Shown: positions 1 to 64,000 of the stretch, in pieces
How positions within the stretch are numbered: the first letter of the stretch is position 1
How the letters are laid out: every line of letters starts with the position of its first letter
Assembly (NCBI GenBank): GCA_033764955.1
Contig: JANRIL010000045.1
Span: 1 to 64,000 of the forward strand
Origin: Cyanobacteriota bacterium
Lineage (GTDB): Bacteria; Cyanobacteriota; Cyanobacteriia; Thermostichales; Thermostichaceae
Reading direction: 5' to 3'
DNA length: 64,000 nucleotides
Translations under genes and position numbers: made by a program
The notes under the pieces: generated by a model
What the model was told of the DNA's origin: nothing
The model's input: the letters and a program-made list of their open reading frames with translations, nothing else
The model's database searches: none

Positions 1-142
1 TCCGACTGTTTCCTTCTAGGGGGATGGAAAGCATAGAAAAGCTGATAGAGATCGCACTATATTTGGTAGAGAAGGCATCATTCAGAAACTGGTTTACCAA
101 GTGCTGTTACTGTACTAGCTAATCGTCGAATAGGCTGTAATA

Positions 143-391
143 GTGTTCAACTCAATTCATGACCACCTTCACGCCATCGAGCAGCGGTTGGAGAGGAACA
201 TTTTCCCCTGGCTGGGATCCCGGCCACTGGACACGATCACCCCATCGGAGGTTTTGGAGGTGTTGCGGCGGATTGAGGCGCGGGGGGCTAACGAGACGGC
301 TCATTGTTGCCGGAGCATTTGTTCTCAGATTTTCCGGAACCAAACCGATTCGGGTGGAACACCTGTACCTCTACCTTTCTTGCCTGCCTAG
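143..391 (+). pseudogene. Fragment of a P4-like tyrosine integrase (core-binding domain)
   Basis: LERNIFPWLGSRPLDTITPSEVLEVLRRIEARGANETAH..RSICSQIFR resembles the central domain of P4-type phage integrases; no catalytic domain follows. Confidence 0.7.
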
Positions 392-645
392 GAGTCATGG
401 TTTATCCGCAAGGGATCCCACGTTCCATAGTTGTAGAGGCTATCCTTGCCGTCTAACCAACCCTTTTGAGCCTTTAGACACCGAAGGAGCAGGGTTACTT
501 CTGGGAACTGGCTAAGATGTGCCCTTTCTCGCAATCCAGATCTTGAGGCATTTCTCCAATTCCATAGGGGATCCCAACGTTTCAATCATGCAGTGAACTT
601 TTGACCCCACACCCCCCTTGTTTAGGACATGAGTTCAGATAGAGT

Positions 646-934
646 TCAGTGGGCAGAAACAGAAACCTCTCGGTAAAGGAACAACAGAGAACTGAGAGCC
701 TGATTTTGGGTGGGAGCGGACACTTTCTCCTCTATGGCCAAGTGGGTTAAGAAAGCATTCATCTCCTCAATGCCTATCTCCTTAGAATGTCGCTTATGGT
801 GAAATAGAATATATCGACAGAACCATAGGAAATGAAGACTTCTCGGCTTGCTAGGAGTAGTGTTTGAGCCAGAGGGCATCACTGACCTGCTCAAGGAGCT
901 TTTTAGGTCTAGGGGTAGGAGCGTTATCGTTCAT
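646..934 (-). pseudogene. intI: Integron integrase (IntI) N-terminal remnant with internal stop and frameshift
   Basis: Minus strand from ATG 934 reads MNDNAPTPRPKKLLEQVSDALWLKHYS*QAEKS, then frameshifts into RYILFHHKRH..EMNAFLTHLAIEEKVSAPTQNQALSSLLFLYREV, the characteristic IntI N-terminal SAM-like domain; the catalytic domain is missing. Confidence 0.85.
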
Positions 935-1080
935 TAAGCTAGATAAAAACCTTTCATAGGGGATTATCGTGCAAAATGCCGGTTATCTCAGATGCTCCGA
1001 GACGATATCCCAGTGATTGATGGGTAAAGTCCTCTCTTGGATAAATATCTGCCATTCTGTCGTAGAAGCACATGTTAGAT
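935..1080 (+). promoter_or_regulatory. Integron platform 1: intI promoter region and putative attI (crossover G1074/TTAGAT)
   Basis: Lies between the divergent intI and the first cassette; ends in CATGTTAGAT (GTTRRRY); homologous to 18835-18980. Confidence 0.7.
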
Positions 1081-1900
1081 GACGCAGGAGAAAGGTGCTG
1101 TGATGAAGGGTCGATGCGTCATATGCGATGAGGTCGGGCTGCTCACGCGCGATCACGTGCCACCAAAGGGTGTCGTGCCGCCTGAACCCTTCGAGTTGCG
1201 GCGGATCACTGACTTGTTGGCTGTAGACGTCGTGCCAGATACGAAGCCTCGAGGGGGCTTCCAAGCGCCCGAGTTTCCTTCGCTCTGTGCGCAGTGCAAC
1301 CAAGTTAGGCTCGGAAGTCAGTACGACCCTGAGCTAGTTCGGTTCGCTGCGAAATGCCGAGCATGGGTGCGGGCCGCGCTGGACTTGAGCCTGCGATTTC
1401 CAACGGGCATCGTTGCCGACATACAGGTCGGATGCGTAGCGCGTGCAGTGGTCGGACACTTGCTAGCGGCGGAGGAGCGATCGAACCCGCATGAGCGGCC
1501 ACCTCGCGGTACCCTCCAAGAACTCATGCGTCACGCGTTCCTAAATCCAGGAACCCCGTGGCCCCCGGAACTGAGGGTCTATTGCTGGCCTTACAGCAGC
1601 GCCGAGTTTACAATCGTTCGTGGCTTCGGGATTGCGAGAGTCCTTGGCGCAACGCATGGGCCGATCGTCGGCGATGTGCTCAAGTTCTTCCCGCTCGCAT
1701 TCTGGGTGACGCAGGAAGACACGGACGTCACCGGCTATCGGCTCGTCGATCTTGCGCGCAGTATCCAGGAAGACATAGGTGCCAGATTGAGAGTGGAGTT
1801 GCCGCTGCTGGGAATACCGTCTCCTCTTTGGCCGGAGCGCCCCCGGAATCAAGAGGTGATACTCATGCGGAAAGAGAGTTCCTATGTGGCGAAGCGCTGA
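1079..1900 (+). CDS. Integron cassette protein, HNH-like zinc-binding nuclease family
   Basis: CVIC..TRDHVPPKG..LCAQCN motif; ORF begins 4 nt into the cassette; GC-rich and CG-rich, unlike host genes. Confidence 0.65.
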   Translation: MTQEKGAVMKGRCVICDEVGLLTRDHVPPKGVVPPEPFELRRITDLLAVDVVPDTKPRGGFQAPEFPSLCAQCNQVRLGSQYDPELVRFAAKCRAWVRAALDLSLRFPTGIVADIQVGCVARAVVGHLLAAEERSNPHERPPRGTLQELMRHAFLNPGTPWPPELRVYCWPYSSAEFTIVRGFGIARVLGATHGPIVGDVLKFFPLAFWVTQEDTDVTGYRLVDLARSIQEDIGARLRVELPLLGIPSPLWPERPRNQEVILMRKESSYVAKR

Positions 1901-1915
1901 CGATGGCGTGGCGTC

Positions 1916-2008
1916 CTCTAACAGATTGTTGGAGCAGTTGGCCGAACTCTGGAAGCGGCTTCGCCGCGTCGTTTGCAACTCGGCCGCAGCTCAACAATGA
2001 CGTTACCG
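1916..2008 (+). repeat. attC site of the HNH cassette
   Basis: R'' CTCTAAC (1916-1922) is complementary to the cassette start GTTAGA; imperfect palindrome ATTGTTGGAGCAGTTGGCCGA...TCGGCCGCAGCTCAACAAT; R' GTTACCG at 2002. Confidence 0.85.
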
Positions 2009-2191
2009 ATACTGAATCACAGACCCTACCTAGTGCTTGAGAGAGAGTTGAGGGAGGAAGTCTGGGGTTGAGGAGAGGCAAGGGTTAAGGGAGCGTTATT
2101 CTGGGAGAGGAGAGATGCCATCAGGGATCCCTCTGGGGTATGCCTCGTCCAAAAATGTCTACCTATTTTTCGCCTGGGTTAGCCAACTGCC

Positions 2192-3652
2192 ATGTTTGAT
2201 GCTCTCTCTGAACGCCTGGAATCTGCCTGGAAAAAGCTGCGCGGTCAAGACAAGATTACCGAAACCAATATTCAAGAGGCACTGCGGGAGGTGCGGCGAG
2301 CCTTACTGGAGGCGGATGTCAATCTGCAAGTGGTCAAGCAGTTTGTTGAGGAGGTGCGGCAGACGGCTCTGGGAGCCAATGTGATCATGGGGGTTTCTCC
2401 CGATCAGCAGTTTGTCAAAATCGTGCATGACGAATTGGTCAAGCTGATGGGGGAGGCCAATGTGCCGATTGCCGAGGCCACCCTGGCTCCAACGATCATT
2501 TTGATGGCGGGGTTACAGGGCAGTGGCAAAACCACCACCTGTGCCAAACTGGCTCTCTATCTCCGCAAACAAGGGAAAAAGACCCTCTTGGTGGCCGGAG
2601 ATATCTATCGACCCGCCGCCATTGATCAGCTCAAAACACTGGGCAAGCAGATTGATATTCCGGTGTTTGATTTGGGCAAAACCGATCCGGTCGAGATTGC
2701 TCGCCAGGGGGTGGCGGCGGCGCAGGCGGGAGGACAGGACTATGTGATTGTTGATACAGCCGGTCGTCTGCAAATCGATCGGGAGATGATGGCGGAGCTG
2801 GAGCGGATCAAAGCGACTGTGCAGCCCCATGAGATTTTGTTGGTGGTGGACTCGATGATTGGGCAGGAAGCCGCCAGCCTAACCCAAGCCTTTCATGAGC
2901 GACTGGGGATCACCGGGGCGGTTTTAACCAAGTTGGATGGGGATACGCGGGGGGGAGCAGCCCTCTCGATTCGGCAGGTGTCGGGTCAGCCCATCAAGTT
3001 TATTGGGGTGGGGGAAAAGGTAGAGGCTCTGGATCCCTTCTATCCCGACCGGATGGCCTCCCGCATTCTGGGGATGGGAGATATCCTCAGCCTCGTGGAA
3101 AAAGCCCAGGAGGAAATCGATCTGTCGGATGCCGCCGCCATGACAGAAAAGTTGATGTCGGCTCAGTTCGACTTTACGGACTTTCTTAAGCAGATGCGCC
3201 TGATCAAACGGATGGGATCCCTATCCGGTTTGATGAAATTGATGCCGGGGATGGGCAAAATCACCGATGAACAACTGCAAAAAGGACAGGATCAACTGGC
3301 GCGCTCAGAAGCGATGATCAACTCCATGACCCCCGAAGAACGGCGCAACCCCGATCTACTGGCTCGCAGTGTCAGTCGCAAGCGGCGGGTGGCGGCGGGA
3401 TCCGGTCATAAGTTAGAAGACATCAGCAAACTGGTCAATGATTTTCAACGGATGCGGGACATGATGCGGAACATGGGGCAGGGAGGGTTTCCCGGTATGG
3501 GGGGCTTTCCGGGTATGGGAGGAGGCGGGCGAGGAATGCCAGCAGCAACAGGGGGATCCCGATGGAGAGGTCAGTCGGCGGCTCCCCCCAAACCCTCGGC
3601 CAACAAAAAACCCAAAAACAATAAAAAAGGTAACAAAGGATTTGGTAAGTAG
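2192..3652 (+). CDS. ffh: Signal recognition particle protein Ffh
   Basis: MFDALSERL.., GLQGSGKTTT, DTAGRLQID, TKLDGDTRGGAALS, Met-rich M domain. Confidence 0.98.
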   Translation: MFDALSERLESAWKKLRGQDKITETNIQEALREVRRALLEADVNLQVVKQFVEEVRQTALGANVIMGVSPDQQFVKIVHDELVKLMGEANVPIAEATLAPTIILMAGLQGSGKTTTCAKLALYLRKQGKKTLLVAGDIYRPAAIDQLKTLGKQIDIPVFDLGKTDPVEIARQGVAAAQAGGQDYVIVDTAGRLQIDREMMAELERIKATVQPHEILLVVDSMIGQEAASLTQAFHERLGITGAVLTKLDGDTRGGAALSIRQVSGQPIKFIGVGEKVEALDPFYPDRMASRILGMGDILSLVEKAQEEIDLSDAAAMTEKLMSAQFDFTDFLKQMRLIKRMGSLSGLMKLMPGMGKITDEQLQKGQDQLARSEAMINSMTPEERRNPDLLARSVSRKRRVAAGSGHKLEDISKLVNDFQRMRDMMRNMGQGGFPGMGGFPGMGGGGRGMPAATGGSRWRGQSAAPPKPSANKKPKNNKKGNKGFGK

Positions 3653-3729
3653 CCAATGGTTACCTGTGCTGATTTCCTAAAATGGGTGCAAACCCTATCC
3701 AACGCTTAGCGTAAGACAGTTCCAATAGT

Positions 3730-4288
3730 TCCGTCTCCATCTAAATACATTATTCTGGAGGAGTTTTTGAAGCTGCCGGAAACTAAATCTGCCAGCGAAT
3801 ATATTGATAGGCAGATCATCCAGAAACTAATGCCACAGGGAAGGCACAGCACCATTCAAACGGAGTTTTCTACTAGCATTAATATGGTTCTTAAGCCTTA
3901 ACAAATTGCCCGATCCTTTTCAGAGCTACGTTGTACGTTTGCTGGATCCTCGACAGTTCCGGATGTATCTGTGTTTACTTGGCAGCGAATTCCCCGTGAC
4001 CAAAACGGTGAGGTTGCCAATACCTTTTCCATCCCTCCTGACTGGACTATTGAAATCCTCTCACCTGAGCAAAGCCAAACTAAAGCAACCAAAAATATTC
4101 TGGATTGTCTTAATCATGGAACTCAAATGGGTTGGTTAATTGACCCTGATGAGCAAACGGTTTTTGTCTATCTGCCAAAGCAGCAGCCAGCAGTGTTTGA
4201 CCAGTTGGCTCAAGCCCTTCCCGTCCCTTCCTTTGCCAATCGGTTAAATTTGAGTGTGGGTTTGGTCTTTGACTGGTTGGTGGACTAA
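3730..4288 (+). pseudogene. Uma2-family (DUF820) endonuclease, interrupted by an in-frame stop near 3899
   Basis: LEEFLKLPETKSASEYID..MPQGRHSTIQ..*QIARSFSELRCTF..PDVSVF..PPDWTIEILSPEQS..GWLIDP. Confidence 0.8.
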
Positions 4289-4448
4289 AGCAGGACACAC
4301 CGTTAGTTGTCCTTGCTAACCTTCCAGTCATAGGCAAGGGTATCTGCCGCCCCACAACTTCCTAGTTGGGGATCCCCTCGATCGACTTGCCTGGGGAGGA
4401 GGGATCCGCGAAGGGATATAGTTGAGGTGGTCTACGAGGAAGAAGATT

Positions 4449-4907
4449 ATGGTGCTTGGCGGAACCTATGACCTGACTGACTTAGAAACCACTCTGGCTG
4501 AGTCGTCTCGCTATTCTGGCATGATCGCCAATGTTGTCTCTAGCCTGATGGAGGACGTCGCCTACGAGAATCGAGAAGTCGGGCATACCTGGAAGTTTCG
4601 CTATGGCAGTGTGGAAGTGTTTGTTCACCTGAGCGGAGAATCTCCCGACGACACCCTGACGGTTTGGTCCCCCGTCCTCAAGTTTCCGGTTAAAGACGAG
4701 GCCAAGTTGTTCAGGCTGCTTCTGGAAAAAAACTGGAGCGATTCCCTGGAAGCCCGCTTTTGCATTTGGCAGGAGGAAGTGGTGGTCAACTATTTCCGCG
4801 CTCTTGATGGTATCAGTCCTGCCGAGATCTCGCGGGGTATTACGATTGTGGCCAGTCTAGCGGATGAGTATGACGAGTCTCTGCAACAGGAGTTTACCCA
4901 TAACTAG
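4449..4907 (+). CDS. YbjN-domain (T3SS chaperone-like) protein
   Basis: WKFRYGSVEVFVHLSGE..LLEKNW..EARF..EISRGITIVASLADEYD, typical cyanobacterial YbjN family. Confidence 0.75.
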   Translation: MVLGGTYDLTDLETTLAESSRYSGMIANVVSSLMEDVAYENREVGHTWKFRYGSVEVFVHLSGESPDDTLTVWSPVLKFPVKDEAKLFRLLLEKNWSDSLEARFCIWQEEVVVNYFRALDGISPAEISRGITIVASLADEYDESLQQEFTHN

Positions 4908-5673
4908 CACCTCACTGGGACGCTGGATCCCTTGGTGGGTGGCGAGTGGGCAGCAACAAATGCAGATTGACCGCTGGTTATTGACGGATGCCATAGAACA
5001 GGGATCCCCTCAACCCATTTTGCGATTTTATGGCTGGCAGCGAGCCACGCTCTCCTGGGGTTGTCATCAGCAGCGGGTGGAGGTGGATGGGGATCCCCTG
5101 GTTGGTTGCATTGATCAGGTGCGGCGTCCGACGGGGGGACGGGCGGTTTTTCATCAATCTTATCGGGATGAGGCCGAACTCACTTACTGTCTGGTCATGC
5201 CCTATCGAGGAACGGCCAATCGGCGGCAAGCCTATCGGGAGCTTTGTCAGTTTTTGCGCCTTGGTCTAGCAAGCTGGGGAATTGTTTTGGATGAGGGGAG
5301 TGGGATCCCTGACCACGCGGTGCACTATTCTCAAAAAACCAGTTGTTTTGCCAGCCAGACGGCGGCTGATCTGAGTTGGCGGGGGCAGAAAGTGATTGGT
5401 AGTGCCCAACTCTGGCAGCGGGGGTATGTTTTGCAGCATGGCAGTATGATCTTGCAGCCCAATCGCCCACTCTGGGAAAAGGTGCTGCCGGGATCTAGTC
5501 AGCAGGTGATCGGACTCGCCGAGATTGTGGGACAGCCGATTGATCGCGCCGCCCTGATGGAGAGCTTGCTCAAGGCCGCCAGCCAGTATTTTGGCTGTGG
5601 GTGGCAGGCACAACCCCTAACTCCCCAGGAATATGAGGCAAGCGGCAGGGATCCCCTCTGGGTCAGCCCCTAG
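4864..5673 (+). CDS. Lipoate-protein ligase A family protein
   Basis: LRFYGW, VRRPTGGRAVFH, KVIGSAQ, LQHGS motifs; start uncertain. Confidence 0.88.
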   Translation: MSMTSLCNRSLPITSTSLGRWIPWWVASGQQQMQIDRWLLTDAIEQGSPQPILRFYGWQRATLSWGCHQQRVEVDGDPLVGCIDQVRRPTGGRAVFHQSYRDEAELTYCLVMPYRGTANRRQAYRELCQFLRLGLASWGIVLDEGSGIPDHAVHYSQKTSCFASQTAADLSWRGQKVIGSAQLWQRGYVLQHGSMILQPNRPLWEKVLPGSSQQVIGLAEIVGQPIDRAALMESLLKAASQYFGCGWQAQPLTPQEYEASGRDPLWVSP

Positions 5674-7394
5674 GGTTGACAGCGTTGCCGTTCTTGGGCA
5701 ATCTGGGGTTCGATCCAGGAATAGGCAAAATGGCTGACACAGGTAAGGCGGGGAAATTGTTGCTGAAGGGTTTGCATCTGCACCTCCAGCATGGGGCGTT
5801 GGCGCAGGCTTTGTCCCCATAATCCGGCTAAAGCTGGACAAATCAAGGTTTCCGCTGGAGCGGCTTCGATCACTCGTTGCACCTGCTGAGCTACGCAGGA
5901 GGCATCTTCGCACTTGGCATAAGCCATCACATGCCATTCCAGTTGGGCATCAAATTGATCCCAGGGTTGCAGGCGGGAGTCATAGCCCGATTGAACGCTA
6001 GCATTAGCATCAGGGAAAAACACCGCCCCCGCCGGGATCCCTTGGGTTTGAGCGGGTGAGGTAGCCGCCCGCAAAAAGTCGAGAATGCCAAATCGGGCAA
6101 AATCCACGGCGAGCTGCCAGAGTTGAGGCTGCCAGGTTGCTTGCCGCACCTCTGCACTGGGGGTAGGGCTGGGACTGGGGCTAGCCGAAGGAGTCGGCGC
6201 AGGAGAGGCCTCCCGAACGAGTTCCCTTTGCACAGGGCTAACCACTCGCTCCTCAGGGGAGGAATCCAGGGGTTCCTCGCCGGAAGCATTGCCCAAAGCC
6301 CACCCGCGATCCCCCACCAGTTCATCCTCTGGAGAGGGGCTGGGGTTAGATGAAGCTCCACTCAAACCAGAATCGGCAGGACGCCAAGCCACTGTCTGAT
6401 CGGGAAACTGTTGATCCAAAGTCAAGACATCTTGGGTGGTAATGTAGCCCTGTTGGCGATAGCGATCTAGCAGGGCTTGACTGGCGGGATTGGATCCCAG
6501 GTTGCGAAAGGCTTGAGCCGCTGCTTCCCCATGAATCCACAAATCCTTGACGTTGCTGGCTACCGAAGCGGATCCCGAACTGCGGGGATAGCGAATGTAG
6601 TCGAACAAAATGCCATCCGGTCGGCGAGCTAAGACCTGCTCCACGAGGCGGGCATAATCCTGGCGAGCTTGGGGATGAAAGGGATCCACAAACACCTGAT
6701 CGGGACCGGCCTGCTGCTCCAGTTGTTCTAGAGAAGCGGTGGCGGGATCCAAAATGGTCGTGTTACCACTGCCGTTGCGGGCTAGTGCTGCCTGACGGTC
6801 GGGTCTTTCTCCATAGCTATAGCCAAAGTTGAGGGAAAATAACCAGGCATAGGCAGATAATCCCCGTCGCCGCGCCAGGGTGAGGGCTTGATCCAAAAGA
6901 TCCACCGATGGCAGGATGCTCGGCCAGGGATCCCCCTGCGGCAAAATCACTCGTCCATCATAAAAAGTCTCGATGAAGACGCGGTTATAGCCCAAATTAA
7001 CAATTCGATCCAAGACCTTTTCCAGAGCACCTGGGTTGGCATCACAGGCATAAAGTCGCAACCAAATGGCTTGAATAGGTGGCCAGCGCCGTTGCCGACA
7101 CTCGCTCAGGGCGCGGCGATGTTCTGCCACCATCTGAGTGTAAGCTGCCCAGGCAGCATCCGATCCTCCTGCCTGTTGGCGCAGTTGTTCCTTGCGGGCA
7201 ATCGCCTCTGCCGACTGCTGACAATAACTATTCAATGGGGAATGGTCGAATGCTGCCGGAACTTGACTACCGAACCGTTGCGCTGAGCTGGGGATGCTGA
7301 GTAGGGCAAATAGGAGCGCGATCCCCAGCCCTATCCACCCGCGATAGCGATATATTGATAGCTTACGGATCAAAGCCAACACCTCATCCATCAA
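5670..7394 (-). CDS. Secreted glycoside hydrolase-like (GHL10/DUF187-type) protein
   Basis: N-terminal hydrophobic signal; LDRIVNLGYNRVFIETFYDG, AYAWLFSLNFG, PDGILFDYIRYP. Confidence 0.75.
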   Translation of the reverse strand: MMDEVLALIRKLSIYRYRGWIGLGIALLFALLSIPSSAQRFGSQVPAAFDHSPLNSYCQQSAEAIARKEQLRQQAGGSDAAWAAYTQMVAEHRRALSECRQRRWPPIQAIWLRLYACDANPGALEKVLDRIVNLGYNRVFIETFYDGRVILPQGDPWPSILPSVDLLDQALTLARRRGLSAYAWLFSLNFGYSYGERPDRQAALARNGSGNTTILDPATASLEQLEQQAGPDQVFVDPFHPQARQDYARLVEQVLARRPDGILFDYIRYPRSSGSASVASNVKDLWIHGEAAAQAFRNLGSNPASQALLDRYRQQGYITTQDVLTLDQQFPDQTVAWRPADSGLSGASSNPSPSPEDELVGDRGWALGNASGEEPLDSSPEERVVSPVQRELVREASPAPTPSASPSPSPTPSAEVRQATWQPQLWQLAVDFARFGILDFLRAATSPAQTQGIPAGAVFFPDANASVQSGYDSRLQPWDQFDAQLEWHVMAYAKCEDASCVAQQVQRVIEAAPAETLICPALAGLWGQSLRQRPMLEVQMQTLQQQFPRLTCVSHFAYSWIEPQIAQERQRCQP

Positions 7395-7400
7395 AACGGG

Positions 7401-8249
7401 TTACTGGGGAGAGGAACTGGGGGCTGGGCTAGCCGTCGGAGAAGCATTGGGATTAGCGATACGGATGTTGCCCTGAGAATAAAACGTCGCCAGCCGTTCC
7501 ACATCGGGACGCTGTTGGGGGGGAGCTAAGCGAACCGCTCGGTCAAACAACGCCTTAGCCTCCTGCCGCGTTGCCTCCTCAGAAGCGGTAGACAATAAGG
7601 TCATGGCTTTGCCCAAAAGTGGCGAAAAATCTGAGGGATCCCGTTCGATCAGTTGATCGTAGAGAACAATTGCCTGGGTGGTGTTGCCCGAACGGGCATA
7701 GACTTCCGCCAACTGCATCTGTAGGGAGGGATCCCCAGGGATGACCTCCAGTTGCTTTTCCAGAAGGGCAATGGCTTGCTGAGCATTTCCGGTCTCCACC
7801 TCCGCTCGCACCAGTTCCCGCAACACGCCACTATCATCGGGGAAGCGTTCGTGCAATTGTCGCAATTGGCTCAATCCCTTATCCCGCTCTCCCGTTTGCA
7901 GGAGCAGGCTGCCCAACAACATGCCATAGCTGGGATCCTCCGGTTGCAGCTTGGTCAACTGGGTGAGGGGAGCAATCGCCTCCTGCTGTTGTCCCAGCCG
8001 TAGCTGCAACTCCACTAATCCCCGCAGAGCCGTCAGGTTTTCTGGTTCCCGCTGCAACACCTCCTGATATCCCTCCACTTCCGCCTGAAGTTGTTCCGTG
8101 GGGAGTTGGCTGGGATTGACCTGAGGGGGGTTAAAAATTTGCAGGATGGGTAAGAGAGAAAAACTGATCAGAATCAGTGGGGCGACAATCGCTAGAGAGA
8201 GTTTGGCAAATCGTTGCATGAAGGGTTGAGAAGAGTTGGAAGCGGCCAC
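7401..8249 (-). CDS. Membrane-anchored TPR-repeat protein
   Basis: N-terminal TM helix and repeated TPR-like units (LQREPENLTAL, LQPEDP, YDQLIERDPSDF). Confidence 0.85.
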   Translation of the reverse strand: MAASNSSQPFMQRFAKLSLAIVAPLILISFSLLPILQIFNPPQVNPSQLPTEQLQAEVEGYQEVLQREPENLTALRGLVELQLRLGQQQEAIAPLTQLTKLQPEDPSYGMLLGSLLLQTGERDKGLSQLRQLHERFPDDSGVLRELVRAEVETGNAQQAIALLEKQLEVIPGDPSLQMQLAEVYARSGNTTQAIVLYDQLIERDPSDFSPLLGKAMTLLSTASEEATRQEAKALFDRAVRLAPPQQRPDVERLATFYSQGNIRIANPNASPTASPAPSSSPQ

Positions 8250-8428
8250 AACACACCTGAGAGGAGGTAAAACCTAACTGTTGTAATTTAGCATTCCTGA
8301 GCAGCCCACAACCTGACCCTCCTCCCCACCAAGAAGCTGTCGGGATTTTCATTGCCGATGTGGGGCTACCCAATATAAGGCAAAATATCAATGGTTTACC
8401 CTCCTTTCACCCACGTTTGTTATCAGTC

Positions 8429-8722
8429 ATGTCATCCGCCGCCTTCACCCCTGAGATTAGTGATCGGATTTGTCAACACATGAACCGTGACCATGCCGAG
8501 GCGGTTCTCCTCTATGCCCGTACCTATGGTCAGTTACCGGAAGCCCATACCGCGACAATGCAGGCTATCGATGCCGAAGGGATGGATCTAATGGCTGAGG
8601 TGGCGGGATCCCATCTGCCCTTACGCATCCTCTTTGACCATGTTCTGGTGGATGCGGAAGATGCCCACCACACCCTGATTGCTATGCTGAAACAAGCTCG
8701 CCAGGGATCCCTTCAGTCATGA
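8429..8722 (+). CDS. DUF2470 (heme-utilisation HugZ N-like) protein
   Basis: RICQHMNRDHAEAVLLYA..MQAIDAEGMDL..AHHTLIAM. Confidence 0.85.
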   Translation: MSSAAFTPEISDRICQHMNRDHAEAVLLYARTYGQLPEAHTATMQAIDAEGMDLMAEVAGSHLPLRILFDHVLVDAEDAHHTLIAMLKQARQGSLQS

Positions 8723-9084
8723 CTAGTGACAACGAAGCTCTCAATCATCGCTTTAGCCAAATGGCTGAGGCGATTGCCCGTCTGGCGGAATCCACCCGCA
8801 CCAGCCAAGAGGTTCTCCTACAACGATAGGATCGCTTTGAAGAGGGGATAATCCGGCGGCAAGAACGCCTAGATCAGGCTCAACTGGGTATTGTTGCTCA
8901 ACTGGGTATCACCATCCAAACGATGGGAGAAGGCTTTGATCGGCAAGGAGAGCAAATCCAGCAGCAGGGAGAGCAAATCCGGCGGCAGGGAGAGCAAATC
9001 CAGCATTTAGCCGAAACCACAGAGCGCTTAGAAGTGCTGATTGAAAACATGCTGCGCCGCGATCAAAATGGATCTCAACCCTAA
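8719..9084 (+). pseudogene. Coiled-coil small protein with an in-frame TAG at 8827; paralog of 43544-43837
   Basis: MTSDNEALNHRFSQMAEAIARLAES..QR*DRF..QAQLGIVAQLGI..(QGEQI)x3..NGSQP; 21-nt tandem repeat at 8941-9003. Confidence 0.6.
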
Positions 9085-9122
9085 GATCCCAGTCTTAGGC
9101 AGAGAGGCTGCTGCCCCCCTTC

Positions 9123-9608
9123 TCACCGCGCTAGCACCAGATCCGACTCCCAAAACCCTAGACATTCTCCCTGATCGATCACGGTCAAAAAATGCCGACA
9201 GGCTTGCAGCGTCAGTTGCATCCAAAAATCCTTCAAAAGTGATTGCGCCACAATGACCGGATAGAGTCCTTCTCCCACCACCACCCGCAAAAAACAGTCC
9301 TCCTCAGCCAAATCTTCAAATTGCACCAGACCGCCATAGCCTGCCGTATGAATCTGCATGGCAAGTCGCCGACTCAGTTCCGGAAAATCGGCGCATAACT
9401 GGATGCCCTGCTGAGGTGCCCTACCGACTAACTCGCTGGAGCGCTGACAACAGCTACGCAGCTTGAGGGCTTCTGCCTCCGAAAAATAAATGATCTCCCC
9501 CCAGAGCGGGATCCCTTTTTCCCATCGCTGCAAAGCAGGCAATTGCAGGGATCCCTGTTGCTGTTGCTGGCGCAGACTGGCTTGTAACAGTTGGCTGGCG
9601 GTTGGCAT
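9123..9608 (-). CDS. Hypothetical protein downstream of infB
   Basis: 161-aa ORF, co-oriented with infB, host-like composition with GGGATCCC. Confidence 0.55.
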   Translation of the reverse strand: MPTASQLLQASLRQQQQQGSLQLPALQRWEKGIPLWGEIIYFSEAEALKLRSCCQRSSELVGRAPQQGIQLCADFPELSRRLAMQIHTAGYGGLVQFEDLAEEDCFLRVVVGEGLYPVIVAQSLLKDFWMQLTLQACRHFLTVIDQGECLGFWESDLVLAR

Positions 9609-9699
9609 AGCGGTTAGTAGTAGTTGCTGCCCAACCCAGGGAAAGTGGACGAACCCCCTACTGGGATCCCCTTACCTGGGTTGAGGTTTGGAAGTGGTC

Positions 9700-12600
9700 T
9701 TAACGGCGGGCAGTCGGTTCGGGGGTAAGGCTACGCCGCTTGGAAACCATTTGATAAGCTTCCACAATATCGCCGATCACCCAAGCCTGAAACTTCTCTA
9801 CACCGATACCACACTCAAACCCAGCCGCCACCTCCCGCACGTCATCCTTAAACCGTTTGAGGGAATCCAAACGCCCCTCAAAGACCAGTTCTCCCCGTCG
9901 CCGCACCCGCAGGTGGGCGTTACGCACAATCTTGCCCGATTGCACATAGCTGCCAGCAATTGCCCCTTTGCCAATGGTAATTACTTGACGGACTTCCGCC
10001 TGACCGAGGGGTTCTTCCACCTGTTCAGGTTCCAGTAATCCTTCCATCGCCGCTCGCAGATCATCGAGCAGGTTGTAAATCACATCGTACTCGCGGATAT
10101 CCACCCCATAGCGATCCGCTAACAGACGGGCACTGGCTGCCGTGCTAGTCGTAAAGCCAAGGATAATCGCGTTACTAGCCACCGCCAAATCGACATCGGT
10201 TTCTGTGATTTCGCCGGGAGCCGACAGCAACACCCGTAGCTGCACTTCCTGCTGGGGCAGATCCTGCAAGGAGGCCAGAATAGCTTCGGCGGATCCCTGA
10301 ACATCGGTCTTGAGGATTAAATTCAGTTCCTTGAGTTGACCCTCTTGAGCTTGGGCGGAGACACTGCCCAAACTGGCTCGCCGAGATAGACTAGTTTGTT
10401 GCAGACGGGCTTGATGTTGCTCCTCTGCCCTAGTTTCCGCCACCTGACGGGCTTCCCGCTCGTCTCGATAGACCAAAAATTCGTCTCCCGCCGCTGGAAC
10501 GCCATTCAAGCCCAACAGTTGCACCGCCGAGGACGGCCCAGCCTCCTGGAGGCGGTGTCCACGGTCATCCACCATGGCTTTGACGCGACCCAGCACGGAT
10601 CCCGCCACCAAGGTATCCCCAACGCGCAATGTACCGTTTTGCACCAAAAGGGTGGCAATCGGACCACGCGATTTATCCAGGTTGGCCTCGACAACAGTTC
10701 CACGGGCGGGTCGGTCGGGATTAGCCTGCAATTCTCCAATCTCAGCCACCAGCAGGATCATTTCCAATAGGCTATCCAGGTTGAGGCGGGCTAAAGCACT
10801 AACTTCCACCATGGGAGTATCTCCCCCCCATTCCTCTGGTACCAAGCTATGTTCCGCCAGTTGTTGTTTGATTCGGTCAGGCTGGCTATCGGGTTTATCG
10901 ATTTTGTTGACCGCAACAATGATGGGAACCTGAGCTGCTTGCGCGTGGCTAATGGCTTCTAGGGTTTGGGGCTGTACGCCATCATCCGCGGCCACGACGA
11001 GAACCGCAATATCTGTGACTTTGGCTCCTCTGGCTCGCATGGCGGTGAAGGCTTCGTGGCCAGGGGTATCCAAAAAGACAACCCGCTTGCTTTCCCCTTC
11101 ATGCTGCACATCCACATGGTAGGCTCCAATCCGTTGGGTGATCCCTCCCGCCTCTCCTTCTACGACCTTGGTGTCGCGGATGGCATCCAGTAAGGTGGTT
11201 TTGCCGTGATCGACGTGACCCATAATGGTGACCACGGGAGAACGGGAGACCAGATGCTCAATGTCGTCTAGGTCGAGCATTTCCGTCTTTTTGGCGGTAG
11301 ATTCCACCTGTTCAATTTCGATGGTGTATTCCAGCTCTTTGGCGACAACCTCGATAGTGGGGCGATCCAGCAGTTGGTTAAGATTGACCATCAACCCTTT
11401 CAAAAAGAGGATCTTAATGATTTCGGTGGGGGCAATCCGCATCCGATTCGCCAATTCCTGTACAGTTAACTCTCCGTGCAGGGAAAGAATCTTTTGTTGT
11501 GGCTCTTGCTCCGTTCTGGCTGTCTCTTGAGTAGCCTGGTGCGAACGGCGTCCTCGTCCAGCTAACCCGACGCTGGGGGGCCTTACTCTCGCTAGGGGAG
11601 GGGAGGTGGCAACATGCTGAGAGGGTGGCTTAGCGCTAGGACGGGGCAGAGGTTTCAGGGTATTGAGTTCCGCCTGCTTGGCTACCACAGATAGGGTGGT
11701 GTCAATTTCTAGCGTTTCCCCTTCTCCTTCTCCTTTACGGCGGCTACGCTTCCGCTTCGCTTGGGCACCACGCCCTACCCCCCGTTTCAGGGCTAGCAAT
11801 TCTTCATCCTCAGTCTCCTCCACTTCTTTGCGGCGCAATCGTGCCACAGGCCGAACCGGGGCATCCGCCAAAACAGGATTAGGACGCACTGGTGGAGTCA
11901 GGGATCCATCCGGGTTAGCTGTTGGGCGACTGGGGGGAGCCACCAGATCTGTTTTCAGACGAGGGGTGGGGCGAAGAGCTTTGTCGGGTGATTTCGTCCC
12001 CTCCCCGTCGGGGGTAGGGATCCCTTCTTTGCCCTGGAGAGCACGGGTTTCCGCCGCTCGTGTTCCCGGTCGGACGGGGGCACCCACCAACTGAGGGCGA
12101 GGGCTGGTCGGCTTGCTGGGGACGGGAGGAGCGGCCTCCGCTGGCCGCAGCGCTTTTACAGGCTCACTCGAACGGGGTCGGGGAGAGCTTAGGCTGGGAC
12201 GAGCCGGAGGAGCTACAGAATCCCGTTCCTGCTTACCAGGAGGAACTTCTGGCTGGGGGCGAGGGCTGGGGCGACCTTCCGGCGAAGCAGGGCGGCGGCT
12301 GGGAGCAGTCGCCGCAGGGCGGACGGGCGGCTCCGAGGAACGGGGAGGGGGAGCCAGTACCGCCGGACGCTGAGGAGATTGGGGTTCTGGCGGGGGAGGG
12401 GTCGGTTCTGAGAGGGGCGTTAGATTGGGGTCACTGAGGGAGAGAGGCGGCTCCACCTTCGGACTTTCCACCAGCCGCTGAGGAGCCACTGGGCGTTGGG
12501 GTGCCAGCGGGGGAGTCTCCTTAACTGTTTTTTCGGCAACTGTTTTTTCCGCGGATTCCGGCAGAGCCATTGCATCCGTTGAAGGTGGGGAAAGAGATTC

Positions 12601-13215
12601 TGACGCTTCGGGAAGGGGGGGGCGCTGGGGAGTAGTATTTTTTTCGGGAGGGCGCTGGGGAGGACGCACCAAGGTTGCGGAAGCAGCCTCAGCAGCAGCA
12701 GACCGACTCGGACGTTGGGGCACTTCGGGCGGGAAAGCGGTTTCGGCGGCGGACGGCGGAGAAACCTCCGCAAGTGGAGGGCGAGGAGTGGAGATCTTTT
12801 CTCCAACGGGTCTCCGCACCTCCAAGATATGCTGTGGACGGTCGTTCCGGCTGGGTTTGGGCTGAGGTCGGGGGGGGGTGGCGCGGGGCTTACTAGGAGC
12901 TGGCGGGGAGGGGTTGGAGTGGGTCAAATCTCCCCGCACCTGCTGAGCCTGCTCACGGGTAATTGTACTGCTATGGCTCTTATAGGGAATCTCTAGGCGG
13001 GTACAGACATCCATAACATCGCGGTTATCCCGACCCATTTCTCGTGCCAAATCATAGATGCGAACTTTATCGGGATCCTTTTCAGACACCGCCACCTCAG
13101 AGGTCTCGCTGAGAGAGGCTGCTCCACTGCCGGAGGGAGGATCGGTAGGGGGGGAGGGATCCTGCCAAGAAGGAGGATGCTCATGAGCGAGGGAAGTGGT
13201 TTCGGATGGGGTCAT
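9700..13215 (-). CDS. infB: Translation initiation factor IF-2 with long Pro-rich N-terminus
   Basis: [11 protein letters not shown]-domain; [42 protein letters not shown]. Confidence 0.98.
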
Positions 13216-13377
13216 AGGTTAGGGGATAGAAGCCAGTAAAAGGACAGGAAAAGTAATGGGCAGGTTCTGAGGAAATGCTGATAGAGAAGGAAGTCAACTC
13301 AGGGAAATCCAGAGGAGATAGGGATCTCGCCAGAAAGGGGCATAAGACAGGATGATTCAGGCCAGCACCGCTACCTG

Positions 13378-13653
13378 CTAATGAGGGGAGGCAAGTCGCT
13401 GCCACAAAACCTCATAGATGTGAGGCGGAATGGAAGCACGGAGGGCACGACCCAGACGATTTTTCTTTTGAGCATCCTGTAGGCAGCGAGATTGACGACA
13501 TAGATAGGCCGAGCGACCCATCCCTAAATCTAACTGAACTTGTTGCGAGGAAGCCACCCGCACAACACGCCAGAATTGGGATCGAGGGGCTAGCAGACGA
13601 CAACTGACGCAACAGCGTAGGGGTTGTCGGGGGGATTGAGCAGAAGTGAACAC
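13378..13653 (-). CDS. ylxR: YlxR (RnpM) family RNA-binding protein
   Basis: PLRCCVSCR..WRVVR..GMGRSAYLC..AQKKNRLGRAL; immediately upstream of infB. Confidence 0.9.
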   Translation of the reverse strand: MFTSAQSPRQPLRCCVSCRLLAPRSQFWRVVRVASSQQVQLDLGMGRSAYLCRQSRCLQDAQKKNRLGRALRASIPPHIYEVLWQRLASPH

Positions 13654-14277
13654 GGGTTTTGTTTATTCTACTCAATAGGTGCGGCCTACCCACTAGGCGG
13701 GAAGTCCGCTTTTCTCTCCCAGTGTATTACGAGCGTCAAGCCTACAACAGAAATTGGTCAGATCTACCATCCTAGAGAGATCGTTAAGCAACTCAGGAGT
13801 CAACTGCTGCGCCCAGAAGGGGAGGCAGCTTGTAACAAACTAGAATTCCTGGTCGGAAACATACGGGTTATTGACTGAACCCTGCTCTAGCGACTTGCTA
13901 GGAGTAGTAGAGAGCATGTAATCGGCCTTGATATTTAGTCGCAGCGTTTATATCGGCGTGAACCCTAAAGCCCCAGGTTTTGCCGTGGAATCTAGAGTTG
14001 TGGGGATTAGCATTGTCATGCTGCTTGCAACGACTGCACTTCTGAGAAGTGTATCGAGCATCACGTATCTAACTTATTTGCCTTGAGCTTCAGCTTTACT
14101 AATTTAGAAACTGCTCAAGCGGATAGAAACTCCAAGAAGATATCCACTTGTTAGCTGGTTTCGTTTTTGGGTCAGGGCGTACAGAAAGGTTATCTGATTG
14201 TGCTGCCTACGCTGGTTCTTGCAGTTTTGGTATAACCAAGGTATAGCTGAAGAGTAGGAATTACAGTTAAGGTCACT

Positions 14278-14514
14278 ATGAAAACTGCAATTTCCCTTCC
14301 AGATTCAGTTTTTGATGAGGCGGAAGCACTAGCTCAGCAGTTGGGCTTGTCGCGCAGTGAGCTTTATACGAAAGCCTTGCAAGCGTATTTGAAAAAGCAC
14401 AATCGCAATCAAATCTTGCACAAGCTGAACCAAGTTTACTCTCAAGAGGCTTCCGGACTGGATCCTACGATGGCAAAGATGCAATTTATGTCTCTCCCTC
14501 GTGGGGATTGGTAA
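14278..14514 (+). CDS. CopG/RHH-type antitoxin of a MazF/PemK TA pair (in cassette)
   Basis: MKTAISLPDSVFDEAEALAQQLGLSRSELYTKAL; stop overlaps the toxin start. Confidence 0.85.
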   Translation: MKTAISLPDSVFDEAEALAQQLGLSRSELYTKALQAYLKKHNRNQILHKLNQVYSQEASGLDPTMAKMQFMSLPRGDW

Positions 14515-14852
14515 TGTATCGGGGAGAAATTTGGTGGGCGAATTTACCTGATCCAGTGGGTTCAGAGCCTGGATATCGTCGTCCCGTTTTAGTCGTTCAA
14601 GATGATCCTTATTACTCAAAGCCGTATCAGTAAAGTTGTCGTTGTTATTATCACTTCAAATATTCAGTTGGCAGAAGCCCCAGGTAATGTATTTTACCGA
14701 AAGCAGCAACAGGCTTGTCTAAGGATTCAGTCGCTAATGTATCTCAAATTCTCACAGTCGATAAAGCATTCCTGGTTGAATGTATTGGTTCTCTGCCAAA
14801 TGACTTACAGGAGGAGATAGATGATGGACTACGAACAATCTTGTATCTGTAG
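14514..14852 (+). pseudogene. mazF: MazF/PemK toxin, inactivated by two frameshifts
   Basis: MYRGEIWWANLPDPVGSEPGYRRPVLVVQDD / TQSRISKVVVVIITSNIQLAEAPGNV / LPKAATGLSKDSVANVSQILTVDK..LRTILYL; the middle segment is out of frame and the start frame meets TAA before the second shift. Confidence 0.85.
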
Positions 14853-14859
14853 CAACACT

Positions 14860-14944
14860 TGCTAACAAGTCGCTACCGGAACGTGGCAAGCTGGTCGATT
14901 GAGTATTCAAAGTTATCTGCGTCCGGTGAGTTTGGTCGTTAATC
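14860..14944 (+). repeat. attC site of the solitary MazEF cassette (cassette 14151-14938)
   Basis: R'' TGCTAAC is complementary to the cassette start G/TTAGC at 14150; inner ACCGGA..TCCGGT pairing; R' G/TTAATC at 14938. Confidence 0.85.
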
Positions 14945-15166
14945 TTCTTGGTTCTCCATTGATTGCGAATGCCTGACAAATCCTCTAAGGCGTAGGCATT
15001 TGCCCCGTGAAGTGCAGCCAGTTTCTTGCTTATACGGTGGCTGCAGTCGCGCATGAACCGCTTCTCTCTGCCTGACGTAGTTCCCTATACCCTTTAGCTT
15101 TGCTGACAAGGGCTGGTTGTCCATTCTTTTCCTGAAGAGAGCCTTGAATTGAGGGATCCCGAACCC

Positions 15167-15435
<269 letters not shown>

Positions 15436-15437
<2 letters not shown>

Positions 15438-15890
15438 ATGGGGTTTCTCAATGCCGTTTCGTGATGACCCATTCGTCAAGGGCTGACAACGTCTCGCGTC
15501 CCAACTAAAAAAGCTTACATACTAGCTCAGCGGTTAGAGCACTTTCCTCAAGAGAAAGGTGTCGTAGGTTCAAATCCTACATATGACCAACAGCTTTTTT
15601 GACTTGCGTGAGGCTCATTTTTCTGGGTAAAGGGCTGCGCCCTAACTTCCAGAGCCTACATACTCTCCCAAACAAGGTGCGCCTATGGAGGTAGGTGCTG
15701 CAAGCCTGAACCTAAATAGCAGGCGTAGATAGGGGGATCCCCCTCTAACTCTACATGGCTCTGGTTACTAGCGCGGCTCTGCATACCCGTCATGATCCTC
15801 ACTCATCTCAAGCCAATTCCAACAACGGCATCCGATGTCAGAGAAAGATCGTTGGATCCATCCTTCGATAGCGGGTAGCGATCCAACCAT
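15436..15890 (+). ncRNA. Putative large structured ncRNA with an embedded tRNA-like domain (candidate Y-RNA analogue)
   Basis: No ORF of 60 aa or more in ~470 nt; long-range pairing TTTCTC/ATGCCGTT (15444-58) with AACGGCAT/GAGAAA (15824-46); D, anticodon and T arms at 15523-15580; several further hairpins. Confidence 0.7.
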
Positions 15891-15907
15891 GATGAGGAGG
15901 TGAAAAC

Positions 15908-17104
15908 ATGTTCGATACTTATGATCAAGAAGCTCCCACCCAAACGGTGGTCAGCAGCAAAACCCTTTTAAGTTTGGGCTGGCAGCCCCTCTATCGCCAA
16001 CTGGACTGGCTTTATTTGCAGCGCTTGATCACCCAAGATCCGGGGGAGTTTTGGCGGCACACGCTGGATGTGTGCGGAGAAGTTGCCAGCACCCTGGGGC
16101 GAACTGAATATACCTGGTGGGCAAACTGGCTGGGGGTGATCTCCGGCTATACCCGTCAGGAAGTGGAGAAGTTTTGGGACTATATCACTCCTGCTCCTAC
16201 GGAACCCAACTGGCGGCAACCCACCCTCACCACCCTTACCCCCGTTACTTATCCGGTGAGCCGTCAAGGGATCCCCATTCACGCTCTCTTGCATCGTTTG
16301 CAGGAGCTAACCGTGTTGAAGGTTTTAGAGTGGCTGGGGCCTCCTGACCGGATTACTCAACTGTTTCAGGGGCGATATTACTATCTGCCGCTGGATCGCT
16401 TTCGTCAATGGCATCAGTTGCAGGCGGATGGCACCATTTGGGGCTATTGGCAGGCTGCTGACATCTGGTTACAAATTACCCCCTATGGATCCCGACAGCG
16501 CAGCTACACCCTGATCGGGTCGGATCTCGATCCCTGGATCCGCAAAGCTACCCATAATTTAGCGGTGATGGTGAGTGGTTATCAAAGCCGGATTGGGCAG
16601 GTGCAGAGTTTGCACCCCCTCCGCAGTTTCCCCGCCGAGATTCAGGCTTTTTCGGATGTTGTGCAGGAGCGAGTCTGGCAACAGTCGCAGCTAGCGATTT
16701 TGGTGCATGGGGATCCCGGAACGGGCAAAACCGCCTGGACTCAAGCCATCGCCAAAGAGATCTTGGTGCCACTGGGGTATGTGATCTTTATTTTGGATCA
16801 TGATGCCGTTGAGAATTTTGTTCCTCCCAGCTATCTCAGCCGGATCGGTCTAATTATCAATGAAGCCGATAATTTGGCACAAAACCGCGCTCAAACGGCG
16901 GGATTTAACCACACCAAAACGGAACATGTTTTGAGCCTTTTGGATGGCACCCTTCATCAAAGTGTGTTGGATGAATCCCAGGATCAGCAAGCCCCTCGTT
17001 TGGTGGTGTTGCTAACCTGCAATACCCTGGAGCGGATGGATCCCGCCGTTTTGCGAAAAGGCCGGATTGATTGTCTCTATGAGTTTCGGCATCGGTTTGT
17101 TTAG
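15908..17104 (+). CDS. AAA+ ATPase with uncharacterised N-terminal domain
   Basis: Walker A GDPGTGKT, variant Walker B LIINEAD, second region of homology TCNTLERMDPAVLRKGRID; RBS GAGGAGG. Confidence 0.9.
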   Translation: MFDTYDQEAPTQTVVSSKTLLSLGWQPLYRQLDWLYLQRLITQDPGEFWRHTLDVCGEVASTLGRTEYTWWANWLGVISGYTRQEVEKFWDYITPAPTEPNWRQPTLTTLTPVTYPVSRQGIPIHALLHRLQELTVLKVLEWLGPPDRITQLFQGRYYYLPLDRFRQWHQLQADGTIWGYWQAADIWLQITPYGSRQRSYTLIGSDLDPWIRKATHNLAVMVSGYQSRIGQVQSLHPLRSFPAEIQAFSDVVQERVWQQSQLAILVHGDPGTGKTAWTQAIAKEILVPLGYVIFILDHDAVENFVPPSYLSRIGLIINEADNLAQNRAQTAGFNHTKTEHVLSLLDGTLHQSVLDESQDQQAPRLVVLLTCNTLERMDPAVLRKGRIDCLYEFRHRFV

Positions 17105-17218
17105 CCACGGATGGAGAGCTGTGAGTTTCTCCATTTCTCCTCCTATTCGATTGATCAATTTTGATTGGTCAATTTTTAGATAGGTTGATCATTTTCTGGA
17201 TGATATTTTGTTTTTTAG

Positions 17219-18682
<1,464 letters not shown>

Positions 18683-18734
18683 GGGGCTGGCTTTCCTGCC
18701 AGTTTCGCCGAGGATGACTCAATCAATCTGCCTA

Positions 18735-18765
18735 GGGATCCCCACCGAGCGGGGATCCCTTTTAT
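18735..18765 (+). terminator. Probable intrinsic terminator after the vWA gene
   Basis: AGGGATCCCC..GGGGATCCCT hairpin followed by TTTT. Confidence 0.55.
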
Positions 18766-18789
18766 TCAATTTACTCACATTTGCTCAAC

Positions 18790-18980
18790 GCAAGGAAGTT
18801 TTTTAGGGCTAGGTGTAAGGTTATTATCGTTCACTAAGTCAGATAAAAACCCTTCACAAATGATTATTCTACGAAATGTTGACCATGCAGACACTGCAGA
18901 GCGATATTTTACTTGTGGACAAATAAAGGCTTTGCTAAGTTAGATATCAGGTATCTTGCCATTGAATCATATGTTAGCTG
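18790..18980. promoter_or_regulatory. Integron platform 2: ~14-codon intI stub (minus strand) and putative attI (G18973/TTAGCT)
   Basis: Minus strand from GTG 18834 reads MNDNNLTPSPKKL, as intI at 934; TTATCGTTCA.TAAG..AGATAAAAACC shared with 924-951; ends CATATGTTAG versus CACATGTTAG. Confidence 0.75.
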
Positions 18981-19051
18981 ACTTCTCCCTCAGATTATGA
19001 GAATACTTTGAAAGGGCTTGGCACTCTAATTAGCGGTAAGGTTGTCTGATA

Positions 19052-19870
19052 GTGCAGCATAAGGTCTCGAACAATGGGAAAAATGTTTACTACAGCAAAA
19101 TTGCTGATATTTATGATCAAACTCGCTGGCTGACAGAACAAGTCGCTGAGGAAGTTGCAGATTTTATTCTTACTCTAGTCAAGGCAACTCCTGAAACCAC
19201 TTTTTTGGAACCTGGTATAGGAACTGGGTTAAACGTTCTTCCTTTAGTAAGACGTGGCTATTGTGTGACTGGCATTGATGTTTCTCAGGAAATGCTTAAC
19301 CAGTTTTGTCAAAAGCTGCCTGAAATTCCCCCGAATCTGAAACTGATTCATGGTGATGCCTCACAACTACCTTTTGCAGACACCAGCTTTGACGTTGTGC
19401 TAACTGTTCATATGCTTCATACTGTTTCCAACTTAGGAACATTTTTAGATGAAATCGATCGTGTCCTAAAACCAAAAGGTTTCTATCTTAATGCTCAATG
19501 GATTACCCCACCCTCACGACTAGAATTTGAGCAGTATTTCAAAACTATCTTATCTAAGTATCAAGAGCCACAACCTTCACAACAGCCAGGTAAAGTAATT
19601 AACGAAATTAATGTAGAGAAGTACTTACGTAATAAGGGGTATCAGTGTAATTATTTGATAGCTAAGGAATGGACGGTCAGCAACCAGGTTCAGGAATTAC
19701 TCAGTTTCTACAGGTCACGGGCATACGGGTTGTGTTGGCTCGTTCCAGATGAAGCGTTTCATCTGGCAATGGAAGAGTTGGAAGTATTTTGTCATGACTA
19801 TTATGGTTCATTGGAGGTGGAGTTATCATCCCAGGCACGATTTGAAATATGGGCATACACCGCAAGCTAA
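19052..19870 (+). CDS. Class I SAM-dependent methyltransferase (cassette)
   Basis: FLEPGIGTG, TGIDVSQEML, GDASQLPFADTSFDVV, RVLKPKG. Confidence 0.9.
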   Translation: MQHKVSNNGKNVYYSKIADIYDQTRWLTEQVAEEVADFILTLVKATPETTFLEPGIGTGLNVLPLVRRGYCVTGIDVSQEMLNQFCQKLPEIPPNLKLIHGDASQLPFADTSFDVVLTVHMLHTVSNLGTFLDEIDRVLKPKGFYLNAQWITPPSRLEFEQYFKTILSKYQEPQPSQQPGKVINEINVEKYLRNKGYQCNYLIAKEWTVSNQVQELLSFYRSRAYGLCWLVPDEAFHLAMEELEVFCHDYYGSLEVELSSQARFEIWAYTAS

Positions 19871-19950
19871 CACTTCACGGCAGCGGACGGTCGAAAGTCG
19901 CTTATACTGTGTTCGAGGTTATCTACCGCCGCTACGTTATGCCGTTAGGC
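19865..19950 (+). repeat. attC site
   Basis: R'' AGCTAAC matches the cassette start GTTAGCT; GCAGCGGACGG..CCGCCGCTAC pairing; R' GTTAGGC at 19944. Confidence 0.85.
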
Positions 19951-19956
19951 AGAAAT

Positions 19957-20634
19957 ATGAAAATCACTGAAGTTCGCCAACAGAGCTGGCACACCCTAAT
20001 TTGTAATTACTACGTTTGCTCCTCATGTAGTGTTGTGGATCGTGATTCATCGCGCATGACAATTGGCACTCCTTGCAAGAAGTGCAGTGCACCAAGCCCT
20101 TCTGCTCGCTTATATTTCGGAGTAGAACTTTGCCAGCTTGTGAATTCTATTCAGGATCTATATTTTATTCGTAGCGGAAAAATCACGCACGAGGATGAGG
20201 ACTTCGGAACACAGAAGTATGACATGGAATCCGATATGCGCCCGATATCTGCCATATTATTCTGCACTATTTTTGATGTCCTGATGACAGGGCTAATCAA
20301 AAATATAATGCTTCGAAAAAGCATCCCACAGGAAATTCAAGATTTGTTACTCAAGAACTACCAGTTTGCGATGAAAAAACGCGATCAGCTTTATCCAAAA
20401 CTTCTGAAGGAATCATTCCTCGAATCGATAAAAACAATTAAGGTGGAGACGACACACGATTTCGAGCCTCATTTCGATTATGCGGATAAACTAGCTAAAA
20501 AAAGAAATAAATTTGTTCACAAAGGTGTAAAATGGGTCTTCACGGAAGACGAACTTGACAACATTCCGCATGAATTGCACCCACTGTTTAGCGGTTTTGT
20601 TGCCCTACATAATTATCAAAATGATAAAATCTAA
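19957..20634 (+). CDS. Cassette protein: Zn-ribbon plus HEPN-like domain
   Basis: CSSC..CKKC at the N-terminus; RNKFVH (RxxxxH) near the C-terminus; AT-rich. Confidence 0.6.
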   Translation: MKITEVRQQSWHTLICNYYVCSSCSVVDRDSSRMTIGTPCKKCSAPSPSARLYFGVELCQLVNSIQDLYFIRSGKITHEDEDFGTQKYDMESDMRPISAILFCTIFDVLMTGLIKNIMLRKSIPQEIQDLLLKNYQFAMKKRDQLYPKLLKESFLESIKTIKVETTHDFEPHFDYADKLAKKRNKFVHKGVKWVFTEDELDNIPHELHPLFSGFVALHNYQNDKI

Positions 20635-20720
20635 TGAGCCAAACAAATGGATGGAACAACCAGGGATCAGCATGACCTAGTAGCAAGATAAGATGGAATA
20701 GCCTTGCTTCGAGCAATCGC

Positions 20721-21150
20721 ATGAGAAGAGTGTATTTAAACACCAGTGCTTACAACCGTCCGTTTGATGATCAAACTCAACCCAGGATTTTTCTTGAAAC
20801 CCAGGCTGTGATTATCATTTTGCAGATGGTTGAAGTAAAGACAGTTGAGTTGTTCAGTTCCTCGGTTTTAGAATATGAGAACAGCCATAATCCCTATCTC
20901 ATCAAACAGGAGACAATGAGTTGATATCTCCAGTTAGCCGAATTAAGGTAAGAAGTTGATGAAGCAATCCGTCAGAGAGCCGAGGAATTAGAACAAAATG
21001 GATTGAAAGTGATTGATGCGTTGCATATTGCATGTGCTGAAGTGGTTAACAGCAATTATTTCATTACTTGTGACAAGCGGCTGATCAATCGGTGTTCAGG
21101 TTAACGATGAAAGTGATGAATCCAGCCAATTTTGTTTTGGAAGTGAGTGG
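20721..21150 (+). pseudogene. PIN-domain (VapC-like) toxin, disrupted
   Basis: RVYLNTSAYNRPFDDQTQPRIFLE..SSSVLEYENS, then stops, then LKVIDALHIACAE..YFITCDKRL and a frameshift. Confidence 0.8.
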
Positions 21151-21368
21151 CGATGATCCAAGTTAAGAGTGAGCAACAAGTTTTGCAAGAAGGGTTTCAG
21201 ATTTTACTATCTAATATGAAACCGTCTGATGTTGCTCGTTTCTGGGCAGTTTGCAATATCGGTCAGGGAGATTACTTGAAACTCAAAGACCAGCTTTTTG
21301 CCCAAGAATCTGTAGGCAGCTTGTACTCCAAGATTGTAGACTTACAAGCATCAAAGCGCGAAACCTAA
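21147..21368 (+). CDS. Probable antitoxin partner of the PIN toxin
   Basis: 73 aa, directly downstream of the PIN gene; GQGDYLKLKDQLF motif typical of these partners. Confidence 0.65.
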   Translation: MAMIQVKSEQQVLQEGFQILLSNMKPSDVARFWAVCNIGQGDYLKLKDQLFAQESVGSLYSKIVDLQASKRET

Positions 21369-21449
21369 TAATTCAAATGCAGCAGATGGTTGAGAGGTTT
21401 TGGTGCTGAGTTCAAGTTTGTTTTCCACCGCTGATTTGAGCCGTTATAC
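21363..21449 (+). repeat. attC site (R'' mutated to AAT)
   Basis: ACCTAAT..TCAAATGCAGC....GCTGATTTGA..G/TTATAC at 21443. Confidence 0.75.
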
Positions 21450-21623
21450 AGCCTAAATTTTAGGCCATCGTTGTTTGAAACCTATTTGTGAATGTTCAAG
21501 ATTAGGCAGTGCTAATTTTCCAATAGTCTTCAGACTTTCCTCTATTGAATTTGAGGCGTCTAATCACTTACTTAGACTTTGGAGATTAGCTCTATGTGAA
21601 AGAAGAGCTAGAGGCAAGTTGCA

Positions 21624-22364
21624 ATGTACAAACCTATACAAGACGGCATAGACAAATCCGTTCGATCGGTGCAGTTTTCCGAAGCACAGCCCCCAAGTTT
21701 CCTCGCTGGACTGGTACATTGCTTTTGGGAACTCAAAACAGTCACCGATCTGCCAGAAGATTTTCACTACCATGCGTTGCCCGATGCTTGCGTGAATATT
21801 TTGTTTAACCAAGTAGACACGCACATAGCGGGAATAACGGCACTGCGCACCAAGGCAGAAGTGTTGAACCTTGGCAAATCATTTCACTATGTTGGCATTC
21901 AGTTTTATCCTGGGGTCTGGCAGGGTCAAAAGGAGGAGATCACCAATCGTTATGTAGGGACACCTTATTTGGGAAATTTGCCACTGATACAAACAAGCAA
22001 AAAAATTGCAGAACTGGATTTCAATCGTAAGTTGCCAATCCTTGCAGAATTAGTTGAGTGTTTTCTCAAAGAGAAATTAATCACAGTTAATTTTGTGACA
22101 GAGAAAATCCTCACACAGCTTGATCAAATCCACACTGTGACGGATATGGCACGACTGACAGAATTGTCGCCTCGTCAACTTCAACGAACACTGAACCGAA
22201 TGATTGGGTTATCACCACACGATCTGCTTAAGGTCTTGCGGGTGCAGCAGTCCTTCAAACAGCACTACCTTGAATTGTACGCAGACCAGTCGCACTATAT
22301 TCATTCATTTCGCAAAGTCACAGGTTACACACCCACAAAGTACACTGCTAAGTTTGATGTCTGA
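21624..22364 (+). CDS. AraC-family transcriptional regulator (DUF6597 N-terminus)
   Basis: VHCFWEL..LPDACVNILF; HTH LSPRQLQR..YADQSHYIHSFRKVTGYTP. Confidence 0.9.
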   Translation: MYKPIQDGIDKSVRSVQFSEAQPPSFLAGLVHCFWELKTVTDLPEDFHYHALPDACVNILFNQVDTHIAGITALRTKAEVLNLGKSFHYVGIQFYPGVWQGQKEEITNRYVGTPYLGNLPLIQTSKKIAELDFNRKLPILAELVECFLKEKLITVNFVTEKILTQLDQIHTVTDMARLTELSPRQLQRTLNRMIGLSPHDLLKVLRVQQSFKQHYLELYADQSHYIHSFRKVTGYTPTKYTAKFDV

Positions 22365-22432
22365 TTTCTACAATACAAGTAGCAAGGTACAGCGCTATAG
22401 TGGCTGCTCTACCCTCAACTTTGGAGAATGGT

Positions 22433-22813
22433 ATGGAAAAGCCTAATGTGATCGGTTGGTTTGATATTTACGTAGAAGATATGGATCGAGCTGTTACGTT
22501 CTATGAGAGCGTATTTGAGCAGAAGCTAGAAAAGATCGTTGACCCGACTGGCGAAACACAAATGATGAGCTTTCCTGCAAATATGAAAGCCTATGGTGCA
22601 TCAGGTGCTTTGGTAAAAACGAAACATTCTCGACCAGGAATCGGTGGCACAATGGTTTACTTTGGTGTTGAAGACTGCTCTGTACAAGAGTCCCGAATCA
22701 TTGGTGCAAAAGGCAAGATTGTCAGACCAAAGTTCTCGATCGGGGAGTTTGGTTGGGTGACGCTGTGTGTAGACACTGAGGGCAATATGTTTGGTCTCAA
22801 CTCAATGAACTGA
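22433..22813 (+). CDS. VOC/glyoxalase family protein
   Basis: IGWFDIYVEDMDRAVTFYESVF..DTEGNMFGL. Confidence 0.9.
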   Translation: MEKPNVIGWFDIYVEDMDRAVTFYESVFEQKLEKIVDPTGETQMMSFPANMKAYGASGALVKTKHSRPGIGGTMVYFGVEDCSVQESRIIGAKGKIVRPKFSIGEFGWVTLCVDTEGNMFGLNSMN

Positions 22814-22856
22814 AACGATGTAGCAACTCTACTTGACTCGTGAGAAAAAGGAAGGA

Positions 22857-22933
22857 CGTAGGTTGGGTGTAGGAAAGCCGAACCTAACACCGAGAGCTAG
22901 CGTTGGGTTCCGTTGCACCCCACCTAACCTACG
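22857..22933. repeat. GTAG-type REP-like palindromic element
   Basis: CGTAGGTTGGGTG...CACCTAACCTACG terminal inverted repeat with inner AACCTAAC/GTTGGGTT arms. Confidence 0.65.
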
Positions 22934-22953
22934 AAATTCTTAGTTGAAGTGCG

Positions 22954-23038
22954 GTCTAACAATACAGTGGAGCAGACGATAGAGAATCTTCGCGCTACGT
23001 TCTGGCCTACCCGCCGCCGCTCACTTTAGTTGTTATCT
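22954..23038 (+). repeat. attC site closing the second array
   Basis: R'' GTCTAAC, AGTGGAGC..GCTCACT pairing, R' G/TTATCT at 23032. Confidence 0.8.
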
Positions 23039-23039
23039 G

Positions 23040-23330
23040 AGAATTTAGAGAATTTCTTGTCACTCATCCGAAGCCTGGGGGGTCTGGATTGTGGAGTCCA
23101 AGTAATGCTCTGTTTAGTGTTTGCCACATATCCGAAGAGGCTGTTAAAAAGTGTATCATAGTCATTCCCAATAAGAATGCAACCACCTAAATCTTGATAT
23201 CCAAACCTTGAGAGGTTTTGTGGTTCTCAAACTAAGTTGGAACGACTATAAAACCCAAGAATAACGAGGATGATTTGGTTCTTTCATCCGCGATCTCAAG
23301 GGTGCATGGTCTTTCGGCAGATTGAATAAA
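23040..23330 (+). mobile_element. IS200 tnpA C-terminal remnant interrupted by a ~94-bp MITE (23157-23250)
   Basis: GSGLWSPSNALFSVCHISEEAVKKCI resembles the TnpA(Y1) C-terminus; imperfect TIR ATAGTCATTCC..GGAACGACTAT; ..TQE* resumes after the insert. Confidence 0.5.
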
Positions 23331-23349
23331 CGCTTCTGCCCCTCAGTTC

Positions 23350-24384
23350 CTAATCAATGCAGGGAAGACGAGATTCTAAAAACTCAAAAAATTGCCCAAC
23401 CAACTGGGGATCCCGCCAACCATGGTCAGTTTCTTCTTGGAGAATCGCTTTGGCTTCCTGCACGGTGAAGGCTTGCTTGTAGGGACGCTCGGAGGTGAGG
23501 GCGTCATAGATATCAATCAACTGAAAAATTCTGGCAACATAGGGAATTTCTTCCCCACACAGGCGATCGGGGTAACCACTGCCATCCCAGCGCTCGTGAT
23601 GATGGCGGATGATTGGGAGCACGTCTTTCATGGTGCGGAGGGGTTGACAAATTCGCTCTCCGATCAAAACATGGGATTTCATGATTTCCCATTCTTCGGG
23701 AGTGTGCTTGCCTTTTTTGCCCAAAACAGCATCAGGGATCCCGATTTTACCGATGTCATGCAAATAACCACCCCAACTGAGCGCTTTGATCATCGGTCGG
23801 GATAGATTCAAAAATTTGCCGAAACTTTCGCCCATTTCTACCAACCGTTCACAGTGATCCCCTGTCGTGGGATCCCGGCTTTCTACGCTTTGGGCAATAG
23901 CAAATAGCACCTGTGCGGCATGGTCGAGATCTTCATTCAGGTGCTTTTGGTGAACCAGTGAGCGCACCCGCGCCAGTAACTCCTGCTGCTCAATGGGCTT
24001 AGGTAAAAAGTCGTCAGCTCCCAGCTCAATGCCTCGCAGACGAAACACCTTGGTCTCGCGGATCCCCGCTGCCGTCAACATAATCACAGGAATCAAGCGG
24101 GTTTGGTCGTTACTCTTGAGTCGGCGACAGACCTCATGCCCATTGATCCCTGGCATCATTACATCCAACAGAACCAGATCCGGCTGCAAGGTTTCCACTA
24201 ATTGGAGGGCTTGGGATCCCCCTTCCACTTCCGTCACCCGATAGCCACTGGCTCTCAGCAAATCACCCAACAACATGCGGGCATTGCCATCGTCATCCAC
24301 CACCAAAATATGACTACCTTCAAAGTCATCAAATTGTTCTGAATGTTCTGAGGGGGAAAGGGAGGCCACAGTCACAGAAAACAC
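23350..24384 (-). CDS. Response regulator with HD-GYP c-di-GMP phosphodiesterase domain (RpfG-like)
   Basis: REC (ILVVDDD, LLDVMMPG); LHDIGKIG, HHHERWDGSGYP, IYDALTSERPYK. Confidence 0.93.
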   Translation of the reverse strand: MFSVTVASLSPSEHSEQFDDFEGSHILVVDDDGNARMLLGDLLRASGYRVTEVEGGSQALQLVETLQPDLVLLDVMMPGINGHEVCRRLKSNDQTRLIPVIMLTAAGIRETKVFRLRGIELGADDFLPKPIEQQELLARVRSLVHQKHLNEDLDHAAQVLFAIAQSVESRDPTTGDHCERLVEMGESFGKFLNLSRPMIKALSWGGYLHDIGKIGIPDAVLGKKGKHTPEEWEIMKSHVLIGERICQPLRTMKDVLPIIRHHHERWDGSGYPDRLCGEEIPYVARIFQLIDIYDALTSERPYKQAFTVQEAKAILQEETDHGWRDPQLVGQFFEFLESRLPCID

Positions 24385-24541
24385 CTAGCTCGGGAACAAT
24401 GTATTGTAGTTACACCCTAGTTCTGAAGCCACTCTTCCCGCATCCGGCTATCTACTTAATTCCCAAAGATCCCCTGTGATGAATTCCTAATCATCCAAAA
24501 GCAAATCGTCTCTGAGTAGACAAGCCAGGATGCTGACCCCA

Positions 24542-25486
24542 TCACGAGATCGGCATTTGTAAAACAATTTTGCCGCGGGTGCGTTGGCTTTCGATGGCGG
24601 TGTGCGCCTGAGCTACCTGATCCAGAGGGAAAACAGATCCTGCTTCAAGGTGGGGACGCAGATGGCCCGCATCCACCAATTCTCTAATCTGGTTGAGGGT
24701 TTCGGCCTCCGGTCTGACCAGAATGCGGTTGGCCTGCACCCCATATTTGACCGCCAATTCTGGGGGAGGAGCCGCCAAAATAGTTACCAAATGTCCCCCC
24801 GGTTTGACCACCTGAAAGGAGCGGCGTTGCACCTCGCCCCCCACCGTATCCAAGACAACATCCTGAGGGGGGACAACCGTCTCAAAAGGGATCCGTGTGT
24901 AATCCACCACCTGATCTACCCCTAGCCCCTCTAAAAAAGCCAGGTTGTGACTACTCGCGGTCGTGGTGACGATAGCCCCTTTCCACTTGGCTAGCTGAAT
25001 GGCTAGATGTCCGACCCCACCTGCCCCCGCATGGATCAAAATGGATTGTCCCGCCGCAAGATGAGCAGTTTCAAAAATAGCCTGCCAAGCCGTCAGGGTG
25101 GCTAACGGAAGGGCTGCCGCCTCCACATGACTAAGGGTGGTGGGTTTGGGGGCGAGATGCACAACCGAGGCCGCAGCATATTGGGCATAAGCCCTGCCGG
25201 GTTGGGGAAAGCCGATCATGCCGAAGACCGCCTCTCCATTCTGAAACGACTCAACATCGGCGGCGCTGTCTACCACCACTCCTGATACATCCCACCCCAA
25301 GATCCAGGGGAAGGATCCCATATTGGCGGCCACTCCTGCTCCTCTACGGGTTTTGGCATCCACGGGGTTAACTCCTGCCGCATGAACCTGGATGAGCACT
25401 TGTCCATCAGCCAGCATTGGCAATGGAGCCTCGGTGAGTTGCAGAACCTCGGTTCCCCCCGTCGCCTGAATCTGAATTGCCTGCAT
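24542..25486 (-). CDS. NADPH:quinone oxidoreductase (MDR superfamily)
   Basis: AAGVNPVD, ILGWDVSGVV, IHAGAGGVGH, RTRGKIVL. Confidence 0.92.
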   Translation of the reverse strand: MQAIQIQATGGTEVLQLTEAPLPMLADGQVLIQVHAAGVNPVDAKTRRGAGVAANMGSFPWILGWDVSGVVVDSAADVESFQNGEAVFGMIGFPQPGRAYAQYAAASVVHLAPKPTTLSHVEAAALPLATLTAWQAIFETAHLAAGQSILIHAGAGGVGHLAIQLAKWKGAIVTTTASSHNLAFLEGLGVDQVVDYTRIPFETVVPPQDVVLDTVGGEVQRRSFQVVKPGGHLVTILAAPPPELAVKYGVQANRILVRPEAETLNQIRELVDAGHLRPHLEAGSVFPLDQVAQAHTAIESQRTRGKIVLQMPIS

Positions 25487-25724
25487 ACGTCCTTGCTCTC
25501 GTGTTTCTCCCACCTTACCTGATGCAAGGGATCCCGCTCTCAATCTGGGTGGTAACGACAACAGATCAACAGGTTGATTGGCGAGGTTGCCCAATCCTTA
25601 AATTCTCAAGATGGCTCACCCGCCGGATCCCCAAATGACCAGTAAGCTATTGAACGTTGTCCAACCCAGCCAGGGATCCCGAATCAGGCGCTTCTCCAGA
25701 CCCCACTCACTTTTCTCCAAACCT

Positions 25725-27398
25725 ATGCCCGTTCCCCCTTTCGACTTTAGCCACTACTTTACCTATGGCGAAATCGTCAGCTTCTTGCAGGAGATGCAGG
25801 CAGCCTATCCGCACTTGATGGAGCTACAAGTGATCGGGCACAGCTATCAAAACCGCGATATTTGGCTAGCTACCCTCACCCAGCAAGCCACTGGGTCTGC
25901 CCTAGAAAAGCCCGCCTACTGGATTGATGCCAACACCCACGCCGGAGAAGTAACGGGATCCGCTGTCGCTCTCTACACGATCTACCATCTCCTCACCACC
26001 TATGGTCAGGATGCCCATTCCAGCCAAGTTTTGGATGGCTACACGATCTATGTCCTGCCGCGGATAGCCGTGGATGGCTCCGAAAAATATCTGACTACCC
26101 CCTATCTGTTGCGCTCCAGTGTTCGGTCTTACCCTTATCCTGAGCAACAAGATGGTCTCTATCCTGAGGATGTCAACGGCGATGGGCAGATCTTAACGAT
26201 GCGGCTCGTGGATCCCTGTGGAGCCTGGAAAGCTTCCGCCCAAGACCCACGGGTGATGCGCCCCCGCGAGCCGGATGACTTCGGCGGCATCTACTATACG
26301 CTGCTACCGGAGGGATCCCTCAAAAACTACGACGGCTATGGCATCAAACTCGCCCCGGATCAGGAGGGGATGGACTTTAACCGCAACTATCCCCATGAAT
26401 GGGCACCAGAAGGAACCCAAGTGGGAGCGGGAGAGTTTCCTTTCTCTGAGCCGGAAACCCGTGCTGAGGCGGAATTTTGGCGAACCCATCGCAATATCAA
26501 CGGGTTTTTGACCTATCACACCTTTTCCGCCGTTATCCTGCGGCCCTACAGCACCCATCCCGACGAGCATTTTCCTGTGGAGGATCTCGACACCTATAAG
26601 TTGATCGGGGCTAAGGGATCCCAGATCACCGGGTATGAGTGCGTTTCGGTCTACCACAAGTTTCGCTATCACCCCAAAGAGGTGATCCGTGGGGGTATGG
26701 ATGATTATGGCTATGACCAGTGGGGTTGGTTTGGCTTCACCACCGAGCTATGGGATCTGCCAACCGCCGCCGGGGTAGAGAAGAAAGACTATATCGAATG
26801 GTTTCGCACCCACCCCGAAGCCGACGACCTCACGATCATTGCTTGGGCGGATCAACACCTGGGCGATCAGGGCTTTCATAACTGGCAACCCTTTCAACAT
26901 CCGCAACTGGGATCGGTGGAGATTGGGGGGTGGGACTTTAAGTATGCGTGGCAAAATGCTCCCGCCGCTTTTTTGCCGGAGTTGTGTCAAAAGCATTGTC
27001 AATTTACGCTGGCTCATGCCTTGATGTCCCCTCGCTTAGCCATCGGTCGCACCGAAATCACCCCGCAAGGGGCAGGTATCTATCACCTGGTGGTGCAACT
27101 GGAAAATCAAGGGTTTTTGCCCACTTACACCAGCAAAAAAGCCCAAGAGCGGAAAATTGTCCGCCCGATTCGGGTGGTTTTAGCCCTGCCGGATGGAGCC
27201 AGTTTGATCACCGGACACCTCGATCAAGAAGTCGGGCATCTGGAGGGACGCTCCAACAAATATTTTGCTGATTACGGCGAAACCGACTACCGTTGCAAAA
27301 TCGAGTGGGTGATCAAGGGATCCCCCCATGCCCAGATCCAACTGACGGCTATCGCTGAGCGGGCAGGCACCGTTCGTGCCACCATCACGCTCCCTTAG
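25725..27398 (+). CDS. M14-family zinc carboxypeptidase
   Basis: NTHAGE, DFNRNYP, PFSEPETR, TYHTFS. Confidence 0.92.
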   Translation: MPVPPFDFSHYFTYGEIVSFLQEMQAAYPHLMELQVIGHSYQNRDIWLATLTQQATGSALEKPAYWIDANTHAGEVTGSAVALYTIYHLLTTYGQDAHSSQVLDGYTIYVLPRIAVDGSEKYLTTPYLLRSSVRSYPYPEQQDGLYPEDVNGDGQILTMRLVDPCGAWKASAQDPRVMRPREPDDFGGIYYTLLPEGSLKNYDGYGIKLAPDQEGMDFNRNYPHEWAPEGTQVGAGEFPFSEPETRAEAEFWRTHRNINGFLTYHTFSAVILRPYSTHPDEHFPVEDLDTYKLIGAKGSQITGYECVSVYHKFRYHPKEVIRGGMDDYGYDQWGWFGFTTELWDLPTAAGVEKKDYIEWFRTHPEADDLTIIAWADQHLGDQGFHNWQPFQHPQLGSVEIGGWDFKYAWQNAPAAFLPELCQKHCQFTLAHALMSPRLAIGRTEITPQGAGIYHLVVQLENQGFLPTYTSKKAQERKIVRPIRVVLALPDGASLITGHLDQEVGHLEGRSNKYFADYGETDYRCKIEWVIKGSPHAQIQLTAIAERAGTVRATITLP

Positions 27399-27623
27399 GG
27401 ATCCCTCCGCCAGGGTTCCGAACCAATGTCTACACACGGGAGCCGTGGTTGGCAGTCAACTAACCAGCTACAGATTCCCTTTCCCCTTCTCCCAGAGAAA
27501 TCAGAGAAGGACAATCTGTGTCTTGCGCTACATAAAATCCCTACTTAGGCAAGCGAAGATGAGAGCTAACATTAAGATTTTCAATTTTTTCTGCCTACCC
27601 TAGCTGTTGCGAGTTGACCCGGC

Positions 27624-29537
27624 ATGAATGACCCTTGGCAAGGGCAAAGCGCCAATGACTTCTGGAACCCCCAGGTCATGTATCGGGGACGACCTGTAGC
27701 TGGGCGCTCCAAAGCCTTGCTGCAAACCATGTTTGAGAGCATCGGGGAAGGTATTTTTATCGTAGATGTGGAACCGCAGAGTTATCGGTTTGTGACCTGC
27801 AATCCGGCATTCTCTCAGATGTTTGGCATTCCGGCCTCCTCCTTAGAGCGGTTGCAACCCCAAGCGTTTTTGCCCCCTTTGCTAGCGGAGCGCCTCTGTC
27901 TACATATGGATGGCTGTATTCAAGAGCGCCAGCCCGTGCGATACGAAGAGACGCTCCCAACCCCAACCAACCTAATTCGCACGCTGACGATTACCCTCTC
28001 CCCTGTCCTAGAAGGCAATAAACCCATCACCCAGTTGGTGGGTTCTTGCCAGGATATTACAGAGCGGAAACGGGCAGAAATGGCTCTCCAGCAAAGCCAA
28101 CAACGGCTTCAAACCCATAACCGTGTTTTGGTTGATTTGGGTCGCCGCAAAAACCTGAATCGGGGTAATCTACAAGCGGCTCTTCACGAAATCACCGAAA
28201 CGGTGGCTCAAACCTTGGCCTGTGAACGGGTAAGCGTTTGGATTTATAGCCACGACCGGGCTTGTATTGTCTGTGTGGATCTTTTTCAACTCAGCACGAA
28301 TCAACACACCTCTGGCATGGAATTGGCGGCTCAAGACTATCCCAGCTATTTTGCCGCCCTGCAAACCGAACGAACATTGGCGGTCTATTCCGTTGCCACC
28401 GATCCCCGCACCCGTGAGTTGGCAGAAAAATATTGCCATCGGTCTCAGATTGTCTCGCTTCTGGATGCCCCGATCTGGGTGGAGGGGCAAATTGCGGGTA
28501 TCCTCTGCCATGAGCATGTGGGATCCCAGGCGGAGGGGCGACGCTGGGCGGTGGAGGAGGAAAATTTTGCGGGATCCCTGGCCGACTTGGTAGCCCTAGC
28601 CATTGAAGCCTCAGAACGCCAGCAAACCCAGGAGGCACTCCGACAGGCGGAGGAGCGATATCGCAACTTTTTTGAAAACGCTGTAGAAGGTATTTTCTTC
28701 ACCAACACGGAAGGTCGCTATCTCTCTGCCAACCCCACCCTGGCTCGCATTTATGGCTACGACTCGCCCCAAGAAATGATGATCAACATCACCGATATCG
28801 GCCATCAACTTTACGTAGAGCCGACCCGCCGCGAGGAGTTTATTCGCCTGTTAATGTGGCGGGAGTCAGTGCAGGGCTTTGAATCGCAAATTCGCCGCAA
28901 AGATGGCAGCTTAATTTGGATTTCCGAAAACGCGCGGGTGGTACGGAACCGTGAGGGTCAGTTGATTGGCTATGAAGGAACGGTGGAAGATATCACCGCC
29001 CGCAAACAAAAACTAGAGTCGATTGAATTTAAGGCGTATCACGATGCCTTAACCGGACTCGCCAAGCGAGACTTATTTTTGGCTCGCCTGGAACATGCCC
29101 TCAGCCATCCCACTGGCTCAAACGAAATGGTGGCTGTACTGTTTCTGGATTTGGATCGATTTAAGGTAATTAATGATACGCTTGGTCACTCGGTGGGAGA
29201 TGCCCTCTTGAAGCGGGTGGGGGAACGCCTCAGCCAATGTGTCCGTTCAGGTGATACGATTGCCCGCTGGGGAGGGGATGAGTTTACCTTGCTTTTGCCG
29301 CAGCTCACCAGTGTCGAGCAGGTATCCCGGTTAGCGGAGCGAATTTTAGAGGCTCTCAATACCCCCATGGCCTGTGAGGATCATGAGTTGACCGTGACCT
29401 GTAGCATTGGCATTGCTATCTATCCTCAGCACGGGCAGGATTCTCAAACCCTCTTAAACCATGCCGATCAGGCTCTCTATCAGGTAAAAGCCAGTGGTCG
29501 CAATAGCTTTTACATTTATGATCCGATGCTGGTGTGA
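27624..29537 (+). CDS. Diguanylate cyclase, PAS-GAF-PAS-GGDEF
   Basis: PAS/PAC (DITERK), GAF (SLLDAPI..LCHEH), HDALTGL, DLDRFK, RWGGDEF. Confidence 0.93.
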   Translation: MNDPWQGQSANDFWNPQVMYRGRPVAGRSKALLQTMFESIGEGIFIVDVEPQSYRFVTCNPAFSQMFGIPASSLERLQPQAFLPPLLAERLCLHMDGCIQERQPVRYEETLPTPTNLIRTLTITLSPVLEGNKPITQLVGSCQDITERKRAEMALQQSQQRLQTHNRVLVDLGRRKNLNRGNLQAALHEITETVAQTLACERVSVWIYSHDRACIVCVDLFQLSTNQHTSGMELAAQDYPSYFAALQTERTLAVYSVATDPRTRELAEKYCHRSQIVSLLDAPIWVEGQIAGILCHEHVGSQAEGRRWAVEEENFAGSLADLVALAIEASERQQTQEALRQAEERYRNFFENAVEGIFFTNTEGRYLSANPTLARIYGYDSPQEMMINITDIGHQLYVEPTRREEFIRLLMWRESVQGFESQIRRKDGSLIWISENARVVRNREGQLIGYEGTVEDITARKQKLESIEFKAYHDALTGLAKRDLFLARLEHALSHPTGSNEMVAVLFLDLDRFKVINDTLGHSVGDALLKRVGERLSQCVRSGDTIARWGGDEFTLLLPQLTSVEQVSRLAERILEALNTPMACEDHELTVTCSIGIAIYPQHGQDSQTLLNHADQALYQVKASGRNSFYIYDPMLV

Positions 29538-29758
29538 TCCGATGCTGGTGTGATCCGATGGTGGCTCTGTCGGAATTGAGGCAGAACCTTTGTGTCGAAA
29601 AATGCAAGGAAGGGCTCTACCCCATTGCCATCTGCCCAAATGGCGGCTACAGTAACGCTTTGATTCACTGGTTGTGGGTTAGTGGGGAGCGCGAATGGAT
29701 GAGGGGTTGGGGCTACGGATGACTAGGGGAACTAAGCGGGTGAAGGCAGAGATGAGGT

Positions 29759-30421
29759 GTGGTGATGGCAACCAATTATGATGATCTTTTTCAACCGGAT
29801 CCCAAAGTGACTGGGTTCGGGGTGACCAAACCGACCAGCAACTCCCCCAAGACGGGAATGGGAGCGCCGTCCGCGGCGAATAGTTCCTCTCCACTACCGG
29901 ATGTATCGGGGATCGTGCAACAGATTGCTCAACAGGTGCTGGATCAGCTAAAACCCTGGATTGAACAGCATTACTCCCCCCCAACCCCCCCCCCTGATGA
30001 CAGTTTCGGCAAAGCGGCTATCCCTGTTACCGATCTGCCAGAATTTCATGCCCTGCAAGGTCAGATAGATATCTTGCAACTGCGCCAAGAGAAACAAGAA
30101 CAACAACTCGCCAATTACGAGGCCGAAATTGCCGAATTACTCCGCGAAAAGGAACTGTTGGAGCAAATCATTCAAGAGCTACCGGAAATTTATCGGCAGA
30201 AATTTATCCAACGCATCCAACCCATCCAAGAGCGCATCCGCCAAATTCAGCAGGAAAATCGTCAGCTACGCGTAGACTTACACGACTTGAGCCTACAACT
30301 GCATCATCATCAGTCATGGGAGGTGCTAGATAGCCCCCGTTGGCAGGTGCGCTTGCCCCAACTGCCCAAAATGAATCGTCGTCCCCTACCCGCTTTGCCC
30401 CGCGCCAGCAGTCAACCCTGA
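29759..30421 (+). CDS. Coiled-coil hypothetical protein
   Basis: Long Q/E-rich heptad region (LEQIIQELPEIYRQKF); start uncertain. Confidence 0.7.
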   Translation: MVMATNYDDLFQPDPKVTGFGVTKPTSNSPKTGMGAPSAANSSSPLPDVSGIVQQIAQQVLDQLKPWIEQHYSPPTPPPDDSFGKAAIPVTDLPEFHALQGQIDILQLRQEKQEQQLANYEAEIAELLREKELLEQIIQELPEIYRQKFIQRIQPIQERIRQIQQENRQLRVDLHDLSLQLHHHQSWEVLDSPRWQVRLPQLPKMNRRPLPALPRASSQP

Positions 30422-30487
30422 AGCCATAACCTCTTGGCAGTTGCTGATTAGCATGGCAGGTTTGTGGGGGATCCCGACCAGGGAGTT

Positions 30488-32299
30488 ATGGTCTACGAAC
30501 CGCTTCACCACAAATACCGTCCCCAGCGCTTTGCCGATGTGGTGGGTCAAGCTGCTGTTGTGAAAACCCTGACCCATGCCATTCAGTTGGGGCGAATTGC
30601 TCCGGCTTATCTCTTTTGTGGCCCACGCGGCACGGGTAAAACCTCCTCCGCCCGCATCTTGGCCAAATCTCTCAACTGTGAGCGGGGTGGACCCACGGCG
30701 GATCCCTGTCAAGTTTGTCAGCAATGTCGCTCCATTACCCATGGATCGTCGTTGGATGTGATTGAGATTGATGCCGCCAGCAATACTGGAGTGGATAAAA
30801 TCCGCGAATTGATCGAACGTGCCCAATTTGCGCCGGTTAGCAGCCGCTACAAGGTTTATGTCCTCGACGAAGTGCATATGCTCAGTTCGGCAGCCTTTAA
30901 TGCCCTGCTCAAAACCCTAGAGGAACCCCCACCCCAAGTCGTGTTTGTTTTGGCTACCACGGATCCACAACGGGTTTTGCCCACGGTTATCTCCCGCTGT
31001 CAACGCTTTGATTATCGGCGCATCCCCCTAACGGATATGCTGGCTCACCTGACCCAGATCGCCCAGCAGGAAGGGATCCCCATTGCCTCTGCCGCCCTGG
31101 AACTGATTGCCCAACTGTCGCAGGGAGGACTGCGGGATGCCGAAAGTTTGTTGGATCAGTTGAGCTTGCTGGAGGGAGAGATTGATCTGGAGGCAGTGTG
31201 GAATTTGGTGGGAGCTGTGCCCGAACGTGCCCTACTTTCTCTGATCGATGCTATTCAAAGTCGGGATCCCCTGCCCGTTATCACCCTAACTCGTCACCTG
31301 CTGGATCACGGCAAAGAACCTCTTACTCTTTTACAAAATCTGGTTAGTTTTTATCGAGATCTGCTCCTCGCCAAAACCGCCCCGAACCGTCGGGATATGG
31401 TGGCGCTCACCCCGGACACCTGGGCAGCCCTACAAACCCGTGCTGAGCACTACAGCATTTCCCATGTCCTGGCTCTGCAAAGCCACCTTCGCCAAGCGGA
31501 AATCCAGATCCGGCAAAGTGGGCAGCCCCGTCTCTGGTTAGAAATTAGCCTGATGGAGTTGCTGCAAGCTGCCTCCGCCTCTGCTCCCCCGACCGAGTTA
31601 GCCCTGCCACAGATGCCACCGCCTGCTCCCTTGCCCTCCCCTCCTCCCCTTGCTCCACCATCGGTAGCACCCTCCCCTCCCTCTATGCCGGATCCTCCTG
31701 CCGTGGTGGTCAAACCCGTTCTTTCCCCCTCTCCTCCCGCCGCCGCCGATCCCCTCCCCTCCCCCCCGCCCGTGGGATCCCTGGGATCCCAGTGGGAGAT
31801 CTTTCTGCAACGACTGACCCCGGTGGCGAAAGGGCGGGTTCGGCTAGGGCGAGTCATTCAGGAAACTCCCCAAGAAATCACGCTTGGCTTTCCTAACCAA
31901 GGATTTGCCGACATGGCACGAGCCAAGCTGAGCGATATTCAGCCGATTGTCAATGAGGTGGTGGGTCGCACCGTCCGCCTAATCTTTACGGTCGATGTGG
32001 CAACCCTAGCTCCTCCCACCGACTCACCCCCGCCGCCGCCCCCCGCCGCCGCTTCCTCTGGGATTCCGCTTAGCCCCCCCCTCCCTCAGGGATCCCCGAC
32101 CGCCGCCCCCCTCGCTACTCCGGCTTCTCCCCCTTCTGCCCCTCTGCCGGAACCGGATGAGTTGCAGGAAACAGCCCGTCGCCTAGCCGAGTTTTTCCAC
32201 GGCAGTGTTGTCTCCATGTCCCCTGGGGATCCCCAGCCCGCCGCAACTCCCCTCAATTCTGCCCCCCCAACCCCAGAGGAAGAGGATCTACCGTTTTAG
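30488..32299 (+). CDS. dnaX: DNA polymerase III gamma/tau subunit
   Basis: YEPLHHKYRPQRFADVVGQ, GPRGTGKTS, EIDAAS, DEVHML, SRCQ; C-terminal DLPF. Confidence 0.97.
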   Translation: MVYEPLHHKYRPQRFADVVGQAAVVKTLTHAIQLGRIAPAYLFCGPRGTGKTSSARILAKSLNCERGGPTADPCQVCQQCRSITHGSSLDVIEIDAASNTGVDKIRELIERAQFAPVSSRYKVYVLDEVHMLSSAAFNALLKTLEEPPPQVVFVLATTDPQRVLPTVISRCQRFDYRRIPLTDMLAHLTQIAQQEGIPIASAALELIAQLSQGGLRDAESLLDQLSLLEGEIDLEAVWNLVGAVPERALLSLIDAIQSRDPLPVITLTRHLLDHGKEPLTLLQNLVSFYRDLLLAKTAPNRRDMVALTPDTWAALQTRAEHYSISHVLALQSHLRQAEIQIRQSGQPRLWLEISLMELLQAASASAPPTELALPQMPPPAPLPSPPPLAPPSVAPSPPSMPDPPAVVVKPVLSPSPPAAADPLPSPPPVGSLGSQWEIFLQRLTPVAKGRVRLGRVIQETPQEITLGFPNQGFADMARAKLSDIQPIVNEVVGRTVRLIFTVDVATLAPPTDSPPPPPPAAASSGIPLSPPLPQGSPTAAPLATPASPPSAPLPEPDELQETARRLAEFFHGSVVSMSPGDPQPAATPLNSAPPTPEEEDLPF

Positions 32300-32471
32300 G
32301 GGATCCCTGCCCACATAGCCCGACTATGACCATTGACCTAAACAATTCATGACCTCACGCCTAGCCCTGGGATGACCCAAGCAACTTAGGCCGGGAGGCT
32401 GACCTGGGCAACGATAGAGCTATAGCGATTTAGAGAGAGCCATCTTAAACCCTCTCAACATGTGAAAAAAT

Positions 32472-33026
32472 ATGAACATGACGGAAACCCTCACCCAACC
32501 GCCCCATCAACTCCTGCCAACCCCAGAAAAACAAGAGAATTTCGCAGATTTCCTTGATTCCTTTCCCAATCCGGCAGCTAAATTTTTCTTTGGACTGCTT
32601 AAACCCAGCCTCTTGCAAAAGGGAGAATCCACCCCTTGTTTAATTCCTCCAATAGAGGTACTACGAGCAATGCCTTCAGGCAGCTTGGGAAGTGCCTATG
32701 CTGAGTTTTTGCGGGATCACCACCTCAGCCCGATTGCCTATGGACCTCGGCGTGCCCAAATTCATGATGTTCTGCATGTTTTGTTGGGCTATGGCACTGA
32801 CTATGCCGGAGAAGCCGCTGTGCAATGGTTCGTGATGGGGTGCAAGCCCACGCTTTTTAACTGGATTGTCGGAGGCTACCTACAACTGCAAACCCGTCAG
32901 TGGCACCTGGTGAAGACCGCTTTTCAACGGGGTCGTCAATCCCCAATGGATCCCGATACCTTTCCCGTGGAGGAATTGTGGGAAGTGCCTGTGGATAAAA
33001 TTCGAGAGCGCTACCATCTGATCTAG
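32472..33026 (+). CDS. Coq4-family protein
   Basis: PSGSLGSAYAEFL, HDVLHVLLGYGTD..GE (HDxxH-x11-E). Confidence 0.8.
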   Translation: MNMTETLTQPPHQLLPTPEKQENFADFLDSFPNPAAKFFFGLLKPSLLQKGESTPCLIPPIEVLRAMPSGSLGSAYAEFLRDHHLSPIAYGPRRAQIHDVLHVLLGYGTDYAGEAAVQWFVMGCKPTLFNWIVGGYLQLQTRQWHLVKTAFQRGRQSPMDPDTFPVEELWEVPVDKIRERYHLI

Positions 33027-33170
33027 GCTTTCAAGCCAATTCAAGGTGACTTAGCCCCCGCTCACTGACAAAGGCTGCCCATCAAAAAGGGATCCCCCCA
33101 GCCGGTGAGAGGATCCCGATCCCTATTTACTGATGAATGGAATCAGCCAAAACTGAGTTCACCACCCAGG

Positions 33171-34250
33171 TTATACCGAAACTGCTTTCTTGACCTGAGC
33201 CGTAAAGGCTCCTGCCGCATAGCTAGCCGCCATTTCATCCAAGGTGGTCATTTTCACTTGGGTGCCATGACCGGCGCAACCAAACACTTGATAGCGCTCT
33301 TCACAAACCTTTTGCATCTCTTTGATGGAGGGCTTGAGGAAGTGGCGAGGATCAAACTCTTTAGTATCCGCCGCCAATGCCTTGCGAACGGCGGCTGTGA
33401 TCGCCAAGCGGTTGTCGGTGTCAATGTTGACTTTCCGCACACCGTTTTCAATACCCCGCTTGATTTCCTCCAAAGGCACCCCATAGGTTTCAGGGATGGC
33501 ACCGCCAAACTCGTTGATGATATCAATCAAGTCTTTGGGCACCGAAGAGGAACCGTGCATCACCAGGTGGGTGTTGGGCAGACGGCGATGAATTTCGGCA
33601 ATGCGGTCGATGTCGAGGATGTCTCCGGTGGGCTTACGGCTAAATTTGTAGGCTCCGTGGCTGGTGCCAATGGCAACCGCCAGGGCATCCACCTGAGTTT
33701 GCTCCACAAAGTCTACGGCTTGATCGGGATCCGTCAGCAGTTCATCGTGGCTGAGGACGCCTTCAGCTCCGTGGCCGTCTTCCTTATCGCCCATGCCCGT
33801 TTCTAGGGATCCCAGGCAACCCAGTTCTCCCTCAACGCTCACCCCAATGGCGTGGGCTACATCTACCACCGTGCGGGTAACCTGCACGTTATATTCAAAG
33901 CTGGCTGGAGTTTTGGCATCTGCTTTGAGGGATCCATCCATCATGACGCTGGTAAAGCCGTTTTTGATGGCGGAATAGCAAGTAGCGGGGCTGTTGCCAT
34001 GATCTTGGTGCATGGCAATGGGAATGTGGGGATAGGTTTCCACCGCCGCTAAGATCAGGTGGCGCAGGAAGTTTTCGCCAGCATATTTGCGAGCACCGCG
34101 AGAAGCTTGCAAAATCACCGGACTGTTGGTGGAGTGAGCAGCCTGCATGATCGACTGGATCTGCTCCATGTTGTTGACGTTAAAAGCAGGAATGCCATAG
34201 CCGTTTTCGGCAGCGTGGTCGAGGAGAGTCCGTAGTGCAACTAAAGCCAT
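33171..34250 (-). CDS. fbaA: Class II fructose-bisphosphate aldolase
   Basis: [54 protein letters not shown]. Confidence 0.97.
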
Positions 34251-34375
34251 CGAGAAACCTCCGAGGTGCGTTCTTATGTTAAAACTCGTTGCTTAGTCAT
34301 AATCTTAAGTTATTTTTTACATTTTTTGCGGAAGTCGGTGCGACTTTGCCAGATTAAGCAACCGAAGCGCCACCC

Positions 34376-35032
34376 CTAGGGCAAGGTTTCCGGCAATTTT
34401 TGACCAATGCGCGGCTCAGTGCCAGCCCACAGTCGCTCCATATTGCGGCGATGGGATCCCAGCACATATAGCCCCCCCGCTAAGGCAAATAGCCCGTAGG
34501 GCAGGGCTTGACCCAGGCCAAACATGATCAGCGGCGCGGCCATAGCCGCCACAATCGAGCTGAGGGAAACAATGCGCGAAAGGCCAATTCCGGCTAACCA
34601 CACCCCTAAAATGCTGAGGGCGGCGGGCCAGCTCATCGCCAACAACACCCCCAAACTGGTGGCTACCGATTTACCCCCCTTGAACCCCAACCAAATCGAG
34701 CGTCCATGCCCGATTACCGCCGCCAAGCCAGCCAACAGACCCACCCAAGGGATCCCGCTTTCCGGTAGGCTGAGGAGTTGCCGTTGTAGGCATTCAGCCA
34801 TTAGGGTTTGAGCCATCAGAACCGCCAAGCCTCCCTTCAAGGCATCCACCCCCAACACCAAGGCGGCAGGTCCTTTGCCCACCGTTCGCAAAATGTTGGT
34901 GGCTCCTATCGAGCCGGATCCATGCTCCCGAATATCGATCCCTTTCCACCAGCGCCCCACCCAATAGCCCGTCGGGATGGAGCCAAGCAAGTAGCCCATC
35001 AGCCCACAACCGAGGAAAAAAAGTATATTCAT
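34376..35032 (-). CDS. plsY: Glycerol-3-phosphate acyltransferase PlsY
   Basis: YLLGSIPTG, DIREHGSGSIGATN, FKGGKSVAT, HRRNMERL..GTE. Confidence 0.95.
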   Translation of the reverse strand: MNILFFLGCGLMGYLLGSIPTGYWVGRWWKGIDIREHGSGSIGATNILRTVGKGPAALVLGVDALKGGLAVLMAQTLMAECLQRQLLSLPESGIPWVGLLAGLAAVIGHGRSIWLGFKGGKSVATSLGVLLAMSWPAALSILGVWLAGIGLSRIVSLSSIVAAMAAPLIMFGLGQALPYGLFALAGGLYVLGSHRRNMERLWAGTEPRIGQKLPETLP

Positions 35033-35134
35033 AACAACGCCAGGGCAACGGCATCCTTAAGTTTACCCCCCTTCCCGATCCCCGACCCCTTCAGTTACGA
35101 TCCAGCAGGTCAGAACGCTAGGGGGGATGTTCCC

Positions 35135-35545
35135 ATGAGCAAATCGGCTCGTCGATGGCTGCCCATAGCCACGGTTCCAACCATTCTTCTGGGCTTGGTA
35201 ACGGGCTGCGGAGGGTTTAACCGCTCCTACGATGTGATTATTGGCGGCAATTTTTTGAGCGGGATCGAAGGCCAGGTGCTCTTGGAGTCGGAGTGTTTGG
35301 CAGGAAGCTCCCCCTGCCCCAGTCAACCCTATCAGGCGCGAGTGGATGTGTTGGATGGCAACCGCAACGTGGTCACCAGTTTTCGTTCTGCTCCCTCGTC
35401 GGGAGAATTTGAGGTGCAACTCAGTCCTGGCACCTATACCCTTGCCCCCAACGCCGAGGGGGTGATTACGGCTCCTGAGCAAACCGTGGATGTCACGTTT
35501 AATCAATTTGCGGTGGTGACGATTGTTTACCAGAAAACCCCGTAA
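35135..35545 (+). CDS. Putative lipoprotein with carboxypeptidase-regulatory-like beta domain
   Basis: Lipobox-like VTGC; SGIEGQV..GEFEVQLSPGTYTL. Confidence 0.7.
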   Translation: MSKSARRWLPIATVPTILLGLVTGCGGFNRSYDVIIGGNFLSGIEGQVLLESECLAGSSPCPSQPYQARVDVLDGNRNVVTSFRSAPSSGEFEVQLSPGTYTLAPNAEGVITAPEQTVDVTFNQFAVVTIVYQKTP

Positions 35546-35612
35546 AGCTCTCGCCTCAGACTCGTGAGGCCATCCAGCAGAGAAAAATAATCTAGGGATC
35601 CCTTGGCATTCG

Positions 35613-36302
35613 ATGGCTTGGTTCGATTGGCTACTCATCCCCGATTGCCCCCTCTGTCAACGTCCCGCCCGTCGGGGTCAGAGACAGGGCTGTTTTTGTG
35701 CCGACTGTGCTGAACAACTGCACTCCCTTCGCTACCAGCCTTGGCAAACCCCCCTTACTCCCGAAAGTCCTCCGCTTTATGTTTGGGGATCCTACACGGG
35801 GCTGCTGCGCCGCTCTTTGCAATTGCTCAAATATCAGAATCAACCACAGATGGGTCTCACCCTGGGATCCTGGTTAGGGGAGGCATGGCAGGGATCCCGC
35901 CGCGATTGGCAACGGATAGACAAGCTGGGGGTTGTGCCGATTCCTCTCCATGCTGAGCGGCTGCAAAAACGCGGATATAACCAGGCCGAACTGCTGAGTC
36001 GAGCCTTTTGCCACGTCACTGGTATGACGCATTTCCCGGCCATGCTGGCGCGTCGCCGTTCCACTCAAGCCCAATATGGATTGTCTACGACAGCCCGACA
36101 AGAAAATCTCAAGGGGGCTTTTCAAGTGATGCAACCGGTGGCAATGCCGCTGTTGATCATCGATGACATCTACACGACGGGTGCAACGGTAGCGGCGGCT
36201 ATCCAGGCTTTATCGGCCTCCGGCACAAGCGTTGTGGGGATCATTGTGGCGGCTCGGCCTCGTTTGGTAGTCCAGTCCCGCGAGCAACCGCTCTCAGTTT
36301 AG
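35613..36302 (+). CDS. comF: ComF family protein
   Basis: CPLC..CADC zinc finger, VPIPLH..RGYNQA, IIDDIYTTGAT. Confidence 0.93.
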   Translation: MAWFDWLLIPDCPLCQRPARRGQRQGCFCADCAEQLHSLRYQPWQTPLTPESPPLYVWGSYTGLLRRSLQLLKYQNQPQMGLTLGSWLGEAWQGSRRDWQRIDKLGVVPIPLHAERLQKRGYNQAELLSRAFCHVTGMTHFPAMLARRRSTQAQYGLSTTARQENLKGAFQVMQPVAMPLLIIDDIYTTGATVAAAIQALSASGTSVVGIIVAARPRLVVQSREQPLSV

Positions 36303-36455
36303 TTCAGAAGACTTCACAGCTAACTTTCTCAAGCTAGGGATCCGGATCCCAGATCCTTAATCGCAACTTCACCCAGACCCCCATCCTCACGATATTGGTG
36401 AAGGGACTAAGATGATTTCACAACTATACAAGCAACAGGCAAGGTAGCGTCTATC

Positions 36456-37313
36456 ATGACTGGCTATGATTCGTTGGAGCCTCAGGGCATCATCTTGCTG
36501 GTGGATGACACGTTAGAAAATCTAGAAGTTTTGGACGGATTGTTAACAGAACATGGCTACGATGTGCGGCAGGCTACCGATGGGCAGATGGCTCTCATGG
36601 GCGTCGAAGCGGATCCCCCCGATTTAATCTTGCTCGATATCATGATGCCAGAGATGAATGGCTATGAAGTTTGCCAGCGGTTGAAGAGCAAGCCGGAAAC
36701 CTGGGATATCCCCGTTATCTTTATCAGCGCCCTTGATGATGCTTTTGATAAAGTGAAAGCTTTTGAAGTGGGAGGGGTGGATTATATTCCCAAGCCTTTT
36801 CAAACCGCAGAGGCACTGGCACGGGTCAACAATCAGATGGCGATCTCCCGCCTGCAAAAACTCCTACAGAAGAATACAGAGCTACAGTTTGCTCAATATC
36901 AGGCGGTGGTTGCGGAACGGGATCGGATGCAGCAGGCTTTTTTGGAGGCTAGCCGTAAGTACGACGAATTTTTTCAAAAAGCTCCCATCGGGATTTATCA
37001 CTGTTCGCCAGCCGGACGCTATTTGGAGGTCAACCCCGCTTTAGCTCGCATTTTTGGCTACACCGCTCCCCACGAGTGGATCCCGGAGTCGGAGGGAACA
37101 GGGATCCCCATTCCCTATGTGGATGAAAACCAATGGGAACGCTTTGCTAGCCAGATCGAGCATCACGGCTCTGTGGTGAGTATGGAGTCAGCCGTTTATC
37201 GCAAAGATGGCAGCGAAACCATCATCCTAGAGTCGGCTTATCCCGTCAAAGACGCGCAAGGTTATCTAGTGTATTACGAAGGATTTGCCCAGGAACTCGT
37301 TTCTAGTTTGTAA
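36456..37313 (+). CDS. Response regulator, REC plus PAS
   Basis: ILLVDD, DLILLDIMMP, DYIPKPF; C-terminal PAS/PAC. Confidence 0.9.
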   Translation: MTGYDSLEPQGIILLVDDTLENLEVLDGLLTEHGYDVRQATDGQMALMGVEADPPDLILLDIMMPEMNGYEVCQRLKSKPETWDIPVIFISALDDAFDKVKAFEVGGVDYIPKPFQTAEALARVNNQMAISRLQKLLQKNTELQFAQYQAVVAERDRMQQAFLEASRKYDEFFQKAPIGIYHCSPAGRYLEVNPALARIFGYTAPHEWIPESEGTGIPIPYVDENQWERFASQIEHHGSVVSMESAVYRKDGSETIILESAYPVKDAQGYLVYYEGFAQELVSSL

Positions 37314-37593
37314 GGATCTTTAGCTGTCAAGGAGTCGGTTTTCTTTACCGTTTTGTGGGTTCAAGGGGGCTGAGTTGACTATCTGCATGGCATGGATCCG
37401 TGTTAGTCAAACCACTGAGTCTGAGCTAAGGTCGGTATCGAATCTTCCCCTGACTTGACTGCTTCTGGAAAGTCTCCCTTCCACTAGTCGTAGCCTCCCC
37501 TTAAGCAAGGCTGCAAGTTTCTAGCCGCTCTCGCACCTTAAACTTTTGATGAACCTTGTCCTAAAGTATGAAGTGTAGTTATAGGAGGCAACC

Positions 37594-37869
37594 ATGCTTC
37601 GAGTTTTCTCTCTCTTGGCAGCCCTGCTCACCTCTATCGTCGGATTTTCTGTGTTTAGCTCTAGTGCCTTAGCCGATGATGATCGCCCTAATTTTGGGGA
37701 TCGCTTTGATAATTTGGATGGAGAACGGTTGAAGGATTGGTTAGATGATCGTTTCGATGATGACGATGACGACGACGATGATGATGACGATGATGATGAT
37801 GACGATGATGATGATGACGACGATGATGATGACGATGATGATGATGACGATGATGATGATGACAACTAA
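37594..37869 (+). CDS. Small secreted protein with a 36-residue poly-Asp tail
   Basis: RBS AGGAGG, signal peptide ending ALA, GAY run at 37756-37863. Confidence 0.75.
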   Translation: MLRVFSLLAALLTSIVGFSVFSSSALADDDRPNFGDRFDNLDGERLKDWLDDRFDDDDDDDDDDDDDDDDDDDDDDDDDDDDDDDDDDDDN

Positions 37870-37924
37870 CTACTAAGAGCAAATCTTCTCAATCTGGCTA
37901 GAAATTTTTCCCTGTTTTCGGGCG

Positions 37925-37960
37925 AAAAGCCCTCCCCTAAATTCAAGAGGAGGGCTTTTT
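37925..37960. terminator. Bidirectional intrinsic terminator
   Basis: AAAAGCCCTCC..GGAGGGCTTTT between convergent genes. Confidence 0.75.
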
Positions 37961-38013
37961 AGAAAGCGTGTATTCTCAGGAAAAGGGATCCCAACACCTA
38001 GCACCCGATCAGT

Positions 38014-40671
38014 TTAGGAGGCAATTTTTTGATTGGAGGGATCCCCATCCTGCACTGTTTTGAGGGGCGAAGATTGCTTTTTATGAAAGGCTAGCCGCTC
38101 ATTTTCAACTGTTACCTCAATCGTGTCTCCAGCCACAAACTGATTTTCTAAAAGCTTAGTGGCAATCGGATTTTCGATTTCCCGTTGAATGGTGCGCTTG
38201 AGGGGGCGAGCACCAAAAACAGGATCGTAGCCCACCTCGGCCACATAATCTTTGGCAGCTTCCGTCAACAGGAGATCAATTTTTTGATCAGCCAAAAGCT
38301 GCTCAACTCGCCGCATTTGTAAGGAGACAATCGAGCGGATTTGGGATTTAGTAAGGGCATGGAAGATAATCAATTCGTCCACCCGATTCAAAAACTCAGG
38401 GCGGAAATTACGACGCAATAATCCCAAGACTTCTGTTCGCATTTCTTCATAGCGACTTTCATCCCCCGCTACTTCTAAAATGTAGTCGCTGCCAATATTG
38501 CTGGTCATGATGATGATGGTGTTTTTGAAATCAATAGTTCGCCCTTGGGAGTCAGTAATACGGCCATCATCCAAGACCTGTAAAAGAATATTAAAGACAT
38601 CAGGGTGAGCTTTCTCCACTTCATCAAATAGCACCACAGAATAGGGGCGGCGGCGCACTGATTCCGAAAGTTGTCCACCCTCTTCGTAACCCACATAACC
38701 AGGAGGCGCTCCCACCAGCCGAGAGACGGCATGTTTCTCCATATATTCCGACATATCAATGCGAACCATCGCTTCGCTGGTGTCAAAGAGAAACTCTGCC
38801 AACGCCCGTGCCAACTCGGTTTTGCCTACCCCCGTTGGGCCAAGGAAGAGAAAAGATCCAATCGGACGACCGGGATCCTTCATCCCCGCCCGTGCCCGCC
38901 GAATGGCGGCAGCCACCGCCGTCACTGCTTCTTCCTGGCCGATCACTTTTTGATGGAGGTGAGATTCTAGTTGCAGAAGCTTTTGGCGCTCCGATTCCAT
39001 CAAATTGGTGACAGGGATCCCTGTCCAACGGGAAACAATTTCGGCGATATCTTCCTGGGTCACCTGTTCCCGCAACATCGGTTCACCACTACTTTGTTGA
39101 GAGGCAATATAGGCTTCTTTTTCCTGAATTTGTCGCTCAATTTCCATGAGTTTGCCATACTTCAGCTCGGCAGCCCGATTCAGATCATATTTTTGTTCGG
39201 CCTGTTCGATTTGCAGTTTGATGGCATCCCGCTCTCCTTTCAGGGTTTGCAGTTGCTCTAATCCCTCTTTTTCAAACTGCCAACGGGAATTGAGTTCCCG
39301 CTGATTTTCCATCAGATTGGCGAGTTCCTGTTCAATACGGCTAAGACGGTCACGGGATCCCAGATCATCCTCTTTTTTGAGAGAGAGTTCCTCCATCTGC
39401 AACTGCATAATCCGCCGATCGATTTCGTCCAATTCTACGGGTTTGGAGGTGATCTCCATCTTCAGTTTGGCTGCCGATTCATCTACCAAATCAATGGCTT
39501 TATCGGGCAAAAATCGCTCAGAAATATAACGGTGGGATAGCACCGCCGCCGCGACGAGAGCCGAATCTGCAATTTTGACGCCGTGATGCAGTTCGTAACG
39601 CTCCTTCAGCCCCCGCAAAATAGAAATCGTGTCTTCCACCGTCGGTTGATCCACCAACACCTGTTGAAAACGCCGTTCCAATGCCGCATCTTTTTCGATG
39701 TATTTGCGATATTCATCCAGAGTGGTGGCTCCAATGCAGCGCAGTTCTCCCCTGGCTAACATCGGTTTGAGTAGATTGCCCGCATCCATCGCCCCTTCGC
39801 CTGCCCCCGCACCTACGACGGTATGCAGTTCGTCAATGAACAAGACAATCCGCCCCTCTGACTCAGTGACCTCCTTGAGAACCGCTTTCAGCCGATCCTC
39901 AAACTCCCCGCGATACTTGGCTCCGGCAATCATGGATCCCATATCCAGGGCGATCACCCGCCGATTTTTCAACGATTCCGGCACATCCCCCCGATTGATG
40001 CGCTGGGCTAAGCCCTCCACAATGGCGGTTTTGCCCACCCCTGGCTCTCCGATCAAAACGGGATTGTTTTTGGTGCGGCGAGATAAGACTTGAATAACGC
40101 GGCGAATTTCATCATCCCGCCCAATCACCGGATCCAGTTTGCCCTGACGAGCTGCCTCGGTTAGATCGCGCCCATAGCGCTCCAAGGCTTCGTAGCGAGC
40201 CTCTGGATTTTTGTCCGTCACCCGTTGTTTGCCCCGCACCTCCTGGATGACCGGCTTGAGCCGATCCACCGTGAGACCAAGGGGAGCCAACACTCGTTTG
40301 CCCACCCGCTCATCCGTCAGGGATCCCAGAAAAAGGTGCTCGACTGAAATAAAATCGTCTTCGTATTCTTTGCGAAACTCTTCCGCCCGATCCAGGCTGG
40401 TTTCTAGCCCCCGCCCTAAGTAAAGCTGTTCTACGTTTGCCACCTTAGGCTGTTGACCAATAAAGCTCTCCACCTTTTGCCGCACCACAAGGGGATCCAA
40501 CTCAGCTCTCTGCAAGATGGTTCTGACTAGTCCCCCCTCTTGATCCAGAAGGGCAATGACAAGGTGCTCTGTTTCTAACTGTTGTTGCTTATACTGACGA
40601 GCCACATCCTGTGATTTGACAATGGCGCTCCAAGCTTTTTCGGTGAACTGATTAGGGTTGGTTGGCTGCAT
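38014..40671 (-). CDS. clpB: Chaperone ClpB
   Basis: [22 protein letters not shown], middle coiled coil, [16 protein letters not shown]. Confidence 0.98.
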
Positions 40672-40965
40672 AAGATCTAAGGGAAGGAGCAGTGGTGAAT
40701 AGCCTTCATTCAGTATAGCAATATCAATTCACTTGAGTGTCAGCATATAAGGGCAAACCCAGGATCCTAAATAAAATCTAAATCTGCATCGGGCAAGCAC
40801 CACCTCAACCCATCAGCCCCCACCCCCCGCCAACCCCCTCAAGGAGGCCAAGGGATTGCAGCTCAGCCAGACTGGAGCTGTCTAGCGACCAGTAGATTGG
40901 AGTTATAATGCCCCTCAGATCCCCCCAGGGGGGATCCCTATTCCCAGGAAAGAGGCAAAAAGCTC

Positions 40966-42114
40966 ATGACAGACGAAGCAAAAGTGGCCGTATTGCTGTG
41001 TGGCTATGGTGAGATCGAGCACTATCAAGAATTTGCGGACTATAATGAACGGGCTTTACGGTTGCTAGCCTCAAAGTTCATTCAATTTCCTAATTTTGTT
41101 ATCCCCTGGATTGCCAAAGCCTTAGAGTTTAGCGATCGGCGGGAGTGGAAAGGTCAAAACCATTATCATTCCCCCCACAACGCTATTTTTGAGTCGCAAC
41201 GGGCTGGAATTGAAGCTGCCTTGCAGGCTCGCTTTGGGGATCGGGTCGGCGTATTCAAAGCCTTTAACTTTTGTGAGCCATTTTTGCCCAGCCAAGTCTT
41301 AAAAGAAGTGCGCGAGCGGGGCTATAACCGTCTGCTGATTTATCCATTACTGGTGGTGGATTCCATTTTTACCAGTGGTTTAGCGCTTCAACAAATTAAC
41401 GAAGCTCTGGCGGATGATGCCAGTTGGGTGAAGGGGATCCGCTATTTTCCCAGTTTCTTTGATCAGCCGGATTATCATCAACGCATGGCCGATCATATCG
41501 AAGCGCGGTTAAGCGACTTACAGGGACATTATGCGGCCACACAAATTGGCATTCTGTTGCTCAATCATGGATCCCCCTACGAAGCCAAAGGATACGAAAC
41601 GGGCATCCGCGAAAGTGTCAGCCTGTATCTATCGATTCGGGAGCGATTGATAGAGAAATATCCCCTGATTAGTCTGGCCTGGATGAACCATGATACCCCC
41701 GGACGCTGGACAACCCCAGATATGAATCAAGCCGCCGAAAATATCTTGGGATTGGGAGCCAAAGCATTGGTGTTTGCGCCAATTGGCTTTGCCACCGAAA
41801 ATCATGAAACTATGCTCGATGTTGGTTATGCTATCCAAAAATTTAAGCACAAAGCCGAATGTCTACACCTCGATTGTCTGAACGACGATCCGGCCTTTTT
41901 ACAGATGGTGGCGGATTGGGTGGAACCGTTGGTGGGAGATTTGTTGGGGGATCAGATCAATCTGCGGCAATGGCTATCCAATCCGGCTCCCCAAAAAGAG
42001 TTAGCAGGGGTTTTGCCCAATCGCAACCGCCACCTTCACGAAACCCTGCCCCCGTCCGCCCATGCCCACCACGGCCACAGCCACAGTCATGGGGGACACC
42101 ATCATCACCACTAA
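40966..42114 (+). CDS. Ferrochelatase-like class II chelatase with His-rich tail
   Basis: LLIYPL, LLNHGSP, PIGFATENHETMLD, CLNDDPAF; ends HAHHGHSHSHGGHHHHH. Confidence 0.8.
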   Translation: MTDEAKVAVLLCGYGEIEHYQEFADYNERALRLLASKFIQFPNFVIPWIAKALEFSDRREWKGQNHYHSPHNAIFESQRAGIEAALQARFGDRVGVFKAFNFCEPFLPSQVLKEVRERGYNRLLIYPLLVVDSIFTSGLALQQINEALADDASWVKGIRYFPSFFDQPDYHQRMADHIEARLSDLQGHYAATQIGILLLNHGSPYEAKGYETGIRESVSLYLSIRERLIEKYPLISLAWMNHDTPGRWTTPDMNQAAENILGLGAKALVFAPIGFATENHETMLDVGYAIQKFKHKAECLHLDCLNDDPAFLQMVADWVEPLVGDLLGDQINLRQWLSNPAPQKELAGVLPNRNRHLHETLPPSAHAHHGHSHSHGGHHHHH

Positions 42115-42204
42115 ATCCGCGGGGGAGAGGTACGGGGATCCGAATCTTGCAATCTTTCTTAACATTGCGGTTATCATGAAGGCGATGCTCAGGTGAGCAA
42201 AGGA

Positions 42205-42963
42205 ATGACCTCAATTTTGTCAGGACTACCGTTTCAGGCTCAGAGCGGCGATCGGCTGGTTAGCAAGGTGGTGGGAGCGGCCATTGCTGCCCTCTTTAAG
42301 CAGTCCGAAACGTTGAATGCCACCGTTCGGGCGGATCCCGTAGCCAAGCTGTTGCAGGGAAGCATCGATGGCTTTGAGCTGTTGGCATCGGGGTTGTTGA
42401 TGTACAACGGTTTGCGCCTTGAAAACCTGGAACTCTACTCGCAGGCTGTTGCCATCGACTTTAGTGAGATTTTTCAAGGAAGGGTCAAACTCCGTCAACC
42501 CACTCAGGCCACGATGCGGGTGGTGCTAACGGAGCAAGATCTGGCTACATCTTTCAATACCCCGTTCGTTTTGGGCAAACTCAAGCTCCTCCAAATTAAC
42601 GGCCAGCCCCTGAGCCTACGGCAGGTCGGCGTGGCGATCAGCAATGATGGATCCCTACACATTCAGGCGGAAGCCCAGATGGATCCAGCAGGGGAGTGGA
42701 TCGGGATTGATTTCTCGACGCAGGTAGAAGTGGAGGATCGCCACAGGATTCAGTTTGTGCAGACCACTTACCAAGGGGATCCTGCTTCCGTAGCCCTCAG
42801 CCAGTCGCTGGTGGAGCATGTCAACAGTCTTTTGGATCTGGACAAATTCGCCTTAGATGGCACTCGCCTGCGGGTGGATCGGATCCGCATCCGCGATCAT
42901 AAGATCGTCTTTTATGGCTCCGCCCAGATTGATCGATTTCCCACCCGCAAGGCCGTCCACTAA
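42205..42963 (+). CDS. DUF2993 (LmeA-like) protein
   Basis: KLLQGSIDG..AIDF..GRVKLRQPTQATMRVVLTEQDL. Confidence 0.8.
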   Translation: MTSILSGLPFQAQSGDRLVSKVVGAAIAALFKQSETLNATVRADPVAKLLQGSIDGFELLASGLLMYNGLRLENLELYSQAVAIDFSEIFQGRVKLRQPTQATMRVVLTEQDLATSFNTPFVLGKLKLLQINGQPLSLRQVGVAISNDGSLHIQAEAQMDPAGEWIGIDFSTQVEVEDRHRIQFVQTTYQGDPASVALSQSLVEHVNSLLDLDKFALDGTRLRVDRIRIRDHKIVFYGSAQIDRFPTRKAVH

Positions 42964-43222
42964 GCGGTTGGCGGATAGCGGTTGGTTTGTCCATACGGCC
43001 ATTCATCAGACCATCGAATCCATAATGAGATGCTCTATACCGGGATCTTTGATGAAGTGTGGGAATCTCTGCCATTGTTATGAGGTTCCCTAAAGCGTCT
43101 TTTGGGGAAGGGATTTAGAGAAAGTCTGAGCCTTAAAACCGCCACCTTTGCAAGATCCAGCATTCCTCGTTTAGGCTAGAGAAATCTGCTGAAAGCCTCT
43201 CCAGAAGCGAGCTTTAACCTTA

Positions 43223-43270
43223 TCGGGATGACAGGATTCGAACCTGCGACCCCTTCGTCCCGAACGAAGT
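43223..43270 (-). tRNA. 3' fragment of tRNA-Pro(CGG); probable att site of an integrated island
   Basis: Minus strand CTTCG-TTCGGGA-CGAAG-GGGTC-GCAGG-TTCGAAT-CCTGT-CATCCCG-A; no D arm or 5' acceptor strand upstream. Confidence 0.85.
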
Positions 43271-43336
43271 ATTGCTAGCTTTTGTGTCTACTACGGGGAA
43301 AGCGATACAGCCATTCTCAATAAGATCTCCTACCAT

Positions 43337-43519
43337 TCACCAAACCTTGAAACTCTTTTCAAACAATCGCTGAGATACCTCCACCGCCCAGCAACCTTGG
43401 GGATCCTCAGTGGCCACCAAAGCCACGGATCCAGGATAGAAGCCAAAGCGTTCCTGATCTGCCAGCCAGGTTTGATAGCGGCTGATGGCTACTTCAATCT
43501 GATGATCGGTGTGGCTCAT
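43337..43519 (-). CDS. Small hypothetical protein
   Basis: 60-aa ORF co-oriented with the tightly packed small-gene cluster. Confidence 0.4.
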   Translation of the reverse strand: MSHTDHQIEVAISRYQTWLADQERFGFYPGSVALVATEDPQGCWAVEVSQRLFEKSFKVW

Positions 43520-43543
43520 CTGGGAAGGGATCCGGTTGTGGGG

Positions 43544-43837
43544 TCAGGGTTGGGATCCCCCGTCGAGTCGTTGAACGATATGCCGAATTTCGCCCAGCAG
43601 GATATCAAAGCGTTGATCCTGTTCAGCTTGGCGTTGCAGCATGGCAGCTATTCTCTGATCTTGTTCAGCCTGGTGCTGAGAGACTCTGAGAACTTGATCC
43701 GCTAGGATCCCCACCTGTGACACTAAGCCCAGATGAGCTTGAGTCAACTGATCCACCCGTCCATTAGTGGCAATCTGTGAATCCGCCACCCGCTCGATCG
43801 CCGCCGCCAATCGGTCAAACTTTTCTTCATCCGTCAT
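43544..43837 (-). CDS. Small coiled-coil protein (paralog of 8719-9084)
   Basis: ATGA overlap with the upstream ORF; internal QAEQDQR repeat; ends GSQP. Confidence 0.65.
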   Translation of the reverse strand: MTDEEKFDRLAAAIERVADSQIATNGRVDQLTQAHLGLVSQVGILADQVLRVSQHQAEQDQRIAAMLQRQAEQDQRFDILLGEIRHIVQRLDGGSQP

Positions 43838-44088
43838 CGACTTCCCTCCCTGAGGATTAGCAACAGTGAGCCAGCAATCACCGCGATGGCCGCTGAAGCG
43901 ATCAGCGTGTTGGCACGGTTGGCGGTATCGCGGCTGAACTCAAAGAACCGTTCATCCCACCGCTTTACCTCTGTTTGCAGTTCTTGACGGCTGGATGCCA
44001 TGTCCGAGCGGATCCCTTGGAGTTCAGTATCCATCCGCTCTACAACTGCCAGCACATCCACCAACGTTGGTTCACGGGATCCTGTCAT
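43834..44088 (-). CDS. Small coiled-coil protein with C-terminal TM helix
   Basis: EVKRWDERFF..LIASAAIAVIAGSLLLIL; ATGA overlaps on both sides. Confidence 0.65.
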   Translation of the reverse strand: MTGSREPTLVDVLAVVERMDTELQGIRSDMASSRQELQTEVKRWDERFFEFSRDTANRANTLIASAAIAVIAGSLLLILREGSR

Positions 44089-44294
44089 GCTGTCTCCTCC
44101 TTAGTTGCTTTGATCAGTCCTTTATCTTTGGCTCGCTCGATATCTTCAATAATCAGCTTCAAGACATAGTTGCTGATTGTTCTGTGATCTGACTCTGCCA
44201 AAGCCTCCAGATGTTCTTTCACATCTGGGGGGATCACGAACGAGACTCTGGGATTCTTGGCTGGCACTGCAATACGTTTAAGTGTTGCTATCAT
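44085..44294 (-). CDS. Ribbon-helix-helix (CopG/Arc-like) regulator
   Basis: PRVSFVIPPDVKEHLEALAESDHRTISNYVLKLI. Confidence 0.8.
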   Translation of the reverse strand: MIATLKRIAVPAKNPRVSFVIPPDVKEHLEALAESDHRTISNYVLKLIIEDIERAKDKGLIKATKEETA

Positions 44295-44324
44295 TCTCAC
44301 CTTTTTTAGCGGATTGTCATTAAC

Positions 44325-44388
44325 AGTATGCACCGTACAAAAATAATATGCAAGGTGCTTGACGTTTAGAGTATGCACGGTGCATACT
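44325..44388. promoter_or_regulatory. Three operator-like TATGCA-N-GTGCA boxes overlapping a putative promoter between divergent genes
   Basis: Perfect palindrome AGTATGCAC-G-GTGCATACT (44370-88), variants at 44325 and 44347, TTGACG at 44359. Confidence 0.65.
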
Positions 44389-44498
44389 AAAAGGCATGGA
44401 AGCAAACGGGGTAGAGCACAAGGCGGCAACGCTAGGTAAAGCCCCCGGCCTGAGAGAGGTTAACTGCTTGCATCTGCAACCATTACTGGAGACTGACG

Positions 44499-44843
44499 AT
44501 GATTGCCAAGTTAATCAAGATGGCTGACGGAGTGGTAATGGCAAAGCCTAGCCCCAATGTGCGGGTTCTCTGGCATCACAACAGTGGTGAAGAACATGTG
44601 GTGGCTTACCTGGGATTTAACGATGCTGATCACGCGCAGCACTGTTACCGCTGGATTGCGGCTAACTTCGGAGCTTACGACCGCAAGACTAACGCTGGGG
44701 TTTGCAAACCCCGCAAGGCTGAGCGGGTGGATAGCTGCCCATTGGAAATCAAGTGGCATTGCCCGGATTGTCCTATCACACAACACAAGATGGTCGAGTT
44801 AGTTTCCATTAATTCCACTTCTCCGAAGAAAAGCGAGCTATAG
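44499..44843 (+). CDS. Hypothetical mobile-element protein whose 3' end is the terminal CRISPR repeat
   Basis: Open frame reading into the repeat (..MVELVSINSTSPKKSEL*). Confidence 0.55.
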   Translation: MIAKLIKMADGVVMAKPSPNVRVLWHHNSGEEHVVAYLGFNDADHAQHCYRWIAANFGAYDRKTNAGVCKPRKAERVDSCPLEIKWHCPDCPITQHKMVELVSINSTSPKKSEL

Positions 44844-45575
44844 CCAGTTTTCGCTGAACGGCTCAACCAAAGTTTCCATTAATTCCACTTCTCCGAAGAA
44901 AAGCGAGCTCCAAGCCGCAATAGCACTATCCTCAGACCCTGTTTGGAGAGTTTCCATTAATTCCACTTCTCCGAAGAAAAGCGAGTAGACAAGTAGAACA
45001 GATGAGTCTAGAGCAAGCTAAGCAGTTTCCATTAATTCCACTTCTCCGAAGAAAAGCGAGGATAGCGGACCATTTCCACCGATGCCGCGAGCAAAGTTTC
45101 CATTAATTCCACTTCTCCGAAGAAAAGCGAGTTAGGGCTTGTCAGGCGCTAGGGAAGCCCGTAAAAGGTTTCCATTAATTCCACTTCTCCGAAGAAAAGC
45201 GAGCAACTTAATTAGCTCTAATCCCACAGAATGTTTAGTGTTGTTTCCATTAATTCCACTTCTCCGAAGAAAAGCGAGCAAAAAATTGTCAAGCAGTGCC
45301 AAGAGGAAGGAATTGTTTCCATTAATTCCACTTCTCCGAAGAAAAGCGAGGTCTACTAATTAAACAACCACAGCTTGCTGAGCACTGTGATGTTTCCATT
45401 AATTCCACTTCTCCGAAGAAAAGCGAGCCCTGCTTGATTTGAAGCGGGACGCCATTTCTGCCCTCAAGGTTTCCATTAATTCCACTTCTCCGAAGAAAAG
45501 CGAGTACGGTATATCTCAGGCGATCGCCGCCGAGACTGAGTTTCCATTAATTCCACTTCTCCGAAGAAAAGCGAG
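44802..45575 (-). CRISPR. CRISPR array: 11 identical 36-nt repeats, 10 spacers (34-42 nt)
   Basis: Plus-strand repeat GTTTCCATTAATTCCACTTCTCCGAAGAAAAGCGAG at 44802, 44872, 44950, 45025, 45096, 45168, 45243, 45315, 45392, 45469, 45540; the minus strand ends GAAAC. Confidence 0.98.
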
Positions 45576-45765
45576 TCCCCTGAATTCTAGCCTGCTCCCA
45601 GAGCCGGATCCAGGGTTGTCGATCGACAGGGTCTTGCCATAGGGTGCTAATCCCTCGCGATTTTTCCCTGCCCATGCGCCTAAAACCCTTACCCCACAAG
45701 CGATCGACCGGGTCAACCTGAGAATCAGGGTTTGGGGTCTGTCGAAGACCCGATTGCTCAAATCA
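45576..45765 (-). promoter_or_regulatory. CRISPR leader
   Basis: Non-coding segment between the helicase stop and the first repeat, with repeated GACC..GTCGATCG motifs as in cyanobacterial leaders. Confidence 0.6.
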
Positions 45766-48700
45766 TTAATGTAGAGCATCATAGGGATCCTTTCGCCTTT
45801 GCTTGAATAGTTTGGGATCGGTTTGAGGCATAGGCTCTGACCGAAACCACTCATAGCAAATAAGTTGCACATCTTCCTGGGTAAAAAATGTCGAGTCTCG
45901 ATCGACTGAAGAAAGCTCTTGGTACAATCCCTCATCAATAAATAACTCATCCAATAAATGGATCAGATTGGAAATATCCCGATCCTGCTGGTAGATCTTC
46001 CAGAATGTTTTACAGTCTCTTTCATAGGTACGAATACCTTTAATCTGCGTCACTAAGTTAAGCACCCGTTGTTGTGCCTCCTTGGTCACCGAATCAAGCC
46101 CATTGTGATCTTCTGCCTCTGTTAAGCAAAGATAAATCCGTCTCAACCACTGAGGTAACGTGGGTCGTAAGAAAGAACTGCTCTGACGTTGATTGAGCAA
46201 AGTCAGGAGATTCTTGATCGCAGGTTGTAACACCTGAAAGATCTCACCATCAAAAGGAGCCGGTGGTAAATTATCAGGTTTTGCAAACTCTCCAGGCTGA
46301 CAATAAAGTAGCTGGAAGATCGAACCCCAGTCACTTTGAAGCTGACTGGGATCCACAGCAATCCGACCTGCCAGTCGGGGGTAGAAGTGCCAGAAGTGGC
46401 GATCTTTAACCCGAAAGGCTAAGAACAACCCCTCCTGTGGGGCTTGATAGCGAGTGCTATGAATCCCGATTGGGATCTCCTCCACCGCTTGCATCCCCGA
46501 CTGCTGAATGAACTCCAGAAGTGGGAACTTCATTTCATCCATAGAAACCAAATCTACTTTGGCCTCCAGAGCCCGTAGCACCTCATTCTGTGCGCTCGGG
46601 GATTGAGCTTCCTTCAGCAGCCGGATCTCTTCTAATGAGCGTTCTGAAATCACCTCGCCCAGCACACTGGCATCCAGACCCACCTGCTGATCGATCAACG
46701 CAATCCGCTGCTGCAACCTCTCTACTAGCCCTAACAACGACTCCAGACCTTGCTCAGGGAAGCCATTGATAATCATCAACTCCGCAAATGGGGATCCCAT
46801 TCGGTCAATGCGGCCTGCTCGCTGGATCATCCGCACCGGATTCCAATGCAGATCGTAATTGACCAGAGCAGCCGCCTCTTGGAGGTTTTGTCCCTCGGAT
46901 AATACATCTGTGCAGATGATCAGATCGATTTCCTCTTCAGGTGAGCATCCTAGTTCTTGATCCAAGAGCCGATTGAACTGGGGAGCAAATCGCCTCACCA
47001 GGGCTTCCCGCTGCCGGTTCGGAGTTTTGCCTGTGAGCAGTTCTATTCGCAGACTTCCCGAAGAATGACGGAGAGCTGCACGATTCTCTGCCATGGCCTG
47101 AAGCCACTCTGTATCCTCTAATAGCTGCTGGTACAGATAGTCGGCTGTATCTTTGAAGTAGCTAAACACAATCACCTTCTCCTGCTCCAGGCTGAGCATC
47201 ATTTGCTTGAAGGACAGCAATTTGAGATCAAAGTCTTCCCCAGCCTGTACCTCTGACTGAATACGATCTATCCCCTTGATGATCTGATTGAGCACATCCT
47301 GATCAGCTCGAATCGATCGAGCTAATTCCTCCAGGTCATAGTCCGTGGGATCCACCCTGGGTAGAGATGCCAAAACCTCTTCCACAGAATCATCCACTTC
47401 TTCTGCCTCTAGGGCGATCAAACGTCGATATCGGGATCCGTCCAGCAGGTGGCCTTGATGGAGGAGATCTAAGAATCGTTCTTGAAAGGCAGCCTGCCAA
47501 CGAATGCTGTATTCGAAAGCCTTGATCGAACTCTCCAGCCGCTTGAGATAGAGCGTTTTCATCAGGCTCGTGAGCACTTCGTTGCGCAACTGCCCTTCCG
47601 TTGGCTTAATCTGCCTCTCTCGCAGATAGTGGCCTAGGTTATAGGGAGCTAGAAAAAGCGCTTCAATGCAGGTGACCCAACGACCGTAGAGACCTTGAAA
47701 GCTATTCTCAAAGTTGTAGGTAAACTGTCCAAGGATCCGACGAGGAAAGCGGATTTCCTGACCTCCGATGATGATCTTTTCTCCCGCCTGCTGACGTTTT
47801 AAGACATCCATACGGGAACGACGCACCATGGTCTGAAACAAGAGCTCTGTGATCTGAGCCTTGCCATTATCCAAATCCTTAAAGAGTTGAAATAGATTGG
47901 GGATCCCCCAGCTACTGTAATAGCGATCATCATTGCGAGTCAGTAATAACACCTGATGATAGAGATCGAAGATTGTATTGTTGATGGGGGTAGCTGTGAG
48001 CAGTACCACCCATTTGCGACGACGTCCCCCACAAATTAGGCGTTGTAGGTTGGTATAGCGGGTGGTTAACTTATTGCGGAAGTTATGGGACTCATCCACA
48101 ATAATGATGTCGAAATAGCTGTAACGTCGGCTATCGAAATCAGGTCGTCCCATTTCCTCCTGGGACAACAAATTGGCCATCAGGCCAAATTCCCTCAACT
48201 TCGGTTCCCACACCAGGTTACGAACCTGAGCTGGGCTGATCACCAGTGCGCGAGGCACATAACCGGGTTGTCGTCGCTCCGCGAGAACATGGTCGACGAG
48301 ACGCAAGCCTATGTAGGTTTTTCCCAAACCCACAGCATCAGCAACAATGGCACCCCCATGACGTTCCAATAATTGTAGGGCTCGCTCGAACCCTTCCTGT
48401 TGAAAATCTGCAAGTTCGAGAGTTGTTGCCTGTCCCTTGACCGTCGGATTCTCCTTCGGTTGGAAAAGAGTATAAAGGCAACGCATCAGGATCTGGTGAG
48501 GAGTATAAGCTCGACTACCAAATTTGGAACGTTCCAGCTCAGCAATTAATTTGGATTTGTAATCTTTATCTACACTGGGATGATCCCAAAACTCTGTGAA
48601 CCAGGACTTGCGCATCTCCTGAGCTGCCTGGGCATCTGCGAGCAAGACATTTAACTCGGTATTGCCTTCCAACCCAGGGACAGTGAAATTGCTGGATCCC

Positions 48701-49119
48701 ACGATGCTGTAACTGGGGAATAAGTAGGCTTTAGCATGCAGAAAGGGAGTGCGTTCTCCAGTGGCTCCATACAGCCGCACATCCACATGATCTTGGTTGA
48801 GAAAAGCAATCAACCGATCAATACATTGCTTGTATTCCAATCCGAAAGTGGAGGACTCTAACTGTCCCTGAAGTTCACGGCGTAAATAGTCTTGCAGATC
48901 AATTCGATCCGGTTCAGCAGGCTTAATGGTAGGGTCCCGGCCAATCAGTAGACGAAGGTGGCTAAGTTTATTAAGGGCTCGCTCTAGCCTGATCCAAGCC
49001 TCGATACGGAAGAAGCCGGTGGCAATATCTAACTCAGTCTGTTTCTCTAAAAAGATCAGTCTCTGAATCACTGTTGCCAGCTTGTTTTTCTGGTTATCAA
49101 TGTAAGTGGGTAACGACAT
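45766..49119 (-). CDS. PLD-nuclease / SNF2-family helicase fusion
   Basis: LHAKAY..VGSSNFT (PLD HxK); ADAVGLGKT, DESH, TATPINN; SEGQNLQ..NYDLHWNPVRMIQRAGRIDR. Confidence 0.92.
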   Translation of the reverse strand: MSLPTYIDNQKNKLATVIQRLIFLEKQTELDIATGFFRIEAWIRLERALNKLSHLRLLIGRDPTIKPAEPDRIDLQDYLRRELQGQLESSTFGLEYKQCIDRLIAFLNQDHVDVRLYGATGERTPFLHAKAYLFPSYSIVGSSNFTVPGLEGNTELNVLLADAQAAQEMRKSWFTEFWDHPSVDKDYKSKLIAELERSKFGSRAYTPHQILMRCLYTLFQPKENPTVKGQATTLELADFQQEGFERALQLLERHGGAIVADAVGLGKTYIGLRLVDHVLAERRQPGYVPRALVISPAQVRNLVWEPKLREFGLMANLLSQEEMGRPDFDSRRYSYFDIIIVDESHNFRNKLTTRYTNLQRLICGGRRRKWVVLLTATPINNTIFDLYHQVLLLTRNDDRYYSSWGIPNLFQLFKDLDNGKAQITELLFQTMVRRSRMDVLKRQQAGEKIIIGGQEIRFPRRILGQFTYNFENSFQGLYGRWVTCIEALFLAPYNLGHYLRERQIKPTEGQLRNEVLTSLMKTLYLKRLESSIKAFEYSIRWQAAFQERFLDLLHQGHLLDGSRYRRLIALEAEEVDDSVEEVLASLPRVDPTDYDLEELARSIRADQDVLNQIIKGIDRIQSEVQAGEDFDLKLLSFKQMMLSLEQEKVIVFSYFKDTADYLYQQLLEDTEWLQAMAENRAALRHSSGSLRIELLTGKTPNRQREALVRRFAPQFNRLLDQELGCSPEEEIDLIICTDVLSEGQNLQEAAALVNYDLHWNPVRMIQRAGRIDRMGSPFAELMIINGFPEQGLESLLGLVERLQQRIALIDQQVGLDASVLGEVISERSLEEIRLLKEAQSPSAQNEVLRALEAKVDLVSMDEMKFPLLEFIQQSGMQAVEEIPIGIHSTRYQAPQEGLFLAFRVKDRHFWHFYPRLAGRIAVDPSQLQSDWGSIFQLLYCQPGEFAKPDNLPPAPFDGEIFQVLQPAIKNLLTLLNQRQSSSFLRPTLPQWLRRIYLCLTEAEDHNGLDSVTKEAQQRVLNLVTQIKGIRTYERDCKTFWKIYQQDRDISNLIHLLDELFIDEGLYQELSSVDRDSTFFTQEDVQLICYEWFRSEPMPQTDPKLFKQRRKDPYDALH

Positions 49120-49135
49120 ATAGAGCACCGTCCTT

Positions 49136-50485
49136 TCATATTTTGCACCGATATTTGTGCAGAGTCAGAAGCGCTTTTTTCTCGATCTGGCGCACCCGTT
49201 CCCTGGTGATATTCAGGAGACCACCGATCTCGGCCAGAGTGTGCGGGTCATTGCCGTATAACCCAAAGCGGCGGATTAGAACCTGCTGCGCCTTTGGGTT
49301 GAGTAAGGAGAGAACCTTCCGGATCCTGGCCTGAAAATCCCTCTCCTCACAGATGTCTTGCGGGGTCTGGCTTTCATCCAGGATATGATCAAGCAGGCAG
49401 CTATCCTCAAGGTTGGAAAGTGGGGCATCAAGGTACCCCATCCCCCGATTCCAGTCCAGCAATTGTTGAATTACTGCCACAGTTAATGAAGAGACCAAAG
49501 CCAGATCTTTGGCAGAAGGAGTCTGACCCATCTGCTGGGATAGCTGTTGAGCCAGCTTCTTGAGCTGAGATAATTTTTCATGGACATGTTGGGGGAGTCG
49601 GATCAGTCTCCCCTTTGTGGCCACACCCCGACTGATGGCCTGCCGGATCCACCAAGTGGCATAGGTAGACAGTCTCGCCCCCCTGGCATATTCAAACTTC
49701 TCGATCGCACAGATCAAGCCCAAGTTGCCCTCCTGGATTAGGTCTAGTAGATCGAGCCCCCTCCCTTGATATTGCTTGGCAATGGAGACAACCAGACGCA
49801 AGTTGTGGGTGATCAACTTCCCCCGAGCCTGCACAGCCTGCTTGGTATTTGGGAATACAGCTATCTGGCGAAACAGGTTTACCTCTTCTGCCTGATCCAG
49901 AAGGGGATAACGCCCGATCTTCTGCAGGTAGTCCCCCAGGTTATCTTGCAGCAGATCCCGTTGGTCTGCCCGCACAGCTTCTTTCTGCTGACTGGTCGCG
50001 TACTCCACCATCTGATGTTGGTGTTTCTGGCTAGCTAGAAGAGTCTTTTCCCCTAAAACCAAGTTGCGGATCCAGTTGAGTTCTTGGTGGGAGGGATCCT
50101 GACAATTGATCTTGAAGCTATAAGCTTTATCTGCTTTGCCACAGCTAGTCACAATCAGGCTGCGATAGCCATCAGCAGTTGCCAGCAACAGATAGGATTC
50201 TGGACGTTTCGCCAGACGTCTGGCGATCTGTTGCATCAACGATCCCATCCCTTCAGTTTTGGGGTTGACTTCAAACAGCAGCACCACCTGACGAGCGTAA
50301 CCCTGAGAGTACTCCGCCAGAATATGGGCAGCCTGCAATTTTTCTGACAAATGACACGGCAGCTCCAGCCCATCTACATCCAAGGGTTGTGCCACCAAGC
50401 CATAGCCCAGAGATCCAAACAGGTTGGCCACCTCGCTGGCGGTTTTAATTGATTGAAGGTCTTGCAGATCCAGTTGAGTCGTCAT
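49136..50485 (-). CDS. RpoD-type sigma-70 factor with an atypical ~180-aa N-terminal domain
   Basis: [62 protein letters not shown]. Confidence 0.9.
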
Positions 50486-50637
50486 AGCCCTGCTCCCGTT
50501 GTCTGGAGCCACTCTAAGCGGGATCCCCTGTTAAACCCTGACAATAAAAAGTATTGGAGATTCTGAGTGAATGCCCTGAGAACTATTGCTAGACAAAAAT
50601 TCCAGTCGGTGAGAGAGAAGCCGAACAATACTTTCTT

Positions 50638-52641
50638 TCATGAGCTTTTCGACTCAAGATCGGCTAAGGGATCCCGGTAGAGCGCTGAGATTGCCAACCC
50701 TGTGGTTTGAATCATCTGCCGTAGAGGCTCTGGACTGATCACCAACACCTCTCCCCCAAAGCCCAGGATCCATCGCTTCAGATCAACATTCTCTAGCGAC
50801 CAGAGGGGCAAAACCACCTTGAGCCGGTGAGGGAACTGAGGATCACCGGTGGGAGGCAAGCTGAAGAGAGACTGGGGCCGTGAGGATCCCGAAATTCGGG
50901 GGGACATGTGCTGATACCTAAAGCGACGGGTGCCCTCACTGACAAAGGGAAAGATCCGGTCGCTGAACCAGAGTTCTAGGGTGAACTGCGCTTTTTGGCG
51001 TTCTTCAGGATGACGGCTGAGAATCTGGCTCTGCAGACGTGGATCATTGCCCAGAAAGATCCCAGCGCTGACATCGTAGAGCTTGTGCAGACGCTCCAGG
51101 GCCGCTAACTGTTCTTTGCGAGAGCGCTCTGCACAGTGCCGCAGGTGGAGAAAGAGCCGATCCAACCGCTCAAATCGCATCAGGCCATGCTTCTTCCCGC
51201 CGTGGTATTCGCAGCCCAAGTACCAGGCGATTTGATGAAACACCAGTTGCAGAGGCCAGAGGCGAAAGATCTCAGATGCTTCTCCAGGAAAGGTGGCTCC
51301 TGGGAGCCGTTTGACCTCCAGCAACTCTCCTTGTTCCATCGCTTCCTCGACCACCTGTAAACCCCGACGATCCGCTAGGGTGCCAGAGGGAGCTAGGGTC
51401 GGATCCACGATGGACTGATTGCCCAGTTGGCGAATGGGATAAAGCTCAGACGTATCAATGCGACTGAGGCGCATGCGCTGATCCACCATTTCGTAGACCG
51501 CCTGTTCCCAGGGGTTCTCCAGGGTATGACTGCTTACTTGCAAGAGCCGATAGATCTGTTTGAGTTCATGGCGACTGAAGAGGCCGGAGTGGGTAAAGTA
51601 CCCCCGTTTCATAGGAAATGGCGGCAGGATCTGATAGGGCTTCAAAACCTTTTCGATATCTTTACGGATGGCATCCCTGTTTTGACCTTTCACCCAGCCC
51701 TGCTGCTGAAGTCCCTCGCTTAAACTCTCCAGGCCGCCCAGTTCGGGGTCAAAGTGGAAGGGTTGGGTCAAGATCAGTCGGATGGTGTAGAACAAGCGAC
51801 GGAAGCTCTCCCAATCTGAGTAAGGATGAGTGGCAAAAGCCGTAGGACTCAGAGGTTCTGGGTAAACCAAGGGCTGATCATCCTCCCCTGAGCCTAACAG
51901 CCCTCCCTGCTTGAGCCAGGCGAGATCCTCAGTCAGCAAATCGGGAGCGGCATAGATGGATCCTTTTTCAGCGGCGATGCGGTGAGTCATCTCCTCCAGG
52001 GTGCTGCCAGGATGATGGATCAGAACTGAGAGGAGATGGAGCAAACGCTCAAAATCAAGCAACCGAGAGTATCCGTGGAGGGTGACATGTTGAGTAGCGT
52101 TCTGTCGGTTGATCAGGGTGCGGGGAATACCTTTGATATTGGTGAGAATCTGTTTTTGGGTGGGCAGGGATCCCGATAGATCTAGGGCAAGCACATCCAG
52201 AAATCCCTCAGCCGGAACAGGTGGAAAGTGTTTCAAGGACTGAGCCATCGCTTCGATAACAGCGTCTGGTACCTGTCTTGACCGTTGCTGGTTTCGTTGC
52301 TTGCAGACTTCTATTGGGGTGGTCAGATGCCATCCGATCCAGTCCAAGGTGGGGAGCTTTTGCAGCAGATCGAGTCGCCAGGAGCGGTGAGCATTGGTGG
52401 CGTCATAAATAATCGAGAGTCCTTGCTGAAGGGCTTGATTGGCTTGATTTAGGACTTGCGCTTCAATATCAGGCCAGTGCCCCTGAATAGTGGGATCCCC
52501 GTATAGGTCTTGGCGAATAGCATCGGTGGAGATGATCTGATAATCGGTCAGGGCCTCAGCCAAACAAGCAGCCAAAGTTGACTTGCCACTTGCTGGAGGC
52601 CCAATGAGCAGATGGTTAACTCGGGAAAGATCTGGAAACAT
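50638..52641 (-). CDS. P-loop kinase (AAA_33) - WYL domain regulator
   Basis: IGPPASGKST, DATN, RSRQVP kinase motifs; WPLQLVFHQIAWYLG..RFERLDR WYL; WILGFG..VISP WCX. Confidence 0.88.
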   Translation of the reverse strand: MFPDLSRVNHLLIGPPASGKSTLAACLAEALTDYQIISTDAIRQDLYGDPTIQGHWPDIEAQVLNQANQALQQGLSIIYDATNAHRSWRLDLLQKLPTLDWIGWHLTTPIEVCKQRNQQRSRQVPDAVIEAMAQSLKHFPPVPAEGFLDVLALDLSGSLPTQKQILTNIKGIPRTLINRQNATQHVTLHGYSRLLDFERLLHLLSVLIHHPGSTLEEMTHRIAAEKGSIYAAPDLLTEDLAWLKQGGLLGSGEDDQPLVYPEPLSPTAFATHPYSDWESFRRLFYTIRLILTQPFHFDPELGGLESLSEGLQQQGWVKGQNRDAIRKDIEKVLKPYQILPPFPMKRGYFTHSGLFSRHELKQIYRLLQVSSHTLENPWEQAVYEMVDQRMRLSRIDTSELYPIRQLGNQSIVDPTLAPSGTLADRRGLQVVEEAMEQGELLEVKRLPGATFPGEASEIFRLWPLQLVFHQIAWYLGCEYHGGKKHGLMRFERLDRLFLHLRHCAERSRKEQLAALERLHKLYDVSAGIFLGNDPRLQSQILSRHPEERQKAQFTLELWFSDRIFPFVSEGTRRFRYQHMSPRISGSSRPQSLFSLPPTGDPQFPHRLKVVLPLWSLENVDLKRWILGFGGEVLVISPEPLRQMIQTTGLAISALYRDPLADLESKSS

Positions 52642-52644
52642 CGG

Positions 52645-54315
52645 TCAATTCATCTTCATATCATCATTGAGTTTGTCGATGATCCACTGTCTGATGTCGG
52701 TGTACAGGTAATAATCATCGCCTTCGATAAAGCGCTGCCTCTCTTGTCTGGGGAGTTGTAGGAGAGGAGAGCATAGAATACTAGACATGACTTTAATGAT
52801 CTCGTTATAGTCACAAGCATTTTGATCTCTTCCTTCGTTGAGTTCCTGGATCCTTTGTTTTGAGAAACCACGCCCGTCATGGATCAAATCGTTTCGCTTC
52901 CAGATCCAATACTCCAGTTTGTCAAGATAATTGGCGCACTCCCTCCAGCTTGAGATCTCCTGGCTGCTGGCAGAACCAAGATTCTGGCGTATCTCAATCA
53001 GGATTTCCACGAAAGCACGCTTGCTTTTTCGAGAGAAGATTTTATATTGATCATTCTGTCGAGAGTAATCTAGATCTCCAACAAAATTAGACTGGCCATT
53101 TATCAAGTCCGACTTCAATTTGTCGATATAGACGATTCCTCGATTGCCAATGTATTTTTTGCCTCCCAGCTTCTCCGCAAGAATATCCAATATTTCCTCG
53201 CAACAGGAGGAAAGCCGGGAAAGGAAATGAGCAATTTGGTCAATGTCTTGATAAAGCCTGCATTGGGTGTACAGATTCAGTAGAGTACTATGACTCTGAC
53301 TTAGATCAATCGAGGGAAGTTGGTCATCATTAAGGCTTCTGGCTAAGTCCAGATCCAGGTTGAGTAAAGCATCTGCAAGGGTCAGACCATTGATAACGAC
53401 TTCTAAAGAGGCTTTGGTTGAGCGTACTTGTTCTTTTTTTAAGGCCTTATGCACAATTTGAAATGTCAGGATGGAGCGCCAGTTCTTCAGCACCTGAATA
53501 GCTCCAGAGAAATCCCATCGTTCCAGTAGCAGCTTCACTACTCGATAGTTCTGAGTGCGCTGATATTGCCAGAAGGAGGTTCGGGTACATGGGGATGGTT
53601 CTCCCAAAAGTACTTTCCGTGTTGAGAGAACGGGATCTAAAAAAAGCAGCTTGGGCAAATTGGCAGTGATCGATTGCAATCGGAGGGCTGTTTGCATCTG
53701 GGGAGTCCCGCCCTTGATACTGACAAGCACCTCCTCATTAGGATTAACGTTGTCGACAAAAAAGCGATAGTATTCGTTCAGGAGCGGATCCTGTTGATTG
53801 AGCTGGATATCCTTAGGAATCAGCCGTTTCAGAAAAAGAATATCTTCTCGTTGAAGATGCCTCTGGCTCCACATCTTCATGATCTCAAACAGGAAACAGG
53901 TATCCTGATGATGTGGACGGGTTTGATCAGTGACGAAGATGTTGATCTTCGTAACAGAGAACTCCTCAATAGCCGTGTGGATCACCCCCCAGATCCTGCC
54001 GAGACGGATCCGCACTTGCCAGGATTCTGGATCCTGCCGATAGGCAGCTAGGAGCTTTTCAGTTAACTCACGAAAGCTGTAGGAGAGTCTGCCGTTGCTT
54101 TTGGGTTCGACATTTACATCCAGTTCACTGCAGAGATCACTAGCGATGAAGTCTTCTCGGCTATTTCTCTCCCATATTATATTTTCATCTTCTGTTAGTT
54201 CTTCAGGGTTTTCATTTGGTTCATTCCGATCAAAGCCCACAGGAATGTAATACTCAAAGCCCTGGAGCTTCACAGCCAAATCAGAGGTGCCGATATTAGC
54301 GATCAGAATAGCCAT
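52645..54315 (-). CDS. CARF-HEPN type III ancillary ribonuclease (Csx1/Csm6-like)
   Basis: ILIANIGTSDL, VTDQ..QDT, SIKGGTPQM CARF-like motifs; RNDLIH HEPN motif; lies downstream of the cmr genes. Confidence 0.72.
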   Translation of the reverse strand: MAILIANIGTSDLAVKLQGFEYYIPVGFDRNEPNENPEELTEDENIIWERNSREDFIASDLCSELDVNVEPKSNGRLSYSFRELTEKLLAAYRQDPESWQVRIRLGRIWGVIHTAIEEFSVTKINIFVTDQTRPHHQDTCFLFEIMKMWSQRHLQREDILFLKRLIPKDIQLNQQDPLLNEYYRFFVDNVNPNEEVLVSIKGGTPQMQTALRLQSITANLPKLLFLDPVLSTRKVLLGEPSPCTRTSFWQYQRTQNYRVVKLLLERWDFSGAIQVLKNWRSILTFQIVHKALKKEQVRSTKASLEVVINGLTLADALLNLDLDLARSLNDDQLPSIDLSQSHSTLLNLYTQCRLYQDIDQIAHFLSRLSSCCEEILDILAEKLGGKKYIGNRGIVYIDKLKSDLINGQSNFVGDLDYSRQNDQYKIFSRKSKRAFVEILIEIRQNLGSASSQEISSWRECANYLDKLEYWIWKRNDLIHDGRGFSKQRIQELNEGRDQNACDYNEIIKVMSSILCSPLLQLPRQERQRFIEGDDYYLYTDIRQWIIDKLNDDMKMN

Positions 54316-54321
54316 AGTTCC

Positions 54322-54900
54322 TCACTCAGAATCGAAGTTGACTTTCTCATAGATGTCTCTCATGGCCAGTTGGCACTGGATCGAGGGCAGCTCAACCAGG
54401 GCTTCATGATCGGTTATATCTATCAGGATCCACTCTCTTTCGTTTTGCTTGCGATAATGCTCTAGTGCTGGAGTGGATTGAGCCACAATCAGATACTCTT
54501 GCAAAGAAGAAAGTTGGCGATAGCGGCTGAATTTCTCTCCTCGGTCATAAGATGCAGTAGAAGGCGATAACACTTCTATGAGTAGGGTGGGGTTCAGCAG
54601 GGTATCCAGCTCACCGTCGAGAAACTGGGGATCCTCACAGGCCACGACGATATCGGGGTAGGTGTAGAACTCCGCCTGATCTACGGCCACCCGCATATCC
54701 CCCATATAGATCTCACAGGGTCTGGAGCGGAGCTGACTATGGAGACTGGCAGCAATATTGAGAGAGATCAGGTTGTGTTGACGGCTAGCCCCGGTCATGG
54801 CCACGATGTCACCATCAATGTATTCGCTCTTGAACTCGGCTTGCCGCTCTTGAGTTAGATAGTCCTGTGAAGGGGTTTTCGGGTAAGGGTGAGCGATCAT
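54322..54900 (-). CDS. Uma2-family endonuclease
   Basis: KSEYIDGDIVAMTGAS..H, YPDIVV, IEVLSPST..DRGEKF. Confidence 0.9.
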   Translation of the reverse strand: MIAHPYPKTPSQDYLTQERQAEFKSEYIDGDIVAMTGASRQHNLISLNIAASLHSQLRSRPCEIYMGDMRVAVDQAEFYTYPDIVVACEDPQFLDGELDTLLNPTLLIEVLSPSTASYDRGEKFSRYRQLSSLQEYLIVAQSTPALEHYRKQNEREWILIDITDHEALVELPSIQCQLAMRDIYEKVNFDSE

Positions 54901-55157
54901 GTCTTGTTCTCCAGGATCCAGTTGTGTAGGTTGCGTTCAGCTTGGATTTCATCCTCCCTTGCCTCAGTCAAGAATTGGTAAAGTTTGGTCTTGGGAAAAC
55001 CAGGGAAACTAGGGCTGATCTCTACCTCCTGATAGCCCTGGGGGAGGAGCGGTGTTCACTCAGAGCTTGTAGGATCCCCTGGTAGCGATCCCAGGTGAGG
55101 TGGTGGAAGATCACTCGTTGTTCGGGGAATTGTTGTCGGGTAGGAGTGGTGAGCATA
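54897..55157 (-). pseudogene. Internally deleted Uma2 gene
   Basis: EQRVIFHHLTWDRYQGILQAL N-terminus joined out of frame to GYQEVEISPSFP..LYQFL C-terminus. Confidence 0.6.
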
Positions 55158-55211
55158 GTGGTTTTCCCCTCTCTTGAGATCAGTATGGCGAAGTCGTTTT
55201 GGTGAAGTTAC

Positions 55212-56930
55212 TCAGGTCTTCAGGCCAAAGAGATGGAGGCTGTCACTCATTCGGGTTAGATCATCGAGGAATCGAGCCCTCACATGCTGACCACCAGCTT
55301 GGACACCTCCCATAAACAAGCAGACCACCTCCTGGCAATCGATACCAGCTTGCTTATGCCTGATCTTGTGTCTCCTGATGCTTACCCAGGAACAATGGGC
55401 ATCACCGTGTGCAGCATTACCGCCAAGATCGGGGTTGCGCTTATAGTCTCTCTGCTGGTTTTTTTGATAAACCAACCCCATTCCGTCCCCTCGGGTACTC
55501 TCCACATCATCTGGATTGACCCATCTTAGTTTTGAGTCTTCTGAGTCTTTTGAGTTTGATAAATCGATAGGATCAGATTCAGGGCCGGGGACTGCAAATA
55601 CAGCACAACTGTTGGGTGAGAATGCCTCACAAGTGAGGTTTTGGTATCCTCTTAGTAAACGCTGAGGCCAAAGCCGCTCAACCTTTTGGTACCATTCCTG
55701 GTACAGTTCTTCCCATTTGGCTGGATCAACGGATATCCCAACTTTTTTGAATTCGTTCTTGATTTTGAGATCAAGCGTTAGGTGACTCCCTCGGGATGCG
55801 GAAATAGGGGGTCTATCCCCTCTTTCCATCATGAAGAGGTGCAGGGGCCTGCGCCAGCCTCGCCCCACTCCTCCCGTCATCACCGCTACCCGGATAATCG
55901 GAAAGAGAATGCCCATGAGGATCTCGAGGGGAGCTTCAATTTTCAATTCTCCGTTCCATTCGTAGAAAGTTGGAGAATTGTCGGATTTGATTCCCCAAGG
56001 ATCTCCCTTGATGATTTCCAGTCGTGCACACCCTTTTCGTGACTTAGGTTCCAGAGTTCCAAAAAGTTCACCCACCGTCTTGAGGGCATCGTCTCTTGTC
56101 ATCACTCCGAGGAAGAAACGTAAAGCCCAGGATCGTAGCCAGCCCCGCCAGTGGGAAGGCCGCAGCTCCATAGTCCTCATATTGGGACCTGCATTACCCT
56201 GGCTGAGGAGATTAAATCTAAAGATCCTTTCTGATCTACCTTCGCCCAACTGCTTGGATCCCTTGAATCCAGGAACCAGGATCCGTCCATATCCAGAGGC
56301 AGTACGGCTACCTACTCCTAGTAACCTCAGGGTTTGCTGAACCCATGACCAAACTTCATCGACTTCCTCTTGAGTTGTTCCAGGAACACCTTGAATAGCA
56401 ACGCAAAATGAGATTGGGTTCTGACCATCACCCAAGGTGTACAGAGATAAAGGAGTTCCCTGACCTTCATGAAACACCTGGAAGTTTTGCTGAGGATTGA
56501 CGATATCCAGGCTTAACCGTGTGGGCTCCAAGGGCCAAGCGTCCAGAAACTGAATCTTGCCTGCCGAGATGGTGGATCCTTTCTGGACACCCAAGAGTTC
56601 TTCCATTCTGGCTATTCGCTCAGGGCGTTGCTTTGCCCAGGCCCGCACAACTCCTCGAATGCAGGATCCTGGGATGTATCCATTGAGGGGTAATTCAGGA
56701 AAGAGTTCCCAGTTATCGCCCACATTACGTTTATCCTCTGGCCGCCCACTATCTCGAGTCCATGGTCCACAAGGTTCGCCTGCTGAAACCAGAGTCTCGA
56801 CATCAGGATGAGGGAAGGATCCGACTTTGGCTCGCCAATTTAAGGTAAAGGTTCCTTGGCGAAAAAGATTGGAAGAACGCCTTTGGTGCTGTTGAGCTAA
56901 GAGTTCAATCAATCGAGGTCCTGTGTACAT
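55212..56930 (-). CDS. cmr6: Type III-B RAMP, Cmr6-Cmr1 fusion
   Basis: YIPGSCIRGVVR, FLDAWP, GVGSRTASGYG, then a second RAMP ELRPSHWRGWLRSW..GGVGRGWRR. Confidence 0.85.
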   Translation of the reverse strand: MYTGPRLIELLAQQHQRRSSNLFRQGTFTLNWRAKVGSFPHPDVETLVSAGEPCGPWTRDSGRPEDKRNVGDNWELFPELPLNGYIPGSCIRGVVRAWAKQRPERIARMEELLGVQKGSTISAGKIQFLDAWPLEPTRLSLDIVNPQQNFQVFHEGQGTPLSLYTLGDGQNPISFCVAIQGVPGTTQEEVDEVWSWVQQTLRLLGVGSRTASGYGRILVPGFKGSKQLGEGRSERIFRFNLLSQGNAGPNMRTMELRPSHWRGWLRSWALRFFLGVMTRDDALKTVGELFGTLEPKSRKGCARLEIIKGDPWGIKSDNSPTFYEWNGELKIEAPLEILMGILFPIIRVAVMTGGVGRGWRRPLHLFMMERGDRPPISASRGSHLTLDLKIKNEFKKVGISVDPAKWEELYQEWYQKVERLWPQRLLRGYQNLTCEAFSPNSCAVFAVPGPESDPIDLSNSKDSEDSKLRWVNPDDVESTRGDGMGLVYQKNQQRDYKRNPDLGGNAAHGDAHCSWVSIRRHKIRHKQAGIDCQEVVCLFMGGVQAGGQHVRARFLDDLTRMSDSLHLFGLKT

Positions 56931-56933
56931 TGC

Positions 56934-57455
56934 TCACTCCTGATAGGCCCGTGCCCAGAAATTCCAGTGATTAGCGAGGTTCAATGCCCTTCGCCACAGT
57001 GCGAGATATTCAGTGGGTTTTTCATTCGCTTTCTCTTGGATAATTCTCATTAACTCTCTAGGAGAAAGTGTGTCCTGTTCACTCACCAATTGACTGAGCA
57101 ATGCCGTCCACACGGGTACAGTGCGCTCACGAACTTTTCCTGACTGTTGATTGGACTGATTGACATATCCTATTGCTGACAACAAACCAAACACCCGCAA
57201 ATGTTGGGATAGGCGGAGAACTGCTGTGAGGTCATCCTGAGTGAGATTTTCAGAGCCTTGAGATTGCATGTAGCTCTGGATATGTTTGTGGGCTAGCAGG
57301 CTGATGTGTTCTGGACGAACCAGGAACTCATTCTTCTCTTTGGTTACAGAGATAGGTTGGGTACTCACTGGGTTCAGTGGTGGTGTATTTCCCTGCTTAG
57401 TCTGGGGATTGGGAGGAGTTGGTCTGGAATACCCTTTGTTTTTGTGCTTAGACAT
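56934..57455 (-). CDS. cmr5: Type III-B small subunit Cmr5
   Basis: HLRVFGLLSAIGY helical small subunit, positioned between cmr4 and cmr6. Confidence 0.75.
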   Translation of the reverse strand: MSKHKNKGYSRPTPPNPQTKQGNTPPLNPVSTQPISVTKEKNEFLVRPEHISLLAHKHIQSYMQSQGSENLTQDDLTAVLRLSQHLRVFGLLSAIGYVNQSNQQSGKVRERTVPVWTALLSQLVSEQDTLSPRELMRIIQEKANEKPTEYLALWRRALNLANHWNFWARAYQE

Positions 57456-58363
57456 TAGTTAACTCCTGTAGCGCTTTTAAGGGTGTCCTTGATCACTGGG
57501 GCTTCGATCTTGGATACCCATCCCTGTACCCAGCCCCGTCCGACATTGGCCTGCCCTCCCACCTGGAACAAACCCTGGAGTACATCCAACAATGTCTTAT
57601 GCTCTTGGGTAAGATCTTTTTGAGCAGGTAGGGGGCTATATCCCCAGGCAAAATAAAGGATGGTGTCACGAGGAATGCAAACATCTGTCCAGAAAACCTC
57701 TGCTGAACCTATCTGGTTAGCTCCTTCGCTCTCCTCCTGAATCTTGTTTCGGATCTGAGTCCAAAGAGAGTGCTCCATTAGGATCTGGAAATCCGCGTCA
57801 GGAAGAATGATTCTGTTTTGGCTCCATGTTGACTTTGCGTCTCCATGCAAAACAGTTGGCCACTCTCCACTCAAATCAAAAGAATGATCTGAATGATCTG
57901 AAGGTATCTGGCTCACCTGAACCTCAGCATCTGCCACGATGTATTTCCCTGGCTTGGTTCCAATGGGATGCTCAGGAAATGCTGGCAAAGAATTGTGAGA
58001 TAACAATGCATGATCTCGAAGCAGGGAATGGCAGCTCACCCAGATGAAAACAGGTCCTCCTCCTTTCAGAGACATCGTGCGCATGGGCATCCACAAGAGA
58101 CGAGCATCACCAAACCAAACTTGATGAACACCCATCTGACTATCTTTTTGGAGTTCCCGCCCAAAGAGGGTATCGGCGATTTTGGGATCTTGAAGAGTTA
58201 CTTCGTTCCGCAGGCTTCCTCGTAAAGAAGAACCTGGGACATAGGGAAAGTTGGTGTGAGCTTCACGAGCGATTTCCAGGATATTTCCGAGATCACCCTC
58301 TCCACCACAATGAATAGGAGCAAGGCTGTAAAGGTAGCCAATGCGAAAGTCAGGTTGAGTCAT
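57455..58363 (-). CDS. cmr4: Type III-B RAMP Cmr4
   Basis: PIHCGGEG..IAREAHTNFPYVPGSSLRG, FGDARLL, QVGGQANVGRG. Confidence 0.92.
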   Translation of the reverse strand: MTQPDFRIGYLYSLAPIHCGGEGDLGNILEIAREAHTNFPYVPGSSLRGSLRNEVTLQDPKIADTLFGRELQKDSQMGVHQVWFGDARLLWMPMRTMSLKGGGPVFIWVSCHSLLRDHALLSHNSLPAFPEHPIGTKPGKYIVADAEVQVSQIPSDHSDHSFDLSGEWPTVLHGDAKSTWSQNRIILPDADFQILMEHSLWTQIRNKIQEESEGANQIGSAEVFWTDVCIPRDTILYFAWGYSPLPAQKDLTQEHKTLLDVLQGLFQVGGQANVGRGWVQGWVSKIEAPVIKDTLKSATGVN

Positions 58364-58364
58364 G

Positions 58365-59495
58365 TCATGATCCCCACAAAAGTGTTCCGTAGTTCAAAGA
58401 TTCAAAGGTTTCGGACTGGGCACAGGGCTTACCCAGAAGCTGCTTTGTTGGAGGCGGATCCTGTTTGAAGCGATACACCGTACCAGCAGGGATAAAGGCC
58501 CGTTGAGGTAACAGAGCAAAGTCCGCCTTCTCACTCTGATCGCTGCCCTGCTGCCGCCGCCGGATTGCCGAAATCCCACCCCAGAGCAAGGCTCGATCGG
58601 TGGCACATCCCACCAGATAAGGCTGCCACTGGGAAGGATATGCCTGATAGACCGGAGCCTCCTCAGCCTGGGCTAGACCTGGAGTGAGCAGGTAGGCAAC
58701 CGATCCTGTCCTCTCCCGCAAGGGATCCAGTTTGATTCCGGGATCCCAGCCTTCTAGGGGAGCAACCAGGGCTCGATGTCCCTCCCCCCCCAGGCGAACG
58801 GTAGTGGTCGGGATCCGTGTACTAATGGCGGCAGCCAGTCGCCACCCACGGCGCAGCCGGATCGCTACTTCGGTGAAGTAACCAGCATCCTCTTTCACCT
58901 GGCGGGTGTCGGACTTGATGTCGATGTGAGGCAAGACCTGAGTATCCCAGGGATCCTCCTGAAAATCAGCGGACTGCGGAAGCTGCCCTTCCAGATAAGC
59001 ACTCAACGCTGAGGCTCGGATCCAGGGTTGTGGGCGACCCTTAATGTACTCGCCGTCCTTCAGAAAAGGGGTTACCAAAGGCGGAAGTTTCTGATCATCC
59101 CAACGAATATATTTCCAATGATCTCCCTCGATAGGCTGGAGACGACTGTACTGATCTCCCTGAGTTTTCTCCTCGAAGTTGTCTTCTGGTGTAGTGTCTG
59201 GATCAGCACCGGGATCCGTGTGCTTTATGGCCAGCAGATCCTTGGGAGTGGGCAGCCAAAGTGTATTCTCTTGGTCTAAGAGGAATGGCCCCAGAAATCT
59301 GAGATCTCGGGTCTGACTCGGGGTGTAGGGTAAGGCAGATCTCAGGGCTTGAAAGATCGTCGTAGGCATAGGCGGGAATAATCCCTTGGCCCAGGATCCT
59401 TCCCCAGGAGAGAACGGCTTGCTCTCCCGGAAGAGTAAGACATCGATAGGATCTAGTGCATACCAGTGTAGGGCTGAAAGTTGGGTTTCAGACAT
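58365..59495 (-). CDS. cmr3: Type III-B Cmr3 (Cas5-like)
   Basis: PIDVLLFRESKPF, FPPMPTT, GPFL, RLGGEGHR, YLLTPG, PAGTVY. Confidence 0.92.
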   Translation of the reverse strand: MSETQLSALHWYALDPIDVLLFRESKPFSPGEGSWAKGLFPPMPTTIFQALRSALPYTPSQTRDLRFLGPFLLDQENTLWLPTPKDLLAIKHTDPGADPDTTPEDNFEEKTQGDQYSRLQPIEGDHWKYIRWDDQKLPPLVTPFLKDGEYIKGRPQPWIRASALSAYLEGQLPQSADFQEDPWDTQVLPHIDIKSDTRQVKEDAGYFTEVAIRLRRGWRLAAAISTRIPTTTVRLGGEGHRALVAPLEGWDPGIKLDPLRERTGSVAYLLTPGLAQAEEAPVYQAYPSQWQPYLVGCATDRALLWGGISAIRRRQQGSDQSEKADFALLPQRAFIPAGTVYRFKQDPPPTKQLLGKPCAQSETFESLNYGTLLWGS

Positions 59496-59500
59496 GAGAG

Positions 59501-60088
59501 TTACGTACCCTGCGGAAATAAATCTTTGACTTGAAAGGTAATTTCAGGCAGAGCTAGAGGAACGAGTATGTCACGTCCTTTAGCCACCTGTACCTGCTGA
59601 TAGGAATCCTCTAGAGGTTGTCTATAGGTCGTGATCTCTTTGGCCTTGATATCAACCACCCAGTAGTCTTGAATTCTGGCCTTTGCATAAATGGGCATCT
59701 TGATCTTCTTGTCGATTTCAATACTGGAGTCCGCGACTTCGATCACCAGCAGAATATCTTCGGGATAGGGATGGTGTTCTGTATAGTCGAACATCGATCC
59801 GCGAGCGATTGTGATGTCAGGTTCAGGTTCGGATCCCTGCTCAGTTAGAGTAATCGGATCTTGAGTTATTAAATAAAACCTCTCTCCTAACCGCTCTCGG
59901 AATCGTTCCGCTATCCAGCGCCCAATGATGACATGACTGACTCCTTTGGGTGACATATTTGAAACAATTCCTTCCAGCAATTCCACTCGATCGTCATGGG
60001 TCAACAGGCCGTTCTCAATCATGCGATGATAGCCCTCAATGCTCCATAGATGGATGTTTTGGAGCTTGACTTGATTTTGAAGTTGCAT
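59501..60088 (-). CDS. Uma2-family endonuclease between cas10 and cmr3
   Basis: YHRMIENG..RVELLEG, EPEPDI, LVIEVADSS, YAKARIQDYWVVD. Confidence 0.9.
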   Translation of the reverse strand: MQLQNQVKLQNIHLWSIEGYHRMIENGLLTHDDRVELLEGIVSNMSPKGVSHVIIGRWIAERFRERLGERFYLITQDPITLTEQGSEPEPDITIARGSMFDYTEHHPYPEDILLVIEVADSSIEIDKKIKMPIYAKARIQDYWVVDIKAKEITTYRQPLEDSYQQVQVAKGRDILVPLALPEITFQVKDLFPQGT

Positions 60089-60114
60089 ATCGACCTCTAA
60101 AAAATGACAGCGAT

Positions 60115-63100
60115 TTAAGACTTCATCCATTCATCCCGTTGCTTTTTCTTATCCACCCAGAACGCAGAGAATTTCAGAAGATTACCCAGATCTGCAGGGG
60201 TAGTGCCAAGCGGTGTAGATTCTTGAGAATGAGGTTGTTTCAAAACCCACTTCTCCCAGTCATTCAACCAACTCACCAAGGGATCCAGAATCTCTTTTTT
60301 CAGCTCCTCAGATCGATCCCGTCGAGCCAAGATAGTGGTGGCCGCTAGTTGGAATAGCCGATTGTGTTCAGAGACCACACAGCGTTGCGGTAATTCCTCC
60401 GCCAGACGGTGTAATACAGGCCCCAGATCTAGATCCGGCCCCTTCTCCAGCCAACTCCACCAACTGTCCAACAAATCACCCTTCATCAATGCCTCTAAAG
60501 TATTGCCAGACTGGTAGATCACCCGAAAGCAGAGACCATCCTTACCAGGGATCTTTTTGGCCCGATTCTTCTCCGCCTCCCAAAGGTTTTCCAAAACGGT
60601 GGGCAACGGGATCCCTTTGTTGGCAATGACGATCCCCATGCTCATAGTTGCTCCCTCGCCCATGGTAAAGAGTGGACGATTGGGTAAACCTGAGAGGGAT
60701 CTGTCCCGTGGTGGATGCCAGAACCCGCCTCTACTTGTAAACTCGCTATAAGGATCTTTATTACCACACCAGGCTGCTCGCAGAGAGAGGAGATACTCAG
60801 GCAAATCCTCCAGAGGAAGCAAAGCCATGACATCATCCCCACCGCTGTAGACCACCCTGCCACAGAACCTTTTCTCGGTGAGGTAAGGAACCAGGCGATT
60901 GGAGAAATCCAAGAGTGCTCGATTAAGTCCCACATGAGTGGCTGGTCCCATGCGCTTTCTGACATTCTGCAGAAGCTCCTCCCATTCGGAGCCTTTCTTC
61001 TTCAACTGATCAGCAACACCTTCAGCCAGGTAGTTTTCATAAGGATGCAGCCTGGATCCATTGACATACTTGCCCATGCTGTCTCCATCCGCCAGCACGA
61101 TCACCCACCAGTCAGAGGGACTACCCCCTTTTAACCCCACCTGTTGATGAGCCTGATCCACGGCATAGCGGAGATCTTTTGCAGCATTGCAGAGTTCTTC
61201 TGCCTCCAAGTCCTGAAGACCCAGATCATCCACCAACCACTTTTTCGAGAACATCACTCCGTTATAGGGTTGATCTCCCCCTTGAGGATTAAATTGGGCA
61301 TCCGTTTTGGGCACCTGAAAGGGACGACGAGTAAGAGATCCAAATCGCTCCCGGTGTTTGGGCAGATCCTGCCTGATCTGTCGCTCTAGCTCCCTCCAAT
61401 ACTGTTTCACCTTCTCTGGAGTATCATGAGCAAAACGAGCAGATGCGATGGAGCTAAGGTTTGGGAATCGGATCAGGTTCTCCAAATCATCATCATCTTC
61501 AGAAACCCCTAGACACTTAGCAATCCCTCCATACTTCCAGGCCATGCGTTTGGTGAGTTCCACCGCATTCAGCATCTCAGATCCATTGAAGAGTCCTGGA
61601 TAGACTTCTGCCATTAATTTCCAGAACATGCGCAGGGATCCGGCTGGCAGACCAGCTCCTTCACAGAACTTATCTCGATACAGCAGATTGGGATGAACCG
61701 CACTGTACATGCCTGAGAGAGTGGATCGTTCTCCGGGAGCCACCGGGATCCGCCAGGTACGGGTATTTTTGATGGCTTGGATCGACTGGCCCAAACGGGT
61801 TTGCAAACTGCCCCACCAGGTGCCCACATTCAGTTTCCCGTAGGCATTTTCTTCAGGAGTAGTGGGTAATTCAACTCGACTTTGAGCCAGATTTTGTTGA
61901 GATTCTTTCCATGATTTATAGCTAGGATCTTTAATTTTTGCTTTCAAAGGTTTGTCAGGATCCCCCAGGGGAACCAGGGTCCAGTAGCTTTCCCAAGTAT
62001 GGTCGAGCTGAGCATCCCAGAGCTTATTCCACTCCCAGTTAGATTGCTGGTGCCACTTCTGGAATTCCCTTTCATAGTTGGTGTGAGAGCCTTCTGTTGT
62101 TCCCATGGTTGGGGCAATTTTTTTCCAGATCTCTGGCCCACTTTTTTCCAAGTGTTCGATGCAAGTTTGCCGGATATGATCCCTCACCTGGATCCCGATC
62201 TCTTTCCAGAGTTTGCGCATCTCCAGGGTGAGTTCTTCCGCAAAGGCTTTGGCCTCTTCTCTGGGTACCAGAGCCGTGATCACGTTGGGGAACCCGGCGG
62301 TGCTCAAGCTGTTAGAACGTCGAAGGTTGAACCGACTGACAGGAGTGCTGTTCTCACTGTCGATCTCTCGAAAATAGCACTCGAACTCGGGGAACTTCTT
62401 CAAGATCCAGGCATCAATGATCTCCTGTCCCCAGAGAGAAGGAGTGATCACAGCATCCGGGCCATAGCGGTCGGCAATAAGCCAGCAGAGACGAGCACTC
62501 ATGTAGTGCAGCAAGTAGGATCCAGACCAAAAATCCAATAGTTTACGCGAGGACTTAATGAACTCCTGCACTGGCGAGAAAGTGAACAGCAAAAGATCCG
62601 CATGGGAGACCAAATTGGGGGACTGTGCCTTCTCAGGGAATAAGGCTCCTGCCAGAGCCGAGACGATACTGTTGTGATCATGGACGGCACAATCGGGAAT
62701 GCGGGTGTCGGCAGGCAAAAGCAAAGCCGATGGACTCTTAATGCCAGTCTCGAGAGCGACCAACTGAGGATAAAATCGCCAGAACCACCAGAACACCTTC
62801 TCGGGCTCCCCATGACGCACCTGCTCGTAAGGGATGATCCGAGCCTCGATCTTGGCGATTTGAGCTTCAGTGAGCTGGTTCCAGATCTGGATTTTCTGTT
62901 TCTCGCCAGACAATGGATGACGCACCTCCACCTCAGTGCGTCCCGATAGCTGGGCCGCATCCTTGAAAACTCCTTTAATGCTGAGGCGATCAGATGCTGC
63001 CGCGATATGATCCGCCAAAACCCCTTGTTGAGAAGCCCACCAGGACTCTAGTTCCGCCTCGTGATGATACAACTCCACCACCTGCTCCCAGGGGCCTTTG

Positions 63101-63255
63101 CCGTTTTTGTACTTGTAGAGCGGCTTAAGCTGGGGATCGTGTAACAGAGCGAACAGCTTCCTGCGGTAGAAGTCGTTACGAGGCTCTGAGTTTTCTTCAT
63201 GTTTGGTTTCCATTTTTTCAGGCTTTAGCTCAGGAAGAGAGTCTTCTACAACCAA
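60115..63255 (-). CDS. cas10: Cas10/Cmr2
   Basis: ALLHDP..DHIAAASDR HD-type N-terminus, PVQEFIKSSRKLLDFWSGSYLL, DGDSMGK, VYSGGDDV cyclase motif; start uncertain. Confidence 0.95.
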   Translation of the reverse strand: MVVEDSLPELKPEKMETKHEENSEPRNDFYRRKLFALLHDPQLKPLYKYKNGKGPWEQVVELYHHEAELESWWASQQGVLADHIAAASDRLSIKGVFKDAAQLSGRTEVEVRHPLSGEKQKIQIWNQLTEAQIAKIEARIIPYEQVRHGEPEKVFWWFWRFYPQLVALETGIKSPSALLLPADTRIPDCAVHDHNSIVSALAGALFPEKAQSPNLVSHADLLLFTFSPVQEFIKSSRKLLDFWSGSYLLHYMSARLCWLIADRYGPDAVITPSLWGQEIIDAWILKKFPEFECYFREIDSENSTPVSRFNLRRSNSLSTAGFPNVITALVPREEAKAFAEELTLEMRKLWKEIGIQVRDHIRQTCIEHLEKSGPEIWKKIAPTMGTTEGSHTNYEREFQKWHQQSNWEWNKLWDAQLDHTWESYWTLVPLGDPDKPLKAKIKDPSYKSWKESQQNLAQSRVELPTTPEENAYGKLNVGTWWGSLQTRLGQSIQAIKNTRTWRIPVAPGERSTLSGMYSAVHPNLLYRDKFCEGAGLPAGSLRMFWKLMAEVYPGLFNGSEMLNAVELTKRMAWKYGGIAKCLGVSEDDDDLENLIRFPNLSSIASARFAHDTPEKVKQYWRELERQIRQDLPKHRERFGSLTRRPFQVPKTDAQFNPQGGDQPYNGVMFSKKWLVDDLGLQDLEAEELCNAAKDLRYAVDQAHQQVGLKGGSPSDWWVIVLADGDSMGKYVNGSRLHPYENYLAEGVADQLKKKGSEWEELLQNVRKRMGPATHVGLNRALLDFSNRLVPYLTEKRFCGRVVYSGGDDVMALLPLEDLPEYLLSLRAAWCGNKDPYSEFTSRGGFWHPPRDRSLSGLPNRPLFTMGEGATMSMGIVIANKGIPLPTVLENLWEAEKNRAKKIPGKDGLCFRVIYQSGNTLEALMKGDLLDSWWSWLEKGPDLDLGPVLHRLAEELPQRCVVSEHNRLFQLAATTILARRDRSEELKKEILDPLVSWLNDWEKWVLKQPHSQESTPLGTTPADLGNLLKFSAFWVDKKKQRDEWMKS

Positions 63256-63319
63256 GTTAAACGAATACTTTCAACTGGGAGTAATTTGTGGTGCGAACGG
63301 CGAAACTGTTTATGGTTCG

Positions 63320-63598
63320 CTAGACAACGATAGAGATTGGGGAAGAAAGCAGATCGGGGCCTCCCCAGGCTTCGACTCGGGAGAGGGTATGGGCGGAGAG
63401 GGGATAGAACCGCACCTGATCTTCAACTAGATCAAGACGGGTTTGCAGGCGGCGTTGCAGATCCTTATATTGATCTGGCTCGAGCAGACACTCAAAGACG
63501 CTGTACTGAACCCGTTGCCCGTAGCCCTCTAACAGATCTGAGACCTTCTTGCGCCGTTTATCGTTGGGGATGTCGTAGGCGACTACGTATAGTTGCAT
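63320..63598 (-). CDS. cas2: Cas2
   Basis: YVVAYDIPNDKRRKKV..YGQRVQYSVFEC. Confidence 0.96.
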   Translation of the reverse strand: MQLYVVAYDIPNDKRRKKVSDLLEGYGQRVQYSVFECLLEPDQYKDLQRRLQTRLDLVEDQVRFYPLSAHTLSRVEAWGGPDLLSSPISIVV

Positions 63599-63606
63599 GT
63601 CACACC

Positions 63607-64000
63607 TCAGCGGATCAGATAAGGGGTATAGAACGGCAGTTGGTTCCCTACAAACTGTCGGTAGATCTGCACCTGATGGTTGACGAGCGCCCAGCGGGGG
63701 ATATCCTCCTCAGTGCCTGTCACGGAATCTTTAGGTGGCTGAACAGTATCTTCCATCCGTTGAATGAAGGCTTGCAGAAATTTTGTGCGGCCTGACTGAG
63801 TCAGCAGGCAGCCCTCAACCTCATCGGTGAAATCTTCAAATGGATCCATCACCCCAGTGTTGATCAACCACAACACTAGCGAATCGATGATCGGGGCGCG
63901 GAATTCTTCGATCAAATCGGACGCTAAGCAGGGATGGTTATGGTGGCTGGTGTGCAGGCAGCCTTGGTAAGGATCGAGTCCCTGCAACTCAATAAGCAAC
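63607..64000 (-). CDS. cas1: Cas1, C-terminal part (truncated by the window edge)
   Basis: GLDPYQGCLH..LASDLIEEFRAPIIDS. Confidence 0.92.
   Translation of the reverse strand, partial: LLIELQGLDPYQGCLHTSHHNHPCLASDLIEEFRAPIIDSLVLWLINTGVMDPFEDFTDEVEGCLLTQSGRTKFLQAFIQRMEDTVQPPKDSVTGTEEDIPRWALVNHQVQIYRQFVGNQLPFYTPYLIR

Follow-up and report, generated by a model that had tools for sequence, protein, structure and literature searches.

A probable natural insertion of an integron cassette at a secondary GTT site within a tnpB relic of a cyanobacterium

Introduction

The older consensus for the secondary sites at which integron cassettes are inserted is GWTMW. More recent work describes efficient insertion at sites named attG, with the consensus 5'-GWT-3', and, in its available text, reports 3400 lone-attC elements (SALINs) in 2469 genomes (bioRxiv 10.1101/2022.09.11.507474). 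The same text cites older plasmid cases, namely the aadB cassette in RSF1010 and in pRAY. The evidence for the attG route has so far come mainly from forced assays in E. coli and from counts of lone attC sites.

Here we examine a locus of this kind in a cyanobacterium. The window, by which we mean the whole stretch of 64,000 nucleotides that was analysed (contig JANRIL010000045.1, positions 1 to 64,000; coordinates given with no contig name refer to it), belongs to a draft genome of 3.8 Mb in 48 contigs, 89% complete (G000). An earlier note, made from the letters of this stretch, had read part of it as a solitary integron cassette integrated at a bare GTT inside a tnpB gene. We describe the anatomy and exact junctions of this segment, the membership of its attC site in the family of the resident integrons, the presence of intact integrase genes (intI) in the genome, a donor-type form of the cassette borne in an array, and an uninterrupted comparator of the target gene. 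From these observations we conclude that the segment 14151-14938 is very probably a natural insertion made by recombination of an attC with a secondary site of the attG (GWT) type.

Results

Boundaries and junctions of the insert

The left junction of the insert reads ...ATATCCACTTG|TTAGCTGG, with its G at 14150, and the right junction ...GTTTGGTCG|TTAATCTT, with its G at 14938. Between them lies a unit of 788 nt (14151-14938, + strand), which runs from the TT of the left G|TT to the G of the attC R' core, G14150 being the target G of G|TT. The boundaries were defined in three independent ways, which agree to the base: homology to the same cassette in a complete genome of the same order (G019) extends over 14150-14941; the homology of the flanks to an intact tnpB (L069, described below) breaks at 14152/14938; and the covariance model R1, built from attC sites of the source genome, places the GTT of R' at 14938-14940. 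The sequence itself, the G019 alignment and R1 all confirm a segment that begins with TTAGC and ends in an attC, as the earlier note had it. Its observation that R'' is complementary to the cassette start is equally correct: GCTAAC is the reverse complement of the G at 14938 followed by the TTAGC at 14151-14155. Over seven bases, R'' (TGCTAAC) and the cassette start match at 6 of 7 positions, and the R' restored by joining the G to the cassette start, GTTAGCT, is complementary to R'' at 6 of 7.

The cassette is oriented antisense to tnpB and splits an asparagine codon (AAC on the minus strand). The crossover had been placed at a GTT with no extra target duplication; the GTT shared by the two flanks in the comparison with L069 upholds this, but what stands at both junctions is GTTA and not GTT alone. 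The GTT of the target agrees with the published attG consensus, 5'-GWT-3', and the longer target GTTAA with the older GWTMW consensus. An assembly artefact, with the assembler joining the cassette to the tnpB relic through a short repeat common to both, might be entertained in a draft of 48 contigs and 89% completeness whose attC family is repeated about 79 times, but it is very improbable here, as both junctions would need chimerism at one GTT of one gene, only GTTA is common to the junctions, and the cassette body is unique in its genome, where the last ~80 nt alone have matches elsewhere (78-82% identity).

The attC site and its family

The core consensus of attC sites is RYYYAAC ... GTTRRRY. 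The attC of the cassette occupies 14860-14944 (+ strand, 85 nt), with R'' at 14860-14866 (TGCTAAC), an L''/L' helix formed by ACCGGA/TCCGGT, and R' at 14938-14944 (GTTAATC), of which 14939-14944 are target DNA. R'' agrees with the consensus at 5 of its 7 positions, and the site combines core boxes of this type with the complement of R'' at the cassette start.

The site was evaluated with R1, a covariance model made from 53 full-length, MAFFT-aligned attC sites of G000; the training sites include the arrays beside both intact intI genes, and the window site was held out. RNAalifold predicted no pairs and no consensus structure on the 53-site MAFFT alignment, and for this reason the structure of the model was drawn by hand from the sequences, with a TAAC/GTTA pairing, a middle helix, two L-type helices and two conserved unpaired columns, and was then tested by counting pairs. 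In the resulting hairpin of 20 pairs, 83.7% of the cells were paired, compared with 70.1% in column shuffles, and 153 cells were compensatory, with both sides changed, compared with 57.7 in the shuffles. The observed values for paired cells, both-side changes and covariation score were reached by none of 500 shuffles, and those for the two measures that count pairs or pair types by one of 500. When control partners were slid by 1-3 columns, 28-50% of the cells were paired. Compensatory changes occur in 16 pairs of the family structure, and the unpaired columns 17 and 25 are conserved.

The window site matches R1 with 52.3 bits over model positions 1-87 of 87, on the + strand only, with an E-value of 4.1e-10 over the window, 2.4e-8 per genome, and 5.2e-11 with filters off over 12000-20000. 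It pairs at 4 of 4 positions of TAAC/GTTA, at 9 of 10 of the L helices and at 4 of 6 of the middle helix, including two G-T pairs, in keeping with the imperfect hairpin of attC sites, in which the R''/R' and L''/L' boxes are paired, bulged bases are conserved and the centre varies. A second model, an HMM made from eight repeats of the array on contig C9, gave 84 genome matches at E<1, among which the window attC appears at full length with E 0.067. Its closest siblings in its own genome are C7:3469-3555, C12:18168-18255 and C1:44904-44990. The window attC belongs to the attC family of the resident integrons, and the assignment of 14860-14944 to an attC is sustained by a covariance model, one built from the attC sites of the genome itself rather than the model of IntegronFinder.

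As a single sequence the site is unremarkable. DNA folds of the window attC were no better than those of shuffled sequences (z of -0.53 for the top strand and -0.29 for the bottom strand), and the bottom strand, at -5.6 kcal/mol, folds more weakly than 52 of the 53 family sites (median -11.1). A search of 13600-15700 against Rfam returned a tRNA and chance matches only, with no attC-type family. With R1 run unfiltered and E allowed up to 10, the stretch 12000-14859 gave no attC match on the + strand, which means that the left junction is not an att site. As to attC partners, the left side of the cassette is plain, while the unit is bounded by G|TT at both ends; the nearest attC to the cassette lies 4.9 kb away, at 19865, and there is no other within 4 kb.

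The tnpB relic on both sides of the insert

On the minus strand, both flanks of the insert read as tnpB. The part downstream of the insertion extends over 13799-14150 (coding part 13904-14149) and the part upstream over 14939-15075 (...GREKRFMRDCSHRISKKLAALHGANAYALEDLSGIRNQWRTKKI), the latter truncated and frameshifted further upstream. Translated on this strand, 14941-15066 yields ...ALEDLSGIRNQWRTKKI, and KWISSWSFYPLEQF... results from the sequence that runs down from 14149. The downstream part, which translates as KWISSWSFY...RYTSQKCSRC...HADINAA, matches PF07282 with 36.6 bits (cut-off 26.3). On the NF040570 model the upstream part occupies positions 266-302 with 8 residues spare, and the downstream part, from its third residue, positions 314-384, so that the two are collinear; as fragments, both score below the full-length cut-off of 100.

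Intact homologues give the same picture. Six TnpB proteins from a large protein collection (P0002-P0007, 349-370 aa, carrying PF01385 and PF07282) match the upstream part in tblastn with their residues 216-267, and are 60-65% identical to the downstream part. When the insert was removed in silico, all six aligned across the junction as one gap-free HSP (88-122 aa, 64-70% identity); when it was left in place, each split into two or three HSPs. The metagenome contig L069, found by an exact 24-mer of the left flank, encodes an intact TnpB of 389 aa with NKKVNKWISSWSFYQLEQF at the site. Window positions 13799-14152 align to L069 1850-1499, and 14938-15066 to L069 1501-1373, each with 80% DNA identity, and the two flanks abut there, overlapping by exactly GTT. 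L069 represents a different copy of the IS family, in a different genome, and not an orthologous empty locus. The tnpB flanks were absent from all 30 relatives searched, among which no true empty site was seen and TnpB matches were only 33-38% identical; nor was a second copy of the relic found in the source genome.

The proposal that excision of the cassette rejoins tnpB in frame is therefore well founded, given the gap-free alignments of the six homologues and the contiguous flanks in L069. Of the description of the target as a tnpB gene, the homology stands, while the gene itself proves to be a decayed, N-terminally truncated relic with stops. Its RuvC-like and zinc-ribbon C-terminal region is collinear with the TnpB family, and only about the last 170 of some 370-389 residues are left. 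Four in-frame stops interrupt the 82 codons that follow the junction, and the upstream part before it has additional stops as well as a frameshift. The target was, or has since become, a tnpB pseudogene.

These alignments bear on a different history, in which the segment is a fragment of a former array and the tnpB parts never formed one gene, but stem, for example, from two separate IS copies or from an IS that inserted into an array. Arrays often harbour IS elements, and the window does contain an intI fragment (655-831) and three attC sites 4.9-8 kb downstream of the cassette. Such a history is contradicted by the collinear parts, gap-free and in frame once the cassette is removed, by the abutting flanks of the uninterrupted homologue, by the lack of any attC, even a degenerate one, 5' of the cassette between 12000 and 14859, and by infB and other core genes directly upstream; we consider it very improbable compared with the insertion of a cassette into a single tnpB.

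Adjoining the tnpB relic, ARAGORN predicts a tRNA-Leu (anticodon CAA) of 74 nt at 15515-15588 (+ strand), without the long variable arm expected of leucine tRNAs; it scores 44.9 bits with the Rfam tRNA model.

Contents of the cassette

The cassette opens with a 5' untranslated leader of 127 nt (14151-14277, + strand), which is conserved in alignments with the G019 copies; a consensus promoter scan found no promoter in it. The antitoxin gene follows at 14278-14514 (+ strand), an intact ORF of 78 aa of the ribbon-helix-helix or VapB-like kind, whose scores with the Pfam models RHH_3 (18.6 bits) and VapB_antitoxin (17.3 bits) and with NCBIfam NF050181 (21.5 bits) all lie below the respective cut-offs. 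Next to it, at 14514-14852 (+ strand), is a PemK/MazF-type toxin pseudogene, in which PF02452 is found in pieces: positions 2-32 (38.8 bits) and positions 70-109 (28.9 bits; cut-off 23.1 for both) are both read in frame 0, with the middle section in frame +1. Alignment to the gene of G019, which is intact and encodes 112 aa (L024:6299-6637), places, in the assembled sequence, one additional base near 14607 and one missing base near 14693/14694. The two frameshifts compensate each other and leave about 29 codons out of frame, with a stop at 14631-14633. A PemK_toxin domain with a small antitoxin gene 5' of it characterises the unit as a type II toxin-antitoxin (TA) module of the PemK/MazF type. 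The reading of the segment as a cassette is upheld, with the correction that its toxin gene is broken by two frameshifts; with a broken toxin and an orphaned antitoxin, the module is no longer able to stabilise anything.

The same cassette in arrays of other cyanobacteria

G019 contains two copies of the cassette, 77-79% identical to that of the window. One of them (C1:2580629-2581421) aligns to window positions 14150-14941 and nothing beyond, with 77% identity over the whole length. It stands between two attC sites, and the R' of the preceding attC, GTTAGCT, starts the cassette; its array, with nine R1 attC matches, starts next to an intI that is split (2574022-2575093). The other copy, too, comes after an attC-like repeat, and a further intI fragment is 4 kb away from it. 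In a wider search, antitoxin homologues were found in 282 stretches of a species-genome collection, of which 80, nearly all from cyanobacteria, were kept; the homologues are 72-94% identical and come from many cyanobacteria. In 12 of these 80 loci an R1 attC stands at the distance from the ATG that it has in the window, and at least seven of the 80 have another, upstream attC that ends 123-127 nt before the ATG, which corresponds to the start of the window cassette. Since the array-borne copies have the same ends, the boundaries in the window are those of a cassette that circulates in cyanobacterial arrays. ORFs with one attC, G|TT at both ends and occurrence as a unit of arrays are all found for this segment, as for an integron cassette.

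The occurrence in arrays also weighs on whether the unit might be a small transposon or a MITE-like TA element that entered tnpB with a target duplication of GTT or GTTA, its attC-like end being incidental. Formally, GTTA at both junctions is what a target duplication of 3-4 bp leaves, and the single-sequence fold of the attC is, as noted, ordinary. Yet inspection by eye revealed no terminal inverted repeats, the unit has no transposase, its 3' end matches the attC family model along the full length and on one strand only, and units with identical ends stand head-to-tail among attC sites in arrays near intI, both in G019 and in other cyanobacteria. A transposon origin is accordingly given very little credence, and the unit is treated below as an integron cassette.

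At four of the loci (L077, L114, L084 and L085) the TA cassette has its own attC and no R1 match at the usual position of the preceding attC; L077 has another sequence in place of the GTTA with which the cassette usually starts. These may be further secondary-site or attI insertions of the TA cassette in other species.

Integrons and attC sites in the source genome

The source genome has two intact intI genes, at C9:19-960 (463 bits with TIGR02249, open frame of 370 aa) and at C38:63588-64529 (451 bits, open frame of 363 aa), both well above the cut-off of 265, which none of 14 control genomes exceeded. Each is adjoined by a divergent array with the same attC family. On C9, an attI-like GTTAGGC lies about 240 nt from intI, and the cassettes after it each close with a repeat of about 86 nt, which starts with ..CTAAC and ends with GTTA..; the layout at the C38 intI is the same, on the opposite strand. 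In the C9 array (L012), at 2536-2647, the second attC is directly followed by an extra half-site of 26 nt (…CTGCGGCGGGTGATGGGCAGCGTTAGGC), which repeats the L'-R' arm and may be the remains of a deleted cassette.

Applied to the whole genome, R1 detected 79 attC-like sites at E<=0.01 on 28 of the 48 contigs, 53 of the 79 having served to train the model. A 4-kb rule groups the 79 sites into 50 clusters, of which 35 are solitary, a number possibly inflated by contig ends that split clusters. These counts suggest an attC pool far more scattered than two integrons would lead one to expect. Neither a search for repeated sequence downstream of the 35 solitary sites nor a heuristic combining the R''-complement rule with junction-spanning ORFs gave decisive further footprints at these sites; exact 7-mer matches were found at 12 of the 35, where a rough estimate gives about 8 by chance.

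Five attC sites (C4:15557, C11:33788(-), C23:45268(-), C27:18905 and C27:112546(-)) share, from the GTT of R' onward, a motif of about 21 nt, GTTATCGAATTGATnACAGAC, with the palindromic arms GTTATC/GATAAC, beyond which their sequences are unrelated. This motif may be a shared right half of attI that marks the ends of arrays, or a preferred target.

Two further sets of integron features occur in the window. At its start there is an intI fragment at 655-831 (- strand; TIGR02249 positions 23-81, 58.8 bits), 13 kb from the cassette, and, 1.1 kb from this fragment and divergent from it, a weak attC-like match at 1916-2008 (+ strand; 22 bits, E 0.007); together they look like a decayed integron platform. 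Three attC sites at 19865-19950, 21363-21449 and 22954-23038 (+ strand; 78.9, 85.4 and 54.3 bits) are spaced by about 1.5 kb, with no integrase alongside, and this cluster begins 4.9 kb from the lone cassette.

Discussion

The locus has a single attC, and its target is a non-att GTT inside tnpB coding sequence. We propose that an IntI would have recombined the folded attC of a free TA cassette with a double-stranded G|TT lying within the coding region of tnpB, an accessory gene of the IS200/IS605 type, the target being neither attI nor another attC. Crossover between G and TT would place the 788-nt cassette antisense to tnpB and leave a GTT at each junction, without further duplication. The source of the cassette would have been the pool present in classical arrays of integrons, here and in related cyanobacteria. 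This agrees with the earlier note, which had seen in the segment an IntI-mediated insertion outside an integron, and it is supported by the attC membership, the arrays and the collinear tnpB parts; we infer the catalysis by IntI, and with it which IntI acted, when, and on what circular or single-stranded substrate.

Later decay would account for the present state of the locus: the toxin gene would have gained two frameshifts while the antitoxin stayed intact, tnpB would have collected stops and lost its N-terminal part, and the attC would now fold weakly, in part because its R' partner is target sequence. Toxin gene, target gene and attC fold all show degradation, and the event is therefore an old one. 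Judging from the folding predictions, the attC is weakened and the cassette is probably stuck.

The mechanism itself is already known, and the value of the locus lies in a triple comparison, exact to the base, in a cyanobacterium. With a natural donor form, the product and an uninterrupted target side by side, it indicates that the attG route operates in the wild and outside the Proteobacteria; as a base-exact case it also displays the aftermath of such an insertion, in which the toxin was lost, the antitoxin kept and the attC weakened. One could go further and suppose that, in this lineage, insertion at secondary (attG) sites is a main way of keeping cassettes rather than a rare side reaction. 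We regard this broader idea as tentative, and doubtful at present. If it were so, the cassettes would form a pool dispersed over the whole genome, for which the tnpB footprint would provide the first natural proof exact to the base. This genome, with so scattered a set of cassettes, would lend itself to asking if lone cassettes come from insertion or from the break-up of arrays.

Comparison with described systems places the locus as follows. TA cassettes of sedentary chromosomal integrons, as the available text on them describes (PMC11023631), likewise consist of a type II TA pair with its own attC in each cassette; here the toxin is broken and the antitoxin orphaned. The aadB insertions in RSF1010 and pRAY, as far as the text citing them relates (bioRxiv 10.1101/2022.09.11.507474), share with the present case a complete single cassette placed at a non-att site through the integrase. 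They concern resistance cassettes on plasmids of clinical bacteria, located behind a promoter and expressed, whereas the cassette described here carries a TA pair, lies on the chromosome in antisense orientation to a decayed IS gene, and is itself in decay. The closest match is with the attG sites and SALINs of the same work, in which, as here, a single cassette with its own attC lies away from attI and attC, at a plain G|TT target, with a gene disrupted and only the shared core duplicated. The SALIN definition of lacking an integrase, as worded there, holds only locally in our case, as the genome has intact intI elsewhere. That work tested IntI1-3 in E. coli and counted SALINs across RefSeq genomes, and its available text presents no reconstructed natural junction and does not contain the word cyanobacteria; in comparison with it, the present locus offers an apparently cyanobacterial host, the two halves of the target gene, a comparator free of the insert and the same cassette in its array-borne form.

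What the first reader, a model, noticed from the sequence alone, without database searches (positions are those of the whole stretch)
15436..15890. ~400-nt multi-domain RNA closed by a long-range helix, possibly pseudoknotted
Seen: ATGCCGTT (15451-58) pairs with AACGGCAT (15824-31), and TTTCTC (15444-49) with GAGAAA (15841-46), around a CCGATGTCA bulge. The same 5' segment also lies in the loop of GAATGGG/CCCATTC, giving an alternative fold or pseudoknot. Internal hairpins: AGGCTC..GAGCCT containing AGGGC-TGC-GCCCT; GCGCCTAT-GGAG-GTAGGTGC; GCCTG..CAGGC; GTAGA..TCTAC. A GTTGGATC/GATCCAAC hairpin precedes the ATPase RBS. Inference: a large ncRNA class I do not recognise, whose bulged terminal helix could be the Ro-like binding site.
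Basis: partly seen in the sequence, partly recalled or inferred. Interest (0 to 1): 0.8.

Follow-up and report, generated by a model that had tools for sequence, protein, structure and literature searches.

The report
Tandem Y-RNA-like modules beside Ro60-like gene
The spacer does not hold one 400-base RNA but two separately folded small RNAs, one shaped like a tRNA, each closed by the same conserved bulged stem, in an operon with a previously unrecognised relative of the Ro60 RNA-binding protein that recurs in many cyanobacteria and some giant phages.

The parts
15167..15207 (+). Promoter-like site (TTGACA, 18 nt, TAGTAT) overlapped by three tandem 9-nt repeats with period 11: 15177-85, 15188-96 and 15199-207. 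Core is GTAG[G/T][A/T]T. Candidate TrcR-type operator.
   Evidence: 10 of 12 promoter match. (tandem GTAGKWT pair: 1 match in 64 kb, 0.00 expected). (sequence). Published operator TGTAGTAT over the -10 box TAGTAT of the Anabaena trn operon (PMC10272220, section 9 passages), and tandem 9-nt repeats spaced 2-3 nt over the -10 box and TSS (PMC8421152, section 22). Regulation itself is inferred.
15237..15437 (+). Small ORF of 66 aa ending ...RPEAVYG-stop; beta-grasp (ubiquitin-like) candidate; first gene of the operon.
   Evidence: The conserved start and the C-terminal Gly are invariant in 8 diverse homologues. Present in 83 of 97 Ro-like loci. AF2 pLDDT 90.5 with bb-a-bb order. Only weak UBL, PB1 and TtuB fold matches. 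No Pfam or NCBIfam family.
15491..15614 (+). Module M1. P1 is 15491-99 with 15606-14. The internal loop is CCCAAC on the 5' side and ACUU on the 3' side. P2 is 15506-15 with 15592-601. The head is a tRNA-like cloverleaf.
   Evidence: Fold (z -3.35). Family alignment A3 with covariation. Homologous stretches in G002, G003 and G039.
15516..15588 (+). tRNA-like head of M1: canonical order of D, anticodon (CAA) and T arms, a 5-nt variable loop, and a weak acceptor stem.
   Evidence: Rfam RF00005 scores 44.9 bits against a gathering score of 29. ARAGORN calls tRNA-Leu(CAA), 74 nt. A genuine 83-nt tRNA-Leu(CAA) lies elsewhere in the genome at C4:81196-81278.
15631..15780 (+). Module M2. P1 is 15631-40 with 15771-80. 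P2 is 15649-56 with 15757-64. The head has hairpin 1 (15679-98), the invariant UGCAAGCC, hairpin 2 (15704-24) and variable hairpin 3 (15725-54). A pseudoknot between 15664-69 and the loop of hairpin 1 is possible.
   Evidence: Fold (z -3.96). Alignment A4 of 16 sequences with covariation. The pseudoknot is only 67% paired there. The tip of hairpin 3 is a copy of the genome-wide palindrome GGGATCCC.
15781..15907 (+). Spacer and 5' leader of the ATPase gene, with the GTTGGATC/GATCCAAC hairpin (15851-87) and the RBS.
   Evidence: The hairpin is not more stable than shuffles (z -0.14). No conservation was shown.
15444..15458 (+). Judged a chance match.
15908..17104 (+). AAA ATPase of 398 aa (AAA domain at residues 264-393, N-terminal part unassigned). 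A lineage-specific insertion between the RNA modules and the Ro-like gene.
   Evidence: Pfam AAA 6.2e-11. Linked to the Ro-like gene in only 2 of 97 loci (window and G002). Stands alone, with no Ro-like gene or small ORF within 1.5 kb, in 17 of 18 related ATPase loci.
17252..18682 (+). Divergent Ro60-like protein of 476 aa: a helical TROVE-like ring plus a vWA domain with an intact MIDAS motif.
18734..18770 (+). Terminator-like hairpin (10 bp, 7 G-C) followed by a T-run; probable end of the operon.
   Evidence: The stem is made of two GGGATCCC copies.

Best explanation
The spacer encodes two tandem Y-RNA-like non-coding RNAs, M1 and M2. They are probably transcribed with the upstream 66-aa ubiquitin-like ORF and the downstream AAA ATPase and Ro60-like genes. 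The promoter carries TrcR-type operator repeats, which would place the operon in the cyanobacterial translational-stress regulon.

Each module is a 'handle plus head'. The handle is a two-part closing stem: P1, a bulged CCY, an R-A:U-U step, a conserved ACUU, then P2. It is the same in every module and is the proposed docking site for the Ro60-like protein. This follows the way the bulged stem of Y RNAs docks on Ro60. The head is exchangeable. In M1 it is a tRNA-shaped cloverleaf whose anticodon is not conserved between relatives. In M2 it is a conserved three-hairpin fold, possibly pseudoknotted. The heads would bring tRNA- or ribosome-directed partners to the Ro-like ring, or act as mimics or decoys of translation RNAs.

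Shown here: the two-module anatomy, covariation in the handle and in the head stems, synteny with the Ro-like gene, the Ro60 fold of that protein, and the operator-like repeats. Inferred: transcription and processing, Ro-like binding, stress induction and the role of the heads.
For: 1. Anatomy. The MFE of 15436-15890 gives two separate closed domains. Each folds alone with z -3.35 and -3.96.

2. Frame covariation, M1 type. The 41 sequences were chosen without reference to P1 or P2: ARAGORN call plus the TACAYAY motif, at most 90% identity, drawn from 174 calls of which 26 lacked the motif. 95.2% of cells are paired, against 34-45% when the partner is slid. 22 of 38 pairs change on both sides, against 6-9 when slid, and 0 of 500 shuffles reach this. 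P1 has 8 of 10 covarying pairs and P2 has 4 of 9. Many G-U pairs (for example GC 27 / GU 14 at columns 15/138) fit RNA on this strand only.

3. Frame covariation, M2 type. In 16 sequences, 88.2% of cells are paired (33-46% slid) and 24 of 47 pairs covary. P1 is 96.8% paired, the R-A:U-U step 96.9%, P2 91.7%, hairpin 1 99% and hairpin 2 100%.

4. Flanks. The flanks of 152 unique tRNA-like calls form nested two-helix closures of mean 17.6 bp, against 11.6 bp with shuffled flanks.

5. Synteny. Modules lie directly upstream of the Ro-like gene in 14 of 16 class-sample loci read by eye (none in L046 or the truncated L049). All 175 tRNA-like calls in 98 upstream regions are on the gene's strand.

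6. Protein. The fold matches Ro60, Rsr and phage Ro60 over the full length.

7. Link to Y RNAs. Related arrays hold modules with the YrlA order (T arm, closed stem-loop, D arm) inside the same frame, with a weak Rfam YrlA match of 20.9 bits.

8. Deep conservation. A 340-kb viral contig has a tRNA-like module, the Ubl-like ORF, a short module and the Ro-like gene (41% identity). Its P1 and P2 sequences are different, but the fold and the ACUU are the same.

9. Operon signals. There is a promoter-like site with a unique tandem GTAGKWT, no terminator-like site on the + strand between 14900 and 16000, and a terminator-like hairpin after the Ro-like gene.

10. M1 is not an ordinary tRNA (see Membership tests).
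Against: There are no expression data of any kind, and no RNA run holds the locus. Binding to the Ro-like protein is untested.

The handle does not carry the published Ro-binding motifs (GGUCCGA; GNCGAAN0-1G). No Rfam Y_RNA or YrlA match appears in the window even at E up to 10.

Pfam TROVE does not recognise the protein, so 'Ro60-like' rests on a predicted structure with 13-17% sequence identity.

In this window an ATPase gene separates the RNAs from the Ro-like gene.

Most comparison loci are Nostocales, so the sequences are related and the shuffle statistics overstate independence.

The canonical tRNA order with a leader-trailer helix also fits a processed tRNA precursor. The operator reading rests on a short motif taken from papers on another species.
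Confidence: 0.68

Rival explanations
1. The tRNA-like modules are true tRNA genes of the horizontally spread cyanobacterial 'L-array' kind. The conserved P1/P2 frame would be a leader-trailer duplex that guides RNase P and RNase Z processing. The released RNAs would be charged and used in translation under stress, perhaps with the EF-Tu and L7/L12 paralogues found in some loci.
For: The order is canonical, with a full anticodon arm, and the Rfam tRNA score is above threshold. Dense ordinary tRNA arrays adjoin the locus in L089 and L110. L-arrays are stress-induced and their neighbourhoods are enriched in translation and RNA-processing genes (PMC8421152, section 22). A CCA-adding-type nucleotidyltransferase head domain occurs in 4 of 97 loci, EF-Tu paralogues in 3 of 97 and L7/L12 paralogues in 34 of 97.
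Against: The acceptor 5' strand UACAUAC is invariant across 21 different anticodons in 41 non-redundant modules, which does not fit anticodon-matched charging. M1 reads CAA but lacks the long variable arm seen in the five other Leu calls (79-83 nt, against 74 nt for M1), and only 4 of its 7 acceptor positions pair. The same frame encloses heads that cannot be tRNAs: M2, the 23S-like piece, short hairpins and permuted YrlA-order heads.
Confidence: 0.12
2. The structured region is a cis-acting leader that controls the downstream ATPase and Ro-like genes, for example by attenuation or by protein autoregulation, rather than a source of separate RNAs.
For: It lies inside an operon between two ORFs, with no terminator-like or additional promoter-like site between them. 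In most other loci the last module sits directly in front of the Ro-like gene and is followed by a conserved leader whose C-rich stretch could pair with the RBS.
Against: Arrays hold 1 to 7 modules with interchangeable heads, sometimes separated by unrelated genes. Modules also occur away from the operon, for example G000 contig C2. tRNA-shaped and rRNA-identical heads are not explained by a leader role. The two roles are not mutually exclusive.
Confidence: 0.08
3. The modules are copies of a small mobile or repeat element (MITE-like, tRNA-derived) whose terminal inverted repeats mimic a stem, with no RNA-level function.
For: The frame is repeated several times per locus and at a second site in this genome. 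The genome is rich in an iterated palindrome.
Against: All 175 tRNA-like calls share the strand of the Ro-like gene. Compensatory changes and frequent G-U pairs are strand-specific. The linkage is kept between cyanobacteria and a phage contig at 41% protein identity, with different stem sequences.
Confidence: 0.04
4. One reading: one multi-domain RNA of about 400 nt closed by the 15444-58/15824-46 helix, possibly pseudoknotted with the GAATGGG hairpin.
For: The complementarity exists (8 bp plus 6 bp), and the whole region folds far better than shuffles (z -5.0).
Against: The helix is chance-level and absent from the MFE and centroid folds. The low energy comes from the two modules. In related loci the spacers outside the modules are not conserved, whereas each module is closed on its own with covariation.
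Confidence: 0.03

Closest known systems
Bacterial Y RNAs, especially YrlA (Rfam RF02553), bound by Ro60/Rsr (Chen et al. 2014, PMC4201824; sections 3, 6 and 18 and supplement table read)
   Same: They are encoded next to a Ro60-type gene, often in several copies. The 5' and 3' ends pair into a long stem with a conserved bulged region. The other end mimics tRNA, with conserved D and T arms. Related arrays even hold heads in the YrlA order.
   Different: The window's M1 keeps the normal tRNA order, with an anticodon arm and an open acceptor stem stacked on P2. YrlA has a closed acceptor-like stem-loop and the Ro stem in place of the anticodon arm. The handle motif is CCY..RA / ACUU, not GNCGAA or GGUCCGA. 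Rfam models do not reach threshold. The partner protein is a 476-aa family missed by Pfam TROVE. The canonical cyanobacterial Ro60 proteins listed in that paper's table are 533-534 aa. Heads also include non-tRNA folds and a 23S rRNA piece.
Transfer RNA (Rfam RF00005) and the cyanobacterial L-array / trn operon (PMC8421152, PMC10272220)
   Same: M1's core scores as tRNA. The locus neighbours true tRNA arrays in some genomes. The promoter has repeats like the TrcR operator that controls the trn operon, rtcB and other translation-stress genes.
   Different: The acceptor sequence is invariant whatever the anticodon. The anticodon and variable arm do not match in M1. The element is enclosed in a conserved helix shared with non-tRNA heads. 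Neither paper mentions a vWA or Ro-like gene or these modules (term searches of their text).
Ro60 / Rsr / TROVE proteins (PDB 1yvp, 2nvo, 9nep, 9l5y)
   Different: Sequence identity is 13-17%, the protein is about 55 residues shorter, and it is not recognised by Pfam PF05731. It is linked to a ubiquitin-like ORF and, in 39 of 97 loci, to a ThiF-type E1-like gene. I found no mention of that link for Ro60 in the searches I ran.

Membership tests
Y RNA / YrlA (Ro60-associated ncRNA) | Encoded beside a Ro60 orthologue gene | tested here: met
   The Ro60-like gene lies 1.5 kb downstream in the same operon. In relatives the modules abut that gene. Caveat: the orthologue is identified by predicted fold only.
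Y RNA / YrlA (Ro60-associated ncRNA) | 5' and 3' ends pair into a long stem with a conserved bulged or internal-loop region | tested here: met
   P1, bulge, R-A:U-U step and P2 with covariation. CC, A and ACU are invariant in the loop.
Y RNA / YrlA (Ro60-associated ncRNA) | Published Ro-binding sequence motif (GGUCCGA in vertebrates; GNCGAAN0-1G in YrlA, PMC4201824 section 6) | tested here: not met
   M1 has GCGUCCCAAC and M2 has GCGCCCUAAC. They resemble the motifs (a C-rich bulge followed by R-A) but do not match them.
Y RNA / YrlA (Ro60-associated ncRNA) | Reaches the Rfam gathering score of RF00019 or RF02553 | tested here: not met
   No hit in window 15100-16000 at E up to 10. The best hit in a related Nostoc module is 20.9 bits against 69.
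Y RNA / YrlA (Ro60-associated ncRNA) | YrlA head order: T arm, closed acceptor-like stem-loop, D arm | tested here: not met
   M1 matches the linear tRNA model at positions 1-71. The YrlA order is seen only in other modules of related loci.
Y RNA / YrlA (Ro60-associated ncRNA) | Physical binding to Ro60 | not testable with these tools
   Needs RIP/CLIP or gel shift.
tRNA (functional) | Scores above the Rfam RF00005 gathering score and is called by ARAGORN | tested here: met
   44.9 bits against 29. ARAGORN calls tRNA-Leu(CAA).
tRNA (functional) | Seven-pair acceptor stem | tested here: not met
   cmscan pairs only 4 positions of M1's acceptor stem and skips two model columns on each side. Family-wide, 5 pairs are kept.
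tRNA (functional) | Body consistent with the anticodon's identity (a Leu tRNA has a long variable arm) | tested here: not met
   M1 is 74 nt. The genome's other five Leu tRNA calls are 79-83 nt, among them a CAA one at C4:81196-81278. That class II tRNAs need the long arm is textbook knowledge.
tRNA (functional) | Anticodon conserved among homologous copies | tested here: not met
   21 different anticodons occur in 41 non-redundant modules that share one acceptor sequence.
Ro60 / TROVE protein | Pfam PF05731 match | tested here: not met
   No TROVE hit for the protein or anywhere in the genome (the controls rang in Deinococcus and Bacteroides).
Ro60 / TROVE protein | Ring of helical repeats plus a C-terminal vWA domain with MIDAS | tested here: met
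TrcR (translational-stress) regulon | TGTAGTAT-like site(s) in tandem over the -10 box | tested here: met
   Three 9-nt repeats at 15177-15207, with the middle one containing the -10 box TAGTAT. The motif comes from PMC10272220 and PMC8421152. Similar GTAGTAT pairs lie upstream of the small ORF in L041 and L038, with a single copy in L013.
TrcR (translational-stress) regulon | De-repression by translation inhibitors or in a trcR mutant | not testable with these tools
   Needs expression data. No RNA run was found.

The most novel reading that the evidence does not exclude
A divergent Ro60-like ring, shared by cyanobacteria and giant phages, uses one universal RNA handle to display a changeable set of look-alikes of the translation apparatus. 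These are tRNA shapes with free-running anticodons (CUA is the commonest), YrlA-type mimics and a stretch identical to 23S rRNA. They would serve as baits or decoys that sense or absorb RNA-targeting toxins or phage factors. The output would pass through the linked ubiquitin-like protein and E1-like enzyme, and the whole system would be switched on by translational stress. That would be an RNA-decoy surveillance system rather than the RNA-degradation tether known for Rsr and Y RNA.
Probability: 0.2. Interest if true: 0.9.

Novelty: new variant of a known kind. Interest (0 to 1): 0.72.

Why it matters
Bacterial Ro60 and Y RNA biology rests on a few species and on genes that carry a recognisable TROVE domain. 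This locus points to a second Ro60-like family that sequence models miss. That family is present in at least 549 places in a species-level genome collection and on giant-phage contigs.

Its RNA partners are modular. One conserved handle carries tRNA-like, YrlA-like, rRNA-identical and other heads, arranged in arrays.

If binding is confirmed, three things follow:
- It widens what counts as a Y RNA.
- It gives a natural set of head swaps for testing how Y RNA heads choose partners.
- It ties Ro-type particles to the cyanobacterial translational-stress (TrcR) response and to a ubiquitin-like/E1 pair.

For annotation, the 'tRNA-Leu(CAA)' at 15515-15588 should not be counted as a decoding tRNA.

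Tried and rejected
- **Single large RNA with a long-range helix.** Rejected.
- **General link between the RNA and the AAA ATPase.** Rejected. Only 2 of 19 ATPase loci have a tRNA-like call within 1.5 kb. 17 of 18 related ATPase loci lack the Ro-like gene and the small ORF. The ATPase is in 2 of 97 Ro-like loci.
- **Expression data.** No RNA holder was listed for window 15150-17200.
- **Rfam.** Nothing besides tRNA in the window. The 23S-like module gave no rRNA-model hit at E up to 1.
- **23S likeness of the long module.** The own genome gave no match to the 23S-like modules, only chance 13-19-nt matches, so the likeness could not be tested against the host. It was tested against E. coli instead.
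- **What the M2 head might mimic.** No match found. My comparisons with rRNA, SRP RNA and tmRNA from memory gave nothing usable and are not claimed.
- **M2 pseudoknot.** Only 67% of cells are paired in A4. Several sequences pair in a shifted register by eye. Left as a possibility.
- **Genome-wide count of modules.** My loose frame finder is meaningless here, with about 100 chance calls. The pattern search gave 11 matches against 13 for its reversed control. Only the C2 site looked real.
- **Defence-system models.** PADLOC has nothing for the Ro-like protein or the small protein, and only generic AAA matches for the ATPase.
- **Sequence search of solved structures with the Ro-like protein.** Nothing found.
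- **Small ORF fold.** No Foldseek match below E 0.4.
- **Earlier findings of this scan.** Three look-ups returned nothing.
- **Papers not held.** PMC5062991 and PMC10870794 could not be read. These are the comparative survey of RNA-repair systems and the 2020 Ro60 review. They may bear on novelty.
Full report
**What is at the coordinates.** Window 15438-15907 is a 470-nt spacer. It lies between a small ORF (conserved form 15237-15437, 66 aa) and an AAA ATPase gene (15908-17104). A 'vWA' gene follows at 17252-18682. Rfam at gathering thresholds finds one thing in the whole 64-kb window: a tRNA at 15518-15586 (44.9 bits). ARAGORN calls it tRNA-Leu(CAA), 15515-15588. A permissive Rfam search of 15100-16000 (E up to 10) adds only noise, with no Y_RNA or YrlA hit.

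- The stated complementary segments are exact.
- Between the two spacers that hold the arms, a helix of 8 bp or more appears in 75% of 300 shuffles. A perfect helix of 8 bp or more spanning over 300 nt appears in 8% of 300 dinucleotide shuffles of the region.
- RNAfold of 15436-15890 gives -154.5 kcal/mol, z -5.0. It does not use the long-range helix. It closes two separate domains instead.
- The GAATGGG and GTTGGATC hairpins are no more stable than shuffles (z -1.05 and -0.14).
Two others compete with stems that covariation supports. The tRNA-like element was missed.

**The real anatomy.**
- M1 (15491-15614) has P1 at 15491-99 with 15606-14. An internal loop follows, with CCCAAC on the 5' side and ACUU on the 3' side. 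P2 is 15506-15 with 15592-601, and the tRNA-like cloverleaf sits on top.
- M2 (15631-15780) has the same frame: P1 at 15631-40 with 15771-80, the loop CCUAAC.. / ..ACUA, and P2 at 15649-56 with 15757-64. Its head has two conserved hairpins flanking an invariant UGCAAGCC, plus a variable third hairpin.
- The tip of that third hairpin is one of 71 copies of the palindrome GGGATCCC in the window (2.3 expected). It says little about the RNA.

**Relatives.**
- A DNA search of 41 related genomes found stretches that extend beyond the tRNA core in G002, G003 and G039.
- Read by eye, these loci hold tandem units with the same frame: five in G002, upstream of its ATPase gene, and two in G039. In G039 they sit between a homologue of the small ORF and a homologue (70% identity) of the window's vWA gene.
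- The vWA protein is about 70% identical across many cyanobacteria and is annotated only as hypothetical or VWA.
- It was found in 18 of 201 genomes sampled across the class at E 1e-50 or better, and at 549 places in the species-level genome collection, of which 80 were fetched.
- In 14 of 16 class-sample loci read by eye, one or more modules lie directly upstream of the gene. L046 and the truncated L049 had none.

**Module census.**
- A frame finder gave 340 calls (312 unique) in 98 upstream regions. Its chance rate is about one call per 3 kb by my estimate.
- I therefore also required the UACA anchor and a perfect P2 of at least 5 bp. That left 226 unique modules: 133 tRNA-like, 58 short hairpin modules (by eye, typically the module right in front of the gene), 13 of the M2 type, 7 long modules with a 23S-like stretch (3 more were among 'other'), and a group whose head has the order T arm, closed stem-loop, D arm.
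- That last order is the YrlA order described by Chen et al. (PMC4201824, section 6). One such module gets a weak Rfam YrlA match of 20.9 bits against a gathering score of 69.
- A 29-nt stretch of the long module in G002 is 100% identical to E. coli 23S rRNA.

**Is the frame a real RNA structure?**
- To avoid circularity I chose M1-type sequences by ARAGORN call and the unpaired UACAYAY motif only. There were 174 calls with room for flanks. Of these, 26 lacked the motif, 145 were 80 nt or shorter, and 41 remained after a 90% identity filter.
- On their alignment, 95.2% of cells pair, against 34-45% when partners are slid by 1-3 columns. 22 of 38 pairs change on both sides, against 6-9 when slid, and no shuffle of 500 reaches the observed values. 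P1 has 8 of 10 covarying pairs, P2 has 4 of 9, and the anticodon stem has 5 of 5.
- For the M2 type, 20 UGCAAGCC hits gave 16 usable sequences. One was in coding sequence, one was cut by a contig end, and two were duplicates.
- In those 16, 88.2% of cells pair (33-46% slid) and 24 of 47 pairs covary. P1, the R-A:U-U step, P2 and hairpins 1 and 2 are 92-100% paired. The candidate pseudoknot is 67% paired and variable hairpin 3 is 68%.
- Flanks of 152 unique tRNA-like calls form nested closures of mean 17.6 bp, against 11.6 bp with shuffled flanks.
- Frequent G-U pairs, and the fact that all 175 tRNA-like calls lie on the strand of the vWA gene, argue for RNA rather than DNA repeats.
- The loci are mostly Nostocales, so these numbers overstate independence. 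A viral contig gives an independent check (see 'Phage copies' below).

**M1 is tRNA-like, not a working tRNA-Leu.**
- Only 4 acceptor positions pair.
- It is 74 nt, with a 5-nt variable loop. The genome's five other Leu tRNA calls are 79-83 nt, and one of them reads CAA.
- Across 41 non-redundant modules the acceptor 5' strand is invariant while 21 different anticodons occur. CUA is the commonest anticodon overall, at 44 of 175 calls.

**The partner protein.**
- Pfam sees only a weak VWA_2 match. A Pfam TROVE search of the whole genome finds nothing, while its positive controls ring.
- An AlphaFold model from 24 sequences (pLDDT 79.5) matches Ro60 structures first. The Foldseek top 12 are all Ro60, Rsr or TROVE, including a phage Ro60, with E 4e-12 to 1e-9.
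- The canonical cyanobacterial Ro60 proteins listed by Chen et al. are 533-534 aa, and their YrlA alignment rows begin with GGYCGA-type motifs (supplement). This 476-aa family with a CCY..RA/ACUU handle is therefore a separate lineage.

**Other linked genes.**
- By tblastn over 97 loci: small ORF 83; a 241-aa protein of no family 69; a ~313-aa protein of no family 53; ThiF-type E1-like 39; L7/L12 paralogue 34; DUF6847 6; a 511-aa protein of no family 6; DUF4291 5; CCA-adding-type head domain 4; endonuclease V 4; EF-Tu paralogue 3; the AAA ATPase only 2, namely the window and G002.
- The ATPase is otherwise a stand-alone cyanobacterial gene.
- The small protein models confidently (pLDDT 90.5) as a bb-a-bb fold. 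It ends in an invariant Gly followed directly by the stop codon. Fold matches are weak but are mostly ubiquitin-like, PB1 and sulfur-carrier proteins. Together with the E1-like neighbour this suggests a ubiquitin-like pair. This is inference only.
- In this genome the E1-like gene and the 313-aa gene lie on other contigs.

**Operon and regulation.**
- A promoter-like site (TTGACA, 18 nt, TAGTAT) lies at 15167-15196. It is overlapped by three 9-nt repeats with period 11. A tandem GTAGKWT pair occurs once in the window, against 0.00 expected.
- The TrcR operator of the Anabaena trn operon is given as TGTAGTAT over the -10 box TAGTAT (PMC10272220, passages). Tandem 9-nt repeats spaced 2-3 nt over the -10 box and TSS confer induction by translation inhibitors (PMC8421152, section 22).
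- GTAGTAT pairs also precede the small ORF in L041 and L038, and a single copy precedes it in L013.
- No terminator-like site lies on the + strand between 14900 and 16000. One follows the Ro-like gene at 18734-18760.
- Hence the proposed unit: promoter, Ubl-like ORF, M1, M2, ATPase, Ro-like gene, terminator. Its induction by translational stress is inferred.

**Phage copies.**
- Six viral contigs encode relatives of the Ro-like protein (36-48% identity). Three of them are 340-470 kb long.
- On L142 the order is a framed tRNA-like module, a Ubl-like ORF, a short module and then the Ro-like gene.
- Both RNAs fold into P1, loop, P2 and head, with stem sequences unlike the cyanobacterial ones but the same ACUU (z -2.8 and -5.7).

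**Verdict.**
- The finding is real as a structured RNA locus but mis-drawn. It is two Y-RNA-like modules, not one large RNA.
- The most likely mechanism is a Ro60-type particle in which a constant handle binds the Ro-like ring and a variable head mimics tRNA or another RNA.
- What the heads do (tether, decoy or substrate) is open.
- I found no description of this family in the searches I ran. Two relevant reviews could not be read.

Noticed in passing
L013:975-1160 (G002); also L004:1127-1308, L057:998-1185, L042 and others: Long modules of about 182-188 nt with the same closing frame. Their head starts with a stretch identical to 23S rRNA: 29 nt of L013 are 100% identical to E. coli 23S. From memory, not from a tool, this is the helix 69 region. 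It looks like an rRNA mimic displayed on a Y-RNA-type handle.
   Followed up: partly
L057:1216-1327; L052:969-1128; L071, L072, L076, L080: Modules whose head has the permuted YrlA order (T arm, closed stem-loop, D arm) inside the same frame. The Rfam YrlA match is weak, at 20.9 bits against a gathering score of 69.
   Followed up: partly
98 upstream regions of Ro-like genes: The anticodons of the framed tRNA-like heads are very diverse. CUA, which would read the amber stop, is the commonest at 44 of 175 calls (7 of 41 non-redundant), and UCA occurs 3 times. Many loci are close relatives, so the counts are not independent.
   Followed up: no
L042 (revcomp) ~1019-1161; L060:2137-2288; L062:2480-2631; L052:969-1128: Some tRNA-like or YrlA-like heads carry an extra hairpin of 20-40 nt inserted in the T loop.
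   Followed up: no
L089:67-980; L110:420-1090; L010 (G039): Dense ordinary tRNA arrays, with genes every 77-110 nt, lie just upstream of the Ro-like locus in some genomes. This links the locus to the horizontally spread L-arrays described for cyanobacteria.
   Followed up: partly
L142:2438-2985, and L139-L144: Viral contigs, three of them 340-470 kb long, carry the Ro-like gene. L142 has the full arrangement: tRNA-like module, Ubl-like ORF, short module, Ro-like gene.
   Followed up: partly
G000 contig C2, about 73400-73530, minus strand (L131:1400-1530): A second short framed module in the same genome. It is followed by a hairpin plus a T-arm-like element that also precedes the small ORF in many Nostoc loci. 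It lies next to tRNA-Gln and tRNA-Glu genes.
   Followed up: partly
window, 71 sites, e.g. 15153, 15734, 18735, 18752: The palindrome GGGATCCC occurs 71 times in 64 kb (2.3 expected), so it is a highly iterated palindrome of this genome. It forms the tip of M2's third hairpin and both arms of the terminator-like hairpin after the Ro-like gene.
   Followed up: yes
window 14278-14514 (+): A 78-aa ORF with weak ribbon-helix-helix matches (RHH_3 at 0.0018; VapB). TrcR is described as an RHH-family repressor, so this could be a TrcR-like regulator or an antitoxin. It was not resolved.
   Followed up: no
window 19052-19870 and 19849-20634 (+): Downstream of the operon lie a SAM methyltransferase (Methyltransf_11, 2.7e-24) and a 261-aa ORF with a weak RiboL-PSP-HEPN match (6e-4, below the cut-off). 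It is unknown whether they belong to the system.
   Followed up: no
L035, L037, L043, L050, L117, L130: the roughly 80 nt before the Ro-like start codon: There is a conserved leader after the last module, with a C-rich stretch (..CUGCCUCCU..) that could pair with the GGAGG ribosome-binding site. This is a possible translational control of the Ro-like gene. It is absent in the window, where the ATPase gene intervenes.
   Followed up: no
L037:~315-1040; L061:1182-1904 and 67 other loci: A conserved 241-aa protein with no Pfam family is embedded in the arrays in 69 of 97 loci. It is absent from this genome.
   Followed up: partly

Follow-up and report, generated by a model that had tools for sequence, protein, structure and literature searches.

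A tRNA-like RNA element, probably of the Y-RNA class, upstream of a predicted divergent Ro60 homologue in Cyanobacteriota

Results

The locus and its protein genes

The window (the whole 64,000-nucleotide stretch analysed) carries two RNA modules and three protein genes close together on the forward strand:

15237..15437, + strand: conserved 66-aa protein ending RPEAVYG, with a homologue in 50 of 56 related loci
15491..15614, + strand: RNA element with a tRNA-like head
15629..15784, + strand: second RNA module, differing in its head but built on the same handle (GCGCCCTAAC .. CCTACATAC ... TTACTAGCGCGG); match to the RNA model R1 of 35.9 bits over the full model
15908..17104, + strand: AAA+ ATPase, 398 aa, between the RNA genes and the Ro60-like gene (Pfam AAA 6e-11; PADLOC TRIP13 9e-10)
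17237..18682, + strand: predicted divergent Ro60/Rsr homologue, with a helical TROVE-like ring and a vWA domain with MIDAS motif (from fold and remote homology)

Ro60 with its Y RNAs is a conserved RNA-surveillance particle and a human autoantigen. The protein encoded at 17237-18682 is annotated only as vWA or hypothetical. Its AF2 model has a pLDDT of 91.7, and the best 12 Foldseek matches are all full-length Ro60/Rsr/TROVE proteins, with E values from 6e-11 to 6e-9. VIA-align superposes the model on D. radiodurans Rsr (2nvo) with Z 22.2 (about 438 aa aligned, rmsd 3.8) and on human Ro60 with Z 22.1; isolated vWA domains come next at Z about 16. The family profile aligns by hhalign with a canonical 534-aa cyanobacterial TROVE protein (L077; 96.4%, E 1.1e-9, 418 columns). 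The MIDAS motif DxSxS (D305, S307 and S309) is invariant, and 17 of 64 family members match Pfam vWA_Ro60 (PF25045). Pfam TROVE (PF05731) gives no match for the protein, for the genome at E<=10 or for any of the 64 family members at E<=0.1, and the TROVE matches in five carrier genomes fall only on other ORFs, of about 535 aa. By sequence there is no solved relative, the best phmmer match in the PDB having an E value of 0.66; NCBIfam holds nothing useful for this protein and PADLOC no family. Members of the family are about 477-481 aa long and coexist with canonical Ro60 in two of the five genomes checked. The family is present in 33 of 301 sampled cyanobacterial genomes, and the protein library holds 986 representative relatives. 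A protein search gave 2977 hits, backed by several thousand metagenomic loci. Judged from the predicted fold and from profile similarity, 17237-18682 encodes a divergent Ro60 homologue that current annotation does not recognise.

The 66-aa protein has a mean column identity of 86% and an AF2 pLDDT of 89. Its best matches in the structure search are all beta-grasp proteins but weak (MoaD, Z 5.4), with no Foldseek match at E<=0.001 and no Pfam or NCBIfam family; the model is suggestive of a beta-grasp (ubiquitin/MoaD-like) fold. The AAA+ gene is specific to the window locus (0 of 56 related loci), and a comparison of its N-terminal region with the 242-aa protein of Nostocales loci revealed no similarity (best E 0.098). 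ThiF-like and 276-aa genes sit on other contigs of the window genome.

Anatomy of the RNA element

By inspection, the sequence at 15491-15614 (+) holds a whole tRNA cloverleaf, with the arms in normal order, enclosed by two outer helices. Its parts are:

15491..15499, + strand: helix P1, 5' strand GTCTCGCGT, paired with GCGTGAGGC at 15606-15614
15500..15506, + strand: internal loop, 5' side CCCAACT; near-invariant columns, family consensus CCC-Y-R-A-Y
15507..15515, + strand: helix P2, 5' strand AAAAAAGCT, paired over 9 bp with AGCTTTTTT at 15592-15600
15516..15585, + strand: tRNA-like head, comprising TACATAC (invariant), D arm, anticodon arm (CAA), 5-nt variable loop, T arm and 3' acceptor strand ATATG
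15518-21 with 15582-85, + strand: acceptor, CATA with TATG, 4 Watson-Crick pairs
15523-24, + strand: U8-A9, TA
15525-40, + strand: D arm, GCTC / AGCGGTTA / GAGC
15542-58, + strand: anticodon arm, CTTTC / CTCAAGA / GAAAG
15559-63, + strand: variable loop GTGTC, 5 nt
15564-80, + strand: T arm, GTAGG / TTCAAAT / CCTAC
15586-89, + strand: ACCA, directly 3' of the acceptor
15586..15591, + strand: unpaired 3' bulge ACCAAC (contains ACCA), between acceptor and P2
15592..15614, + strand: 3' half of the handle, comprising P2 strand AGCTTTTTT, loop GACTT and P1 strand GCGTGAGGC

The anticodon CAA occupies 15549-51, with U33 and G37 present. A mismatch, C15522.A15581, unique to the window copy, tops the acceptor. 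P1 has 9 bp, three of them G.U, and a T-rich run follows it on the 3' side, as in the type B homologues. The sequence-only reading had listed the D, anticodon and T arms, the CATA/TATG acceptor and the ACCA, and all lie where it placed them; the enclosing stems that it described are there too, slightly longer than it had them, at 9 bp each.

ARAGORN reports tRNA-Leu(caa) at 15515-15588 (74 nt), the sole tRNA that it calls in the 64 kb, and the Rfam tRNA model scores 44.9 bits (E 2.5e-6; gathering score 29), the alignment lacking two consensus acceptor positions per strand. Related elements are labelled tRNA-Pyl, tRNA-SeC, suppressor or odd tRNAs by tRNA finders. Between 13600 and 19200, Rfam at E<=10 yields the tRNA and chance-level matches only, with no Y RNA, YrlA or tmRNA; window-wide, YrlA has no match at its gathering score (69 bits). 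The minimum free energy of 15480-15625 is not significant alone (z -1.57; 15 of 200 shuffles fold equally well), and the corresponding structure has P1, P2 and three hairpins with zero acceptor pairs. Fold energy by itself is thus unconvincing, and we consider the element more than chance because its homologues conserve its pairing.

Linkage to the Ro60-like gene and conservation of the fold

The element ends 1.6 kb upstream of the Ro60-like gene on the same strand. Among 56 related loci, which were selected by the protein alone, 52 have an RNA-model match of at least 88 bits, all upstream of the gene and on the same strand. The carriers span many cyanobacterial genera and include one Acidobacteria MAG. 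A sample of the phylum gives the RNA in 12 of 151 genomes at E<=1e-12, 11 of these 12 with the protein as well, in a search that partly revisits the species set from which R1 was built. In all 10 carrier genomes besides the window's own, the gene has an RNA match 275-2033 nt upstream on its own strand. The window genome has only one strong copy; the other full-length R1 matches (C2:73647, C10, C36) were rejected as ordinary tRNAs with chance flanks.

Over 55 aligned homologues, 93.7% of the paired cells are complementary, against at most 54.5% with slid partners, and the observed values are reached by none of 500 shuffles. Two-sided (compensatory) changes occur in 16 of the 40 modelled pairs, a count inflated by relatedness, as many of these changes separate just the paralogous types A and B. 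In P1, 88.9% of cells are paired and 4 of 10 pairs show compensatory changes; in P2, the figures are 99.6% of cells and two compensatory pairs. The enclosing stems, on whose conservation the sequence-only reading had staked its view, are thus conserved with covariation. Within the head, such changes are seen in 3 of 4 pairs of the D stem, 4 of 5 of the anticodon stem and 3 of 5 of the T stem, so that every helix but the acceptor shows them. In 21-24 of the 55 homologues, the acceptor fails to pair at 1-72 and 2-71, and the ordinary 7-bp acceptor that would have spoken for simple decay was not found among them.

Tertiary positions of tRNA vary together as well. The Levitt pair 15-48 is A-U in 85 of 93 homologues and G-C in three, including the window; A18 occurs with G55 (22 of 22) and G18 with U55 (69 of 69). 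These sequence signals fit an L-shaped head.

The window copy scores 107.9 bits, low among the 98 tRNA-like matches, 91 of which lie above it at 113-147 bits. The window locus is also rearranged: the AAA+ gene is inserted, and neither a mini handle in the 5' UTR nor an L7/L12 paralogue (both described below) is present. Given the rearrangement, the window copy could be decaying. It is a different matter to suppose that the element as such is a decayed tRNA gene, a tRNA-derived repeat or a mobile-element scar with inverted repeats, and has no function. The mismatch at the top of the acceptor and the non-significant fold energy would suit this, as would the neighbourhood, a variable island with an RHH antitoxin-like ORF and short broken ORFs at 14278-15124. 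The same 130-nt architecture, however, recurs at the same position and strand in 52 of 56 loci with compensatory changes outside the acceptor, and a single strong copy in the window genome speaks against a dispersed repeat. We regard this explanation as extremely improbable.

Anticodon, acceptor and decoding capacity

In type B sequences, the anticodon columns have an entropy of 1.37-1.55 bits compared with a mean of 0.18 elsewhere, and U33 is invariant. There are 15 distinct anticodon loops in 23 type B sequences and 10 in 31 type A sequences; 17 of the 31 distinct type A sequences have the anticodon CUA. An invariant U33 beside a highly variable anticodon is compatible with a decoy or sensor role, and neutral loop drift explains these data too. 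Type A acceptors have 6 pairs. The 3' tails vary across the family (AATCAAC, AACAAC, ..ACCAC): the encoded ACCA of the window copy and of type A is not family-wide, most homologues having AUCA or AACA instead.

Bacterial tRNA-Leu is of class II, with a long variable arm. The element has the cloverleaf with D, anticodon and T arms and the 7-nt anticodon loop of a tRNA-Leu, and lacks the 7-bp acceptor, the long variable arm and an anticodon conserved among orthologues. The other tRNA-Leu genes of the genome are 79-83 nt long, compared with 74 nt for the element, and among them is a canonical tRNA-Leu(CAA) of 83 nt. Because of its 4-pair acceptor, 5-nt variable loop and unconserved anticodon, and with the canonical gene elsewhere, the element is not a working tRNA-Leu, and the sequence-only reading was right on this point. 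Judged on these sequence features, it is not a decoding tRNA.

The element might instead be a precursor of a working tRNA: RNase P and 3' processing would free the cloverleaf, which would keep the encoded CCA as its end, be charged and decode, and the Nostocales type A copies with CUA could then act as a suppressor. Class I pre-tRNAs share with the element the three arms, U8, A14, G18-G19, U33, a purine at 37, the T loop GTTCAAAT and an encoded CCA. The retained tertiary positions, the Rfam tRNA scores above gathering (44.9 bits in the window, 60.4 bits for the type A copy of locus L006), the ACCA of the window and type A copies, and the 6 acceptor pairs and frequent CUA of type A all agree with such a precursor. 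Arrays of tRNA genes adjoin the system in L044, L054 and G156, and the available text of Chen 2014 reports that, in vivo, RNase P cleaves the YrlA of M. smegmatis, which also acquires CCA. The element departs from a pre-tRNA in its acceptor, with 4 Watson-Crick pairs and a C.A mismatch in the window, and in its leader, which is wholly paired with the trailer through P2. It would be of the wrong class for Leu and redundant with the housekeeping tRNA-Leu(CAA). Its anticodon switches freely between close relatives, unlike that of orthologous tRNAs, most homologues lack the ACCA, and the 5' acceptor strand is invariant and common to non-tRNA heads, which points to a constraint other than pairing. 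A tRNA precursor is therefore, in our estimate, quite improbable.

One handle with several heads

The handle combines two helices, the outer P1 and the A.U-rich P2, with the asymmetric internal loop between them (CCCAACU / GACUU) and the invariant UACAUAC. We count 58 tRNA-like modules, 34 YrlA-like permuted ones, 20 with 'C' heads (about 177 nt) and 38 mini hairpins, and every handle, whatever its head class, has the inner 4 bp of P1 paired. One locus can carry up to five different heads. In Nostocales, one head mimics the GTPase-associated centre of 23S rRNA, and a 12-mer identical to a 23S segment is found with it, beside an L7/L12 paralogue gene. The 12-mer is absent from the window's assembly, in which the 23S gene is probably unassembled. 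The YrlA-like permuted modules of related loci match Rfam YrlA weakly, scoring 23.5 bits for L006 and 37.3 bits for L054.

The second module of the window, at 15629..15784, has a minimum free energy of -76.2 kcal/mol (z -4.98; none of 200 shuffles as good), and among the fetched loci its head is found elsewhere in L055 only. As an rRNA mimic it was rejected, with no Rfam match and with only 15-nt chance words in a blastn-short search against the genome.

In 36 of 56 loci, a mini handle lies in the 5' UTR of the Ro60-like gene, its end 42-115 nt before the start codon. Its placement resembles the usual autoregulation layout of RNA-binding proteins. By extension, the element itself might be a cis-acting part of the operon mRNA, serving processing, stability or autoregulation, which the Ro60-like protein would bind only for feedback. 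The transcript layout is in keeping with this: the element starts 54 nt past the stop of the small ORF, the sole promoter-like site found (15167-15196) is upstream of that ORF, and the + strand yielded no terminator-like site. Feedback, however, needs the handle alone, and a full tRNA fold, tertiary pairs and up to five heads per locus are in excess of it. The T-rich run after P1, in the window and in type B, also speaks for a free RNA rather than an mRNA element, and known Y RNAs, themselves co-transcribed or adjacent, then accumulate as free RNAs (Chen 2014, available text). We consider a purely cis-acting role unlikely.

Comparison with known Y RNAs

Bacterial Y RNAs, as described in the accessible portions of Chen 2014, are encoded no more than 4 kb from Ro60, on its strand, and contain tRNA-like domains. 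The element likewise lies a few kb from a Ro60 orthologue on the same strand, and has a conserved stem joining its two ends with an internal loop. YrlA (RF02553) is known from Salmonella, Mycobacterium and many other bacteria, and the cyanobacterial YrlAs adjoin canonical Ro60 of 533-534 aa (Chen 2014). Like YrlA, the element lies near a Ro60-type gene on the same strand and joins a stem, here a putative protein-binding one, to a tRNA-like domain in which D and T arms and conserved tertiary pairs are present and positions 15 and 48 covary. In YrlA, the order is T arm, closed 'acceptor' hairpin and D arm, and the Ro60-binding stem replaces the anticodon arm. The element, in contrast, has normal order and a 7-nt anticodon loop, its stem extends from the acceptor, and its putative partner protein belongs to a separate divergent family missed by Pfam TROVE. 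The statement of the sequence-only reading that this is no YrlA therefore stands as to topology and the absent Rfam YrlA match; the element probably still belongs with the Y RNAs in the wider sense, given the Ro60 homologue downstream.

The same source gives GNCGAAN0-1G as the 5' motif of bacterial Y RNAs and GGUCCGA as the sequence contacted by Xenopus Ro60. The 5' strand of the element, GTCTCGCGTCCCAACT, lacks the former. CGTCCCA at 15497-15503, at the end of P1 and into the loop, matches the latter in 5 of 7 positions and, by analogy, makes this segment with the loop CCCAACT a candidate contact of the Ro60-like protein. Metazoan Y RNAs resemble the element in their end-to-end stem with a conserved bulge or internal loop and in their U-rich 3' end; unlike it, they are without a tRNA-like module.

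The closest plan is that of Yrn1 of D. radiodurans, whose T and D features can be drawn opposite to those of YrlA, in a normal-order layout with an 'anticodon arm'; this likeness is judged from the partial description of Yrn1 in Chen 2014. As described there, Yrn1 lacks a full D arm and a variable region, has a loop of 6 nt and is missed by tRNA finders, whereas both ARAGORN and Rfam call the element, whose cloverleaf is complete. Yrn1 is thus a partial precedent for a normal-order tRNA-like Y RNA. A full-text literature search of incomplete coverage returned no earlier account of normal-order tRNA-like RNAs in a Ro60-like system of cyanobacteria. The available part of Santamaria-Gomez 2021, on cyanobacterial tRNA arrays, makes no mention of vWA, Ro60 or tRNA-like RNAs; in Kaur 2020 'trove' occurs in a reference title only; and a 2026 preprint on three tRNA-mimic families, as far as its available part goes, concerns other RNAs.

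Discussion

We conclude that 15491-15614 probably encodes a non-coding RNA of the Y-RNA class that belongs to a divergent Ro60 system, docks by its handle and presents a tRNA mimic. The class assignment rests on the divergent Ro60 homologue encoded 1.6 kb downstream. As part of this reading, the RNA would be expressed as a stable species. The handle would be the docking module, most likely binding the outer surface of the Ro60-like ring as the stems of Y RNAs bind Ro60; analogy and the mini copy in the 5' UTR both suggest that it binds this protein. The head would be a tRNA mimic in L-shape, with a truncated acceptor sealed by P2 and an anticodon that is free to vary. We infer that it recruits a tRNA-recognising partner, to which it most likely offers the tRNA shape and the anticodon loop. 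The partner would thereby be brought to the Ro60-like ring, or kept from it.

A more specific possibility, speculative and rather unlikely in our judgement, is that the Ro60-like particle serves as a sentinel or decoy, with RNAs modelled on what RNA-cutting toxins attack in the translation apparatus. A common handle would then park a panel of baits on the ring, among them tRNA heads with a fixed U-turn and a diversified anticodon. The element at 15491-15614 would be one tRNA-head bait and the permuted tRNA heads would be others; in Nostocales, the mimic of the 23S GTPase-associated centre and the 23S-identical 12-mer beside the L7/L12 paralogue would join them. If a bait were cut or captured, for example by an anticodon nuclease or by a ribotoxin of phage or competitor origin, Ro60 would act as the sensor, and the signal would pass to the linked beta-grasp/ThiF-like module or, in the window, to the AAA+ ATPase. 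If this were true, the anticodon variability would reflect an arms race, not drift.

For the Y-RNA-class reading that we prefer, the Ro60-like family would be a hidden second Ro60 system. As the family escapes TROVE-based annotation, it was missed by the earlier census of Y RNAs. Such elements, called as odd tRNAs, also pollute tRNA gene counts. The putative partner RNA is unusually explicit, a whole tRNA in normal order including the anticodon loop, and its heads are concrete baits for finding what the tRNA-like domain recruits. Cultivable carriers for such tests include Calothrix sp. NIES-2100, the source of locus L006, Nostoc NIES strains such as Nostoc linckia NIES-25, and Tolypothrix tenuis PCC 7101. 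The common handle suggests that Y RNAs may be adaptors that display chosen RNA shapes on Ro60.

Structure of the tRNA-like element

The tRNA-shaped RNA gene consists of two outer helices, P1 and P2, and an apical tRNA-like head. P1, an internal loop, P2 and the sequence UACAYAC together form what we call the handle, on which the head is carried. The locus includes the following features.

Features of the locus in the window
15237-15437 (+): small ORF, 66 aa, conserved among relatives
15491-15614 (+): the element
15629-15784 (+): second handle module, strongly structured (z -4.98), with a head of three hairpins without family assignment
15908-17104 (+): AAA+ ATPase, between the second RNA module and the Ro60-like gene
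17237-18682 (+): Ro60-like protein, 481 aa, with a weak Pfam vWA match

All the parts that the sequence-only reading had listed for the tRNA-like module are present.

Parts of the element, read from the sequence (all +)
P1, enclosing helix: 9 bp, GTCTCGCGT/GCGTGAGGC
P2, enclosing helix: 9 bp, AAAAAAGCT/AGCTTTTTT
Acceptor: CATA/TATG as the sole pairs plus a C.A mismatch, then ACCA
D arm: GCTC/AGCGGTTA/GAGC
Anticodon arm: CTTTC/CTCAAGA/GAAAG, with anticodon CAA, U33 and G37
Variable loop: 5 nt
T arm: GTAGG/TTCAAAT/CCTAC

ARAGORN calls Leu-CAA at 15515-15588, the only tRNA in the window, and the Rfam tRNA model scores 44.9 bits on the element with two acceptor positions deleted per side. Rfam YrlA and the other Y-RNA models give no match to the element even at E<=10, in agreement with the earlier statement that it is not a YrlA. 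The folding energy is unremarkable by itself (z -1.57), and the acceptor is unpaired in the MFE structure.

Conservation and covariation

Related loci, 56 in number, were fetched via the Ro60-like protein alone. One or two ARAGORN 'tRNAs' lie upstream on the strand of the gene in 51 of the 56; their anticodons are oddly mixed, with many CTA 'Pyl' calls, and every called module starts with TACATAC. R1, the covariance model of the element family, matches at 88 bits or more in 52 of the 56 loci, always on the + strand and upstream of the Ro60-like gene. Upstream sequence is shorter than 800 nt in two of the four loci without a match. Across a sample of the phylum, 33 of 301 genomes and 18 of 134 genera have the protein. 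The RNA is found at E<=1e-12 in 12 of 151 genomes, 11 of which also have the protein match, in a sample that overlaps the species used to train R1. In all ten genomes besides the window's own, an RNA match precedes the gene by 275-2033 nt on its strand.

The mean column identity of 55 sequences aligned with flanks is 81%. In the proposed structure the paired share of cells is 93.7%, compared with 54.5% at most once partners are slid, and none of 500 shuffles reaches the observed pairing values. Two-sided changes occur at 16 of 40 pairs, with compensatory pairs in the D stem (3/4), anticodon stem (4/5) and T stem (3/5), counts that are inflated by relatedness, many two-sided changes separating only types A and B, two paralogous kinds of tRNA-like handle module. 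The enclosing stems noticed at the outset are kept in homologues, with 99.6% of P2 cells paired. The acceptor shows no compensatory pair; the 5' strand never varies, and 21-24 of the 55 sequences leave the two outer pairs open, which makes the short acceptor a trait of the family and not a product of decay. Decay from an ordinary acceptor, which the sequence-only reading had named as the outcome that would speak against it, is thus not what the homologues show. That the element is simply a decayed gene or a repeat is extremely unlikely.

Tertiary pairs and anticodon of the head

Of 93 distinct sequences, 85 have A-U at the Levitt pair 15-48 and three, the window's included, have G-C. D-loop A18 occurs with T-loop G55 in 22/22 and G18 with U55 in 69/69, a co-variation that probably reflects few independent events. 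U33 is invariant among the tRNA-like modules. The anticodon columns of type B have 1.37-1.55 bits of entropy versus a mean of 0.18 for the rest, where one variable-loop column is as variable as the anticodon; 15 different anticodon loops occur in 23 type B sequences. In type A, the anticodon is CUA in 17 of 31 sequences. A separate 83-nt tRNA-Leu(caa) is present in the window's genome. The head takes the tRNA fold yet in all likelihood does not decode; the view that this is not a working tRNA is supported by the variable anticodons among homologues and by the genome's own tRNA-Leu. We regard it as very unlikely that the element, for all its tRNA scores, is a tRNA precursor; its ACCA is not general in the family, being replaced by AATCAAC in type B and by AACAAC in the window's nearest relatives.

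The Ro60-like protein

A weak vWA domain is the sole Pfam match of the 481-aa protein. Its relatives, about 70% identical and spread over many cyanobacterial genera, are named 'VWA domain-containing' or 'hypothetical' in public records; 2977 of 8000 scored candidates match it at E<=0.001. Pfam TROVE matches neither the protein, nor anything in the genome at E<=10, nor any of 64 family members, 17 of which match Pfam vWA_Ro60. The MIDAS residues are invariant in the family. An AlphaFold model from the 64-sequence alignment has a pLDDT of 91.7, and its 12 best Foldseek matches are full-length Ro60/Rsr/TROVE proteins (E 6e-11 to 6e-9). In VIA-align the model reaches Z 22.2 with D. radiodurans Rsr (rmsd 3.8 over 438 residues) and Z 22.1 with human Ro60, isolated vWA domains coming next at about Z 16. 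Hhalign of the family profile with a canonical 534-aa cyanobacterial TROVE protein gives 96.4% (E 1e-9, 418 columns). By its modelled fold and profile similarity, we place the 481-aa protein as a divergent Ro60.

This family is a paralogue distinct from canonical Ro60. TROVE matches in five carrier genomes fall solely on other ORFs of about 535 aa, in two of the five, and the supplement of Chen 2014 gives lengths of 533-534 aa for the cyanobacterial Ro60 proteins that it lists with YrlA. The window's genome has the divergent Ro60 only, without a canonical one. Beside the canonical 534-aa TROVE gene of another cyanobacterium, L077 2501-2619 (-) is a 119-nt Rfam tRNA match (46.3 bits) whose extended anticodon arm carries GGCCGATGAA, a GNCGAA-type motif; we presume it to be an open-acceptor form of that genome's canonical YrlA.

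A shared handle with different heads

The handle recurs beneath other heads in related loci. All head classes have the inner 4 bp of P1 fully paired, with 72-97% pairing in P2. Five handle modules lie in a typical Nostocales locus.

Handle modules of a typical Nostocales locus
tRNA-like A
Module C, about 177 nt
Module with T arm, hairpin and D arm, the order of YrlA
tRNA-like B
Mini hairpin, 68 nt (3877-3944 in locus L006)

Rfam YrlA matches to the YrlA-order module are weak, with 23.5 bits (E 0.026) for L006 and 37.3 bits for L054. In 36 of 56 loci, 42-115 nt separate the end of the mini hairpin from the start codon of the downstream Ro60-like gene, and a handle copy at this position suggests autoregulation. 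A purely cis-acting mRNA element is nevertheless an unlikely description of the element itself. The window has no mini handle; short direct repeats of type TGATCAATTTTGATTGGTCAATTTTT occupy 17105-17236 instead.

The element and 15629-15784 are the two handle modules of the window. Among the fetched loci, the head sequence of the latter is shared only with an Acidobacteriota MAG (L055 1263-1378). A third handle of the same genome lies elsewhere.

Third handle module of the window's genome
Contig C2:73407-73530 (-) in G000, equal to L058 about 1260-1440

It directly follows tRNA-Glu and tRNA-Gln genes. Here a short hairpin caps the handle, which takes the place of the anticodon arm in an outer tRNA-like frame; the frame has a 7-bp acceptor, D arm, long variable hairpin and T arm. 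Module A at L006 about 1420-1640 sits inside the same outer frame, as a 'tRNA within a tRNA' dumbbell. Upstream of that module, L006 1277-1360 is a mini tRNA-like element of acceptor stem and T arm only, and it aligns with the two termini of the Rfam tmRNA model (39.6 bits, gathering 47).

Neighboring genes, rRNA mimic and tRNA arrays

Related loci encode the small 66-aa protein (50/56), which models as a beta-grasp with an invariant RPEAVYG end and weak structural matches, a ThiF-like protein (35/56), proteins of 276 aa (38/56) and 242 aa (40/56) without known family, and a true L7/L12 paralogue (29/56). The small, ThiF-like and 276-aa proteins may form a ubiquitin-like or sulfur-carrier module. 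The L7/L12 paralogue of L006 (3346-3738; Pfam Ribosomal_L12 8e-23 plus dimerisation domain) lies between tRNA-like B and the Ro60-like gene; ThiF-family and 276-aa proteins follow that gene in relatives (L006 6622-8096). The window locus is without L7/L12, ThiF-like and the other extras and has instead the AAA+ ATPase, a homologue of which occurs in none of the 56 loci. ThiF-like and 276-aa homologues of the genome are on contigs C47 and C42.

At 19052-20634 (+) two ORFs follow the Ro60-like gene: a class I methyltransferase (PADLOC mad2 4e-21, MTase domain only) and, overlapping it, one that matches RiboL-PSP HEPN weakly (E 6e-4). The 56 related loci have neither ORF. Upstream of the system, 14278-15124 looks like a variable island, with an RHH antitoxin-like ORF (weak Pfam RHH matches) and several short ORFs that overlap and match no family; conserved ylxR-infB lies just past it (9700-13653, -).

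L006 also has an rRNA-mimic handle module at 6229-6420, downstream of the Ro60-like gene. Within it, 56 nt match the LSU rRNA model at bacterial positions 1093-1148 (51.7 bits, gathering 50) with clean structure, a region that we take to be the GTPase-associated centre. The module also contains a 12-mer, presumably the sarcin-ricin loop. The 12-mer occurs in 36 of 56 loci, and its other copies in a complete genome are at three sites, the one checked being in a 23S gene. The window's genome yielded neither the LSU match nor the 12-mer. Next to the system are tRNA arrays at L044 1462-3029 and L054 92-3188, with nine and 11 ARAGORN calls, the last of each being a tRNA-like handle module, and at L082 921-2968 (genome G156), with 15 Rfam tRNA matches.

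Taken with the variable anticodons, the accessory genes, rRNA mimic and tRNA arrays leave room for a reading in which the Ro60-like particle displays copies of toxin targets in the translation machinery, near the decoy idea of the sequence-only reading. We hold this to be rather unlikely.

Discussion

The element has the features by which Chen 2014 recognizes bacterial Y RNAs: it is encoded on the strand of Ro60 and at most 4 kb away, its stem is conserved and it carries a tRNA-like domain, the gene here being a remote Ro60. With its normal arm order and real anticodon arm, the head is closer to the Yrn1 drawing there than to YrlA. The handle of the family differs from known bacterial Y RNAs in lacking the motif GNCGAAN0-1G. 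The window's CGUCCCA shares five of seven positions with the Xenopus Ro60 contact GGUCCGA, as quoted by Chen 2014. Because of these criteria, the remote Ro60 and the Yrn1-like order of the head, we consider the element a probable Y-RNA-class partner. Expressed as RNA, it would dock through its handle on the Ro60-like ring, and the head would act as a tRNA mimic.

tRNA finders name the tRNA-like modules Pyl, SeC, Stop or odd tRNAs, a mislabelling that skews tRNA gene counts. Searches of open-access texts on Y RNA, Ro60 and TROVE yielded no description of this Ro60-like/tRNA-like RNA system. The element would add a further form to the known pairing of Ro60 and Y RNA.

Follow-up and report, generated by a model that had tools for sequence, protein, structure and literature searches.

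An N-domain sigma-70 factor, its N-domain shared with methyltransferases, adjoins an HKD-SNF2 helicase in a cyanobacterial type III-B CRISPR locus

The window analyzed here, a stretch of 64,000 nucleotides of a Cyanobacteriota contig (JANRIL010000045.1), contains a type III-B CRISPR locus with the minus-strand order cas10/cmr2, Uma2, cmr3, cmr4, cmr5-like, cmr6, Uma2, csx1, kinase-WYL, sigma-70, helicase, leader, and array, so that Uma2, csx1, and kinase-WYL separate the cmr genes from the sigma gene. Csx1 (CARF-HEPN; 52645..54315, minus) matches PADLOC PDLC01808 at 2e-157, and the 667-aa kinase-WYL protein (50638..52641, minus), which joins a P-loop kinase (AAA_33, polynucleotide-kinase-like) to WYL/WCX, is syntenic with the sigma-helicase pair in the window's family. 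The 183-nt leader (45583..45765, minus) runs from the helicase stop to the first repeat and holds, 8 nt ahead of that repeat, a -10-like TAGAAT (45589-45584) in which T, A, A, and T do not vary among 4 aligned relatives. Repeat detection placed the array at 44801..45582 (minus; 11 repeats of about 36 nt, with no match in Rfam); it is probably transcribed on the minus strand, where the repeat ends in GGAAAC, which we take, as a rule of thumb, to be a sign of the strand. The initial annotation had put the sigma factor and the helicase between the cmr genes and the array leader, with no methyltransferase partner; the gene order agrees, and no methyltransferase was found within the window.

The sigma gene (49136..50485, minus) encodes 449 aa, from an ATG at 50485 to a TGA at 49138-49136. 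A longer minus-strand open reading frame (49136-50512) begins with GTG, and the ATG at 50485, also the start chosen in the initial annotation, is the conserved one, invariant in 6/6 relatives. Pfam and NCBIfam matches define a sigma core of regions 1.2 to 4 (49139..49942, minus), with Sigma70_r1_2 at residues 190-213, r2 at 233-302, r3 at 312-386, and r4 at 401-451 (GTG numbering), while residues 1-189 in the same numbering have no Pfam match and no region 1.1 at E<=0.1, as expected from the earlier description of a complete core behind about 180 aa unlike region 1.1. In NCBIfam the sigma factor comes closest to the cyanobacterial RpoD subfamily and to the C-terminal part of MzaA, every score being under the cut-off, and 16 homologues share the architecture. 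The helices of regions 2.3-2.4 and 4.2 are near-identical to those of the genome's own primary-like sigma, and the promoter-reading helices are of the ordinary group 1/2 kind. The sigma factor evolves fast, yet under purifying selection (dN/dS 0.17-0.26): in the closest pairs, its dN is 0.22-0.24 versus 0.04-0.06 for the helicase (4-6 times faster), region 4 has the top dN/dS (0.42-0.45 in the three closest pairs), and the linker between N-domain and sigma core is the most variable segment (22-59% identity). In the sigma-core tree, the N-domain sigmas are not one clade, and some nest beside primary-like sigma (97/96 support). The intergenic region 5' of the gene (50486..50637, minus) is conserved in 6/6 relatives and contains TTGTCA (50544-50539), 22 nt, and TAGAGT (50516-50511), a spacing longer than a standard sigma-70 promoter allows.

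The sigma stop is followed after 16 nt, which include an AAGGA Shine-Dalgarno-like motif, by the ATG (49119) of the helicase, a spacing already given in the initial annotation and borne out by the coordinates. This HKD(PLD)-SNF2 motor nuclease of about 1117 aa (45766..49119, minus; alternative GTG at 49128) has the Pfam domains PLDc_2, SNF2-rel_dom, and Helicase_C and matches the PADLOC profile C3a139 HKD+Snf2 (E 1e-60). SNF2 motifs I, II, and VI, like the H, K, and GSSN residues of the HKD motif, do not vary across 14/14 aligned relatives. The C-terminal 250 aa (45769..46518, minus) form a family-specific domain with no Pfam family and no PDB sequence match; helicases of the family are 48-58% identical in the motor, and this domain is conserved. 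With nuclease and ATPase motifs intact, and a sigma core that is intact and selected, both proteins look functional.

Residues 1-181 of the sigma factor (49943..50485, minus), here called the N-domain, comprise an alpha/beta core (1-145) and a long helix (146-179) that connects to region 1.2. The N-domain alone matched 0 Pfam families at E<=0.05 and no PDB chain by sequence. A phmmer search with it against 1.84 billion representatives gave 45 matches, and among the 39 scanned with Pfam, 29 combine the N-domain with sigma-70 (each representative standing for a 50%-identity cluster), 1 is a full Eco57I/MmeI_Mtase/TaqI_C methyltransferase, 1 has MmeI_hel, 7 are short and without family, and 1 is a false match. 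A profile search of longer proteins gave 37 matches: 21 sigma factors, 15 methyltransferases, some of them partial, and 1 fragment; a third partner class did not appear. Many other sigma factors thus begin with the N-domain, as do Eco57I/MmeI-type ("Type IIG"-annotated) methyltransferases, a result that upholds the earlier comparison with the large methyltransferases that pair with such helicases. Neither a second N-domain copy nor a methylase bearing one was found in the window's genome. Sigma-type N-domains are 21-45% identical to one another and 31% identical to the methylase N-domain of the same locus, and in the sigma context the domain is under purifying selection (dN/dS 0.17-0.22).

The AF2 model of the N-domain (pLDDT 88.8) has DrdV residues 2-143 as its top VIA structural match (Z 6.5, rmsd 4.1, 118 residues aligned), a modest score under the tool's caution line of 8; at a second look, unrelated folds draw level with DrdV. 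Z is 4.2-5.8 for other proteins of restriction-endonuclease fold, the nearest ESM Atlas cluster is BpuSI_N at 0.92, and Foldseek returned nothing at E<=1e-3. A2 shows no conserved catalytic D...(D/E)xK pattern, and the model resembles a restriction-endonuclease fold that has lost catalysis.

Across 401 cyanobacterial genomes, the N-domain is present in 19 and the helicase C-terminal domain in 13, and in all of the latter (13/13) an N-domain gene, encoding a methylase, a sigma factor, or both, adjoins the helicase on the same strand. The helicase lies directly downstream of sigma in 9 of the 10 sigma-type genomes, with gaps of 16 to about 40 nt or overlapping genes within pairs. Loci of the family are methylase-only (L024, L025, L027, L033), carry methylase, sigma, and helicase together (L028 and Planktothrix plasmid p4, L053), combine a methylase remnant with sigma (L032), or are sigma-only (the window, L034, L035, L037). 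These partner states are interleaved in the helicase tree, where the sigma-only helicases group with those of the three-gene loci at 92% SH-aLRT. Decay is seen as an in-frame stop in L037, fragments in L040, and a split helicase in L031. The surroundings of the pair are defense-island or mobile-element-like (integrase, KilA-N/BstA, RES toxin, Tn7-like TniQ/B, PDC-S68, PDC-S70, and ParAB plasmid genes), and 8/8 plasmid matches are cyanobacterial plasmids. The initial annotation had made its idea depend on a link of the N-domain to restriction-modification proteins and on joint conservation of the pair; both were found, and the idea of a sigma factor docked to the helicase therefore survives.

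With respect to CRISPR, the block cmr-uma2-csx1-kinaseWYL-sigma-helicase(-array) is syntenic in 5/5 same-family relatives having sigma (six genomes with the window), and a cmr6 orthologue occurs in 5/23 genomes of the family, the same ones that carry sigma; being present or absent as a unit, the island counts as one evolutionary event. A separate adjacency, of the pair to a full type III-B locus and two CARF proteins, is found in a genome of another family (G344), bringing the total to 2/10 sigma-type genomes. The other 8 lack both a cmr locus and an array within 10 kb (RAMP genes lie 35 kb off in G192, on other contigs or far away in six, and nowhere in one), and 0/4 methylase-only loci have cas genes within that distance. 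CRISPR linkage of the pair is thus not general, and its type III-B position is most simply read as defense-island clustering that became fixed in one family. The earlier suggestion of a defense-linked switch driving the array fares poorly against the 2/10 adjacency: because the promoter-reading helices are of the ordinary group 1/2 kind, nothing singles out the array as a special target, and its own -10-like hexamer could serve any group 1/2 sigma.

Tentatively, we read the two genes as a restriction-like module whose motor nuclease is coupled through the N-domain to a DNA-reading partner, here sigma instead of a methylase. The module would have originated as a pair of "Type IIG"-annotated adenine methyltransferase and PLD-SNF2 motor nuclease, the shared N-domain of about 150 aa being an adaptor between a sequence-reading protein and the motor. 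Sigma would stand in for the methyltransferase as the subunit that reads DNA or recruits the motor, in some loci sharing that task with it, and would guide the ATP-driven HKD nuclease to promoters, alone or within RNA polymerase holoenzyme. Because the domain is shared and the genes adjoin, we infer that sigma docks on the helicase through the N-domain; a targeting role of sigma and a defensive function of the pair are likewise proposals. Several observations sit uneasily with this reading. Lacking a methylation mark to go by, a nuclease directed to standard -10/-35 promoters would have no obvious means of sparing the host; sigma-type N-domains diverge strongly (21-45% identity) next to helicases that are 48-58% identical, which a fixed interface would not predict; G274 keeps sigma without the helicase, G344 has an intact helicase beside a decayed sigma, and the sigma cores do not form one clade; and the structural match of the N-domain (Z 6.5) is modest.

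It is also conceivable, if rather unlikely, that the helicase holds sigma inactive through the N-domain and frees it on engaging foreign DNA, launching a response that may include the array and cas genes, a version of the switch suggested in the initial annotation. An intact, selected core that reads ordinary promoters, the variable linker, and the conserved hexamer of an array directly downstream would suit such a release, as would giant forms in which sigma is fused to a STAND-like NTPase, a typical sensor (a weak assignment: AAA_22 1.7e-5, NB-ARC 7e-4), and precedents of released sigmas exist in defense, as described for Csx30-RpoE (PMC9825189) and DdvA-DdvS (PMC11506125). Yet the array cannot be a general target of sigma, since 8/10 sigma-type genomes have neither array nor cmr locus within 10 kb; moreover, release is unnecessary for methyltransferases, which carry the N-domain too, and tethering at the N-terminus does not imply that regions 2 or 4 are contacted in the way of an anti-sigma. 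Quite improbable, to our mind, is that the pair serves as a cmr accessory effector or regulator together with csx1 and kinase-WYL. HKD+Snf2 (C3a139) is indeed listed among type III accessory clusters, with 4 members in subtypes A, B, and D (PMC6546367), the window helicase matches that profile, and family synteny is joined by the independent case in G344; however, neither sigma nor helicase has a CARF, SAVED, or other cOA-sensor domain, the family island is gained or missing as a whole, and the rarity of adjacency in sigma-type and its absence from methylase-only loci speak against this role.

That sigma mimics the primary sigma as a decoy, so that the tethered nuclease is activated once a phage anti-sigma or a factor hijacking RNA polymerase binds to it, is highly doubtful. 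Promoter-reading and core-binding segments do copy a primary-like sigma, beside which some N-domain sigmas nest, and the raised dN and the peak of dN/dS in region 4 would suit a decoy. Relaxed constraint explains the faster rate as well, however; the idea is pure conjecture with no phage partner known, and methylase-type partners have no such logic. Least probable of all is that there is no functional coupling, the N-domain being a relic left when a sigma gene recombined into the 5' end of a methylase gene, and a group 2 sigma merely being co-transcribed with the helicase. Rearrangements of this kind occur (L028, L032, L053), decay affects sigma or helicase at L037, L040, and L031, and public annotation records the two proteins as an ordinary sigma factor and helicase. 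A relic is nevertheless hard to square with purifying selection on the N-domain, its retention in 29 sigma representatives, the tight spacing, and a helicase never found without an N-domain neighbor (13/13).

Our literature searches found no description of a sigma and HKD-SNF2 pair, nor of two-gene "Type IIG" methyltransferase and PLD-SNF2 modules. The latter modules share with the window the helicase family, the partner's N-domain, the gene order, and the coupling, and differ in having a methyltransferase with a target-recognition domain where the window has sigma-70 regions 1.2-4; because the window's genome has no methylase bearing the N-domain, self-marking of the methylase kind would be impossible there. 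MANTIS (Gao_RL/BREX-related type 2, MtsA-D; bioRxiv 10.64898/2026.09.23.753747; PMC12839542) likewise has an effector with an N-terminal HKD/PLD nuclease and SF2 ATPase and a separate DNA-reading subunit: according to the preprint (10.64898/2026.09.23.753747), in which the word "sigma" has 0 occurrences, methyltransferase MtsC targets MtsD, a dimeric PLD-SF2 effector that is no longer toxic once MtsC is lost, a parallel that favors the module proposed here. In contrast, the window's motor is SNF2 proper by Pfam and its partner a sigma factor, and the DUF499 AAA+ (MtsA) and small MtsB genes are in none of the loci scanned. MzaA of the MZA anti-phage system (NCBIfam NF041931, PADLOC PDLC02203) is similar in joining a defense-associated sigma-70 core to a large non-sigma N-terminal part and matches the window sigma at 4e-79 (NCBIfam) and 4e-51 (PADLOC), with a score of 267 versus a cut-off of 800; the sigma core alone aligns (profile 469-703 of 726), the two proteins have nothing in common N-terminal to it, and the window sigma has no further Mza genes in its vicinity. 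Sigma genes inside or controlling type III loci are also known from type III-E Csx30-RpoE (PMC9825189) and from DdvA-DdvS, which controls a CBASS/type III-B island (PMC11506125); those sigmas belong to the ECF class (group 4) and are restrained by an anti-sigma that undergoes cleavage, unlike the window sigma, which is group 1/2-like, fused to an N-domain, partnered with a helicase, and mostly away from CRISPR loci. DISARM class 1 (DrmD SNF2 helicase, DrmC PLD, DrmMI methylase) has SNF2, PLD, and N6-adenine methylase parts in common, and the window helicase matches DrmD at 4e-40 (score 138 versus a cut-off of 610); the window has no DrmA or DrmB, and its PLD and SNF2 parts belong to a single protein. 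Type IIL/IIG enzymes, like the N-domain methylases, place a domain N-terminal to an Eco57I/MmeI-type methylase followed by a MmeI_hel-like spacer, and the nuclease domains of DrdV (7lo5) and BpuSI (3s1s) have a fold similar to the N-domain model (Z 6.5 and 4.5), which differs from them in lacking the conserved catalytic acidic/lysine pattern and any PDB sequence match. Finally, the best PDB sequence match of the helicase profile is RapA, the RNA-polymerase-associated SNF2 ATPase (E 4e-15, spanning 49 residues of motifs V-VI only), which has no HKD nuclease and no detectable similarity to the C-terminal domain; the two are nevertheless alike as SNF2 motors that would meet RNA polymerase.

A single family of motor nucleases takes either a methylase or a sigma factor as its neighbour and presumed partner, through one common domain. 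In the window, the sigma factor (449 aa) runs on the minus strand from ATG 50485 to TGA 49138-49136 and is followed, after a 16-nt gap with an AAGGA motif, by the helicase on the same strand (~1117 aa), which has a PLD/HKD domain at its N-terminus, then an SNF2 motor and finally a C-terminal domain of 250 aa. The last 270 residues of the sigma make up a complete sigma-70 core, with Pfam matches to regions 1.2 (r1_2, 4.8e-6), 2 (r2, 3.7e-20), 3 (r3, 3.3e-9) and 4 (r4, 1.4e-14) that all exceed their cut-offs. Region 1.1 was not detected in the sigma (Sigma70_r1_1, Pfam, E ≤ 0.1), and with this lack, a TIGR02997 score of 275 against a cut-off of 384.5 and RpoD models under their cut-offs, assignment to group 1 (primary) sigma factors was rejected.

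The same genome carries six other sigma-70 genes, the closest paralogue being 43% identical. We observe that a 12-letter segment and TRERVRQIE, in regions 2.3-2.4 and 4.2, respectively, agree nearly letter for letter with the genome's primary-like sigma, C9, and that these promoter-reading helices are invariant or nearly so across the alignment of homologues, A1. Given its likeness to the primary-like protein, the sigma ranks as group 1/2-like and should read ordinary -10 and -35 elements. Across six orthologous islands, dN/dS is 0.17 to 0.26 for the sigma, with 0.17 to 0.22 for its N-terminal residues 1-181 (the N-domain) and 0.42 to 0.45 for region 4 in the three closest pairs, next to 0.075 to 0.10 for the helicase and 0.11 to 0.16 for the neighbouring kinase-WYL gene. 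In the closest pairs the dN of the sigma is four to six times that of the helicase, and judged from this substitution pattern the sigma is functional yet fast-evolving. The sigma tree rejects a single clade of N-domain sigma factors, since its well-supported branches force at least two changes; the primary-like sigma of the genome falls within a group of eight N-domain sigmas (97/96 support), and beyond that the backbone gives no branching order. This suggests that fusion of the N-domain to sigma cores took place more than once, or else that cores were exchanged.

In the helicase, H, K and GSSN of the HKD motif (HxK...GSxN) are invariant in 14 of 14 aligned helicases, as are SNF2 motifs I (GxGKT), II (DExH) and VI (QRxGRxxR), with Pfam matches to SNF2-rel_dom and Helicase_C. 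Members of the window's family have P or S in place of the D of HxK(x)4D. Its 250-aa C-terminal domain matches no family in Pfam, and the best hit of a PDB profile search has an E value of 0.14. Alignment of the N-domain with this C-terminal domain by hhalign gave a probability of 0.1%, with no sign of related folds.

The N-domain alone matches no Pfam family at E ≤ 0.05. A phmmer search with residues 1-181 against 1.84 billion cluster representatives returned 45 matches at E ≤ 1e-3, and 39 of these were scanned with Pfam. Twenty-nine combine the N-domain with sigma-70, one (P0033, 1091 aa), a methyltransferase with Eco57I/MmeI_Mtase/N6_Mtase/TaqI_C matches, has the N-domain at its start, and one carries an MmeI helicase-spacer domain; a further seven are short and without family, four of which, with sequence read, are methylase-type fragments. 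The remaining match, an insect cuticle protein, was discarded as obviously false. Among longer proteins, an N-domain profile found 37 matches (15 methyltransferases, some of them partial, 21 sigma factors and one fragment), with no third partner class among them. The N-domain methylases fall into the PADLOC class REase_MTase_IIG (E = 7.5e-133). The initial annotation had suggested that the N-domain resembles the N-terminus of methyltransferases, and the methyltransferases found in both searches bear this out. Library representatives carry no taxonomy; the named records are all cyanobacterial. A search with a single N-domain returned one relative and an actinobacterial match (L042); the latter was rejected, as the profile of the 15-row N-domain alignment, A2, does not match it.

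With respect to its fold, an AlphaFold2 model based on A2 (pLDDT 88.8, pTM 0.75) predicts an alpha/beta core at residues 1-145 and then a long helix that leads into region 1.2, with a topology that fits the alpha-beta-beta-beta-alpha-beta core of the PD-(D/E)xK fold. In an exhaustive VIA search, the best match is the N-terminal domain of the type IIL enzyme DrdV (7lo5_A 2-143, Z 6.5, rmsd 4.1, 118 aligned), followed by further restriction-endonuclease folds (9y1l_B 5.8, 1wdj 4.9, 3ijm 4.7, BpuSI 4.5 and Hjc 4.2), all of these Z values falling under the method's caution line. A second structural comparison placed DrdV (Z 5.9) level with an unrelated sex-pheromone precursor fold (Z 5.9). Foldseek gave no match to the model in the PDB at E ≤ 1e-3 or among viral structures, and a PDB sequence search with the N-domain profile returned nothing useful (one ribosomal protein, E 1.2). 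The nearest cluster in the ESM Atlas, a language model resource, is BpuSI_N (0.92), which we treat as a lead only. From the structural matches, together with the position of the N-domain before an MmeI-type methylase, we read it as a probable restriction-endonuclease-like domain. Invariant or near-invariant positions in A2 are L5, F23, G27, Y28, L40, L42, Q67, L70, I87, L91, L99, T103 and P131; catalytic D...(D/E)xK residues are not conserved there, and the third-strand motif varies (LLFEV, LLFQL, LLLKL, IFLKF). Since no acidic/lysine pattern is kept, the N-domain is probably catalytically inactive. N-domains of the methylase type are 52 to 88% identical among themselves and those of the sigma type 21 to 45%.

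In a sample of 401 evenly drawn cyanobacterial genomes, A2 detects the N-domain in 19 genomes and in 17 of 156 genera. We fetched ~20 kb around 17 N-domain places and mapped the parts by tblastn. Four loci (L024, L025, L027 and L033) have a methylase and then an orthologous HKD-SNF2 helicase, and the window and three others (L034, L035 and L037) have a sigma and then the helicase. Both partners accompany the helicase at L028, and a methylase remnant, a sigma and the helicase are found at L032. At L040 (genome G344) a decayed sigma precedes the helicase; at L030 and L031 an open frame of 2151 to 2387 aa, composed of N-domain, sigma and a long extension, does so. L036 has a sigma and no helicase within 20 kb, and L026, L038 and L039 hold fragments only. 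The stand-alone N-domain ORF of L029, beside a distant helicase (29% identical), is 85% identical to the methylase N-domain of L027, is probably a remnant and was dropped as evidence. The reverse test gives the same picture: the family-specific C-terminal domain of the helicase occurs in 13 of the 401 genomes, all within the 19 that have the N-domain, and in all 13 the helicase gene adjoins an N-domain gene, so that the pair singled out by the initial annotation is conserved together.

The association extends to plasmids, and all eight plasmid records are cyanobacterial. Planktothrix agardhii No.365 p4 (L053) carries in a row a methylase, a 434-aa hypothetical protein, a 'sigma-70 family RNA polymerase sigma factor' and an 'SNF2-related protein', and on Brasilonema octagenarum pBOCT2 a giant fusion adjoins a 'helicase'; public annotation of the pair is 'sigma-70 family protein' beside 'SNF2-related protein'. 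Partner states are interleaved on a tree built from 17 helicases. The helicase of L028, which has both partners, is joined by two methylase-only ones, and those of the sigma-only loci L034, L035, L037 and L040 cluster with the helicases of L053 and L032, which have both partners or a methylase remnant (92% SH-aLRT). Helicases of the window's family make up a separate clade on a long stem, and the base of the tree gives no branching order. This topology fits a path from methylase-only through methylase plus sigma to sigma-only loci. In the specific case of L028, the N-domains of the sigma and the adjacent methylase are 31% identical, a value at which we rejected the sigma N-domain as a recent copy of its neighbour's.

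Several loci carry additional genes. Giant fusions of 2151 to 2387 aa (L030 9931-17091, L031 3969-10421 and L054 9322-16191), each followed by the helicase, join the N-domain and a full sigma-70 core to a ~1900-aa extension with weak STAND-like NTPase matches (AAA_22 1.7e-5, NB-ARC 7e-4), the rest of which has no NCBIfam family and no usable ESM Atlas match. A protein of ~435 aa without known family is encoded at L024 (5258-6574), a Nostoc-type locus, and on the Planktothrix plasmid (L053 7648-8952, 434 aa), the two being 52% identical; it is an optional third gene between methylase and helicase (or sigma), and contigs C14 and C11 of the window's genome encode distant relatives. At L028, a KilA-N/BstA-like gene (11993-12811; PADLOC BstA 4e-27) and a pair of small ORFs, one of which encodes a zinc ribbon, stand between methylase and sigma. 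The pair of L034 (genome G192) is flanked by two CHAT-protease genes (284-1675 and 7166-10543), one with TPR/Sel1 repeats; these recall the TPR-CHAT partners of defence sigma factors (Csx29, DdvA), at one locus only and perhaps by chance.

The window's genome has no N-domain methylase, in agreement with the earlier remark that the methyltransferase is absent here. The sole tblastn match to a partner methylase in this genome is 24% identical and on another contig, and the cognate methyltransferase that characterizes restriction-modification systems was not found. Contig C14 holds methylase-like and helicase-like genes (66425-67540 and 78003-78314, ~10 kb apart), the methylase being a second, unrelated one; they possibly belong to another defence system.

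On the same strand, 5' of the sigma, lie cas10/cmr2, cmr3, cmr4, a cmr5-like gene, cmr6, two Uma2 genes, csx1 (CARF-HEPN) and a P-loop-kinase-WYL fusion, and a 183-nt leader and an 11-repeat CRISPR array lie 3' of the helicase. The initial annotation was thus correct in describing a sigma that ends 16 nt before the helicase, with both genes between the cmr genes and the array, to which we add that csx1, the kinase-WYL gene and one Uma2 gene stand between the cmr genes and the sigma. The Uma2 genes (PF05685, restriction-endonuclease-like; 59501-60130 and 54322-54900, minus strand), inside the cmr operon, follow cas10 and cmr6, respectively, the former preceding cmr3, and both are kept in relatives. 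The kinase-WYL protein (50638-52641, minus strand, 667 aa), encoded between csx1 and the sigma, combines AAA_33, with weak polynucleotide-kinase and PSTK similarity, and WYL/WCX; its gene is syntenic in all five relatives that carry the sigma and absent from five sigma-less genomes of the window's family, and the protein may serve the island as a ligand-sensing regulator or as an RNA-end kinase. A -10-like hexamer ~8 nt before the first repeat (45584-45589, minus strand) is kept in four aligned relatives (including L048, L050 and L051) as TAGAAT, TAAAAT, TATAAT or TATAGT, and is likely the array promoter. Upstream of the sigma gene (50511-50544, minus strand), TTGTCA, 22 nt and TAGAGT are kept in six of six relatives; this spacing exceeds that of a standard promoter, and the element may be a regulator site. 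We favour ATG 50485 as the sigma start because GTG 50512 falls inside this conserved element. An Rfam scan of 43000-51000 found no family, and a consensus promoter scan found five sites where 6.1 are expected from shuffles, i.e., no excess. Elsewhere in the window, a 114-aa ORF (37521-37865, minus strand) has a long poly-Asp run (GAT/GAC codons, 37732-37881) at its 5' end (N-terminus).

The sigma occurs in 5 of 22 other genomes of the window's family, always in the order cmr, uma2, csx1, kinase-WYL, sigma, helicase, and repeats follow the helicase wherever the contig extends far enough. An orthologue of this cmr6 is present in 5 of 23 family genomes, which are exactly the sigma carriers save one with a cut contig. 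As cmr6 and kinase-WYL track the sigma, the whole island is gained or lost together, and we count it as a single event. Within 10 kb of the nine sigma-type loci outside the family, the stretches scanned first showed neither cas effector genes nor arrays. Extension of L040, from a different family, revealed a complete type III-B set (cas10b, cmr3, cmr4, cmr5 and two cmr6, plus Csx1 and CARF-RelE) that ends ~3 kb from the helicase 3' end in convergent orientation, with no array in between; here the sigma gene is in fragments (L040 9448-10436, with L055) and the adjoining helicase intact (1094 aa). As for RAMP genes in the other sigma-type genomes, G192 has them on the same contig at a distance of 35 kb; in G107, G160, G180, G296, G364 and G394 they are on other contigs or megabases away, and none were found in G274. 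Type III cas genes are adjacent at none of four methylase-only loci and in 2 of 10 sigma-type genomes; the latter share exceeds that of a random locus and is the behaviour of defence islands.

One rival reading gives the pair a genuine accessory role in type III immunity. The helicase matches the HKD+Snf2 (C3a139) profile PDLC01075 (E 1e-60; residues 10-875 to profile positions 5-816 of 948), a cluster that Shah et al. 2018 enter, in the part of that survey covered, among type III accessory clusters (PMC6546367). Neither the sigma nor the helicase has a cOA-sensing domain, and we conclude that the CRISPR link is recurrent co-location and not a requirement. The sequestered-sigma switch, a form of the transcription switch proposed in the initial annotation, draws on the weak STAND-like matches of the giant fusions and, as far as the sources covered go, on the Csx30-RpoE and DdvA-DdvS precedents. 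Other rivals are a guard sigma that acts as a decoy for phage anti-sigma factors and mere co-transcription of sigma and helicase, the latter to be set beside the constant adjacency of the helicase family to N-domain genes.

In restriction-like systems, target finding is thought to depend on a methyltransferase or a specificity subunit, and methylation to protect the host. Both neighbours of the motor nuclease are sequence-specific DNA readers, through a methylase with specificity domain or through regions 2 and 4 of the sigma, and they share one N-terminal domain; we therefore propose that the N-domain would couple the reader to the motor nuclease, and that the sigma, as reader, would aim or license the nuclease at promoter DNA or RNA polymerase. 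Region 1.1 keeps free sigma-70 off DNA, and with the N-domain in its place the sigma might bind DNA without core enzyme. The proposal, in our view the most economical reading, follows from homology logic and from the MANTIS case, in which, according to the portion of the preprint covered, the methylase MtsC serves the dimeric PLD-SF2 effector MtsD as targeting subunit, and MtsD is no longer toxic without MtsC (10.64898/2026.09.23.753747). In its most specific form, the sigma would have taken the methyltransferase's place as DNA-reading subunit, stepwise within cyanobacteria from methylase through both to sigma, and a dead-nuclease adaptor would deliver the ATP-driven HKD nuclease to promoters or RNA polymerase open complexes, in a modification-independent, transcription-directed restriction or abortive infection; we offer this tentatively, as possible but rather doubtful. 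Against the sigma as reader stand the strong divergence of sigma N-domains and the prospect of a nuclease sent to ordinary promoters without evident self-protection.

If the two proteins cooperate, a transcription initiation factor can aim a nuclease or a nuclease can gate a sigma factor, and either, if true, would be a new logic for bacterial immunity, with a bearing on how defence and transcription are wired. The module is directly testable because it has two genes, examples on named cyanobacterial plasmids (Planktothrix agardhii p4, Brasilonema octagenarum) and natural variants with methylase, both partners or sigma. A literature search for a sigma factor with an HKD/SNF2 partner, and for Mza, found no such module described in the texts covered, among them parts of the MANTIS preprint and of PMC12839542. 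The word 'sigma' is absent from the MANTIS preprint (10.64898/2026.09.23.753747), and a BREX-related survey, in its covered part, cites sigma solely as a fold comparison.

MANTIS is the nearest studied relative in architecture. Unlike the window and 14 related loci, where Pfam and PADLOC find none of them, MANTIS/BREX-related type 2 systems have a DUF499 AAA+ protein (MtsA), a small MtsB and the methylase MtsC beside the effector. The helicase also differs from DISARM DrmD (138 bits against a cut-off of 610), with no DrmA or DrmB in neighbourhood scans. Compared with MzaA, the sigma of the MZA system, the full-length match fails (267 bits versus 800, NCBIfam) and aligns only at profile positions 469-703, so that the two have only the sigma core in common. 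We rate the sigma form as belonging with restriction-like motor-nuclease modules and with defence-associated sigma fusions such as MzaA.
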